From assembly GCA_024679065.1 (NCBI GenBank), contig JAGIQG010000043.1, positions 992,074-1,056,000 on the forward strand: 63,927 bases of DNA. Reading direction: 5' to 3'. The notes beneath the pieces are model-generated. The model saw only the letters and a list, made by a program, of their open reading frames with translations. It did no database searches and was not told the origin of the DNA. Shown here piece after piece: positions 1 through 63,927 of this stretch. The position numbers were made by a program, and so were the translations under genes. This DNA is from Sphyrna mokarran. Taxonomy: Eukaryota. Numbering within the stretch: position 1 is the stretch's first letter; each line of letters starts with the position of its first letter.

Positions 1-16
1 CATCTCCATTGAATGT

Positions 17-2447
17 ACATAGAACATAGAACATAGAACATAGAACATTACAGCGCAGAACAGGCCCTTCGGCCTTCGATGTTGCGCCGACCAATATAAA
101 AAGCAATGCCCCTCCAAACTAAACCATTCCCTTCTCTTCCATATACTTATCAACTAACCTCTTAAACGCCACCAAACTTGGCGCATCTACAACTGCTGCA
201 GGCAGGGCATTCCACTCCCGAACCACCCTTTGGGTAAAGAACCTACCTCTGATATCCGTCCTATAACTATCACCCCTTAATTTAAAGCTGTGTCCCCTCG
301 TGCTAGCTTTTCCCATCCTAGGAAAAAGGCTATCACTGTCCACCCTATCTAAACCTCTAATCAGCTTATATGTTTCGATTAGGTCCCCTCTTAGCCGCCT
401 CCTTTCTAACGAAAACAACCTCAAATCCCTCAGCCTCTCCTCATAAGACCTGCCCTCCATACCAGGCAACATCCTGGTAAACCTCCTCTGTACCCTCTCC
501 AATGCCTCCACATCTTTCTTATAATGCGGGGACCAGAACTGCACACAATACTCCAAGTGCGGCCGCACTAGAGTTTTGTACAGTTGCAACATGATGTTGC
601 GGCTCCGAAATTCAATCCCTCTACCAATAAAAGCCAAGACTCCATATGCCTTTCTAACAACCTTCTCGACCTGACTGCCTACTTTCAGGGATCTATGCAC
701 ATACACACCAAGATCCCTCTGTTCATCTAGACTACTAAGAATCCTACCATTTGCCCTATACTCTACAAATTTATTATTTCTGCCATAGTGCATTACCTCA
801 CACTTTTCCACATTAAACTCCATTTGCCACCTCTCGGCCCAGCTCTGCAACTTGTCCAAGTCCCTCTGCAAACTATAACACCTCTTTCCACTATCTACCA
901 CTCCACCGACTTTAGTGTCATCTGCAAATTTACTAATCCATCCTTCAATACCCTCATCCAGATCATTTATAAAAATTACAAACAGCAGGGGCCCCAAAAC
1001 AGACCCCTGAGGTACACCACTTGTCACCGAACTCCAAGATGAATATCTCCCATCAACCACCACCCTCTGTCTTCTATCTGCTAGCCAATTCCTAACCTAA
1101 TTAGCTAAATCACCCTCTATCCCATACATCTGCATTTTCTGCAGAAGTCTTCCATGGGCCACCTTATCAAACGCCTTACTAAAGTCCATATATACCACAT
1201 CAACCGCCTTACCCCCATCCACCTCCTTAGTCACTTTTTCAAAAAACTCAATGAGGTTAATAAGGCACGACCTACCCTTCACAAAACCATGCTGACTATC
1301 TCCAATCAATTCATTACTCTCTAAATAACTATAAATCCTATCCCTAATTATTCTCTCCAACACATTGCCCACCACAGAAGTAAGACTCACTGGCCTATAA
1401 TTCCCTGGTAGGTCTCTCTTCCCCTTCTTGAACAACGGGACCACATTCACTATTGTCCAGTCCACCGGAACCACACCCGTAACCAACGACGACTTGAAGA
1501 ACAGAGCCAGAGGCTCTGCAATCTCCTCTCTTGCCTCCCAGAGAATCCTAGGGTAAATCCCGTCCGGCCCAGGGGACTTATCCAACTTCAAACCCTCGAG
1601 AATATCTAGCACACCCTCCCTATCTACTTCGATAGCTTCCAGTTTGCTACCCTGTGCCTCAGTGTTCTCCATAACTACATTTACATCACCCTGCGTGAAT
1701 ACCGAAGAGAAATATTTATTCAGTACCTCTCCAATCTCTTCAGGCTCCACGCACAACTTCCCACTGCTGTCTATGACTGGCCCTAATCTTGTCCTAACCA
1801 ATCTTCTATTCTTAACATATCTAAAGAAAGCTTTAGGATTCTCCCTAATCCTATCAGCCAAAGTCTTCTCGTGTCCTCTCTTTGCTCTCCTCAATTCACT
1901 CTTTAGCTCCCTCCTGGCTAATCTATAGCTATCCATTGCACTAACCGAGCCTTCAATCCTCATCCTGACATAAGCCTCCTTTTTCCTTTTAACCAGCAAA
2001 TCAACTTTTTTCGTACACCAAGGTTCTCTTACTCGACCATTTCCTCCTTGCCTGACAGGGACATACTTATCAAGGACTCGCAGCAGCTGCTCCTTGAATA
2101 AGCTCCACATTCCAGATGTTCCCAGTCCCTGTAGTTTCCTAGTCCAATCTATGCACCCTAATTCTCTCCTGATGGCCTCATAATTACCCTTCCCCCAGCT
2201 ATAACTACTGCCCCCAGCTTCATGCCTATCCCTATCCATCACTAAGGTGAACGTAACCGAATTGTGGTCACTATCACCAAAATGTTCACTAACGTCCAAG
2301 CCTAACACCTGGTCTGGCTCATTGCCCAGCACCGAATCCAATGTAGCCTCACCTCTAGTTGGCCTATCTACATACTGAGTCAAAAAACCTTCCTGCACAC
2401 TTTGTACGAAAACTGACCCCTCTAACGAGCTAGAGCTATAGCTATTC
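17..2447 (-). mobile_element. Young 5'-truncated CR1 LINE (ORF2: endonuclease C-terminus and RT)
   Basis: RT motifs [33 protein letters not shown]; 3' stem-loop and (TTCTATG)n tail; ORF2 interrupted by an in-frame stop near 1097. Confidence 0.95.
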
Positions 2448-2525
2448 CCGATAATCCGATTTGACATAACCTCACCTCGTACGACAGACCTGACATCCCA
2501 GGAATCAGCCTGGTTACGTAGCTAA

Positions 2526-3195
2526 GTGCAGCAGGTGCTCAAGAATGCGAATGGGACGTTGGCATTTATAGCGAAGAGGGTAGAATACAAAAGCAGGGAG
2601 GACTTGCTGCAACTGTACAGAGTACTGGTGATGCCACAACTGAAGAATTATGTGCAGTTTTATTCGCCGCATTTGAGAAAGAATATATTGGCTTTAGAGG
2701 GAATGCAGAGAAGATTTACTCAGCTAATACCGGAGAGAAGGAGGTTAGCTTATGAGGAGAGATTGAGTAGCCTGCGTGTGTACTCGTTGGAGTTTAGAAG
2801 GCTGAGGGGGAATCGTAAAGGACATATAAGATAATGAAGAGGATGATAAGGTAGGGTAAGAGAGACTCTTCCCGCTTAGAAAGGATAGCAGGACTAGAGG
2901 GCTTAGCCTCAAAATAAGGGAGAGGGGCGGTTTAGATCAGAATTGAGGAGGAACTTCTTCACTCGAAGAGTGGCGAATCTTTGGAATTGTCCCCCGTGAA
3001 TTGGTGGAGGCTACCTCGCTGAATATATTTAAGTCACAGGCAGTTAGGTTACTGATAGACAAGAAAAATAATGGGGAAAAGGGGGGAAGTGGAACTGATC
3101 CATTTCAGATTAACCATGAAGTTATTGAATGGTACAGCAGGGTCGAGGAGCCAGATGCGACTCCTGCTCCTATTTCTGATGTTCCTATGTTCTTA
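2526..3195 (+). mobile_element. Older CR1-type LINE 3' fragment
   Basis: Degenerate LQLYRVLV...ALEGMQRRFTQLIP; same family as 28730-29175 and 60030-60475. Confidence 0.8.
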
Positions 3196-3929
3196 AGTAT
3201 ATCAAAGCTGTAAAAAAAATGCTCCAGGTGTGAACACACCCAGGCACGATACAATTGCACCAAAGCAGCACGATTTCGATACTAAAATCCTATCGCTATG
3301 AAGGCCAAGATATCATTTCCATGCATTATTGTCTACTGTACCTGCGTGCTTATTTTCAGCGAGAAACGCTTCGAAGAGATTTTGCTGAAGGCAAAACAAT
3401 TGCTTCTGATTCGGAAATGCGTCGATGATTAAGATTTCACTGAAAAAAATCATCATTATTCTATTCTACATCAATCTAAAGTGTTCCTTTGTTTTAAATA
3501 ACACTAGGGGTTCGCTTTGATTGTCTGAATTTAGCCCGGTCACCACCAACCGCCTCCACCCTCCATGCCACACCTGCACTCCGCATTTCCACACTCCCAC
3601 CTCCCCCCCTACGCCCCCACTGGCTCACCACCACCAACGTATACCACCTTACTGGACTACAGGAGCTGTGTTTTTGATGTATTTGATCAGACATTTTTCA
3701 ATTGATTGCATTCCCGTCACCTCGAATATATCCTGGGATATCTACTAACGGATCGATTTCAGGTCCCGCGAGCAAGGCAGGAATTTTAACATACTCACCT
3801 CCGTGGAAATTTGGATCAATGACACTCTCTATACTTCCACAGTTCAACTAAGCTCCCATGAAAGTCATATGAATGGAGTGCCTCATTAGAAAGCAACACA
3901 ATAGTTTGGAAGCAGTAGACAACTCAGCC

Positions 3930-4620
3930 CGTCGAGAACGATCCGCCATTCCATATAACCATGGGTGCGTTTCTTCTGATCTCAACTCCACTGACCTGCC
4001 TACTACCCATAGTTCTTTATCCGGTTTTTCGTCAGCCATACATCAATTTCTTTCTTGATCATGTTGAATGATTCTGCCTTCAACGTGCTCTGGAGCACAG
4101 ATTCACAACGCTCTGAGAGAAGTAATTCCTTCTCATCTTAGTTTTGAACCTATCTCCTCTCTCGCTATATCGTTTGTTCTTGACTGACCAATTCGGTGGT
4201 AATCTGTTCAATGTTCAGTATAACAATTCCTTCAGCATTTTGTATACCACCATTTTATCACCACCGCCCCTCCCCGTTATTCTCCTGAATCCATAAGTCC
4301 AAGCGATGCCACTGTCCTACGCATGATATGATGTAGAGATGCCGGCGTTGGACTGGGGTAAACTCAGTAAAGTTTTACAACACCAATATTAAATCCAACC
4401 AATTTACTATCAAATAAATTGGTGGGATTTAAAATTGGTGTTGCAAAACTTTACTACGTATAATAATCAGATCATCCCTGGAATCAATCTGGTGGACTTC
4501 CTGTGAACTTCCTCCACTGCCACCACATTCTTCCTCAAGCTAGGAGAATAAAATTGGACACAATGCTTCGTGTTCGGTCTGACCAACGCCTTATCCAACT
4601 CTAAAAACACTTCTATGCGC
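3930..4620 (-). mobile_element. Highly decayed CR1-type fragment interrupted by a hairpin element
   Basis: Remnant RT C-terminal sequence on both sides of 4327-4457. Confidence 0.5.
4330..4455. repeat. Hairpin/inverted-repeat element, probably derived from a Penelope-like terminus
   Basis: 41-nt arms 4366-4406 and 4415-4455 (3 mismatches) with an 8-nt loop; related to 10290-10682. Confidence 0.6.
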
Positions 4621-5036
4621 AACAAAATTCAAGACTAACTGGCCATTACAGATGGCGAGTTATTGCCATTGACTGTTTCCCAATTTATGGAATAGTGAGG
4701 TGTGATATTTGTTAGCGTGGACCAATTTATCAAATTACAAGGAATCCATTTCCGATGTGTGTTCCTGTGGAAGCATTTAATCAGTAGCCTATTGCAGATG
4801 TCGCAATCTTACTTAATTTAAGTCTCTGTAGTTTTTATTCTACTTGTTATCTCTATCTCAGAGACACTGTGGATGCTCAGTCAATCAGATGGATTGATAA
4901 GCACAAATAAAACAGACGTATAAGATTTCAATGGAAACTGATGTCGACTCGAAGATTGGCGATTAGATTTGTTCATGATCTATCAATGGTCTAGTTTGTC
5001 CACGAGGGAGGTCGTTTTTTCAACGCACTATTATTT

Positions 5037-5040
<4 letters not shown>

Positions 5041-5072
<32 letters not shown>

Positions 5073-5508
5073 CATAGAACACTACAGCACAAACAGGCCC
5101 TTCGGCCCACAAGTTGTGCCGAACACATCAAAACCTACCCAGCCATATACCTATCTATAACCCCCAATCCCATTGGATCCCATATACTCATCCAGAAGTC
5201 TTTTAAAAGACCCCAGCGAGTTCGCCTCGACCACCACCGACGGCAGCCGATTCCATTCACTCACCACTCTCTGAGTGAAAAACATTCCCCTAGCATCCCC
5301 TCTGTACTTGCGTCCCTGCACCTTAAATCTGTTTCCTCTCGTCGCGACCATTTCAGCCCTGGGAAATAGTCTCTGATAGTCCAACCTATCTATTCCTCTC
5401 AACATCTTGTAAACCTCTATCAGGTCGCCTCTCAACCTTCGTCTCTCCAGGGAGAACAGTCCCAGCTCCCTCAACCTGTCTTCATATATATATATATATA
5501 TATATATC
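5041..5508 (-). mobile_element. CR1 3' fragment flanked on both sides by (TA)n
   Basis: YEDRLRELGLFSLERRRLRGD...; TA arrays at 5041-5068 and 5484-5508. Confidence 0.88.
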
Positions 5509-5681
5509 TTCGATATATCTGATATCGATTCACCAATGTTCGAGTCTACATCAGAAAGAGATAACAAGTAGAACATCATTATCATATAATGTATATTTCT
5601 GTATTTATACTTATATATAGAAGTGAAGGTGATGCAACGATTGCTGACGATGGACTTTAGTAAGGCTTTAAGAGGTTAGTT

Positions 5682-6773
5682 ACATAGAACATAGAACAAT
5701 ACAGCACAGAACAGGCCCTTCGGCCTTCGATGTTGTGCCGACCAAAATAAAAAGCAATGCCCCTCCAAACTAAACCATTCCCTTCTTCCATATACTTTAT
5801 CAATTAACCTCTTAAACGCCACCAAACTTGGCGCATCTACAACAGCTGCAGGCAGGGCATTCCACTCCCTAATCACTCTTTGATGTAAAGAACCTACCTC
5901 TGATATCCGTCCTATAACTCATACCCCTTAATTTAAAGTTGTGTCCCCTCGTGCTAGCTTTTCCATCCTAGGAAAAATGCTATCACTGTCCACCCTATCC
6001 AAACCTCTAATAATCTTATATGTTTCAATAAGATCCCCCTTAGCCGCCTCCTTTCTAACGAAAACAACCTCAAATCCTTCAACCTCTTCATAGGACCTGC
6101 CCTCCATACCAGGCATCATCCTAGTAAACCTCCTCTGTACCCTCTCCAATGCCTCCACATCTTTCTTATAATGTGGCGACCAGAACTGCACACAATACTC
6201 CAAGTGCGGCCGCACTAGAGTTTTGTACAGTTGCAACATGATGCTGCGGCTCCTAAATTCAATCCCCCTACCAATAAAAGCTAAGACTCCATATGCCTTC
6301 TTAACAACTTATCCACTTGACTGCCTACTTTCAGGGATCTATTGACACATACACCAAGATCCTTCTGTTCCTCAACACTATTAAGAGCCCTACCATTAGC
6401 CCTATACTCTACACATTTATTGTTCCTGCCAAAGTGCATTACCTCACACTTTTCCACATTGAACTCCATTTGCCACCTCTCGGCCCAGCTCTGCAACTTG
6501 TCCAAGTCACTCTGTAAACTAAAACACCCCTCTTCACTATCTACCACACCAACCACTATTTAGTATCATCTGCAAATTTACTGATCCATCCCTCAATACC
6601 CTCATCCAGATCATTTATAAAATTACAAACAGCAGGGGCCCCAAAACAGACCCCTGAGGCACACCACTCGTCACCGAACTCCACGATGAAAATCTCCCAT
6701 CAACCACCACCCTCTGTCTTCTATCTGCCAGCCAATTTCTAATCCAATTTGCTAAATCACTGATATATACTTA
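5682..6773 (-). mobile_element. Young CR1 fragment nested in a plus-strand CR1 3' end (5650-5681 and 6774-6898)
   Basis: RT C-terminal ORFs; TAGTT duplicated at 5677-5681 and 6774-6778; the host sequence resumes across the insert. Confidence 0.88.
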
Positions 6774-6899
6774 TAGTTGATAAGTATATGGATGAGAAGG
6801 GAATGGTTTAGTCAGGAGGGGCATTGCTTTTTATTTTGGTCGGCACAACATCGAAGGCCGAAGGGCCTGTTCTGTGCTGTATTGTTCTATGTTCTATGG

Positions 6900-8485
6900 A
6901 GTTTCATTCGTGTTCCATCAGAATCGAATGGTCGAATCTTGAACAGCTATCAGCTCACACATCATCCAGGAGGCAGAGCGGCTGATGGACAGGAGTTATC
7001 GGGAAGTGGTAACGCCTGAAAATGAAGCTAAGTGGCTGACAGTCAGGAGAGGGAAGGGGGGGCGGGGTGGGGAAGCTAGCAGTGCAGGGATCCCCTGCGG
7101 CTGTTCCCCTCCAAAAAAGTATACCGTTTTGGATACTGTTGGGAAGGATTACCTTCTCGGGGTAGGCCATGGTGACCAGGTCATTGGTGCCGAGTCGTGT
7201 TTTGTGGGTCAAAAGGAAAAAGGGGAGAATCGGAGAGCCATAGTAGTGGGGGATTCAATCGTTAGAGGTAGAGACAGGCGATTCTGTGGACGTGAACGTG
7301 ACCCCAGGGTCGCAGTCTGCCTCCCTGGTGTGAGTGTCCTGCATGTCTCTGGGCGGGTAGAGAGCATCCTAAAACGGTGGTCAGACAAACTTCATTGTCC
7401 GCATTGCTACAAATGACATAGAGAGAAAGAGCAGGGAGGTCATGCAAGAGCAATTTAGGGTGTTAGGTAGAAGGCTAAAAATGAACAAGAGCTTCAGGGT
7501 AGCGACCTCCGGATTGTTCCCCGTGCCACGTGCTAGTGAGGCTAAGAACAGAGAGATAATGTCGCCGAACACGTGGAAAAACAACTGGTGCAGGAGGGAG
7601 AGTTTCAGATTCATGGATAAGTGGAATGTCTTCCAGAGAAGATGGGACCTGCACAAAGAAGATGAGTTACACCTGAACTGGAGGGGCATCAATATCCTGG
7701 CTGGGAATTTTACGAGTGTGGTTTGGGAGATGATGTGGCAATGGGGGGGGGGGAAATCAGAACACGTCAGGAAGTGCTGAGACTGGGACGAACATGGGGC
7801 CAAAACAACGCTACCTAAGAAGATGAGCAATCTCGGAGAGTATGAACTCAGTGAGCCTGGAGGTCTGTAGTGCATCTGCTTAAATTAAGGTGCGAATAGC
7901 CAAGTTCGATAAACTTAGAGCTTTAATACAGGCAGTAAATTTCGATGTGGATGCAGTAAAAGGGACTTGAAAAAAAGACAATACTGATAGCTGAATATTC
8001 CAGGGTATAAGAGCTTCAGCAAGACAGAGGAGGGGCTAAAAGAGGTGGGGGAACAGCAATACTGGTTAAGGAGCATATTGCAGCGGTAAGTGGGTGGACA
8101 ATTTCGAAGGATCACGTAACGAAACACTTTGGGTAGAGCTCAGAAACAGGAAGGGCACAGTCACTTTGCTGGGGTTATACTACAGGCCTCCCAACAGCCC
8201 ATGGAAAGTTGTGGAACTGATACGTAACAAAACTCTGGGTAGCTTTAGAAAAATAAGGGTTATCGTGGGAGACTTTAATTTCCTTTGTATAGACTGGAAA
8301 TCCCTTAGAGCTGGGGGTCCAGACAGGAAAGAATTTGTAAAATGTGCTCAGGAAGGTTCTTTGGAATAATACGTTCAAAGTCCCACGAGACACAGAGCTA
8401 TACTGGACCGAGTATTGGGGAATGAGCCAGGTCAGGTCATCAAAATTTCAGTGTGGGACTTATGGCGAATAATGATAACAATTCT
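6900..8485 (+). mobile_element. Decayed CR1 5' half (ORF1 esterase-like domain and ORF2 endonuclease)
   Basis: IVVGDSIVRG, CLPG, LHLNWRG; LYYRPPNS, IVGDFN; many disruptions. Confidence 0.85.
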
Positions 8486-8539
8486 GAAAACTAAATCCTA
8501 TGCTCTTGCATTTAAATTTGGCGCAGTTGAGCATAAGGT

Positions 8540-9290
8540 GCTTCACTCTGGTTATGATTCAGATAATCAACACGAAAGCTTTAAACATTTTTTTTTATGA
8601 ATACAGGTCAATTTACATCAAAAGAATTAGCATTATCTTTCGCAATTACACGATTCGAACATGACGTAGAATAGACTATACCAGCTAGCTGTCTGTGAAG
8701 TTCCAATCCAAACAACACACCCCAGAAATACACGCCTTCCTCGGTTTAGCACAAAAGGTAAGATGTTCACGCGGTGTTGAGTTTTCAGCTTTTTTAACAC
8801 GTGTCGTGAATCGATGATTTGAATTTGGATGAAATCACTAAGGCTTCCGAGTCCCAGAAATTTCCAAAAAGTCTCTGGAGAGAGAAATGGACTGGGATAT
8901 GCCAGCCTCCATCAGCTTTTAATAGTAACTCACTGACGGCATAATTTCCAACTCCAGAGCAAGGCCACATGCACATGAACTGCTCCCCACCTTTGGCTCC
9001 TGCTAAACAACAAAAGTGAACACTTGGACTTTTCGGTGAAAGAAAACAAGTTCCCGGGCGTCAGCTGACTTGGCGATCACGCTCCACCTGATCGTTCCAC
9101 CACGGATCATATCGCCCGAGGATTCTGCATTAGTCCAGATTAAAAAGGAACAACGTGGCAATTCTGTTGCTTGAGTTGCAATTAGAGTACGCCAGTGTCT
9201 GTGACTAAAGCAGGGCCAACACAAAGCCAAGAGCTGCTTGAAAACCCTACTAAGTAACATGATTGAAAACACATTTTTTAAAGGCACATT
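8540..9290. repeat. Unclassified interspersed repeat (possibly LTR-like), related to ~32900-33660 and ~63050-63850
   Basis: Shared blocks such as cacgcggt...ttcagc and aacatgatt.aaa.a.att...aggcac; class not determinable by eye. Confidence 0.35.
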
Positions 9291-9924
9291 ATTGCCACAA
9301 CTACTTACAGGTTACATTGGCTGGGTGTGGAAACATTTTACTCTTGAATGTAATTGTTCAGAAACGCAATTGGCTCCTAAAATGTACATGGCTATCACAT
9401 TTTTTTTAACTGTCATAATGTAATACACTTTCAAACCACATTTTAATTTCATAAAAAATAAACACTAAACTAGAAATCATTGGCCTGATCATTTCTGGAT
9501 AAATAAATTCCAATATAATCTCTAACCGTCATCTTCCTAACCAGTACAATCATTCTCAAATTAAAAACACTGTTTTCGGCGAAAAATCATATCTAACAGA
9601 TATCTCAAATTGGCTCTACAGAAATCTGTTAAAATGGATAATTAATCCTCCTGGAGGGTGCAGGATGAGTTAACTTAACTCTCCTAAACAGAATTAATTC
9701 ATTCGGAAATTTACTTCAACCATTGGCAGAATATGATATGACATGATCCGATTTTTTATTGACATGTTAGCGGGATACATTGAAAAGTGTTGTTCCTGAG
9801 CATTGCACAGACAACATACCGATCATAAAGTGCATAGATTTGATTTATCATGTCACATGTGTTGGGGCACAGTGAAAAGTATTGCTTCCTACATATCATC
9901 CAGGCAAAACGTGCCGTTCATAGT

Positions 9925-10150
9925 GAATTAGCACTGCTGTGTCACAGCGCCAGGGCCTGAAGTTCAATTCCAGCCTTGGGTGACTGTCTATGCAGAGTCT
10001 GCGTCCTCTCCTTTTCTCTACATGGATTTCCTCTGGGTGCGTCACTTTCCTCTCACAGTGTGAACAGCATACTGGTTAGGGGTTTTCACCATGCTAAAGT
10101 TTCCTTCTGTGTACCTAAACAGGCGCCAGCGTGTGGAGGATGATTAGGAA
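9925..10150 (+). mobile_element. HE1-type tRNA-derived SINE
   Basis: ttagcactgctg..tcacagcgccaggg head, box-B-like gttcaattcc and conserved core. Confidence 0.8.
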
Positions 10151-10289
10151 TGAAAATATCGAGACAAGAGCGAGTTACTTGTGCGTTATTGAATAGTATA
10201 ACAGATAGGTTTACGTAAACAACGCAACGACATTTCTGTGAAAAATCTTCGACTGCACACTCTGGTGCCTGTTCTGGGACAATAGTCAT

Positions 10290-10682
10290 TATGTAGCGAT
10301 GCTGGCGTTGGACTGGGGTAAACGCAGTAAGAAGTCTCAAAGCACCAGGTAAGAGTCCAACCACTTTATTTGACAAATGGAGATGTAACCTCCTGACTTG
10401 ACCGGGCTTGCAAAATCTCATTTAGTGTGCTTCCTGAACACAATCCACATGTTTTTAACCTCTGCTAACTTCATCTCCTCTCACACTGTCTGCATTTTCA
10501 AGACTTGAATACCAGATTAGCTGTAAAGATTTGCATTCTAATCAGTACGTTTGATTTACATACCCTTCTCTGATCAGAACTTACCACATGCCTGGCGAAC
10601 CAACACCATTTCCAAAATCTTGTGAGATTACTGTCAAATAAATTGGTTGGACTCTACCCTGTTGTTGTGAGACGTCTCACTG
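10290..10682. mobile_element. Non-autonomous element with ~50-nt inverted termini, probably Penelope-like
   Basis: 10325-10375 is an imperfect reverse complement of 10632-10682. Confidence 0.55.
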
Positions 10683-12073
10683 GACAACTTGCTGGAGTGA
10701 TCAGGAAATTTGCAGACGATGCAAAGGTGGCTGGACTTGCGGATAGTGAGGAGCATTGTCGGGCGTTGCAGCAGGACATAAATAGGCTGGTAGCTTGGGC
10801 AGATAGATGGCAGATGGAATTCAATCCTGGTAAACCCAATTTGATGCATTTTGGGAGCAAGGATGCAGCGGGGAGGTATATGGTAAAGGATAGGCCTATT
10901 AAGAGTATAGAAACGCAGCGGGACCTAGGGGTGCAAGTGCACAAGTTTCTGAAGGTGACAGAGCAAGTGGAGAAAGTTGTGAAGAAAACATAAGGTCTGC
11001 TAGCCTTTATAGGAAGGGGTATAGAGTACAAGAGCTGTCATTTAATGTTGCAGTTATATAAAACGTTGCTTAGACCTCATTTGGAATACTGCGTCCAGTT
11101 CTGGTTGACTTACTACTGGGACGTGGAGACTCTGGAGAAAGTGCAGAGGAGGTTTACCAGGATGCTGCCTGTTATGGAAGACCTGAGTTACGAGGAGAGG
11201 TTAGGCAAATTGACACTGTTTTCCTTAGAAAGACGTAGACTTAGAGGAGATCTAATAGAGGTGTACACGATTAGGAGTGGTGTGGATAGAGTAAACAGGG
11301 TTAAGCTTTTTCCTGGGATGGACTCGAATAGCACGAGGGATCACGGGCTTAGGGTGAGGGAGGTAAGGTATAATTTGGATGCTAGAGTGAGTTTTTTCAC
11401 ACAGAGGGTGGTGGGGGTGTGGAATGCGCTGCCAAGTAAAGAGTTGGAGGCAGGCACTCCCGAGGTATTTCTTAAATACTTAGATGGGCACATGAACAGA
11501 ATGGGAATGGAGGGGTAAAGAAAACATATGTAAAATAGGGATCATGTTCCTTGGGAGTTCCTGGCAAATGTGTAAATAGATGATTATATTGTTGAACTTG
11601 TTTTTATTCTACAGATGTTTGGTCCACCTTGTTGTCTAACAAGGGGCATACACGCGATGGGTCGTGAGAGGGGTGCTCTTGGATTTTTTCGACCGTGTCT
11701 TAGTGCTTCACGTTGTTAGTGTACGATTGACCTGGACCATTTGATGGACAACACGACCGCTCAGTGAGTATCGCTTTGTTGTGCAGATACCTGGATTTGG
11801 GCCTGTGTCTGTGGGAGTTTGCGCATTCTCCCCGTGCTTGCGTGGGTTTTCTCCGGGTGCTCCAGTTCGCTCCCACATGTCAAAGATGTGCTCTTATGCT
11901 AATTGGGAAAAGAAATTCTCCCTAAATTGTCTCACATTTGTTTTTTAATCCATAGATCTATAAACATGGACAGGGATCACGGTAGACGTGGGAACATGGG
12001 GTGGCGGCACGGGCTTGTTGGGCCGAAGGGCCTGTTTCCGTGCTCTTTTGTTATTTGTTCTTTGTTCTTTGTT
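10683..12073 (+). mobile_element. CR1 family with a long SINE-containing 3' UTR (5'-truncated)
   Basis: RT C-terminal ORFs 10683-11518, then a ~550-nt UTR ending in (TTTGTTC)n. Confidence 0.88.
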
Positions 12074-12074
12074 A

Positions 12075-12255
12075 ATGGGGCAGGGCAACTATCTAGCATG
12101 TCTATCGGACTGGAGAATGAAACTAGCCCCACCGGAGGAATCCCACACAGACACGAAGAAACAGTGCAAACTCCACACACACAGTGACCTGAGGATGGAA
12201 ACAATCCCAGGTCCCTGAAATTGTGAGGCATAAGTGATAAGCGCCACAAGACACT
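12075..12255 (-). mobile_element. HE1-like SINE (paralog at ~47360-47535)
   Basis: Reverse-strand core ggtcactgtgtgtgtggagtttgcac. Confidence 0.7.
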
Positions 12256-12369
12256 CAGCCTGGGGCCGTGGCTGGGAGGGCAAATGCATATTGTCGTGCT
12301 TTCAAATAACCTGAGCTCCTTCTATTTCTTTCAAACAAATAGCAATCATCCTGATTTGTCACCGTGCGG

Positions 12370-13905
12370 TTTTGTAGGCATTACATAGTGTTATCCCATT
12401 GAGGCGCTGGTGAAGGGATTAATCCCAACATTAATGAACTACATTAACCTGAATGTGGAGAGCCTGGTAGGAAGGATTACTGACAAAATGGGTTCGGATA
12501 TGTGCAGTGAGTGTTCAGCTTCAGTGAGGGCCTGAACTACAGACATGCTGAGGTGGTAGAGGCAGCCGCAGAGAGTGTGGCTCGGCAGCAAAGAGGCTCA
12601 TTGCCTGTGACTGCATCTGTTTGCTGTGTCAGACCACCCTGACTCACAGCCCATTCGGTGCTGTGCAAAACGCACTGAGGGGAGGAGATCGCTAACCAAC
12701 ATTCCGACCACTTCAAAACCTGATGCTTGAGATGGAAAATAACATTCGAGCAGAAGCTGTTAGTTTACTTCTGCTTTAATAATTGTGGTGCTTTTTTTTG
12801 CACAGAACTGCCTGCTGTGGTCAAACGCTGGGACTAAGTGTTAGAATACAGATTGATGAGTGTGTCCAACCTGGGGTGTATTAGATTAAACAGAGAACAG
12901 GCTATTATACAACATGAGGGAAAAAAATCGCACGGAAAGAGTACCAACTCCCCTGTGCCCATGAAGTTTCTAAAACGGAAGAAATCCCATTTGCCTGCGT
13001 TTGGCCAATATTTCTATATTCGGACCACACTCTTGTGTGAAAATGTCTCTTCTTAAAACCCTTTTAATCGCTCCCCTCTCAAATTCAAGCTATGGTCTTT
13101 AGATTTAGATTCTCCTATCGTGGATAATCGACACCCGGAATAAAACGGCGCAGATACGGGGAGAACGTGTAGACGCCAGTGCAGGCAATGGCCCAAGCCG
13201 GGAGTCGAACCCGGATCTTGAAACTGTGAGACAGCAATGCCAACCATACTAATGCAGTAAATATAGGGTTAAGCCGGGAGGGGAATTGGAGATTGTCGTA
13301 ATACCATGCACCCACTGATCCTTCCACTAATTTCCAGAAAAAAAAATCTTCCTGAATTGTTACAGTGCGTTTGTGTAGATATTACACCGTGCGAACCCAG
13401 TGAACTGCTGGTCAAGTGCCTGGTTCCTTATATTAATGAGTGTCATTAATATGAATGAGAAGAGCTTGATGGGAAGGATTACTGATAAAATGAGTTCTGA
13501 ATTGAGCAGAGAGTGTTGGGCCTTACTGAGAAATGCTGCTTTTCGGCAGCAAAGAGGCGCATTTCCTGTGACCGCGGCTGATTGCTGAGAGTCTTAAAAT
13601 ATTCTTACCCCCAGCCTAATTGGGGCTCTGCAACATGAACTGAGATGCGGAGATGGTTGGCCAAAATTCTGATCATTTCATCACCTGATGTTTGAGATGG
13701 AAAAGACAAATGATGTTCTTGCCAGAAGCTGTCAATGCCTTTCCTGTTTTATTTACAGTTGAGGCGTTTCATGCATTAGTTGGTCAAACACTGAAACGAA
13801 GTGTTAAACTGCAGATTGATGAATGTTATCCTCCTAGGGTGGATTTGGAGTAAACAGAGAACAGGCTCGTGTATAATTAGAGAGAGAAATGCAACATGGG
13901 AACAG
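12370..13905 (+). repeat. Older internal direct repeat of ~550 nt (12370-12925 vs 13370-13905; also 47650-48215 vs 48620-49215)
   Basis: Shared blocks cattaa..tgaatg, ggaaggattactga.aaaatg, cggcagcaaagaggc, tgagatggaaaa, taaacagagaacaggct. Confidence 0.8.
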
Positions 13906-14511
13906 GTCCTTCGGCATCACTCGTCCTTGTTGACTAGGTTTCCTAACCTGAACTAATTCCGTTTTCCTGCGCTTGACCATATTCCTCTCGACCTTATCCA
14001 TTCATGTACTTGTACAAATGTTTTTTTTTAACGTGATATATCTGCAACTGACATCCCCTTTGAAAGATCATTCCATATGCGTAGAGCGCTCTGTATGAAG
14101 CAGTTTACCCCCACATCCCTTGAAACGTTCCCCACTCAACTTCGAGCTATGCTCCTTGGTTTTGCTTCCCGACTCCTTTTGATGAAGTTGCTTGGACAAC
14201 TCACTGGGAATATACAAAACCCAACTACAGGGGCAAGTATCAGTAAAGCCCACATGTTGACTTTTGTGCAGAAAACTTTATTTCAAATTTGGACTAACTG
14301 TCTTCATTTGCGCCCTTCTATTGTACAAAGAGGAAATTCCGACACTGGAATTAGCGCAGTTTTGCAGAAGGATAGCAGGGCGGAACTATCATTAGTAACA
14401 GGAAAGGAAAAACAAATACAGAACTAGGTCTCTTGTCCAAAAAGAGAAGGCTGAGGGTTAACAGAATAGATTTCCTGAAAATTGGACCAGTAGTACCCAT
14501 TCAGTAGCAGT

Positions 14512-14890
14512 TTCCGGCGATGGCCTCGTGGTATTACCGCTGGACTATTAATCCAGAAACACAGCTACTGCTCTGGAGACACGTTTAGAATTCTGTCATC
14601 ACATGGGTGCTGATTTAAAATTGAGTTCAATATAACAATCTAGAAAATCTGGAATTAAGGATATACTGAAGAGGATGAAAGCATTGTTCACTCTCAGAAA
14701 TGAACCAATCTGGTTCACTCATGTCTTTTCTGGATGGAAATCTGCCACCCTCAGCCGGCCTGGCCTACATGCGACTGTACAGCCACAATATTTTGGTTTT
14801 ACAGTCTCAATGGATCTGAAATGCCCCCCACGTGCAAAAAGTAAATGTTGGCCAGCCACCACGCCCATGTCCTACGAATGATTAAAAACT
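14512..14890 (+). mobile_element. tRNA-derived SINE, SacSINE1/DeuSINE-like (paralog 49822-50192)
   Basis: tRNA-like head tggcctcgtggtatt..ctggactattaatccaga and conserved core ggaaatctgcc...tggcctacatg. Confidence 0.65.
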
Positions 14891-14997
14891 TAGATATTTT
14901 AACTTAGAAACGTTCACCCGAATCTTCAGTCTGCATCTTTCCAATAGTACACTCTGCACTACAATGGAAAAAAAGTTAGTTATTGCAGTCTACTAAG

Positions 14998-15262
14998 TTG
15001 TGCAGTGGACAGCACTGCTGCCTCACAGCACCAGAGAAGCGTGTTCGATATTTGGTCTGGGTCACTGTCTAGGTAGAGTCTGCATGTCCTCTCCCTGTCT
15101 GCGTGGGTATCCTTGGTCGCTCTCACGAGCTAGTTGCTGCATTGGCGGTGCTAAAAATAGTCCTTCGTGTATCCGAACAGGTGTCGCAGTGTGGAGAATA
15201 GGGGATTTTCGCCGTAACTTCATTGCTGTATTAATGTAGGCCTAATTCTGCCGTTAATAAAA
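14998..15262 (+). mobile_element. HE1-type SINE (paralog 50297-50560)
   Basis: cagtggacagcactgctgcctcacagcacc head and an aataaa-containing tail. Confidence 0.8.
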
Positions 15263-15499
15263 TGAACGTTGTTTCAAGAAGATTCGATGTTTAGAGTCGG
15301 CTGCTCAGCTGTGGCGCACAAACTATGAAGATTGTCAAACGCATATTGCGTTCACCCCAACACTGCTCTATAATGGTGACATAATCTCCACAGCAGACGT
15401 CGTCATAGTTTCCATTGAATCTGTAAAGGCCCAACTGAGTGGGACGCAGACCACGTTATTGTGTCCACAGTGTCTGTAGAAGCGAGCCCGTGAGACACA

Positions 15500-15515
15500 A
15501 TACGAGGAAATTTCA
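15500..15515 (+). promoter_or_regulatory. Candidate ETS/PU.1-type site (GAGGAA) just upstream of the leader ATG
   Basis: tacGAGGAAatttc lies ~12-18 nt before the ATG and is identical in copy B; a motif this short may be chance. Confidence 0.2.
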
Positions 15516-15521
15516 ATCAAC

Positions 15522-15576
15522 ATGGCCGAAGAACCTCTATCTTTGATACTCATTTTCCAAATCCTGAGATTTCACT
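15522..15576 (+). CDS. VJ-C1 receptor copy A, exon 1 (signal peptide MAEEPLSLILIFQILRFH)
   Basis: ATG at 15522; 55 nt with a hydrophobic core; phase-1 consensus donor T|GTGAGT; splices in frame to the V exon. Confidence 0.8.
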
Positions 15577-15764
15577 GTGAGTAAGAGGCGGGTAGGAATT
15601 TTAAGCAGAATGAATGTTATAAATTTTATAAACCAGAATGAGTTTTTTTCTAAGCCAAAAGCACGTGCCAGAGTTCAGGTGAAGGCTTTTGAACTAATCA
15701 TATAAATTAATTTATAAAGCGAAAAAAATAAGTATAACAAACAAAGATTACAAAGAATAATGAG

Positions 15765-16050
15765 ATTGCACAGTGGATAGCACTGCTGCCTCAGAGCGCC
15801 AGAGAACTGGGTTCGATACCTGTTTGGGTCGCGGTCTGTGTGGAGTCTGCACGTCCTCTCCCCGTCTGCATGGGTTTCCTCCCATCGCTCAAGTTTGCTC
15901 CCACAGTCCAAAAGAGGTGCCAGTTGATGCATTGGCGGTGCTAAAAATTCTCCCTCAGTGTATCCGGACAGGCCTCGCTCTGTGGAAAACAGGGGGTTTT
16001 CGCCCTAACTTAATTGCAGTGTTAATGTCAGGCTACTTCTGACATCAATG
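15765..16050 (+). mobile_element. HE1-type SINE in intron 1 (paralog 51055-51340)
   Basis: gcacagtggatagcactgctgcctca head, box B gggttcgatacc. Confidence 0.82.
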
Positions 16051-16058
16051 AAGTACGT

Positions 16059-18495
16059 ATTTGCTAATATTGATTGGAATAGCTATAGCTCTAGCTCGTT
16101 AGAGGGGTCAGTTTTCGTACAGAGTGTGCAGGAAGGTTTTTTGACTCAGTATGTAGATAGGCCAACTAGAGGTGAGGCTACATTGGATTTGGTGCTGGGC
16201 AATGAGCAAGACCAGGTGTTAGGCTTGGAAGTTAGTGAACATTTTGGTGATTGTGACCACAATTCGGTTACGTTCACCTTAGTGATGGATAGGGATAGGC
16301 ATGAAGCTGGGGGCAGTAGTTATAGCTGGGGGAAGGGTAATTATGAGCCATCAGGAGAGAATTAGGGTGCATAGATTGGACTAGGAAACTACAGGGACTG
16401 GGAACATCTGGAATGTGGTGCTTATTCAAGGGGCAGCTGCTGCGAGTCCTTGATAAGTATGTCCCTGTCAGGCAGGGAGGAAATGGACGAGTAAGAGAGC
16501 CTTGGTGTACGAAAAGAGTTGATTTGCTGGTTAAAAGGGAAAAGGAGGCTTATGTCAGGATGAGGCTTGAAGGCTCAGGTAGTGCAATGGATAGCTATAG
16601 ATTAGCTAGGAAGGAGGTTAAAAAGTGAATTGAGGAGAGCTAAGAGGGGACACGAGAAGATGTTGGCTGATAGGATTAAGGAGAATCCTAAAGCTTTCTT
16701 TCGATATGTTAAGAATAGAAGATTGGTTAGGGCAAGATTAGGGCCAGTCATAGACAGCAGTGGGAAGTTGTGCGTGGAGCCTGAAGAGATTGGTGAGGCA
16801 CTGAATAAATATTTCTCGTCGGTATTCACGCAGAGTGCTGGAAATGTAGCTGTGGAGAGCACTGAGGTACAGGGTTGCAAATTGGGGAGTATTGTAGTAG
16901 ATAGGAGGATGTGTTAGAAATTCTCGAGGGTTTGAAGTTGGATAAGTCCCCTGGGCCGGACGGGATTTACCCTAGGATTCTCTTGGAGGCAAGAGAGGAG
17001 ATTGCAGAGCCTCTGGCTCTGATCTTCAGGTCCTCGTTGGTTACGGGTGTGGTTCCGGAGGACTGGAGGATGGCGAATGTGGTCCCATTGTTTAAGAAGG
17101 GGAAGAGAGTCCTTCCTGGGAATTATAGGCCAGTGAGTCTTACTTCTGTGGTGGGCAAGGTATTGGAGAGAATTATTAGGGATAGGATTTATAGTTATTT
17201 AGAGAGAAATGAATTGATTGGGGATAGTCAGCATGGTTTCGTGAAGGGTAGGTCATGCCTTACTAACTTCATTAGTTTTTTGAGAAAGTGACCAGAGAGG
17301 TGGATGGGGGTAAGGCGGTTGATGTAGTATATATGGACTTTAGTAAGGCTTTTGATAAGGTGCCCATGGAAGACTTCTACAGAAAATGCAGATGTGTGGA
17401 ATAGAGGGTGATTTAGCTAATTGGATTAGGAATTGGCTGGCAGATAGAAGACAGAGGGTGGTGGTTGATGGGAGATATTCATCGTGGAGTTCGGTGACAA
17501 GTGGTGTGCCTCAGGGGTCTGTTTTGGGGCCCCTGCTGTTGTAATTTTTATAAATGATCTGGATGAGGGTATTGAGGGATGGATCAGTAAATTTGCAGAT
17601 GATACTAAAGTTGGTGGTGTGGTAGATAGTGAAGAGGGGTGTTTTAGTTACAGAGTGACTTGGACAAGTTGCAGAGCTGGGCCGAGAGGTGGCAAATGGA
17701 GTTTAATGTGGAAAAGTGTGAGGTAATGCACTTTGGCAGGAACAATAAATGTGTAGAGTGTAGGGCTAATGGTAGGGCTCTTAATAGTGTTGAGGAACAG
17801 AAGGATCTTGGTGTATGTGTCAATAGATCCCTGAAAGTAGGCAGTCAAGTGGATAAAGTTGTTAAGAAGGCTTATGGAGTCCTAGCTTTTATTGGTAGGG
17901 GGATTGAATTTAGGAGCCGCAGCATCATGTTGCAGCTGTACAAAACTCTAGTGCGGCCGCACTTGGAGTATTGTGTGCAGTTATGGTCGCCACATTATAA
18001 GAAAGATGTGGAGGCATTGGAGAGGGTACAGAGGAGGTTTACTAGGATGTTGCCTGGTATGGAGGCAGGTCCTATGAAGAGAGGTTGAAGGATTTGAGGT
18101 TGTTTTCGTTAGAAAGGAGGCGGCTAAGGGGGATCTTATTGAAGCATATAAGATGATTAGAGGTTTAGATAGGGTGGACAGTGATAGCCTTTTTCCTAGG
18201 ATGGAGAAAGCTAGCACGATGGGACACAGCTTTAAATTAAGGGGTGATAGTTATAGGACGGATATCAGAGGTAGGTTCTTTACCCAAAGGGTGGTTCGGG
18301 AGTGGAATGCCCTGCCTGCAGTGGTTGTAGATGCGCCAAGTTTGGTGGCGTTTAAGAGGTTAGTTTATAAGTATATGGAAGAGAAGGGAATGGTTTAGTT
18401 TGGAGGGGCATTGCTTTTTATTTTGGTCGGCACAACATCGAAGGCCGAAGGGCCTGTTCTGTGCTGTATTGTTCTATGTTCTATGTTCTATGTTC
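16059..18495 (+). mobile_element. Young CR1 LINE in intron 1 of copy A only
   Basis: Frameshifted ORF2, (TTCTATG)n tail, TACGT duplication at 16054-16058 and 18496-18500; empty site in copy B at ~51343. Confidence 0.95.
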
Positions 18496-18581
18496 TACGT
18501 TTTAAATCGAGGCGATTTGATTTTTAGAGTCTGCTTCAGGTATTTCAATAATCAGTGCTTCTCTCACAATAAACTCTCTAG

Positions 18582-18911
18582 TTACAGAATCCGAGTCCTC
18601 TCTGTCTCAGATCCCCTTCACAGTGACAGCTGCAGTGGGCCAAACGGCGGAGTTATTCTTCCATGACACTCAAGAAGTGAATTTGGTATCCGACTATGCT
18701 TGGTACAAACAGAGGCTGGGTGAAGCCCCGATACTAATAAACACCACAACCTGTACTAGGCCCAACTGTAAGTTTATTTCTGAAAAAGGCAATCCAGGGA
18801 ATGTGTTGATTCTGAAAATTCGCAATGTCCAGATCACTGACTCTGGTTCGTACTACTGTATATATACTCGGTCTGCACTGTTCGGGGATGGAACCATACT
18901 CCTGGTTGGAG
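18582..18911 (+). CDS. VJ-C1 receptor copy A, exon 2: Ig V-set domain with germline J-like segment
   Basis: Acceptor ctctctag, donor G|GTAAGG, 330 nt, phase 1-1; motifs VGQTAEL, WYKQRLGEAP, LKIRNVQITDSGSYYC, FGDGTILLV. Confidence 0.93.
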
Positions 18912-19002
18912 GTAAGGGATCAAGTGAAATCCATTCAGAGTATGCACACCATTATCTTTTTTGTGTAAATTAATCGTTAACTATGTCCCAATTTCTGTCC
19001 AG

Positions 19003-19332
19003 ACAGTTCCACCAACAAGACGGCTGTGCAAGTATTTGTCCCGCTGGCTGAGCTGGATGTGCATGATGCCGTGCCCTTAGTGTGTTTGGTCAATGGAGTT
19101 TCTTCCAATCAGGTGGCTATTTTCTGGAATATTTCTGGCCTGGTCACTGAGGGATCGAGTGATCCCGGGACAATGGAGGAGGATGGGGCCTACAGCATCA
19201 GAAGTCGTGTCATGGTGTCGGGGAAGGTCTGGAGAAGTGGCGGTGTCTGTACTTGCATTGTTCAACCGGGGATTTCAGGCAAATATTGGACGGAGAGTGT
19301 GTTCTTCCCCAAAGCAACAGAAACTGGGACAG
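19003..19332 (+). CDS. VJ-C1 receptor copy A, exon 3: Ig C1-set domain
   Basis: 91-nt intron after the V exon; acceptor ttctgtccag, donor G|GTGAGT, 330 nt, phase 1-1; C1 motifs PLVCLVNG, VAIFW, DGAYSIRS, WRSGGVCTCIV. Confidence 0.92.
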
Positions 19333-19459
19333 GTGAGTTGTTAATCTCCACAATGATGCCTTGAATTCAACTCGGATTCACTTGTGGTAATGTTCCAAAT
19401 ATTGAGAATGTGACACCTGTTACGTACACAGGAGTAATCTCCCGTTGTGCCTGCATTAT

Positions 19460-19730
19460 TTATTAGTGTCACAAGTGTGCTTACATTAACATTGCAATGA
19501 ATTTGCTGTGTAAATCCCCATTCCAGCGCCTCTTGGAGTGCACTGAAGAAGAATTTAGAATGCCCAATTCCGCCAACCAGCATGGCTTCCGAGAGTTGGA
19601 GGAACGCCTCCAAATTGGAACGCCTGCAAGAAGCGAACACCGATCTAGGAGAACGTGCCGATCCTGCTCCAAGCCAATATTCAAACCATACTCTGGCACT
19701 GTGAGACAGCGGTGGTAACCACTGTGCAGC
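19460..19730 (-). mobile_element. HE1-type SINE (paralog ~52307-52577)
   Basis: Reverse complement of the SINE head and tail seen at 15765-16050. Confidence 0.75.
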
Positions 19731-20324
19731 CCGGAATCTGGTCACTTCTCCCCTTCAAGGCAGAGTGTTTTTGCCTGCTGCAAGTTTTTACTGAATCTGC
19801 TTCCTGCGCCCTATCCAGACATTGGATTTTCAAATTCAGTTCAAGTCAGTCCGACGCTGGATGCTCTTTGCAATCAAGAAACAAACACGAGTTGACATTA
19901 CTTTCTAAATGTGCCTTTTTTGACTGAGGTACTAGTTCAATTTTCCACAATCTCACTCCAGAATCTGTGGTGTCCGTTTGGCACCTGTTTCATTATACAT
20001 TCCTAATACTGGAATCCAATCGCCTTAAGATCTAGGTCAAAAGCAACACAAAAATTGCGTTTTAGACAATTTTATACTTTTTGATATTGGATTAAGAGCA
20101 CGTCTGAATGGCCAATGGAAGCGTATGTAACAATACATATCGCAACTGGAATTGTATTTGGACTCTGTAGTGGGAAATGTGCAAAGCTTTGAGGGAAAAT
20201 TAGATAGTGTGACAGTATTTCAATAGCTGTTTGAAAGATGCGGTGCAGTCTATGTGCAGTGGGTTGACCCATAATGACATTAGGGATCGAGTTCTACGAT
20301 TTTGATCCAACAACTGCTACAGAA

Positions 20325-20770
20325 TGCCGATATGTTTCCAAGTCGTGATATTGAGTAGTTTGGAAAAGGAAATGCAGCTGGTGATGATTCCATGTAACCG
20401 CTGCCATTGTCCTTCTGGATGAAACGGTTCTAGGTTTGAAAGATGCTGCCTCGGATCATTGGTGAATTGCTGAGTGAGTGCACACGCTGCTGCTTCTGAG
20501 CATCGGCTGATGGAAGGAGTGAATGTGTTGCCAATCAAGCAGGCTGATTTGCCCTTGATGATGTCAAGCTTCTTTCGCGTTGTTGGAGTTGCACCCAACC
20601 AGGCAAGTGAAGGGTAATCCATCACACTTCTGATTGTGCTTTATAGATGGTGAACAGGTTTTGGGGAGTCAGGAGGTGAGTTATTCTCCACAGGATTCCC
20701 AATCTCTGACTTGCTTTTTGTAGCCAGTCTGTTTAAATGGGGATTCCCGTTGAGTTTTGATCAATGCTAA
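20325..20770 (-). mobile_element. Ancient non-LTR retrotransposon 3' fragment (paralog ~53172-53617)
   Basis: MDYPSLAWLGATPTTRKKLDIIKGKSACLIG resembles a decayed LINE ORF2 C-terminus. Confidence 0.6.
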
Positions 20771-20921
20771 CCTGATAGAAAATGTTAATTGTCATTCAGT
20801 TATAGATATAACAGAATGTCGAGAGGTACTGCTTAGAGTATCTGCGTTTAGCTTCCCGTCCTAGCCACGCAGAAAGATTTCTTTGACCCAGCAGCAATTT
20901 GTAACAGATTTCTCTCCATAG

Positions 20922-21023
20922 GATGGTGCAATCTGGCACAATCCGTTGCCATTATTATCCTGGTGATTCCGATTATCCTTCTTGTTCTTCTTTGCTTTTG
21001 TATTTGGAAGAGAGGCAGAACAG
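20922..21023 (+). CDS. VJ-C1 receptor copy A, exon 4: transmembrane (GWCNLAQSVAIIILVIPIILLVLLCFCIWKRGRT)
   Basis: Acceptor tttctctccatag, donor G|GTGAGG, 102 nt, phase 1-1; hydrophobic stretch followed by basic stop-transfer KRGR. Confidence 0.9.
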
Positions 21024-21120
21024 GTGAGGAATAATATCCAGTATGGATATCATTACTATTGTTCATCCTATCTGATTCCCCTGGAAGTTTTAAATTGCTA
21101 ATCACAGTGTCTTGTTTCAG

Positions 21121-21151
21121 GAGAACGAGGGGAGGTAGCCGCTAATGAAAG
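21121..21151 (+). CDS. VJ-C1 receptor copy A, exon 5: cytoplasmic (GERGEVAANE)
   Basis: Acceptor tcttgtttcag, donor AG|GTGAGT, 31 nt, phase 1-2, open frame. Confidence 0.75.
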
Positions 21152-21352
21152 GTGAGTAACTGGGCCATTTTCAAAGTTCTCCTCTCTGTATGTAATATGA
21201 TTTTCAACATAATTCAAAACCACTACTTATTCCAATGGCGCATGTTGAATTTTCCCATATTTTACCAATGAGTGATTTTTTTTCTCAAATATTTCTTGGC
21301 CAGGATTTGCAGGGTATAATTCCTGTTTAATTCTGTTTATTTTCTTATCCAG

Positions 21353-21405
21353 TTTCAGCTTGGCAGAAAGAATGAGGAGAGGGCAGCGGAAAGAGAGGCA
21401 AATGG
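21353..21405 (+). CDS. VJ-C1 receptor copy A, exon 6: cytoplasmic (SFSLAERMRRGQRKERQM)
   Basis: Long pyrimidine tract ending ttatccag, donor G|GTATGT, phase 2-1 compatible with both neighbours; an in-frame alternative acceptor lies 6 nt downstream. Confidence 0.7.
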
Positions 21406-21614
21406 GTATGTTGCATCCAAACGTTTTCAAAGATTCAACATCATTGAACAGATCAATCATGGAGTCTTTGCAGGGCAGGAGGCCAGTCGGCTTATTGAAC
21501 CTGCATTGAGACCAATCCCATCCAGGCTCTATCCCTGTCGCCCCACACATTAACAGAGTTAATACTCCTGACGGACCCTATTCATTTCCTGTTGGATATA
21601 CATGTCGATTATGC

Positions 21615-22110
21615 TGCAATTTTCCCTAATTTTACCAGACAGGTCTTTCTCATATCCATATCCAGAGTTGCCTAGTGCTTCACATCTTTACTGTTTGCTT
21701 AAACTGATCCAACTGACGTGCAACACGACAGCTCATTGACTATCACTGTTTGCTGTGCAGACACATGGACCTGGGTCGGATCTCCGACTTGGGACGGTGT
21801 CTGTGACAGTTTGCACATTCTCCCCGTCCTTGCGTGGGTTTTCTCCGGCTGCTCCGGTTTCCTCCCGTACCCCAAAAACGTGCTTTTAGGCTGATTGGTG
21901 TTAACAAATTGTCCCTAAATTAGACCTCCCTTAATCTGACACACACATTCTCTAAATTTGCACCCCTTTATTGTAGAGTCCATGTGGCGTAGACAAAAGT
22001 CAGAGGTGGAAGAAGGATTGGAATGAGCCACTCACTGAATGTTAAAATGGCGGCGCGGGCTTGTTTGGCCGAAAGGCCTGTTTCCTGAGCTGTGTTACTC
22101 TTTGTTCGTT
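21615..22110 (+). mobile_element. SINE-like 3' end related to the long-UTR CR1 family
   Basis: caacacgacagctca..gactatc..ctgtgcaga.acatgga head, HE1 core and CR1 3' stem-loop. Confidence 0.7.
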
Positions 22111-22159
22111 GTATTCCTGACTGCTTTCCTAAATTGACACCTTCCACTTTGTTATGTAG

Positions 22160-22209
22160 ATGACCATCGCCAAACACATCGACAGAGAACACAGGAATGT
22201 CTAGTTCAG
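22160..22209 (+). CDS. VJ-C1 receptor copy A, exon 7: cytoplasmic (DDHRQTHRQRTQECLVQ)
   Basis: Acceptor actttgttatgtag, donor CAG|GTAAGA, 50 nt, phase 1-0. Confidence 0.7.
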
Positions 22210-22614
22210 GTAAGAGTTTTGCAAATATTTTAATACCATTTAGGAAATTGGATTTTGGGATAAGTTGCAGGATGTCCCACCCGGGATAGTACATGCGGCG
22301 ATCAGCGAGCAGCTCACTGTCTGAAACATCTAATTGTGAACCAAAATACATTCGTCCACATTTCGGAATCAGAGCATATATCTCTGCGCCTGTTCCAAAA
22401 TATTGTACAGCGAGTGAGTTAATGTTCCGTTTACAATATATCAGGTAGACGTTTCTGCAGATTTCCGGCAGTTTTCATTGCTGATTGCAAGATGTCTTAC
22501 TTCTCTTCACTTTCTGTTTTTTTTTACATGGTGGATCTAATTCCCCCTTAATCAGTTCCAGGTTTCCTCCCATCTGTGCACAGTTGGAAGTGTATTAATT
22601 GCTGGGATTATCTT

Positions 22615-23395
22615 TACAGTGCAATAATGGTTAGCAATGCTGTCTCACAATGTCAGGGACTTGGGTTCAATCTTTGGATTGTGTCAATGTCTCTGTGGAG
22701 TTTTCACGTTTTCCCTGTGCCTGCACGGGGTTCCTCCGAGTGCTCCAGTTTCTTCTCACTGTCCAAAGATGTTCGGATTAGGTGGGTTGGCTATGCTGAA
22801 TTGCCCTTAATGTCAGGCGGACTAGCGAGAGTAAATGCATGGGATTATAGAACATTGAACATTACAGCGCAGTACATGGCTTTCGGCCCCCGATGTTGCG
22901 CCGACTAATGGAACCAGTTTTTGAGCCTCAATCTTAAACTATTCCAAAGCTATCCATATGACTATCCACTGACCATTTGAACGCCCTTAAACTTGACGAG
23001 TCCACAACTGCTGCAGGCAGGGCATTCCACGCCCTTACTACCCTTTGAATATGAACCCACCTCTAGCATCTGTACGATAACTACCTCCCCTTAGTTTAAA
23101 GCTATGTCGCCTCGTGTTATCCATCCCCATCCGAGGAAGAGGGTTCTCACTATCCACCCTATGTAACCCTCTGATCATCTTATATGTCTCAATTAAGTCA
23201 CATCTTTGCCTTCTCTCTAATGAAAATAACTACAAGTCCCTTAGCCTTTCCTCATAAGATCTATCCTCCATATCAGGCAAAATCCGGGTCATCCTCCTCT
23301 GCATCCTTTCCAATGCCTATGGGGATAGGGCCTGGGTGTGATTGTGGTGCAAACTGGATGGACCGAATGACCTCATGCTGTACCGCAGGATTCTA
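22615..23395. mobile_element. HE1 SINE (+) with a nested CR1 3' fragment (-, ~22848-23316); present in both copies (54885-55670)
   Basis: The SINE resumes after the insert; the same structure in both paralogs dates it before the duplication or homogenisation. Confidence 0.82.
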
Positions 23396-23399
23396 AATA

Positions 23400-23715
23400 C
23401 GTGTTGTTTTGAGCTGGTGTGTTTGAGAAATTCTTTGCATCTCTCTGTGTCTGTGATGTTGAGAGTTTGTGTGTGTGTGAGGTTGTGACATTCTCTTTCT
23501 GTGTAACTTTTGTAACTTTCTCGGTGAGAGATTGTGTCTGTGTCGAGCGGGACAGATGAATGTGTGTGTTCGTGAGGGGGAGACTCAGAGAGAGAAATAG
23601 AGGCTACGTGTTTGAGGGAGTCGGTGAATGAGTGAAAACTTCCGTACTGTGTGTGCGTGTGTGTTTCTGGGTGCATCTGTGTCCTATGTGTAAGTGTGTC
23701 TGAGTCTGTGTGTCC
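23400..23715. repeat. Degenerate GT-rich simple repeat (paralog 55675-55985)
   Basis: Interrupted (GT)n/(GA)n runs. Confidence 0.7.
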
Positions 23716-24408
23716 TGGAGCTGTGAAGCAGCAGTGTTACCATGCCGCCCGCGATGGATGATGTTACTGGCTAATTCATTCTTCCATAGATGCATTATGC
23801 CATTTATTTTGAAATTGGGATAGAGAACAATGGAAGCGGGTTAAATAAACACTTTGAAAGGAAATTGGATAACTGCTTGTTGGAAAGAACATTGATGAGC
23901 ATTATGAAGAAAGCTGAGGTGAAGTTTGAACTAAATAGGATGTTATCGCCTTGCAGACTTATTGCTAGAAGATTAGTCCATGAACTCAGCTAATGTTCTG
24001 AGGATTGTGTTCCAGTCCAACCACACCAGAAGGCGGAACATATATTCAGTGAAAAATATTTGCAATTAAGTATCCACTGATGAACAAGAAACCATTGTTA
24101 GAAATAAAAAACACGTGAGCGACACTATTGCAAAGTAAATGTCCCATTCGTATCTAGTGGGCGGCAGACTGCGCAAAGTCAGCAATACCCACGTCCCATG
24201 GATGAATACAAAGTGGATTGCTCTTTCAAAGATCCAACATGGATTCATTGGGCCGAATAGTTTCCATTTAAACAGTAGCATTCTATGATTTTATGTAACA
24301 CTTTTGAGATTTGGTGTCATCCTAAATATTTATGGCCGGAGACCTCCTACTGAACTTTAGGGAATCTATTGCTCCCTTTGATCATTGTATGATTTGTGAA
24401 TGTTTCAG

Positions 24409-24483
24409 AGCGGACCTACCTACGCCTCCCTGGATTTGGCCGCCTTGGAAAAGAGGTCAAAAAAGAAGGCGGGTCGAAAGTAA
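24409..24483 (+). CDS. VJ-C1 receptor copy A, exon 8: terminal exon with tyrosine motif (SGPTYASLDLAALEKRSKKKAGRK*)
   Basis: Acceptor tgtttcag, phase 0; YASL motif; the exon chain totals 1026 nt (341 aa + stop). Confidence 0.65.
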   Translation, partial: SGPTYASLDLAALEKRSKKKAGRK

Positions 24484-24855
24484 GAATCCAAACCATGAAT
24501 TATGGAGGGGGGCAGAATTTCCTGAAAATCCCCCAGCCTCGTGGAAGTACCCATCGAGTCAATGAGATTCTCTTCAAGCAGTTATACTTTTCTACGCATC
24601 CGCCAAACATTGGCTCTAGCGTTCAATATCAATCATTACTAATTAAATTTACAATATTTCACTGGAATGTTGTTCTTCAGCTGCAGACGAAAGTTCGATG
24701 AATGCTCAGAGACTTTCATGAGTCTCTCTGGAGGTTTTCTGCTGATCGTATAGCTCAAATTATTCACATGAGATATACCACTTCTCTTTGTAAATGTCAA
24801 CACGTGAATACCAATTAATGATTTTGGAACGATAATTTTTTTGACCTTGATTAAC

Positions 24856-24861
24856 AATAAA
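24856..24861 (+). terminator. Candidate polyadenylation signal of copy A
   Basis: AATAAA about 370 nt after the stop; also present in copy B at 57148-57153. Confidence 0.4.
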
Positions 24862-25167
24862 CTTAAAACTAAATGTAATCGTTGTGATTCTGCAATTTCC
24901 GTTGAAGTGACACTATCAGTGCAGAATTCAGATGTTTGTCAAGGCTTCAGGTGTGACAGGTTTGATGATTTGTCGAATTGGAATTCAATGAGAGATGGTC
25001 CCAGATTTCAGTGCATGGAATTTTCAATGTTTTCATCATAGTTTTGTAATATGTGAATTCGTGTTTGTATTTAACTTAAACCATACATTTCAAAGCAATA
25101 GGATAAATGCAATGTTATGGAAGAAGTAATGAATTTCGATTTGTGCTCTGCAGCATTTGGATCTTAT

Positions 25168-26727
25168 AGAACATACAACATTACAGCACAGAACAGGCCC
25201 TTCTGCCTTCGATGTTGCTCCGACCAATATAAAAAGCAATGCCACTCCAAACTAAACCATTCCCTTCTCTTCCATATACTCATCAACTAACCTCTTAAAC
25301 GCCACCAATCTTGGCGCATCTACAACTGCTGCAGGCAGGGCATTCCACTCCCGAACCACCCTTTGGGTAAAGAACCTACCTCTGATATCCGTCCTATAAC
25401 TATCACCCCTTAATTTAAAGCTGTTTCCCCTCGTGCTAGCTTTCTCCATCCTAGGAAAAAGGCTATCACTGTCCACCCTATCTAAACCTCTAATCATCTT
25501 ATATGTTTCGATTAGGTCCCCTCTTAGCCGCCTCCTTTCTAAAGAAAACAACCTCAAATCCCTCAGCCTCTCTTCATAAGACCTGCCCTCCATACCAGGC
25601 AACATCCTGGTAAACCTCCTCTGTACCTCTCCAATGCCTCCACATCTTTCTTATAATGTGGGGACCAGAACTGTACACAATACTCCAAGTGCGGCCGCAC
25701 TAGAGTTTTGTACAGTTGTAACATGACGTTGCGGCTCCGAAATTCAATCCCCCTACCAATAAAAGCTAAGACTCCATATGCCTTCTTAACAACCTTCTCG
25801 ACTTGAATGCCTACTTTCAGGGATCTATGCACATACACACCAAGATCCCTCTGTTCATCTAGACTACTAAGAATCCTACCATTTGCCCTATACTCTACAC
25901 ATTTATTATTTCTGCCATAGTGCATTACCTCACACTTTTCCACATTAAACTCCATTTGCCACCTCTCGGCCCAGCTCTGCAACTTGTCCAAGTCACTCTG
26001 TAAACTATAACACCCCTCTTCACTATCTACCACTCCACCGACTTTAGTGTCATCTGCAAATTTACTGATCCATCCCTCAATACCCTCATCCAGATCATTT
26101 ATAAAAATTACAAACAGCAGGTGCCCCAAAACAGACCCCTGAGGTACACCACTTGTCACCGAACTCCACGATGAATATCTCCCATCAACCACCACCCTCT
26201 GTCTTCTATCTGCTAGCCAATTCCTAACCCAATTAGCTAAATCACCCTCTATCCCAAACATCTGCATTTTCTGCAGAAGTCTTCCATGGGCCACCTTTCA
26301 AACGCCTTACTAAAGTCCATATATACCACATCAACCGCCTTACCCCCATCCACCTCTTTAGTCACTTTTTCAAAAAAACTCAATGAGGTTAGTAAGGCAC
26401 GACCTACCCTTCACAAAACCATGCTGACTACCCCCAATCAATTCATTTCTCTCTAAATAACTATAAATCCTATCCCTAATAATTATCTACAATACTTTGC
26501 CCACAACAGGAGTAAGACTCACTGGCCTATAATTCCCTGGAAGGTCTCTCTTCCCCTTCTTGAACAATGGGACCACATTCGCTATCTTCCAGTCCTCCGG
26601 AACCACAGCCGTAACGAACGACGACCTGAAGATCAGAGCCAGGTGCTCTGCAATCTCCTCTCTTGCCTCCCAGAGAATCCTAGGGTAAATACCGTCTGGC
26701 CCAGGGGACTTATCCAACTTCAAACCC
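25168..26727 (-). mobile_element. Young CR1, copy A only
   Basis: RT ORFs; TCTTAT duplication at 25162-25167 and 26728-26733; empty site at ~57460. Confidence 0.93.
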
Positions 26728-27879
26728 TCTTATCAATCCTACTCATTTCCTCGCCAGCTCTGTCCTCACTTATAGAAAGTGCTATTTTCGTGAGACTATT
26801 AATCCAGAAACTCACATGCCACAAACTCAGTCCTCTTGCATGATCGGGTGTTTAAAGAGTTCATCTCAATGCTTCTTAAATGTTGTGAGAGTTCTGAACT
26901 TTACCACCGTCTCAGGCAATGGCTTCCACATTCCTATTATCCTCTGAGTGGAAACTTTTTTTTTTCATTACATCTGCTGAAAACCTCGTGTTCTTTAGCT
27001 TAAGTCAATGTCACAGGCTGGGTATTGACCCCTCTGCTCTGGTAAAAAAAAAGTTCCTTCCTATCCACCCTATCGATGCCGCTCATTTTTTTTAAACATC
27101 AATCAGTCCCTCCCTCAACTTTCTCTGCTCGACAGTAAATGGCCCTAGCCAATCCAGCCCTCAGCTGAAACAGTCCAAGAATGTACAATAACTCCCCCGT
27201 TTAGGTGAGCTCAGTGTTTGTATATCAGTTTTGAATTATTTATGTTGACCATTTGTGAATGAAAACGATATTAAAATGATGCTGACATAGGTTGATTGAA
27301 CACGTTTGGATTGAAGCAAAGTAGCACCAGTTGTGAGCCATGCCATATTGTAAGCTTGGCACCTGTGCTTTGAAAAACCAGGAAAAGGTAATATTGACTG
27401 AAAAGTAACTCAATCCCCACCCAGATGTGATATCTCAATATTATCCTCTTGGTGACTTTAGGTCGCTTGGACAAATTCCTTAGTAATGAAGGCAAGGTAG
27501 CCCACTTTTTTCACATATCTGGAACTCCTCCTGTTGAACGCTGTTGGAAATTGAAAATTTGGAAACTTTTTTTTGGGGTGTCTGAGTGATAGTTACTGCA
27601 CCAAGCCGGGTAGCGGAAGTGAAAACTTAGATCAGGCACTATGTGAATGAAAGAGGGGACAGGATCAAGGCGCTGAATATGTCCCTCCACTTCGATGGTG
27701 TGATTACACACAACCATTCTGTAATTGATTGTACGGCCGCCAATGAAAGAGAGAACTATTTTCCTGACTCAGCTATGCTGGTCAGAATTCACAATGTTTA
27801 CTTATTTGTTTTGTTTAATTTTGGCATGATTTGGCCTAGATTGCAATTGCAGTTTTTTGTTTTCTGCCCATTTAAATGG

Positions 27880-28682
27880 AACATAGAACATAGAACAATA
27901 CAGCACAGAACAGGCCCTTCGGCCTTCGATGTTGTGCCGACCAAAATAAAAAGCAATGCCCCTCCTAACTAAACCATTCCCTTCTCTTCCATATACTTAT
28001 CAATTAACCTCTTAAAGGCCACCAAACTTGGCGCATCTACAACTGCTGCAGGCAGGGCATTCCACTCCCTAATCACTCTTTGGGTAAAGAACCTACTCTG
28101 ATATCCGTCCTATAACTATACCCTTAATTTAAAGCTGTGTCCCCTCGTGCTAGCTTTCTCCATCCTAGGAAAAAGTCTATCACTGTCCACCCTATCTAAA
28201 CCTCTAATCATCTTATATGTTTCGATAAGGTCTCCTCTTAGCCGCCTCCTTTCTACGGAAACAACCTCAAATCCTTCAGCCTCTCTTCATAGGACATGCC
28301 CTCCATACCAGGCAACATCCTGGTAAACCTCCTCTGTACCCTCTCCAATGCCTCCACATATTTCTTATAATGTGGGGACCAGAACTGCACACAATACTCC
28401 AAGTGCGGCCGCACTAGAGTTTTGTACAGTTGCAAAATGATGCTGCGGCTCCTAAATTCAATCCCCCTACCAATAAAAGCTAAGACTCCATATGCCTTCT
28501 TAACAACTTTATCCACTTGACTGCCTACTTTCAGGGATCTATTGACACATACACCAAGATCCTTCTGTTCCTCAACACTATTAAGAGCCCTACCATTAGC
28601 CCTATACTCTACACATTTATTGTTCCTGCCAAAGTGCATTACCTCACACTTTTCCACATTAAACTCCATTTGCCACCTCTCG
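27880..28682 (-). mobile_element. Young CR1 3' fragment, copy A only
   Basis: RT C-terminus and tail; empty site at ~59988. Confidence 0.92.
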
Positions 28683-28729
28683 GGAAATCAATGATTTCCT
28701 GGTAACGTTCTGGCGCCACTACCAGAAAG

Positions 28730-29175
28730 AGAGATTGAACAGACTGGTCTGTACTCGTTAGCCTTTAGTAGGCTGAGTGGGATCTTATGGACACATCTCA
28801 GATAATGAAAGGGCTAGATAGGGTAGAAATATAGAAATTCTTCTCGTTTCGAAAGGAAATCAGGACTAGAGGGCACAGTTTCAAAATAAGGGTGGGGGAG
28901 GGGCAGTTTAGAACGGAGTTGAGGGAAAACTTCTTCACTCAAAGGGTGGTGAATCTCTGGAATTTTTTACCCATTGAAGTATGGAGGCTACCTCGTCGAA
29001 AATATTAAAGTCACGGATAGATAGATTTCTGACAGGCAAGGGAATTTAGGGTTATGGGGAGAAAGCGGGAAAGTGGAACTGATCCATTTCAGATCAGACA
29101 TGATCTTACTGAATAGCAGGGCAGAATCGAAAGGCTAGATGGCCTACTCCTGCTCTCATGTATTAAGTTCTTATG
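28730..29175 (+). mobile_element. Older CR1-type 3' fragment shared by both copies (60030-60475)
   Basis: Same family as 2526-3195. Confidence 0.75.
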
Positions 29176-30880
29176 ACATATTCAGGCTAGACCAGATATA
29201 GACGGTCACTTATCTACCAGAAAAGAGATCACTAATTGATTATATAAATCACGGTTGCCATGGATTAGACTGGATGTTAATCCAACTAATTTATTTTAAA
29301 TTTCTCCATCTGCCCTGATATATTTGGAAGTCTCCATCCTGAAGTAACCATTGACTCTTTGCCCACAAATGAATGTGTCTGATTGACCATGTACCTCGGG
29401 TGTGAGGCCACTCCACAGTTCCTTGTTCAGGGTTTATATTGGTAAGTCTCTGTGCAACCGTCCTCTCTCCTCGTGGCCGCCAGTTAAGAGAAGAAATGCT
29501 TCCATTTTGCCGCCCTCAATGTAAATAGAACCAAGAAGTAAAAGAAAGACAAAGGTTATTTATATTAGTGGCAGTGGAATCATTCTCAGCCCAGAGGGGC
29601 AGAACGTCCAAGTGGATAGATTGGTGACTGTTTCCCGTGAACGATTCTGATCAGCTGCAAATGATTCATTTTTTCACCATGAAATTTTATTTCTATCAGA
29701 AGTGTGTATTGACTAAATTTTCTACTTGACTTAGTATCTCAGTGGCTCTGCTGCTGCAAATGCGCTATTCTAATGGAGGACTGATTAAGACACAAACGTA
29801 CAAAGAGATGTTGCAACGTTCAGGGTGATAGAAAGCTGCTGGGCTGCGGTAACACAGGTAACCGGAAGACATGGTGAACATGCACGTTTTGCAGGCACAG
29901 CGTGCTGCGGTGAAAACAGCGCACTAAAAATATCAGAGCAGGGTGAATTGTCTTTCAGAGTTTCCTGTTTATAGATGAAGAGGCCGCGCACAGCTCAGTC
30001 TGCAATGAAAAACATCTTCTATCTCGTGCTAAGCACGCTTTAAGACTGATCTAAACCGTGTTGAGCAGATAATATGGCTGAATTCAGCAACATGGCTGTT
30101 TGTGAAATTCGAATGGGCACAGCGGACAGCAAAATGTTATATTGAATTCATCCCAAACACCTTACCATATTCTGTTTCTCTGCAAAGAAGTAATGAATGA
30201 AGAAATATTCAAAAGGATGCAAATGTTTTCAAGGCGGTTTCGCCCAGTGCAATTCTCCCTATCTCTTTGTATCATAATTCCATCCTTTGACTTGCGGACA
30301 ATGGGCCATCCACTGCGGGCTGGTGCTCATAGTTCACACGAACTTCCTCCCACATCAATACAATTGCCGCCATCCCCAAACACACATCCCACAACCATCA
30401 ACGGCACACTATTTAATTCCTTTCTCTTTCCTCAGTTTATCCAGTTTCACAATGAAATGTATGCCTGTAGATCGGATGACTGTGGGTACTACTTCCACAT
30501 TCTCCCTCTCCAATGAGCAAAGACATTCCTCGCGACTTGCCTCTGTCTACCATGGCGATTTATTTCATAACTTTATCTTGACTACCCCTCCGCCACTTTT
30601 AGCCTTGTCTTCCCCGGAAGACAGAAGGCTGCTTCTGATGCATATAACCAGCGAATTGGAGCCGTCCATGTTCTCTCCCAAGCAAACATTTGCGCGTTGT
30701 TGTTCATTAAATCGCCTTTTCAGACATCCGGAATCATACAGATATCTAAACAGCCGTGGAATGTCTTTAAATCATGTTCAATGCCCGAATCATCCAAGAG
30801 TAAGCATTGAGGCAATATTGTTGACAAAATATTTATGCATTATTAATATTTTCCCCTGGGGAGTAAGATATATCAGGGAA

Positions 30881-31333
30881 CGATGTTGCCTGGATTGGGA
30901 GGCACGCCTTATGACGATAGGTTGAGGGGGTAGGCCTCTTCTCCCTGAAGAGACTGACAGGTGACTCTGATAGAGGTTTATTAGATGTTGAGAGGAATAG
31001 ATAGCGTGGATTCTCGGAGGCTATTTCCCAGGGCTGAAATGGTCCTTACGAGAGGACGCTGGTTTAAGGTGCTGGGGAGCAAGTACAGAGAAATGTTAGA
31101 GGTAAGTTTTTTTTTCACTCAGAGGGTGGTGAGTAAATGGAATCGGCTGCCGTCAGTGGTGGTAGATGCCAACTCGCTGGGGACTTTTAAGAGACTTCTG
31201 GATGAGTACATGGGATTTAATGGGATTGGGAGTTGCAGGTAGTTCTATGGCCTGGTAGGTACTGATATGATCGGCACAACTTGTGGGCCAAAGGACCTGT
31301 TTGTGCTGTAGTGTTCCATGTTCTATGTTCTAT
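30881..31333 (+). mobile_element. CR1 3' fragment, copy A only
   Basis: Same family as 5069-5484; empty site at ~62217. Confidence 0.88.
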
Positions 31334-31436
31334 GAATCGTGGAAAGATGTTTTCAATGTCTGCAAACCCGGTGTCCAGATGCAAAATCTCTCAATAACAA
31401 ATAGGAACAAGATTAAGTGTATCACTCCAGCGGACA

Positions 31437-31690
31437 TTAGAACATAGAATAGAACATTACAGGGCAGTACAGGCCCTTCAGTCCTCGATGTTGAGCCGAC
31501 CAGTAGAACCAATCTAATGACCCTCCAACCTAAACTATTCTAATGTTATCCGTATGTCTATCCACTAACCATTTGAACGCCCTTAAAGTTAAAGAATGCA
31601 AACAAGGCATGCCACGCCCTTATTACCCTCTGAATAAAGAACCTACCTCTGACATCTGTCCTATAATTAGCGCGCCTCAATTTAACGTGT
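31437..31690 (-). mobile_element. CR1 3' tail shared by both copies (62320-62580)
   Basis: (CATAGAA)n tail and stem-loop. Confidence 0.78.
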
Positions 31691-31919
31691 TTCAAACACT
31701 AAGTGTTTCTTTTTATCTGGTCTCAGTTTGAATCGATGATTCAGTTGCACTGCAGAACGCGTTGGAGGTTTTCCAACCCGAGGGAATGTTGCAGGGGACA
31801 GGAACAATGGGTTAAGTGAAAAGATGCAACTGATGAATTCAGAAAATTGTTCAAACAGGAGCAAATCACTGACTGCTGATCATGTAATTGTCTATATTTT
31901 CAACAGTGCAAAGTGAAAT

Positions 31920-32650
31920 CACGAGGGGTCACGGGCTTAGGGCGAAGGGGCTAAGATATAATTTAGATGCGAGAGGGATTTTTTTTTCACACAGAGGGTT
32001 GTGGGGGTATTGAATGCGCTGCCAAGTAATGTGGTGGAGGCAGGCACTCTGGAGTTATTTAAGAAATACTTAGATGGGCACATGAAAAGAATGGGAATGG
32101 AGGGGTATAGAAAACTGATTTAAAATAGAGATCATGAGCCTTGGGAGTCCCCGGGAAATTTCTAAATAGATGATGATATTGATGTACTTGTCTTTATCCT
32201 ACAGGTGCTTAGGTCCACCTTGTTGTCTAACAAGGGCCATGCACGCGATGGGTCGTGAGAGGGCTGCTCTTGGATTTTATTTTCGGGAGTATCCTAGTGC
32301 TTCACGTCGTTACTGTACGTTTGACCTGGACCATATGATGGGCAACACGACACTTAGTGACTATCCCTGTGCTGTGCAGATACATGGATTTGGGCCCGTG
32401 TCTGTGGGAGATTGCACACTCTCCCCGTGCTTGCGTGGGTTTCCTCCAGGCACTACGGTTTCCTCCTACATCCCAAAGATGTGCTCTTAGGCTAAGTGGC
32501 AAAACAAATTCTCCCTAAATTGTCTCAAGTTTGTTTTGAATCCATAGATCTATAAACATAGACATCATTCACGGGTAGAGGTGGGAACATCGGGGTGGCG
32601 ACGCGGGCTCGTTGGGCCGAAGGGCCTGTTTCCCGTGCTGTTTTGTTCTT
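31920..32650 (+). mobile_element. Long-UTR CR1 3' fragment, copy A only
   Basis: TGAAAT duplication at 31914-31919 and 32651-32656; empty site at ~62803. Confidence 0.9.
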
Positions 32651-33771
32651 TGAAATAAGCAAAAAAAAAAAACGTAGAGATTGGAGAAGAGCATTTCAGG
32701 TTCAGAGAATATGTTTTTATTCCCGTGAGTTTCGAAGATTAAGGGACAACCTGATTTTCCTTAAATAGCGGAATAATATATTGGGATTGACCAATAGTAA
32801 CTATTTCCTCTGGTAGTGTTGTGAATACCCAGGCCAGAAGCTTCAAAATTGTGTGTAGTTAGTCTAAATCCAAGGTATTATAATTGCTTTGGGCATTATC
32901 ATGATCATAATATGTTTCATTATCAGTATGATTTAATTGACCCAACTTTTATCAGACAAAATTTATTAAAGAAAATAAAGTTAAAATATAACAATCACAA
33001 GTCGCTTAACTTTTACCAATTATAAGACTTAAACATCATACTTTATAATATTAACATCTATCTATATCTGCTGCTCCAATTTAAAGATTCCTCCCATGTA
33101 ACCTTCCTGAGAATTGGTTAACACAAAACACGTTTCCTCACGCGGTACTAGATTTCCAGCCATTCATACCAATCGACAGAAATCCAAACAACAGTTTTCA
33201 GAGAAGTATATATGCACAAGGCAGCAAAATAATTAAATAAATCTAGTTTCATCAGCTTTGAGATTTCAGATCTGAGGGTGAAGGGGATAACTCTCTCCCT
33301 CTCTTTCTCTGTGTCTCAACACCAGAGAAAGGTCAAAACTGACACTTCTTTCTCAAGTCCAAACAATTAAATAGCAATTAAATTGGATCTTTTTGTGTAC
33401 GAATCGTTGTTCATGGTCATATGACCTGATCTGTTAGCCGTACCGACCAAGGTCTGCTCTGCAAGCCCAAGCATGCACGCTATAAAACAGATTGCTGCAT
33501 TAGTTTAGATTTAAAAAGACATAGCACCAATTTTGATGTCTGAATAATAATGGAGGATACCATTGTAGAAAAAAAAGTTTGCATAAGATGCTAGGGACTG
33601 CTAGGGACATCCTGCCGATCAACATGATTAAAATATATTTGTTTAAGGCACGGCATCGTCACAGTAGGCTATGTCAAGAAAATTCAGATGGACGTGGTTG
33701 GGTGTAGCGGCTGCGGGTTGGGAGACAAGTTGGGAGAATTGATAATGGAGTTTGTGCATTTAATACCTATT

Positions 33772-34695
33772 AGGCCATAGAACTATCTGTAATTCCCAAT
33801 CCCATTTAATCCTATGTACTCATCCAGAACTTGTTTAAAAGACCGCAGCGAGTTCGCCTCCACCACCACCTATGGCAGCCGACTCCATTCTCTCATCACC
33901 TTCTGAGTGAAAACATTACCCCTAACATCTCCTCTGTACTTGCTGCCCAGTACTTAAACCTGTGCCCTCTCATAGCGACCATTTCAGCTCTGTGAAATAG
34001 CCTCCGACAATCCACCCTATCTATTCCTCTGGACATTTTATAAACCTCTATCAGATTGCCTCTCAACCTTCGTCTCTCCAGGGAGAAGACACCTAGCTCC
34101 CTCAACCTGTCTTCATAGGGCATGCCACCCAATCCAGGCAACACCCTTGTAAATCTCCCCTGCACCCTCTCAGTAGCTTCCACATCCTTCTTGTAGTGGG
34201 GGGAGCACAACTGTGCACAGTACTCCAGTTGTGATCTGACAAGGGTCTTATAAAGTTGCAGCATTACCTCCCGACTTCTCAATTCAACCCCTCGATTAAG
34301 GAAGGCCAGTATACCATACACCGTCTGACAACATCGTCCACTGCGAAACCGATTTAAGGGTCCTATGGACTAGAACCCCAAGATCCTTATGCTCCTCAAC
34401 ACTACGAAAACCCCAACCCTTGATATTGTACTCCTTCATCCCATTGCTCCTGCTAAAATAGACCAGTACACATTTATCTGCATTGAAGTCCATCTGCCAC
34501 TTCTCCGCACATTCTTGCATTTTATCTATGTCTTGCTGCAAATTCTGACATCCCTCCAGACTATCCACAACATCACCAATCTTCGTATCGTCAGCGAACT
34601 TACTAACCCATCCTTCCACTTCCTCATCCAGGCCATTTATGGAAATAACAAACAGCAAGGGTCCTAGAACAGATCCCTAGAGCACTCCACTGGAT
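33772..34695 (-). mobile_element. CR1 RT fragment
   Basis: KFADDTK, LQLYKTLVR, SLERRRLRG motifs. Confidence 0.9.
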
Positions 34696-36424
34696 GTGAC
34701 ATGTTCACAATTCTTCAAACAAAGCAAAAGGGGGATCTGTAATTCTTAACTTCAACTGACCGCTGTGACTAGGACTAAAATGAAACTGTCGCAACGGAAA
34801 TTGATAGATTGATTTTTGGGGACTGGATAGATTTATGGTTGCGAGCTGTGTGGATGGAGTTAAGATATTGTTCCAGCATGGCGGAAACTACCTCACAGAA
34901 GTGCTTATGGTCTCCTGCTGATAGCATGCATAGGGGAAAAGGAAAATATTTTTAATTGGTGATAAAAGAGAAATAAGCCTAATATTCATGTTTTATAGAT
35001 AGTATGTGGAATAAAAGTACAGATTCAAACAGCCAGCAGAAACAAGACAGGTACTTCCTCTTTTGCAGATGGGTAAGGTTCTCTGATTCCATTCTGCAAA
35101 ATCCACTGAGCGATGTTATCCAAAGCGAACATGAATTGGATGTAACTTTGTCTCAGCAATAAATGTAGTTCCGTCATTATTACTGTGCAACAAATTCAAA
35201 AATGCTCTCACTGTGCGTTTTTAATTAATCCAGCATGAATCCGCAACGTATTACTCGATTGCCTCGTCAGTTCTTTACCCATTTCCAAACGCACACACAT
35301 TCCCTGCAAACATGCCTTTGATAATTCGCTAAAGAGCTACCGGCATCGCATTTGTGTTGAACCCAAATCGAAACTCGAATCGTGCAGCTTACATTCCAAA
35401 TCTGCTTCGAACAATTGGTAACTCGGATACAGATACATTTTGAATTGTTTATTGCATATTTACCATAGACAATGCAGAACAGAATTGTAAGAAAACGACA
35501 TAAGGAATTGGAAGAATAAAGGGGTGAAATTATGCTGCAGGCGATACTCCATTGTAGAATGGCGGATATTACGGGAGAGTATGTTTTCCGCTTTGGGCAC
35601 CATCACAGCATTGGGCCGCCAATCTGTTCGAATTTGCTCCAATTGGACCTTCAAAATTCACTGTGCAACAAGAGGAATGTTTCTACACTAGGTATAAAGG
35701 AAACACACTCTTCTTTTTGCCTCGTTCTCTCTTTCCTCTCGAGTTAGTGTGTTGGATCGTTATTGAAGGCCAGACCAGCATAAAGAGTCTGTGGATGAAA
35801 AGTGATCTGTCAATGTACTCCACAACATCATTGTAGGGATCGATGAGGCCATTGAGACCCTCACTATATTCAGCTAGATTAAGGCTGACATGTATTTTAG
35901 CCCATATGCTTCCGCCATTTTTGAATAATCCTTAATATTCTCCCGCATGTAAATCTATCCATCACAATTCCAACTGTTAAACTGGCTGGATCAGCTGTTG
36001 TTTTAACGGGGGAGTGAGTTCCAAAATTTGACTCCCATTGTGTTAAAAACGAAGTTCCTAAATGGACGTGGTTGGCTACCAACTTAATATTCTGCTCCCT
36101 TGGCGGGATATCCCCAGCGGGCCTCTGCACTCCATCCCTTCCCCCAGCCCCCAGCTATGGTGGCGTCCTACAGTGCCACCGACGCCAAAGAAAACTCCAC
36201 GAGTTCCCTGGCGGCGGAGTTGTGCAAATGACGGGAAACCAAGTTGACACAAACTTGAACAACGGGCTACATCCTACTTTGTGGAGTTACGGGAGGCGGA
36301 CAGGGGTGCGCTGCTTATAACTAGGCAGGAAAATCGACCCACGTGGGTGGAATGGGGAATTTGGCTAATGTTTTAAATTAGGTCTGAAGAAGCATCCCAA
36401 TGGCTCGCAAAGAGGGAGTGGTAG

Positions 36425-36826
36425 AAAAAGCTGTGGCTTTTCTCTTTAGGGCAGAGGGGGATGAGAGACGATGTAATAGAGGTTTGGAAGGTGATGAGGG
36501 GGATTGATGGAATGGACTTTCAGAGACTATTTCCTCGGGTGGATGTAGTTGTTACTGCAGGGCAGAACTACAAAGTTCATTGTGGGAGACACAGGAGGGA
36601 TGTCTGAGGTAGATTATTTACTTGGAGAGTGGTTGGGGTCTGGAAAGCACTACCTGCTGTGACAGTGGAGTCGGGCACTTTAGAAACTTTCAAGCGGTTA
36701 CTGGATAGGCACATGGAGCACTCCAGAATGAGAGGGAGTGCGATAGCTTGATCTGGGATTGACATAGTTCGGCACAACATTGAGTGCTGAAGGGCCTGTA
36801 CTATGTTATAATGTTTTATATTCTAT
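36425..36826 (+). mobile_element. Older CR1 3' fragment
   Basis: Decayed ORF2 end, gggcctgta stem-loop and tail. Confidence 0.75.
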
Positions 36827-36949
36827 TCCCGTCTCCACAAATGCTGCCAGAATGGCAGATTTGTCTTCTTTCCAGTGCTATTACGAACTTTGAATATAGG
36901 GTGAAATGGTAGGGGAAAATAATCACGCAATATGGAAAAGAAAATGTAC

Positions 36950-37008
36950 CTTTTCATTCTGTACGTGCGATCTGGAAGCTGACAAGGCCTCATTGCTTCT
37001 TGCATTAT
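36950..37008 (-). pseudogene. Orphan cytoplasmic exon following the TM exon (DNARSNEALSASRSHVQNEK)
   Basis: Acceptor with a long T tract ending cttctaaacag, donor AAG|GTACAT, 59 nt, phase 1-0, in frame with the TM exon across a 131-nt intron. Confidence 0.6.
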
Positions 37009-37139
37009 CTGTTTAGAAGAAAAAAAAACATCGGGCTGAATGGCCATATTTCACGCATTTCATTCACAGTGTCAATAATTCAGTAATAAATGGCTGGATT
37101 GAGGATGCCGCCGAGTTAGAGTCTCCGAACAATCGCTAC

Positions 37140-37259
37140 CTCTCTGCCGATTCCTGCAGCTCCATCTCCCAACCACACAGACCAATCCCAGAAGGAGCAG
37201 CGCCGCGGCCGACAACCCCCCTGAGAGTGAAACAATGCATAACGTCGTTACCGGAATAT
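37140..37259 (-). pseudogene. Orphan transmembrane exon of a second receptor gene ((D)IPVTTLCIVSLSGGLSAAALLLLGLVCVVGRWSCRNRQR)
   Basis: Strong acceptor ttattttgtttttctttctcag, 120 nt, phase 1-1, hydrophobic core then basic residues; donor G|GTAGCG is weak; no upstream exons found. Confidence 0.7.
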
Positions 37260-38012
37260 CTGAGAAAGAAAAACAAAATAATTTTCACCTCCAATTAGAA
37301 TTTTGGAAAACATAGATAACTGAACAATTTGATCAAAGCTGATCGTTGGTTTTGTCTTTCTGTGATGAAGCAAACAAGTTGCTGAACATTTTTTTTTCAA
37401 CAGGACACAGGGGAGAGAGAAAGTGAGAGATTGAATGCGACTGAGGGAGAGCAAAAATCGAAGGATCATCGTTCAGTGAGAGACAATTTGAAATACATTT
37501 GTAAGGAGTAATTACGAGAAAAAGGAGAGCGATAGAGCAGATACATTATAGAGAATTGTTTCACTTGGATATACATAACGGGACAGACAGAAGATACACG
37601 TTAAGGACAGATATATGAAAAGAGAGTAAGAATACATCGAGACAAATAGCTGTCTGTTTAAATGCAACACTGTTTAACTGGACGAATCAGGCCAGAGTGA
37701 GTATATTGCATACATCAATAGATAGAGACCGAGAGAAAAAATAATAGCTGGTGACAAAGAGATACGAGGGAATGAGGTTGACACATAACTGTCCTATGAC
37801 AACTAGGGATAGGCAATGAATGCTGGAGATACATCGAAGCCCATGTCCCAGGAATGAATAAAGAAGAAAAGGGGGGGCGGGAGTTGTAAGGAGGAAGAGT
37901 AAAAGGCGGGTGGATTGGAGAGAGACAGAGAATTTAATACTGGGCTAAACAGGGAGATTAGAGAAATGGTGAGAAAAGAGAAAAAAAGAGAGGGAATGAT
38001 ATGCAGGGAGTC

Positions 38013-41000
38013 AAAGAACGAAGACCAAAACAGCACAGGAAACAGGCACTTCGGCCCAACGAGCCCGCACTGCCACCCCGATGTTTCCATCTCTACCCGC
38101 GATCCCTGTCCATGTTTATAAATCTATGGATTAAAATCCAAATTTGAGACAATTTAGGGAGAAATTGTTTTGCCAATTAGCCTAAGAGTACATCTTTGGG
38201 ATGTGGGAGGAAACGGGAGCACCCGGAGAAAACCCACGCAAGCACGGGGAGAATGTGCAAACTCCCACAGACACAGGCCCAAATCCATGTATCTGCACAG
38301 CACAGCGATAGTCACTGAGCTGTCGTGTTGTCCATCAGATGGTCCAGGTCAAGCATACACTAACGACGTGAAGCAGTAGGATACTCTCGAAAAAGATCCA
38401 AGAGCAGTCTCTCACGACTCATCGCGTGTATGCCCCTCGTTAGACAACAAGGTGGACCAAAGCACCTGTAGGATAAAAACAAATACATCAATATCATCAT
38501 CTATTTACACACTTCCCAGGGACTCCCAAGGCTCACGATTCCTATTTTAAATCAGTTTTCTATACCCCTACATTCCCATTCTGTTCATGTGCCCATCTAA
38601 GTACTTCTTAAATAACTCCAGAGTACCTGCCTCCACCACTTCACTTGGCAGCGCATTCCATACCCTACCACCTTCTGAGTGAAAAATGTCCCTCTAGCAT
38701 CCAAATTATACCTTAAACCCCTCATCCTAAGCCCGTGACCCCTCGTGCTATTTGAGTGCATCCTAGGAAAAAGCTTAACCCTGTTTACTCTATCAATCCC
38801 CTTCAAAATCTTGTACACCTCTATCAGATCTCCTCTAAGTCTACGCCTTTCTAAGGAAAACAGTCTCAATTTGCCTAATCTCTCCTCATAATTCAGACCT
38901 TCCATACCAGGCAGCATCCTGGTCAACCTCCTCTGCACTGTCTCCAGAGTCTTCACGTCCTTCCGGTAGTAAGGCGACCATATCTCCCGGGTTTCCCGGG
39001 TTTCGGCAGGATTACCTTGCATATGAAATATAGGGCTAATGGAAGGACCCTTAATAGTGTTGTCGAGCAGAGGGATCTTGGGGTACAATTACATAGCTCT
39101 TTGAAAGTTGACACCCAGGTTGATAAAGTTGTTAAGAAGGCGTACGGTGTGTTAGCTTTTATTGGTAGAGGGATTGAATTTAGGAGCCGTGAGGTTATGT
39201 TACAACTGTACAAAACTCTGGTGCGGCCGCACTTGGAGTATTGCGTACAGTTCTGGTCGCCGCATTATAAGAAAGATGTGGAAGCATTGGAAAGGGTGCA
39301 GAGGAGGTTTGCCAGGATGTTGCCTGGTATGATGGGAAGGCCTTATGAGGAAAGGCTGAGGGACCTGAGGTTATTTTCATTAGAGAGAAGAAGGTTACGT
39401 GGTGACCTAATTGAGGCGTATAAGATGATCAAGGGATTGGATAGGGTGGATAGTGAGAGCCTTTTTTCCTCGGATGGTGATGACCAACACGAGGGGACAT
39501 AACTTTAAATTAAGAGGTGGTAGTTATAGGACGGATGTCAGAGGCAGGTTCTTTACACAGAGGGTGGTGAGGGCGTGGAATGCCCTGCCTGCAGCAGTTG
39601 TGGACTCGCCTACTTTGGGGGCATTCAAATGTTCGGTGGCTAGGCATATGGATGATATTGGAATAGTTTAGGTTAGAGGGTCCACTGGCCGGCGCAACAT
39701 CGAGGGCCGAAGGGCCTGTACTGCGCTGTAATGTTCTATGTTCTATATCTGGACGCAGTATTCCAAATGAGGTTTAACCAGCGTTTTATACAACTGAAAC
39801 ATTAAAGGCCAGCTCTTGTACTCTATACGCCTTCCTATAAACGCTAACATACTATATGCTTTCTTCACAACCTTCTCCACTTGCTCTGCCACCTTCAGAG
39901 ACTTGTTCACCTGCACTCCCAGGTCCCTCTGCGCTTCTATACTCTTAACAGGTCTACCCTTTTTCATAAACCTCCCCCCCTACATTCTTTCTCCCGAAAT
40001 GCATCACCTCACATTTATCAGGATTGAATTCCATCCGCCATCTGTCTGCCCAAGCTACCAGCATATCTATGTCCTGCTGTATCGCCTGACAATGCTCCTC
40101 ACTACCCGCAAGTCTAGTCATCTTTGTATCGTCTGCAAACTTGATGATCACTCCACTTACTCCCTCTTCCAAGTCATTTATATATATTACAAATAGAAGA
40201 GGTCCCAGTACCGAGCCCTGCGGCACACCACTAGTGACCAACCTCCAGCTAGAGAAACACCCTTCCACTATTACTCTCTGTCTCCTATTACCAAGCCAGT
40301 TACTTATCCATCTAGCTCCCTGTCCTTGTATCCCATTTGCCTTGACTTTCTCGACTAAGCTCCCATGAGGGACTTTGTCAAACGCCTTACTAAAATCCAA
40401 ATAGACAACATCAACAGCTCGCCCTTCGTCCACTGATTTCGTCACCTCCTCAAAAAATTCTATCAGATTTGTAAGGCACGGCCTCCCCTTAACAAATCCA
40501 TGCTGCGTATCCCTAATCAGATCGCAACGCTCGGGGTGTCTATACATCCTACCTCTAAGAATCCCCTCCAACAGCTTCCCTACCACTGATGTCAAACTCA
40601 CCAGCCTATAATTTCCAGGGTTATCCTTACTACCCTTTTTAAACAATGGTTCCACATTAGCTATTCTCCAGTCCACTGGGACCTCACCTGTCTCCAAGGA
40701 AGAGACAAAGATTTGAGTAAGAGGACCAGCAATTTCACCTCGCACCTCCCTAAGCAGTCTAGGATAAATGATATCAGGCCCAGGAGATTTATCAGTTTTA
40801 ATGCTACCTAGAAGCTCTAACACTTCCTCCCTCGGTATGGATATTTCCCTTAACTGGTCCACAGCTCCCTCAGAGATAGGAGCTGTCAACAAGCCCCTCT
40901 CCTTCGTGAATACCGACGCAAAGTATTCATCCAGAATCTCCGCCATTCCCTCGGGCTCTAATCTCAGTTCCCCTCTGTGCCTAAGAGGTCCGATTTTTCC

Positions 41001-43400
41001 TCTAACCACCCTTTTATTCCTGACATAGGAATAAAAAGCCTTTGGGTTTTCCTTAATCCTAACAGCCAAAATCATTTCATGCCCCCTTTTTGCCCTTCTA
41101 ACTCCTTGTTTGAGCTCCCTCCTACTCTCTCTATATTCTTTCAATACTGTCTCAGTTCTCAGCTGCTTCGACCTATCATACGCTTCACTTTTCTTCCTAA
41201 CCAAGTCCTCAATATCCCTAGTAATCCACGGCTCTCTAATACTACCTTTCCCATCTTTCCTCTTGGCCGGCACATACTTATCTTGCAACATTTTCAGTAT
41301 TCCCTTGAAAGAGTCCCACATGCCTAGTGTGGACTTACCCTCAAACAACCGTTCCCATTCAGTTTCCCTAAGTTCCTGCCTAATCCGACCGTAGTTAGCC
41401 TTCCCCCAATTCAGCACCCTCCCCCTGGGGCAACAAGCATCCTTTTCCATCTGAATTCTAAAGTAGACAGAATTGTGGTCACTGTTACCCACATGTTCCC
41501 CTACTACAACATCAACCACCTGCCCTGGATCATTACTCAGAACTAAATCCAAGAGAGCTCCTTCTCTAGTCGGGCTAGCCACATACTGTTCCAACGCTCC
41601 TTCCAGGACACATTTTACAAATTCCTGCACATCCAAACCCCCAGCTCTAAGTACTTTCCAATCCACCCTAGGGAGATTAAAATCTCCCACTGTAACTACT
41701 CTGTTCTTTCTGCACCTATCCAAAATGTCTCTACATATGCCTTCTTCATTCCCCCGTGGGCTGTTGGGTGGCCTATAATACACCTCTAGCATAGTAATTG
41801 TCCCCTTTCTATTTCTCAACTCCATCCACAGCGACTCCACTCCTAACTCCTCTGTATTGTCCTCCCTCTGCACTGCTGTGATGCTCTCCTTAACTAACAA
41901 CGCCACTCGCCCACCTATTCTGGACCCTCCTCTGTCACGCCTGAAACATTTATACCCAGGAATGTTCAGTTGCCACTGCTCCCCTTCCTTTAACCACGTC
42001 TCTGTCACTGCAACCACATCCAAGCTCCTCGCAAACATTAAGGCCCTAAGTTCATCCGTTTTTCCCGTTACGCTCCTCACATTGAAGCAGACACAATCCA
42101 GACCTCCAAGACCACTCGGAACCTCCTTCTCCCCGGTGCACCTCTTCTCATCCAAGCTTACTCAATCTCCCATCTCGCTCTCTACCGAGATATCGGTGTC
42201 GTCCCCTCCCCCCCTCCATATTAGTTTAAATCCTGCCGAAACACAGCTAACCTCCCAGCTAAGATATTCACACCCTTCCCATTCAAGTGTTCCCCATCCC
42301 TTCCATACAGGTGCCCTTCTTTCACAAAGAATTCCCAGTTATCCACAAATACGAAACTCTCTGCCCTACTCCAGTCCTTCAGCCACGCATTCAGCTGTAG
42401 GATCTCATTTCTCCTGGCTGCACTATTACCGGCGCCTGGAAGCAGTCCTGAGATCTTCGAGGCCCTGCTCTTCAACCTATCTCCCAACTACCTGAACTGC
42501 CTTCTTATATCCTCCATGCTCTTTCTTCCGACATCCTTCTCTCCTACGTGAATAATCACATCCGCCTGGGTCCCCTCACCCTTCAAAATGCCCTCTACCC
42601 TGTCTGACACATCTTGCACCCCTGCTCCAGTGAAGCAAACTACCATCCTGGAGTCCCGCCTTGAACCACAGAAGCGTCTATCTATTCCTGTAACCCTCCC
42701 ATCCCCCACCATTACCTCCCTTTTAGCCCCTTTCCTCCCCTTTGAGGTACTCTGGTCCTCGTGCCTTGCCTTTTTTAACCCTCCGCCCTCGACATTTGGG
42801 GGGCTGCCACTGGGGAAGTCTTTGGACTGTGTCCCCTCTCCTTTTAGCCCTTCCTGACAGTAATCCACCTGGAAGGGTCAGGTTCCCCGCCCCCATCTCT
42901 TAGGCTCCGGATCTGCCACCCTACTCTGCCTCCCTTCCATGATTGCTTCGTTCTCCCTGACTAAAAATGCATCTTCCAACTGGCGCTCCAGTTGCTTGAC
43001 CCGAACCCTTTAGACGCTGCAGCTCCAAACACTTGACACATACGTGGACTTTCGGGAGAAGTCTCGCTTCCAGGAACTCCCACATGTGACACCGTACAAC
43101 AGGTGAGGCGTCTTCCCTGCCGTTGTCTTGGACACCTGTGGAGGTGTGAATTCCAGTGGAAACCCAGTAGCACACTGTGCCTAAGCCTGCTCTCGCCTAA
43201 GCCCTTATATCTCACCCTGCTGCCCTATTCACTCCGCTACCCGCTCCCGACGCTGCCCGCTGTCTACTGCCACTTCCTTTTTATACTCCCGGTGCCCTTC
43301 CCAACTAGCCCCAGGACTAACTACAGCAGCAAAAAGCACTCAAAAAGAGAGAGGAAAAAAAAACAAATTGAAAAAAAATCACACTCAGCCACCAACATTT
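38013..43400 (-). mobile_element. Near full-length CR1 of the long-UTR family (disrupted ORF1 ~42221-43175; ORF2 endonuclease-RT from ~42155)
   Basis: ORF1 Cys-rich N-terminus and SGNH-esterase-like motifs; 733-aa ORF with AVTETW, YYRPP, VGDFN, LDLVL, QGSVLGP, KFADD; SINE-containing 3' UTR at 38013-38575. Confidence 0.93.
38986..39744 (+). mobile_element. CR1 3' fragment nested in the element above
   Basis: ATATCT duplication at 38980-38985 and 39745-39750; host ORF2 continues across it (..YCVQI / WSPYY..). Confidence 0.92.
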
Positions 43401-43519
43401 CCTAGCCATATGCCCCGAACGAATAACAGATTATTATACATAAAACAACATGACACCGAATAACAGAGGGCGAGAGAGGATGAATAACGCTAAGTTAAAA
43501 CAAGCGGACAGATAATCAG

Positions 43520-46365
43520 ATGAACCTTATCAAACGCTTTGCTAAAATCCATATACACTACATCAACTGCCTTACCCTTATCTACCTCTTTGGTCACCTC
43601 CTCAAAAAACTCAATAAGGTTTGTGAGGCACGACCTACCCTTCACAAAACCGTGCTGACTATCCCTAATCAATTTATTTCTCTCTAGATGCTTATAAATC
43701 CTATCCCTTATAATTCTTTCCAAGACTTTGCCCACAACAGAAGTCAGGCTCACCGGTCTATAATTTCCAGGATGGTCCCTACTCCCCTTTTTGAACAAAG
43801 GGACAACATTTGCCATCCTCCAGTCTTCTGGCACTATACCTGTAGCCAACGACGACATGAAGATCAAAGCCAAAGGCTCTGCAATCTCCTCTCTAGCCTC
43901 CCAGAGAATCCTAGGGTAAATCCCATCTGGCCCAGGAGACTTATCAATTTTCATACCCTCAAGATTCGCTACCACCTCCCCCTTATGAACCTCAATCCTG
44001 CCCAGTCTACAACCTGGTATCGCAGTATTCTCCCCGACAACACTGTCTTTCTCCTGCGTGAATACTGACAAAAAATACTCATTCAGTGTCTCTCCTATCT
44101 CCTCAGGCTCCACGCACAACTTCCCACTGCTACCTCTGACTGGCCCTAATCTTGCCCTAACCAATCTTTTATTATTTATATACCTGTAAAAAGCTTCAGG
44201 ATTCTCCTTAATCCTATCCGCCAAACTCTTCTCATGTCCTCTTCCAGCTCTTCTCAACTCTCTCTTTAGCTCCTTCCTGGATAATTTATTGCTCTCCAGC
44301 GCCCTAACTCAGTCTTCACGTCTCATCATTATATAAGCCTCTTTCTTCCTCTTCACCAGAGATTCAACTTCCCTAGTACATCATGGTTCCCTCACTCGAC
44401 CACTTCCTCCCTGCCTGGCAGGTACATACTTATTAAGGACATGCAGATGCTGTTCCTTCAATATGCTCCACATTTCAGATGTCCCCAGCCCCTGCAATTC
44501 CCTGCTCCACCCTATGCATTCTAAATCTCTCCTAATAGCCTCATAATTACCTTTCCCCCAGCTACAACTACTGCTATTCGGTATGTGCCCATCCCTTTCC
44601 ATCACTAAGTTAAACGTAACCGAATTGTGGTCACTGTCACCGAAGTGCTCACCCACCTCCAAGTCTAACACCTGGTCTGGTTCTTACCTAGTACCAAATA
44701 CAATATAGCATCACCTCTTGTTGGTCTATCTACATACTGAGTCATGAAAACTTCCTGCACACATTGAACAAAAACTGACCCCTCTAACGTCCTTGAACTA
44801 TAGCTTTTCCAATCGATATTAGAAAAGTTAAAGTCCCCCATTACAACTACCCTGTTACTTTCACACCTATCCAGGATCAACTTTGCAATCCCTTCCTTTA
44901 CTTCTCTGGAACTTTTTGGAGGCCTATAAAAAACTCCCAACAGCGTGACCTCTCCTTTCTTCTTTCTAATCTCAGCCCACACTACCTCAGCAGACAAGTC
45001 CACATCAAACGTCTTTTCTGCCACCGTAATGCTGCCCTTAACTAACAATGCCACTCCACACCCTCTTCTACCACCACCTCTGCTCTGACTGAAACATCTT
45101 AAACCCGGAACCTGCAACAACCATTCCTGCCCCTGTTCTATCCACGTCTCTGAAATGGTCACAACATCGAAGTCCCAAGCACCAATCCAGGATGCAAGTT
45201 CATCCACCTTATTGCGTATGCTCCTCGCATTAAAGTATACACACTTCAAACCACCCTCCCGTTTGCCACTATACTGCTGCGACCTAGAAACCTTATCCGT
45301 GACCTCCCTATTCACATCCTCCTGTATACTAGCACAACAATTCATGTTCCCAACTCCCCCCTAATCAGTTTAAACCCCCCCGAATAGCACTGGCAAATTT
45401 TACCCCCCAAGACATCGGTACCTCTCTGGTTCAGGTGCAGACCATCCCTCTTGTAGAGGTCCCACCTTCCCCAGAATGAGCCCCAATTGTCCAAATACCT
45501 GAACCCTTCCCTCCTGCACCATCCCTTTAGCCACGAGTTCAAATGTTCCCTCTCCCTATTCTTTTCTATGCTATCCCGCGGCACAGGTAACAAACCAGAG
45601 ATAACCAGTCCGTTTGTTTTAGCTCTAAGATTCCACCCTAACTCTCTGAATTTCTGCTTTATATCCCCATCCCTTTTCCTACCTACGTCATGGGTACCTA
45701 CATGCGCCACAACTTGGGGCTGGTTCCCCTCCCCCTTAAGGACCCCAAACACTCGGTCAGAGATAGCACTGACCCCAGCGCCCGGGAGGCAACATACCAA
45801 CCGCGAGTTCCGCTCCTTCCCACGGACTCTTTTATCTATCCCCTTAACTAGGGAGTCCCCAATCACTAATCCAGATCTTTTCTTCCCCCTTCCCACCTGA
45901 ACATCAAGGACAGGCTCAACTCCTGAGACCTGTACTCCATGGCTTACCCCGGTTGTATCTTCATCCCCAACAGCATCCAAAGCAGAGTACTTATTATGTA
46001 GAGGAACAGCCTCAGGGGAACTCTGCACTGACTGCCTCTTACCCCTTTTAAAAGTCAACCATGTATCACATTTAGCAGTAACTATCTCCATGTAGCTTTT
46101 ATCAATAGCCATCTCTGCTTCCCTAATATTCCTTAGTTCCTCCAGTTCCAGCTCCAGGTCCCTAACACGGTCCTCAAGGAGGTGGAACTGGATGCTCCTC
46201 TGGCAGGTGTAATCAGCAGGGACACTACCAGTGTCCCTCACCTCAAACATCCCACAGGAGGTACATCACACTGCCTGCACTGCCATCCCTATTACTTCCT
46301 TTACACAGAAACAAATATAAACTTAAACTTACCTGCTCACACTCCTAGTCGCTCTCCTTTTTTTG
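43520..46365 (-). mobile_element. CR1 with 5' end and nearly intact ORF1 (45342-46286) but ORF2 broken off mid-RT
   Basis: ORF1 motifs VIGDSLV, CLPGA, HVGTHD, DGLHLN; ORF2 stops after MDFSKAFDKV with no 3' tail. Confidence 0.92.
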
Positions 46366-46367
46366 CT

Positions 46368-47356
46368 GGAGGCAGGCACTCCGGAGTTATTTAAGAAATA
46401 CTTAGATGGGCACATGAACAGAATGGGAATGGATGGGTATAGAAAACTGATTTAAAATTGGGATCATGTTCCTTTGAAGTTACTGGGAAGTGTGTAAATA
46501 GATGATTAGATTGATGTACTTGTTTTTATCCTACAGATGTTTGGTCCACTTTGTTGTCTAACAAGGGGCACATACGCGATGGGTCGTGAGAGGGGTGCTC
46601 TTGGATTTTTTCCAGAGTATCCTTATTGAAACATATAAGATGGTTAAAGGTTTAGATAGGGTGGACAGTGAGAGCTGTTTTTCTTTGGATGGAGAAAGCG
46701 AGCACGAGGGGACATAGCTTTAAATTAAGGGGTGGTAGTTATAGGACGGATGTCAGAGGTAGGTTCTTTACCCAGAGGGTGGTAAGGGTATGGAATGCCC
46801 GGCCTTCTGCAGTTGTAGATGCGCCAAGTTTGGTGGCGTTTAAGAGGTTAGTAGATAAGTTTATGGACGAAAAGGGAATGGTTTAGGTTAGAGGGTCACT
46901 GCTTTTTCCTGATTGGTCGGCGCAACATCGAAGGCCGAAGGGCCTGTTCTGCGCTGTAATGTTCTATGTTCAAAGTTCTATCCTAGTGCTTCACGTTGTT
47001 AGTGTACGCTTGACCTGGACCATTTGATGGACAACACGACAGCTCAGTTACTATCGCTTTGTTGTGCAGATACCTGAATTTGTGCCTGTGACTGTGGGAG
47101 ATCGCGCATTCTCCCCGTGCTTGCGTGGGTTTTCTCCGGGTGCTCCGGTTCCCTCCCACATGTGAAGATGTGCTCTTAGGCTAATTGGGAAAACAAATTC
47201 TCCCTAAATTGTCTCAAATTTTGTTTTTAATCCATGGATCTATAAACATGGACAGGGTTCACGGGTAGACGTGGGAATATCGGGGTGGCGGCACGGGCTT
47301 GTTGGGCCGAAGGGCCTGTTTCCGTGCTCTTTTGTTATTTGTTCTTTGTTCTTTGT
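46368..47356 (+). mobile_element. Long-UTR CR1 3' end (paralog of 11445-12073) with a nested CR1 fragment at 46624-46978
   Basis: TATCCT duplication at 46618-46623 and 46979-46984; the insert is absent in copy A. Confidence 0.88.
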
Positions 47357-50300
47357 TAATGGGCCAGGGCACCTATCTAGCATGTCTATCGGACTGGAGA
47401 ATGAAACTAGCCCCACCGGAGGAATCCCACACAGACACGGAGAAACAGTGCAAACTCCACACACACAGTGACCTGAGGATGGAAACAATCCCAGGTCCCT
47501 GAAATTGTGAGGCATAAGTGATAAGCGCCACAAGACACTCAGCCTGGGGCCGTGGCTGGGAGGGCAAATGCATATTGTCGTGCTTTCAAATCAACTGAGC
47601 TCCTTCTATTTCTTCCAAACAGATAGCAATCATCCTGATTTGTCACCGTGCGGTTTTGTAGGCATTACACAGTGCGATCCCAGTGAGGCGCTGGTGAAGG
47701 GATTAATCCCAACATTAATGAACTACATTAACCTGAATGTGGAGAGCCTGGTAGGAAGGATTACTGACAAAATGGTTTCGGATATGCGCAGTGAGTGTTC
47801 AGCTTCAGTGAGGGCCTGAACTACAGACATGATGAGGCGGGAGAGGCAGCCGCAGAGAGCGTGGCTCGGCAGCAAAGAGGCTCATTGCCTGTGACTGCAT
47901 CTGTTTGCTGTTTCAGAACACCCGTACTCACAGCCCGTTCAGTGCTGTGCAAATCGCACTGAGGGGAGGAGATCGCTAACCAACATTTCGACCACTTCAC
48001 CACCTGATACTTGAGATGGAAAATACCACTCGAGCAGAAGCTGTCAGTTTACTTCTGCTTTAATAATTGTGGTGTTTTTTTTTTGCGCAGAACTGCCTGC
48101 AGTGGTCAAACGCTGGGACGAAGTGTGAGAATACAAATTGATGAGTGCGTCCAATCTGGGGTGTATTAGATTAAACAGAGAACAGGCTAGTATACAATAT
48201 GAGGGAGAAAAATCGCACGGAAAGAGTACCAACTCGCCTGTGCCAATTATGTTTCTAAAACGGAAGTAATCCCATTTGCCTGCATTTGGCCAATATTCCT
48301 ATATACGGACCACACTCTTGTGTGAAAATGTTTCTTCTCAAAACCCTTTTAATCGCTCCCCTCTCCTATCGTGGATAATCGACACCCGGAATAAAACGGC
48401 GCAGATATGGGGAGAACGTGCAGACGCCAGTACAGGCAGTGACCCAAGCCAGGAGTCGAAGCGGATCTTGGAACTGTGAGACAGCAATGCTAACCATACT
48501 AATGCAGTAAATATAGGGTTCAGCCGGGAGGGGAATTGGACATTGTCGAATTACCATGCCCCCACTGCTCCTTCCACCAATTTCCAGCAAAAAAACAATC
48601 TTCCTGAATTGTTACAGTGCGTTTGTGTAGATATTACACCGTGCGAACCCAGTGAACTGCTGGTCAAGTGATTGGTTCCCTCTATTAATGAGTGTCATTA
48701 ATATGAATGCCAAGAGCTTGGTGGAAAGGATTACTGATAAAATGAGTTCTGAAATGAGCAGAGAGTGTTGGGCCTTACTGAGAAATGCTTGATTTTGAAC
48801 GATGAAGAAGGGAGTCAGTAGAAGCCGTAGCTGAGAACTAGCTTTGGCAGCAAAGAGGCGCATTTCCTGAGAGCGCGGCTGATTGCTGCGAGTCTCAAAA
48901 TATTCTTACCCACCGCCTAATTGGGGGTCTGCAACATGAACTGAGATGCGGAGATGGTTGGCCAAAATTCTGATCATTTCATTACCTGATGTTTGAGATG
49001 GAAAAAAAAAATGATGTTCTTGCCAGAAGCTGTCAATGCCTTTCCTGTTTTTTTTTACAGCTGAGGCGCTTCATGCACAAAACTGCATAAGTTGGTCAAA
49101 CACTGAAACTAAGTGTTAAACTGCAGATTGATGAATGTTATCCTCCGAGGGTGGATTTGGAGTAAACAGAGAACAGGCTCGTGTACAATTAGAGAGAGAA
49201 ATGCAACATGGGAACAGGTTCTTGGGCATCACTCGTTCTTGTTGACCAGTTTTCCTAACCTGAACTAATTCCGTTTTCCTGCACTTGACCATATCCCTCT
49301 CGACCTTATCCATTCATGCACTTGTACAAATGTTTTTTTTTAACGTGTTATACCTGCAACTAACATCCCCTTTGAAAGATTATTCCATATGCGCACCGCG
49401 CTCTGTATGAAGCACTTTACCCCCACATCCCTTGATATGTTCCCTCTCAACTTCGAGCTGTGCTCCTTAGTTTTGCTTCCCGACTCCTTTTGATGAAGCT
49501 GCTTGTGAACTCACTGGGAATATACAAAGCCCACCTGCAGGGGCAAGTATCAGTAACAACCACATGTTGACTTCTGTGCAGAAGACTTTATTTCAAATTT
49601 GGACTAACTGTCTTCATTTGCGCCCCTCGATCGTACAAAGAGGAAATTTCAACACTGGAATTAGCTCAGTTTCGCAGGAGGATAGCAGGGCGGAACTATC
49701 ATTAGTAACAGGACAGACAAAAAAAATACAGACTGGGTCTCTTATTCAAAAAGAGAATGCTGATGGGTAACAGAATAGATTTCCTGAAAATTGAACCAGT
49801 AGCACCTATTCAGTAGCAGTTTCCGGCGATGGCCTCGTGGTATTATCGCTAGACTATTAATCCAGAAACACAGTTAATGCTCTGAGGATACGTTTAGAAT
49901 TCTGTCACGAGTGCTGAATTAAATTTGATTTCGATATAACAATTTGGAAAATCTGGAATTAAAGATATACTGATGAGCATGAAAGCATTGTTGACTCTCA
50001 GAAACGAACCAACCTAGTTCACTCAATGTCTTTTCGGGACGGAAATCTGCCACCCTCACTCGGTCTGGCCTACATGCGATTTTACAGCCACAGTAATTTG
50101 GTTTTACAGTCTCAATGAATCTGAAATGCCCCCCACGTGCAAAAAGTAAATGTTAGCCAGCCACCACGCCCGTGTCCTACGAATGATTAAAAACTTAGAT
50201 ATTTAAACTTAGAAACGTTCACCCGAATCTTCAGTCTACATCCAATAGTACACTCTGCACTACACTGGAAAAAGTTAATTATTGCACTCTACTAAGTTGT

Positions 50301-50820
50301 GCAGTGGACAGCACTGCTGCCTCACAGCACCAGAGAACCGGGTTCGATATCTGGTTTGGGTCACTGTCTAGGTGGAGTCTGCATGTCCTCTCCCTGTCTG
50401 CGTGGGTATCCTTGGTCACTCTCACGAGCTGGTTGCTGCATTGGCCGTGCTAAAAATTGTCCTTCCTGTATCCGAGCAGGTGTCGCAATGTGGCGAATAG
50501 GGGATTTTCGCCGTAACTTCATTGCTGTATTACTGTAAGCCTAATTCTGCCATTAATAAAATAAACTTTATTTCAAGAATATTCGATGTTTAGAGTCGGC
50601 TGCTCAGCTGTGGCGCACAAACTATGAGGATTGTCAAACGCATATTGCGTTCACCCCAACACTGCCCTATAATGGTGACATAATCTCCACAGCAGACGTC
50701 GTCATAGTTTCCTTTGAATCTGTAAAGGCCCAACTGAGTGGGACGCAGACCACGTTATTGTGTCCACAGTGTCTGTAGAAGCGAGCCCGTGAGACACAAT
50801 ACGAGGAAATTTCAATCAAC

Positions 50821-50875
50821 ATGGTCGAAGAATCTCTATCTTTGATACTCATTTTCCAAATCCTGAGATTTCACT
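50821..50875 (+). CDS. VJ-C1 receptor copy B, exon 1 (signal peptide MVEESLSLILIFQILRFH)
   Basis: Paralog of 15522-15576 with 2 substitutions; donor intact. Confidence 0.7.
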
Positions 50876-51428
50876 GTGAGTAAGAGGCGGGTAGGAATTA
50901 TAGCAGAATGAATTTTATAAAAAATAATGAGTTTTCTTCGAAGCCAAAAGCACGTGCCAGAGTTCAGGTGAAGGCTTTTGAACTAATCATATAAATTAAT
51001 TTATAAAGCGAAAAAAATAAGTATAACAAACGAAAATTACAAAGAATAATGAGATTGCACAGTGGATAGCACTGCTGCCTCAGAGCGCCAGAGAACTGGG
51101 TTTGATACCTGTTTGGGTCGCGGTCTGTGTGGAGTCTGCACGTCCTCTCCCCGTCTGCATGGGTTTCCTCCCATCGCTCAAGTTTGCTCCCACAGTCCAA
51201 AAGAGGTGCCAGTTGATGCATTGGCGGTGCTAAAAATTCTCCCTCAGTGTATCCGGACAGGCCTCGCTCTGTGGAAAACAGGGGATTTTCGCCCTAACTT
51301 AATTGCAGTGTTAATGTCAGGCTACTTCTGACATCAATAAAGTATGTTTTAAATCGAGGCGATTTGATTTTTAGAGTCTGCTTCAGGTATTTCAATAATC
51401 AGTGCTTCTCTCACAATAAACTCTCTAG

Positions 51429-51758
51429 TTACAGAATCCGAGTCCTCTCTGTCTCAGATCCCCTTCACAGTGACAGCTGCAGTGGGCCAAACGGTGGAGT
51501 TATTCTTCCATGACACTCAAGAAGTGAATTTGGTATCCGACTATGCTTGGTACAAACAGAGGCTGGGTGAAGCCCCGATACTAATAAACACCACAACCTG
51601 TACTAGGCCCAACTGTAAGTTTATTTCTGAAAAAGGCAATCCAGGGAATGTGTTGATTCTGAAAATTCGCAATGTCCAGACCACTGACTCTGGTTCGTAC
51701 TACTGTATATATACTTGGTCTGCACTGTTCGGGGATGGAACCATACTCCTGGTTGGAG
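51429..51758 (+). CDS. VJ-C1 receptor copy B, V(J) exon
   Basis: Open 330-nt exon, splice sites intact, 3 substitutions vs copy A (A>V, I>T, R>W). Confidence 0.85.
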
Positions 51759-51849
51759 GTAAGGGATCAAGTGAAATCCATTCAGAGTATGCACACCATT
51801 ATCTTTTTTGTGTAAATTAATCGTTAACTATGTCCCAATTTCTGTCCAG

Positions 51850-52211
51850 ACAGTTCCACCAACAAGACGGCTGTGCAAGTATTTGTCCCGCTGGCTGAGC
51901 TGGATGTGCATGATGCCGTGCCCTTAGTGTGTTTGGTCAATGGAGTTTCTTCCAATCAGGTGGGTATTTTCTGGAATATTTCTGGCCTGGTCACTGAGGG
52001 ATCGAGTGATCCCGGGACAATGGAGGAGGATGGGACCTACAGCATCAGAAGTCATGTCATGGTGTCGGGGCAAGTCTGGAGAAGTGGCGGTGTCTGTACT
52101 TGCATTGTTCAACCGGGGATTTCAGGCAAATATTGGACGGAGAGTGTGTTCTTCCCCAAAGCAACAGAAACTGGGACAGATGAGTTGTTAATCTCCACAA
52201 TGATGCCTTGA
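51850..52211 (+). CDS. VJ-C1 receptor copy B, C1 exon with mutated donor; reads through to a stop (...TETGTDELLISTMMP*)
   Basis: Open C1 exon 51850-52179; donor is ATGAGT instead of GTGAGT (G>A at 52180); in-frame TGA ends at 52211. Confidence 0.7.
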
Positions 52212-53768
52212 ATTCAACTCGGATTCACTATTGGTAATGTTCCAAATATTCAGAAAGTGACACCTGTTACGTACACAGGAGTAGTCTCCCGTTGTGCCTG
52301 CATTATTTATTAGTGTCACAAGTGTGCTTACATTAACATTGCAATGAATTTGCTGCGTAAATCCCCATTCCTGCGCCTCTTGGAGTGCACTGAAGAAGAA
52401 TTTAGAATGCCCAATTCCGCCAACCAGCATGGCTTCCGAGAGTTGGAGGAACGCCTCCAAATTGGAACGCCTGCAGGAAGCGAACACCGATCTCGGAGAA
52501 CGTGCTGATCCTGCTCCAAGCCAATATTCAAACCATACTCTGGCACTGTGAGACAGCGGTGGTAACCACTGTGCAGCCCGGAATCTGGTCACTTCTCCCC
52601 TTCAAGGCAGAGTGTTTTTGCCTGCTGCAAGTTTTTACTGAATCTGCTTTCTGCGCCCTATCCAGACATTGGATTTTCAAATTCAGTTCAAGTCAGTCCG
52701 ACGCTGGATGCTCTTTGCAATCAGGAAACAAACACGAGTTGACATTACTTTCTAAATGTGCCTTTTTTGACTGAGGTACTAGTTCAATTTTCCACAATCT
52801 CACTCCAGAATCTGTGGTGTCCGTTTGGCACCTGTTTCATTATACATTCCTAATACTGGAATCCAATCGCCTTAAGATCTAGGTCAAAAGCAACACAAAA
52901 ATTGCGTTTTAGACAATTTTATACTTTTTGATATTGGATTAAGAGCACGTCTGAATGGCCAATGGAAGCGTATGTAACAATACATATCGCAACTGGAATT
53001 GTATTTGGACTCTGTAGTGGGAAATGTGCAAAGCTTTGAGGGAAAATTAGATAGTGTGACAGTATTTCAATAGCTGTTTGAAAGATGCGGTGCAGTCTAC
53101 GTGCAGTGGGTTGACCCATAATGACATTAGGGATCGAGTTCTACGATTTTGATCCAACAACTGCTACAGAATGCCGATATGTTTCCAAGTCGTGATTTTG
53201 AGTAGTTTGGAAAAGGAAATGCAGCTGGTGATGATTCCATGTATCCCCTGCCATTGTCCTTCTGGATGAAACGGTTCTAGGTTTGAAAGATGCTGCCTCC
53301 GATCATTGGTGAATTGCTGAGTGAGTGCACACGCTGCTGCTTCTGAGCATCGGCTGATGGAAGGAGTGAATGTGTTGCCAATCAAGCAGGCTGATTTGCC
53401 CTTGATGATGTCAAGCTTCTTTCGCGTTGTTGGAGTTGCACCCAACCAGGCAAGTGAAGGGTAATCCATCACACTTCTGATTGTGCTTTATAGATGGTGA
53501 ACAGGTTTTGGGGAGTCAGGAGGTGAGTTATTCTCCACAGGATTCCCAATCTCTGACTTGCTTTTTGTAGCCAGTCTGTTTAAATGGGGATTCCCGTTGA
53601 GTTTTGATCAATGCTAACCTGATAGAAAATGTTAATTGTCATTCAGTTATAGATATAACAGAATGTCGAGAGGTACTGCTTAGAGTATCTGCGTTTAGCT
53701 TCCCGTCCTAGCCACGCAGAAAGATTTCTTTGACCCAGCAGCAATTTGTAACAGATTTCTCTCCATAG

Positions 53769-56767
53769 GATGGTGCAATCTGGCACAATCCGTTGCCATT
53801 ATTATCCTGGTGATTCCGATTATCCTTCTTGTTCTTCTTTGCTTTTGTATTTGGAAGAGAGGCAGAACAGGTGAGGAATAATATCCAGTATGGATATCAT
53901 TACTATTGTTCATCCTATCTGATTCCCCTGGAAGTTTTAAATTGCTAATCACAGTGTCTTGTTTCAGGAGAACGAGGGGAGGTAGCCGCTATTGGACGAC
54001 AGCTCATTGACTATCACTGTTTGCTGTGCAGACACATGGACCTGGGTCGGATCTCCGACTTGGGCCGGTGTCTGTGACAGTTTGCACATTCTCCCCGTCC
54101 TTGCGTGGGTTTTCTCCGGCTGCTCCGGTTTCCTCCCGTACCCCAAAAACGTGCTTTTAGGCTGATTGGTGTTAACAAATTGCCCCTAAATTAGACCTCC
54201 CTTAATCTGGCACACACATTCTCTAAATTTGCACCCCTTTATTGTAGAGTCCATGTGGCGTAGACAAAAGTCAGAGGTGGAAGAAGGATTGGAATGAGCC
54301 ACTCACTGAATGTTAAAATGGCGGCGCGGGCTTGTTTGGCCGAAAGGCCTGTTTCCTGAGCTGTGTTACTCTTTGTTCGTTGTATTCCTGACTGCTTTCC
54401 TAAATTGACACCTTCCACTTTGTTATATAGATGACCATCGCCAAACACATCGACAGAGAACACAGGAATGTCTAGTTCAGGTAAGAGTTTTGCAAATATT
54501 TTAATACCACTTCGGAAATTGGATTTTGGGATAAGTTGCAGGATGTCCCACCCGGGATAGTACATGCGGCGATCAGCGAGCAGCTCACTGTCTGAAACAT
54601 CTAATTGTGAACCAAAATGCATTCGTCCACATTTCGGAATCAGAGCATATATCTCTGCGGCTCTTCCAAAATATTGTACAGCGAGTGAGTTAATGTTCCA
54701 TTTACAATATATCAGGTAGACGTTTCTGCAGATTTCCGGCAGTTTTCATTGCTGATTGCAAGATATCTTACTTCTCTTCACTTTCTGTTTTTTTTTTGCA
54801 TGGTGGATCTAATTCCCCCTTAATCAGTTCCAGGTTTCCTCCTATCTGTGCACAGTTGGAAGTGTATTAATTGCTGGGATTATCTTTACAGTGCAATAAT
54901 GGTTAACAATGCTGTTTCACAATGTCAGGGACTTGTGTTCAATCTTCGGCTTGTGTCAATGTCTCTGTGGAGTTTTCACGTTTTCCCTGTGCCTGCACGG
55001 GGTTCCTCCGGGTGCTCCAGTTTCCTCTCACTGTCCAAAGATGTGCGGATTAGGTGGGTTGGCTATGCTGAATTGCCCTTAATGTTAGGGGGACTAGCGA
55101 GAGTAAATGCATGGGATTATAGAACATAGAACATTACAGCGCAGTACACGGCCTTCGGCCCTCGATGTTGCGCCGACCAATGGAACCAATTTTTGAGCCT
55201 CTATCTTAAACTATTCCAATGTTATCCATATGACTATCCACTGACAATTTGAACGCCCTTAAACTTGACGAGTCCACAACTGCTGCAGGCAGGGCATTCC
55301 ACGCCCTTACTACCCTCTGAATAAAGAACCCACCTCTAGCATCTGTCCGATAACTACCTCCCCTTAGTTTAAAGCTATGTCCCTTCGTGTTATCCATCCC
55401 CATCCGAGGAAAAGGGTTCTCACTATCCACCCTATGTAACCCTCTGATCATCTTATATGTCTCAATTAAGTCACATCTTAGCCTTCTTCTCTCTACTAAA
55501 AATAACCACAAGTCACTTAGCCTTTCCTCATAAGATCTACCCTCCATATCAGGCAAAATCCTGGTCATCCTCCTCTGCATCCTTTCCAATGCCTATGGGG
55601 ATAGGGCCTGGGTGTGATGGTGGTGCAAACTGGATGGACCGAATGACCTCATGCTGTACTGCAGGATTCTATATACGTGTTAGTTTGAGCTAGTGTGTTT
55701 GTGAAATTCTTTGCATCTCTGTGTCTGTGATGTTGAGAGTTTGTTGTGTGTGAAGTTGTGACATTCTCTTTCTGTGTAACTTTTGTAAATTTCTCGGTGA
55801 GAGATTGTGTCTGTGTTGAGCGGGACAGATGAATGTGTGTGTGCGTGGGGGGAGACTCAGAGAGAGAGATAGAGGCTACGTGTTTGAGGGAGTCGGTGAA
55901 TGAGTGAAAACTTCCGTACTGTGTGTGCGTGTGTGTTTCTGTGTGCATCTGTGTCCTATGTGTAAGTGTGTCTGAGTCTGTGTGTCCTGGAGCTGTGAAG
56001 CAGCAGTGTTCCATGCCGCCCGCGATGGATGATGTTACTGGCTAATTCATTCTTCCATAGATGCCATTTATTTTGAAATTGGGATAGAGAACAGTGGAAG
56101 CGGGTTAAATAAACACTTTGAAAGGAAATTGGATAACTGCTTGTTGGAAAGAACATTGATGAGCATTATGAAGAAAGCTGAGGCGAAGTTTGAACTAAAT
56201 AGGATGTTATCGCCTTGCAGACTTATTGCTAGAAGATTAGTCCATGAACTCAGCTAGTGTTCTGAGGATTGTGTTCCAGTCCAACCACACCAGAAGGCGG
56301 AACATATATTCAGTAAAAAATTTTTGGAATTAAGTATCCACTGATGAACAAGAAACCATTGTTAGAAAAAAAACACGTGAGCGACACTATTGCAAAGTAA
56401 ATGTGCCATTCTTATCTAGTGTGGCCTACATTCTTATCTAGTGGGCGGCAGACTGCGCAAAGTCAGCAATACCCACGTCCCATGGATGAATACAAAGTGG
56501 ATTGCTCTTTCAATGATCCAACAGGGATTCATTGGGCCGAATAGTTTCCATCTAAACAGTAGCATTCTATGGTTTTATGTAACACTTTTGAGATTTGGTG
56601 TCATCCTATATATTTATGGCCGGAGACCTGCTACTGCACTTTAGGGAATCTATTGCTCCCTTTGATCATTCTATAATTTGTGAATGTTTCAGAGTGGACC
56701 TAACGACGCCTTCCTGAATTTGGCCGCCTAGGAAAAGAGGTCAAAAAAGAAGGCGGGTCAAAAGTAA
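53769..56767 (+). pseudogene. Damaged TM/cytoplasmic part of copy B
   Basis: TM exon 53769-53870 and exon 54431-54480 are identical to copy A. A ~580-nt deletion at ~53992 removes the exon 5 donor and all of exon 6. The terminal exon (from 56693) reads SGPNDAFLNLAA*, with Tyr lost and a premature TAG. Confidence 0.75.
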
Positions 56768-57958
56768 GAATCCAAACCATGAATTATGGAGGGCGGCAGA
56801 ATTTCCTGAAAATCCCCCAGCCTCGTGGAAGTACCCATGGAGTCAATGAGATTCTCTTCAAGCAGTTATACTTTCCCTACGCATCCGCCAAGCATTGGCT
56901 CCAGCGTTCAATATCAATTATTGGAAAATAAATTTACAATATTTCACTGGAATGGTGTTCTTCAGCTGTAGACGAAATTTCGAGGAATGTTCAGAGACTT
57001 TCCTGAGTTTCTCTGGAGATTTTCTGCTGATCGTATTGCTCAAATTACTCACATGAGATGTACCACTTTTCTTTGTAAATGTCAACACGCGAATACCAAT
57101 TAATGATTCTATCTTTATAACGTTGACTTGTTTTGACCTTGATTAACAATAAACTTAAAACTAAATGTAATCGTTATGATGCTGCAATTTCCGTTGAACT
57201 GACACTATCATTGCAGAATTCAGATGTTTGTCAAGGCTTCAGGTGTGACAGGTTTGATGATTTGTCGAATTGGAATTCAATGAGAGATGGTCCCAGATTG
57301 CAGTGCATGGAATTTCCAATGTTTTCATCATAGTTTTGTAATATGTGAATTCGTGTTTTTATTTAACTTAAACCCATACATTTCAAAGCAACAGGATAAA
57401 TACAATGTTACGGAAGAAGTAATGAATTTCGATTTGTGCTCTGCAGCATTTGGATCTTCTTATCAATCCTTCTCATTTCCTCGCCAGCCCTGTCCTCACT
57501 TATAGAAAGTATTATTTTCGTGAGACTATTAATGCAGAAATTCACATGTCACAAACTCAGTCGTCTTGCATGATCGGGCGTTTAAAGAGTTCATCTGAAT
57601 GCTTCTTAAATGTTGTGAGTGTTCCGACCTTTACCACCGTCTCAGGCAATGGCTTTCACATTCCTATTATCCTCTGAGTGGAAACTTTTTTTTTCATTAC
57701 ATCTGCTGTAAACCTCGTGTTCGTTAGCTTAAGTCAATGTCACAGGTTGGGTATTGATCCCTCTGCTCTGGTTAAAAAAAAAGTTCCTTCCTATCCATCC
57801 TATCTATGCCGCTCATTTTTTTAAAAAACATCAATAAGTCCCTCCCTCAACTTTCTCTGCTCGAAGGTAAATGGCCCTAGCCAATCCAGCCCTCAGCTGA
57901 AACAGTGCAGGAATGTACAATAACTCCCCCGTTTAGGCGAGATCAGTGATTGTATATC

Positions 57959-59345
57959 ATAGAATATAGAACATTACAGCACAGAACAGGCCCTTCGGCC
58001 TTCGATGTTGCGCCGACCAATATAAAAAGCAATGCCCCTCCAAACTAAACCATTCCCTTATCTTCCATATACTTATCAACTAAGCTCTTAAATGCCACCA
58101 AACTTGGCGCATCTACAACTGCTGCAGGCAGGGCATTCCACTCCCGAACCACCCTTTGGGTAAAGAACCTACCTCTGCTATCCGTCCTATAACTATCACC
58201 CCTTAATTTAAAGCTGTGTCCCCTCGTGCTAGCTTTTCCCATCCTAGGAAAAAGGCTATCACTGTCCACCCTATCTAAACCTCTAATCATCTTATATGTT
58301 TCGATAAGGTCCCCTCTTAGCCGCCTCCTTTCTAACGAAAAAACCTCAAATCCCTCAGCCTCTCTTCATAAGACCTGCCCTCCATACCAGGCAACATCCT
58401 GGTAAACCTCCTCTGTACCCTCTCCAATGCCTCCACATCTTTCTTATAACGCGGGGACCAGAACTGCACACAATTCTCCAAGTGCGGCCGCACTAGAGTT
58501 TTGTACAGTTGCAACATGACGTTGCGGCTCCGAAATTCAATCCCTCTACCAATAAAAGCCAAGACTCATATGCCTTCCTAACAACCTTCTCGACCTGACT
58601 GCCTACTTTCAGGGATCTATGCACATACACACCAAGATCCCTCTGTTCATCTCGACTACTAAGAATCCTACCATTTGCCCTATACTCTACACATTTATTA
58701 TTTCTGCCATAGTGCATTACCTCACACTTTTCCACATTAAACTCCATTTGCCACCTCTCGGCCCAGCTCTGCAACTTGTCCAAGTCCCTCTGCAAACTAT
58801 AACACCCCTCTTCCCTATCTACCACTTCACCGACTTTAGTGTCATCTGCAAATTTACTAATCCATCCTTCAATACCCTCATCCAGATCATTTATAAAAAT
58901 TACAAAACAGCAGGGGCCCCAAAACAGACCCCTGAGGTACACCACTTGTCACCGAACTCCAATATGAATATCTCCCATCAACCACCACCCTCTGTCTTCT
59001 ATCTGCTAGCCAATTCCTAACCCAATTAGCTAAATCACCCTCTATCCCATACATCTGCAGTTTCTGCAGAAGTCTTCCATGGGCCACCTTATCAAACGCC
59101 TTACTAAAGTCCATATATACCACATCAACCGCCTTATCCCCATCCACCTCCTTAGTCACTTTTTCAAAAAACTCAATGAGGTTAGTAAGGCACGACCTAC
59201 CCTTCACAAAACCATGCTGACTATCTCCAATTAATTCATTACTCTCTAAATAACTATAAATCCTATCCCTAATTATTCTCTCCAACACTTTGCCCACCAC
59301 AGAAGTAAGACTCACTGGCCTATAATTCCCTGGAAGGTCTCTCTT
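57959..59345 (-). mobile_element. Young CR1, copy B only
   Basis: RT ORFs and tail; empty site at ~27227. Confidence 0.92.
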
Positions 59346-62300
59346 CAATTTTGAATTATTTATGTTGACCATTTGTGAATGAAAACGATATTAAAATGAT
59401 GCTGACATAGGTTGATTGAACACATTTGGACTGAAGCAAAGTAAAACCAGTTGTGAGCAAATCCATATTGTAAGTTTGGCATCTGTGCTTTGAAAAAGCA
59501 GGAAAAGTTAATATTGACTGAAAAGTAACTCAATCCCCACCCAGATGTGATATCTCAATATTATCCTCTTGGTGACTTTAGGTCACTTGGACAAATTCCT
59601 TAGTAATGAAGGCAAGGCAGCCCACTTTCTTCACATAGCTGGAACTCCTCCTGTTGAACGCTGTTGAAAATCTGGAAACTGTTTTTTGTTGGGTGTCTGA
59701 GTGATAGTTACCGCACCAAGCCGGGTAGCTGAAGTGAAAACATAGATCAGGCACTATGTGAATGTAAGAGGGAACAGGATTGAGGCGCTGAATATGTCCC
59801 TCCACTTCGATGTTTGTGATCACACTCAACCATTCTGTAATTGCTTGTTCGGCCAACAATGAAATACAGAACTATTTTCCTGACTCAGCTATGCTGGTCA
59901 GAAATCACAATGTTTATTTATTTGTTTTGTTTAATTTTCGCATTAACTTGCATAGATTGCAATTCAAGTTAGCTTTCTGCCCATTCTGGAAATCAATGAT
60001 TTACTGTGACTGTTCTGTCGCCACCACCAGGAAGAGAGATTGAATAGATTGTTCTGTACTCGTTAGCATTTAGAAGGCTGAGAGGGATCTTATGGGCACA
60101 TATAAGATAATGAAGGGGCTAGATAGGGTAGAAGCAGAGAGATTCTTCCCACTTAGAAAGGAAACCAGGACTAGAGGGCACAGCTTCAAAATAAGGGTGG
60201 AAGGAGGGGCAGTTTAGACCGGAGCTGAGGGGAAATGTCTTCACTCTAGGGTGGTAATTCTCTGGAATTCTCTACTCATTGAAGTAGTAGAGGCTACCTC
60301 ATTGAATATATTACAGATAGGTAGATTTCTGACAGGCAAGGGAATGAAGGGTTATGGGGAGAAAGCAGGAAAGTGGAACTGATCCATTTCAGATCAGACA
60401 TGATCTTATTGAATGGTGGGGCAGTCTCGAAAGGCTATATGGCCTTCTGCTGCTCCTATTTATTCTGTTCTTATGCCACATTCCGGCCAGACCAGATATA
60501 GAGAGTCGCTTATCTTCCAGAAAAGAGATCAGTAATTGATTACATTGATCATGGTTGTCATGGGTCAGACGGGATGTTAATCCAAATAATTTAATTTAAA
60601 TTTCTCCATCTGCCCTGATGTATTTGGAATTCTTCTTCCTAAGTAACCATTGACTCTTTTCACACAAATGAATGTGTCTGATTGACCATGTATCTCGGGT
60701 GTGAGGCCACTGCACAGTTCCTTGCTCAGGGTTTATATTGGTAAGTCTTTGTACAGCTGTCCTCTCTCCTCGTGGCTAGCAGTTAAGACAAGAAGTGCAT
60801 CCACCTTGCCGCCCTCAATGTGGCTGACCTGTCCAAAACTGATTATGGTTGTATGTAAATTAAAACAAGAAGAAAAAGAAATACAAACGTTATTATATTG
60901 GTGGCAGTGGAATCATTGTCAGCCCAGAGGGGCAGAATGTCCAAGTGGATAGATTGGTGACTGTTTCCCGTGAACGATTCTGATCAGCTGCAAATGATTC
61001 ATTCTTTCACCATGAAATTATTTTTCTGTCAGAAGTGAGCATTGACTAAATTTTCTACTTGACTTAATACCTCAGTGGCTCTACCGCTGCAAATGCGCTA
61101 CTCAAATGGATGACCGATTAAGACACAGACCTGCAAAGAGATGTTGCAACATTCAGGGTGATAGAAAGTTGCTGGACTGCGGTAGCACAAGGAACCGGAA
61201 GAAATGTTGAACATGCACGTTTTGCAGACACAGCGTGCTGCGGTGTAAACTGCGCCCTAAAAATATTAGTGCAGGGTGAATTGTGGTTCAGAGTTTCCTG
61301 TTTATAGATGAAGAGGCCGCGCACAGCTCAGTCTGCAATGAGAAACATCTTCTACCTAGTGCTAAGCACGCGTTAAGACTGATCTAACTGTGTCGAGCAG
61401 ATAATATGGCTGAATTCTGCAACTTGGCTGTTTGTGAAATTCGAATTGGCACAGCAGATAGCAAAATATTACATTGTATTCATCCCAAACACCTCACCAT
61501 ATTCTGTTTTCTGCTAAGAAGTAACGAATGAAAATGTATTCAAAAGGATGCAATTGTTTTCATGGCGGTTTCGCCCAGTACAATTCTCCCTATCTCCTTG
61601 GATCATAATCCCATCTTTCGATTAGCGGGCTATCTACTGCGGGCTGGTGGTTATAGTTCACACGAACTTCCTCCCACATCAATACAATCGCCGACATCCC
61701 CAAACACACATCCCACAACTACCAACGACACATTATTTAATTCCTCCCTCTGTCCTCAGTTTATTCAGTTTCACAATGAAATGTATGCCTGTAGATCGGA
61801 TGATTGTGGGGACTATTTCTATATGTTCTCTATCTAATGAGCAAAAACTTTCCTCGTGAACTGTCTTCGTCTACCCTGATGATTTATTTCATAACTTTAC
61901 CTTGCCTATCCTCCACGCTTTTACCCTTGTATTCCCCAGAGGACAGACGACTGGTTATCCAATGCTTGTTCTGGTGCACATAACTAGCGAATTGGAGCCG
62001 TCCATGTTCAGACCCAAGCAAACATTTGCAGCGTTGTTGTTCATTAAATCGCGGTTTCAGACATCCGGAATCATACAGATATCTAATCAGGCGTGGAATG
62101 TCTTGAAATCACGTTCAATGCCCGCATAATCCAAGCGTAAAAAATGAGGCAATATTGTCGACAATATATTCATGCATTATTAATATTTTTCCCCTGAGGA
62201 GTACGATATACCAGAGAATCGCGTAAGAATGTTTTCAATGTCTGCAAAACCCGATGTCCAGATACAAAATCTCTCAGTAACAAATAGGAAGAAGATTAAG

Positions 62301-63927
62301 TCTATCACTCCAGTGGACATTAGAACATAGAACATTACAGCGCAGTCTATGCCCTTCGGCCCTTGATGTTGTGCCAACCAGTGAAACCAATCCAATGACC
62401 CTCCCCGCTAAACTATTCTAATGTGATCAATATGCCAATCCGCTGTCCATTTGAACGACCTTAAAGTTGGCGAGTCCACAACTGCTGAAAACAAGGCATT
62501 CCACGCTCTTACTACCCTCTGAGTAAGGAACCTACCTCTGACATCTATCTTATAATTAGCAGCCCTCAATTTAAAGTGTTTCAAGCATTAAGTGTTTCTT
62601 TCTATTTGGTCTCAGTTTGAATCGATGATTCAGTTGCACTGCAGAACGCGTGGGAGGTTTTCCAACCCTAGGGAATGTTGCAGGGGATAAGAATAGTGGT
62701 TAAGTGAAAAGATGCAACTGATGAATCGAGGAAGGTGTTCAAATGGGAGCAAATCATTGACTGTTGATCACATGGATGCCTATATTTTCAACAATGCAGA
62801 GTGAAATGAGCAAAAAAAAACATGGAGAACGGGGAAGGATCTTTCGGGTGTAGAGAATATGTGTTTATTACTGTGACTTTCGAAGATTAAGGAACAATCT
62901 GATTTTCCTTAAATAGCAGAATAACATAATTAGGATTGACAGAGAGTAACAATTTCCTCTGGGAATGGTGCGAATATCCAGAAGAGAAGCTTCAAAATTG
63001 TGTGCAGTTAGCCTAAATCCAAGGTATTATATTTGTTTTGGGCATTATAATGATCGTAAGATGTTTCATTCTCAGCATGATTTAATTGACCCACTCGGAA
63101 TCTTTAATCAAACAAAGTTTATTTAAGAAAAAAAGTGAGAAATATAACAAACAGAAGTCGCTGAACTTTCACCAATTATAAGATTTAAATATCATACCGT
63201 ATACTATTAACAGCGATCTATATCTGTTGCTCCAATTTAAAGATTTCTTCTATGTAACCTTCCTCAGAATTGTTTAACACAAAAACACGTTACCTCACGC
63301 GATACTAGATTTCCAGCCATTAATACCAATCAATAGAAATCCAAACAACAGTTTTCAGAGAAGTATATATACACAAGACAGCAAAATAATTACATAAATC
63401 TAGTTTCATCAGCTTTGAGATTTCAGATCTTCGGGATTAAGAGAATAACTCTCTCTCTCTTTCTCTTCCTCTCTGCAGCTTCCAGAACAGCAACACTCAG
63501 AAAGCAGAATCTATAACACCAGAGAAGGGTCAGAACTGATGGTTCTATCTCAAGTCCAAACATTTAAATAGCAATGAAATTGGAATTTTCTGTGAAAGAT
63601 CCGTTGTTCACGATCATATGACCTGAGCCGCACTGACCAAGTTGCTCTGCAAGCCCAAGGGAACACACACAAGAAAACAGATTGCTGCATTAGTTCAGAT
63701 TGAAAAAAGGCATAATAACAAGTTCGATGTCTCAATAACAATGGAAGATGCCGTTGCAGACAAAAGTTCGCATAAGATGCCAAGGACTGTGAGAGACATC
63801 CTGCAGATCAACATGATTAAAACACATTAGTTCGAGGCACGGCAGCGTCACTGTGGGCTGAGTCAAGAAAATGTGGATGGGTGTAGTGGGGAGTGGCGGC
63901 CGGCGGCTGGCATATGATGTTTCTAGA

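Follow-up and report, generated by a model that had tools for sequence, protein, structure and literature searches.

The closest known counterparts of the shark receptors considered here appear to be chicken PRARP1/2 and the VJ-C1 genes of tetrapods and fish. These proteins reportedly have a V-C1 ectodomain in non-avian species and one ITIM/ITSM-like motif, and PRARP and VJ-C1 are said to form disulfide-linked homo- or heterodimers in vitro and to be expressed in B and T cells. The paired receptors KIR, LILR, SIRP and teleost NITR, all of them single-chain receptors, belong to birth-and-death clusters with inhibitory forms having a tyrosine motif, with short-tail forms having a basic residue in the transmembrane (TM) segment, and with recombination between ectodomains and tails; an arginine in the outer leaflet of the TM pairs with FcR-gamma or CD3-zeta. 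PRARP1, PRARP2 and VJ-C1 are described as non-rearranging genes with joined V and J (PMC10751288, PMC11599192). In PMC12227049, the shark genes UrIg and UrIg2 are non-rearranging, with VJ followed by C1-type domains (three in UrIg, nine in nurse-shark UrIg2); they are expressed in liver/gill, form disulfide homodimers in which the V domains do not pair in VH/VL fashion, and are considered shark candidates for the pre-RAG receptor. No paper describing the shark cluster discussed below was found in the literature, although Fu 2019, Ohta 2019, Flajnik 2023 or their supplements might contain such a description.

The window, which is the whole 63,927-nucleotide stretch of Sphyrna mokarran DNA that was analysed, contains genes of one receptor family on the plus strand (family A) and, on the minus strand, the intact TM and tail exons of a non-rearranging gene of a second family (family B), which is missing its leader, V and C1 exons. 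The B chain likely pairs with the neighbouring A chain, forming a disulfide-linked heterodimer of TCR-like shape (probability about 0.6).

The family-B exons of the window and their complete relatives

The sequence-only reading had pointed out two minus-strand exons with strong acceptors and matching phases, coding for a membrane-proximal cysteine, an uncharged TM, a basic stop-transfer segment and a short tail piece. The splice sites, phases and translations confirm this description, and a third exon completes the tail. The features of the window are as follows.

37259-37140, minus strand: family-B TM exon, 120 nt, TTTCTCAG acceptor, GTAGCG donor, phase 1-1
37008-36950, minus strand: family-B first cytoplasmic exon, 59 nt, phase 1-0, canonical splice sites
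35788-35744, minus strand: family-B terminal coding exon, TLYAGLAFNNDPTH-stop; AATAAA at about 35453
37260-43522, minus strand: rest of the C1-TM intron, with CR1/SINE insertions common to the sister gene
43523-46368, no strand: breakpoint with CR1 fragments, in the place expected for the B C1, V and leader exons; a 25.3-kb stretch missing from the sister arm starts here
15522-24483, plus strand: family-A gene A1, convergent neighbour of the orphan B module
A1 exons, plus strand: leader 15522; VJ 18582-18911; C1 19003-19332; TM 20922-21023; short cytoplasmic exons
50821-56767, plus strand: family-A gene A2, which matches A1 at about 99% identity in VJ/C1/TM

The translation of the TM exon, (D)IPVTTLCIVSLSGGLSAAALLLLGLVCVVGRWSCRNRQR, comprises the stalk cysteine, the uncharged TM and the basic stop-transfer segment, and that of the first cytoplasmic exon is (D)NARSNEALSASRSHVQNEK. 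The terminal exon, unnoticed in the sequence-only reading, supplies TLYAGL, a tyrosine motif of the ITIM/ITSM-like type, whose counterpart in database homologues is TLYARL. When both strands of the window are scanned for AG..GT exons with a cysteine, a hydrophobic 19-mer and basic residues, 37259-37140 is the sole match; this filter is strict, as it did not recover the family-A TM exons. In the 2.77-Gb genome, a DNA search gives 40 matches, 34 of them on the contig of the window (C1027). The TM exon is identical to that of a complete sister gene (contig 1125.75 kb), and, splice sites included, none of the three B exons of the window, all of them intact, differs from its counterpart in this gene. 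The flagged exons are beyond chance. Six RNA runs have small word shares, and the alignment of four of them to the region 35700-37300 gives reads only over a repeat at about 36400-36830, the TM and first cytoplasmic exons being uncovered and one run having depth 1-2 near the last exon.

Intact VJ-C1 paralogs had been predicted for the second receptor family and are found by tblastn: at most 12 kb upstream of 29 of the 34 paralogous TM exons there is a B-type V exon with a joined J motif, plus a C1 exon. Complete B genes (leader-V-C1-TM-cyt-last exon) are present at contig 933 kb, 1117 kb and elsewhere, and paralogous 3' exons, expected a few kb beyond position 63927, do exist, their TM exon lying about 1.9-2.0 kb past the window end. 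Judged by these comparisons, the TM and tail exons are the 3' half of a predicted non-rearranging family-B gene of the leader-VJ-C1-TM-tail type. Its sequence had been called unlike that of the plus-strand gene, which does not hold, as families A and B are homologous (about 30-35% identical). They share the layout leader-VJ-C1-stalk cysteine-TM-tail, with one C1 exon per gene and one tyrosine motif per chain, usually TLYARL in B and PLYASL in A, and Pfam assigns V-set and C1-set domains. V and J share one exon in every gene read. The J motif FGNG/FGND lies inside the V exon in 20/20 B V exons examined; the J-like segment of family A is mostly LQNGPTLLV, with FGxG in 5 of 30 parsed V exons. A cysteine pair of the C' strand is seen in 10/10 A-like versus 1/11 B-like V domains among those read. 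The stalk cysteine is present in 37/37 B and 27/27 A TM exons found in up to 1.1 Mb of contig, counts that come from profile searches favouring cysteine-bearing exons. When a B protein of horn shark is modelled (overall pLDDT 69.6; 74-93 over most of the Ig domains), the best Foldseek matches are TCR and Ig light chains, at 20-27% identity; the closest database proteins are from sharks, antibodies are among the matches listed in a PDB sequence search, and the protein atlas gives generic V-set/C1-set clusters only.

Gene models of both types exist for many sharks and rays, and those of several other sharks include multi-gene A/B clusters. Among 30 of the 150 listed representatives, taken by name, homologues are found in chimaera, sturgeon, paddlefish, gar, bichir, salmonids, coelacanth and lungfish and, among tetrapods, in amphibians (including a caecilian), turtles, lizards and alligators; no bird sequence is among these 30. 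In a 59-row tree, shark B groups with bony-vertebrate sequences (97/94) and shark A with others (94/88), next to a third bony-vertebrate group; in a 32-row tree the support is 85/61 for the B clade and 83/83 for A. A split of A and B older than the split of sharks and bony vertebrates is favoured by these trees, and a shark-only A+B clade is not rejected by the AU test (p 0.18). The third VJ-C1-TM lineage (P0108, P0117, P0132, P0155, P0175, P0061) occurs in lungfish, coelacanth and ray-finned fish, and the trees place no shark sequence in it. A Logan contig of 1540 bases carries a near-identical counterpart of a skate B protein, suggestive of a spliced transcript in skate.

The sequence-only reading had also proposed that the copy in the window lost its 5' half. 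This is borne out, as tblastn detects neither a V nor a C1 exon of B type from the TM exon up to the end of the window, and as the match with the sister gene ends at 43522. Between window 28683-43522 and contig 1134327-1119492, the 3' half of the complete B gene at 1116-1127 kb, in a sister module 90 kb from that of the window, the identity is 99.4%; the match breaks off within the C1-TM intron, next to CR1 fragments. Other arm segments are 97.7-98.8% identical. The 5' half of the sister matches, at 99.6% identity, the B gene located 6-8 kb past the window (V 330/330 nt, C1 302/303). Six residues past the cysteine, the TM of this gene carries an arginine; its first cytoplasmic exon is frameshifted and its last exon lacks the tyrosine. 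A third copy, at contig 1308-1333 kb, has the same ectodomain type joined to an Arg TM (97-98% identical), and because it keeps this join, the sister is likely the recombinant. The Arg-type arrangement is probably the older one, the module of the window having presumably lost the 5' half that belonged to it. On the sister arm, crossing-over within the C1-TM intron would have removed 25.3 kb, placing this ectodomain on the inhibitory-type module. The same ectodomain occurs with two predicted signalling ends, inhibitory-type in the sister and with an Arg TM and no motif in the gene beyond the window. The window copy itself is most likely a silent gene fragment. The two flagged exons are an ordinary truncated duplicate; the interest is in the system they reveal. 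A related copy at contig 1173 kb has kept its leader and is missing V and C1.

In the window, the last exon of A1 starts at 24409 and encodes PTYASL. In A2, about 580 bases are deleted through the first cytoplasmic exons (53994-53996), and the last exon (56693-56767) has an early stop and no tyrosine. The V exons 18582-18911 and 51429-51758, as well as three close paralogs, have a phenylalanine in place of the first canonical cysteine (ELFFHD), keep a CxxxxC pair, and have the J motif FGDG, which is absent from most A genes.

The A/B cluster and its variants

The cluster spans 2.2 Mb (contig 610-2849 kb) and comprises about 34 A and 38 B V exons. These counts may be inflated, because of an inverted duplicate of 42,848 bases with 0 mismatches (C1027 949126-991973 and 1175764-1218611), which is either a very recent duplication/conversion or an assembly artefact. 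Neighbouring V exons are of different type in 53 of 71 cases versus 35.9 in shuffles (p 4e-5), in a count that leaves out matches on other contigs, second pieces of split V matches and C1-only fragments; as evidence of pairing this alternation is weakened, since duplication of an A+B block, ignored by the shuffle test, yields it with or without binding of the products. The proposal that A and B form a repeating unit agrees with the alternation. Opposite strands had been thought to be its rule, and this part fails: 39 of the 53 A/B neighbour pairs are on the same strand, 9 are convergent and 5 divergent. Opposite orientation prevails only in contig 600-1340 kb, the part containing the window, and, as most A/B neighbours are on one strand, it is merely a local layout.

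At a second locus (contig C894 of 26.5 Mb, 2351000-2395000; L076-L080) there is a single head-to-head A/B pair, which sits among single-exon GPCR-like ORFs and has close orthologues in catshark and smooth-hound models. At C1027 620000-632000 (L092, L093), a B-type Arg TM exon is preceded, 9 kb upstream and in the same orientation, by an A-type V-C1; an A-type TM was not found between the two, and this arrangement is a possible A/B chimera. All 53 of 53 MHC class I matches are on contig C1548, the cluster contig C1027 being 2.86 Mb long; V-like exons with a weak similarity to family A are clustered at 81.1-81.9 Mb of C1548, and the class I matches on this contig are at 85-96 Mb. In the 200 kb upstream of the cluster no informative gene is seen, one GIY-YIG match being obtained from the 150 of 266 flanking ORFs scanned.

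In 6/6 B TM exons in which an arginine follows the cysteine by 6-7 residues there is no open route to the tail motif, versus 3/31 of the others (p 3.6e-5, tallied by hand and with copies that are not independent). Only two of these six copies have an intact B ectodomain; two have frameshifted V exons and two are without a nearby B-type V, so simple decay may account for some of the association. A mid-TM arginine occurs in four copies, at least three of which keep the motif. The combination of arginine and short tail is also seen in Mustelus (P0058) and Heterodontus (P0045) models, and a short tail also occurs in the uncharged database isoform P0003. Between the two intact Arg-type B genes, V differs in 15 nonsynonymous versus 2 synonymous codons and C1 in 2 versus 3, a V-domain divergence that is suggestive only. 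Loss of the tail motif in both chains is found in the 1043/1062-kb unit and its 1308/1329-kb duplicate, which count as one event. The A neighbours of the Arg-type B copies at 1987 and 2679 kb retain the motif, and co-loss was for this reason dropped as support for pairing.

Probable pairing of the A and B chains

The complex of horn-shark A (22-250) and B (19-242), modelled without alignments, has an ipSAE of 0.73, the best of three controls, none of which is an A:A or B:B homodimer, having 0.00; contact agreement between runs is at least 69% and the partner pLDDT at least 78. The pass mark is reached by 51/78 solved versus 2/108 mismatched microbial pairs, and by 71/105 solved versus 2/126 unrelated eukaryotic pairs. 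The modelled interface is of the Fab/TCR type, with V-V and C1-C1 contacts, and its confident contacts include the two stalk cysteines (A C242, B C237). As Fab/TCR pairs are abundant among solved structures, this pass may show likeness only. At the V-V interface, A carries 'AP' and B another residue and FG; the former we take to be light-chain-like and the latter residue heavy-chain-like, by comparison with VL/VH. Conservation at interface versus other positions is 0.78 versus 0.74 and 0.81 versus 0.77 in C1, and 0.67 versus 0.74 and 0.73 versus 0.72 in V, so that the positions of the predicted interface are barely more conserved than the rest. The notion of a TCR-like, disulfide-linked heterodimer is plausible in its structural part, given the model and the cysteine in both stalks. 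It does not hold for signalling, which is not TCR-like, as both chains end in an inhibitory-type tyrosine motif and most TMs are uncharged. A second receptor family that is paired with the first holds at the gene level and is plausible, on balance somewhat favoured, at the protein level.

It is possible, at lower probability, that A and B, though related, act as receptors independently of each other, as disulfide homodimers or monomers, and that the alternation comes from a duplicated ancestral two-gene block. A stalk cysteine serves homodimers too, as in UrIg/UrIg2 (disulfide homodimers in PMC12227049). The orientation of A and B is variable, each chain, with a motif of its own, would not depend on a partner for signalling, and the A neighbours of two Arg-type B copies keep their motif. 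However, the modelled heterodimer passed with both cysteines in contact, the 'AP' of A and the residue and FG of B are presumably light- and heavy-chain-like, respectively, and A and B are kept together at the second locus and across taxa, which argues for the A:B heterodimer.

The two remaining alternatives concern the window itself. That the assembler joined its arm to the sister arm although the two are alleles or uncollapsed haplotypes, which would make the on/off pair allelic and inflate the gene counts, is unlikely: the mismatch-free inverted duplicate nearby and identical copies of cluster genes on small contigs (C851-853, C1404) agree with such a join, and the 99.4-99.6% arm identity could be heterozygosity, but the other arm segments and the third copy are more divergent (97.7-98.8% and 97-98%, respectively), and multi-gene clusters are modelled in other sharks as well. 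Still less probable is that the exons are not orphaned, the B gene 6-8 kb past the window splicing its C1 either to its own Arg TM or, over ~33 kb and across the antisense A2, to the exons of the window. The strand is the same, the phase is compatible (C1 donor phase 1) and the three exons match a complete gene with all splice sites intact, but a TM exon with good splice sites and more 3' exons intervene, and recent duplication (99.4%) explains the intactness.

If A and B indeed pair, the A:B dimer would bind a ligand via its paired V domains, and the two phosphorylated tail motifs would recruit SHP-type phosphatases, damping the cell; for some B copies, in which the TM carries an outer-leaflet arginine and the motif is lacking, signalling would run through an adaptor of the FcR-gamma/CD3-zeta type. 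The cluster probably evolves by duplication of the A+B unit and by crossovers in the C1-TM intron, one of which likely gave the sister, 90 kb away, its combination of the inhibitory module with another ectodomain, with predicted on/off receptors carrying one V domain as the outcome. The locus illustrates, at the sequence level, how one V domain reaches predicted inhibitory and predicted activating tails. The wider proposal of an ancient germline two-chain system, with an A/B pair like TCR alpha/beta, RAG-free combinatorial diversity from dozens of each chain and crossovers swapping inhibitory and activating tails, is a tentative one; if true, the system would be a living model of a heterodimeric receptor preceding the rearranging antigen receptors.

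Comparison with known systems

The resemblance to PRARP/VJ-C1 is in the V and J-like segments in a single germline exon (FGNG/FGND in 20/20 B, FGxG in 5/30 A), in the two linked gene types (the alternating cluster and the single pair on C894), in the single C1, TM and one ITIM/ITSM-like motif per shark chain that are also said to characterize PRARP/VJ-C1, and in homologues from bony fish, amphibians and reptiles, which match the range reported for those genes. Unlike the single pair of PRARP, the shark cluster has about 70 alternating V exons, Arg-TM variants without a motif, and tail swapping.

TCR alpha/beta and Ig heavy/light chains are similar in the V(J)-C1 chain, in the stalk cysteine, in the V-V and C1-C1 pairing as modelled, and as the nearest solved folds. 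Identity with a TCR chain is rejected, because V and J are in one exon instead of in split segments for RAG joining, and because the TM of the window is uncharged and its tail ends in TLYAGL, whereas TCR chains have a basic TM residue and a short tail without a motif; being uncharged, the TM of most shark copies has no CD3 pairing site. A germline-joined Ig light chain, as in the database labels 'kappa/lambda light chain-like', is rejected as well, such a light chain being a soluble VJ-C chain that lacks a TM and both families having TM and cytoplasmic exons.

With UrIg/UrIg2, as these are described in PMC12227049, the A and B genes have in common a non-rearranging VJ followed by a C1-type domain in sharks, and a disulfide dimer, which is predicted for A/B. 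They are not the same genes, as each A or B gene has one C1 exon versus three or more, and as A/B are multigene families with an inhibitory-type tail. Structurally, a non-rearranging, heterodimer-shaped membrane V-C1 pair with about 70 genes would be a closer analogue of the TCR than UrIg/UrIg2. The tyrosine-motif forms, the short-tail forms with a TM arginine and the tail swapping of the shark cluster recall KIR, LILR, SIRP and NITR; unlike these single-chain receptors, the shark receptors would, according to the model, have a V-C1 heterodimer design built from two families.
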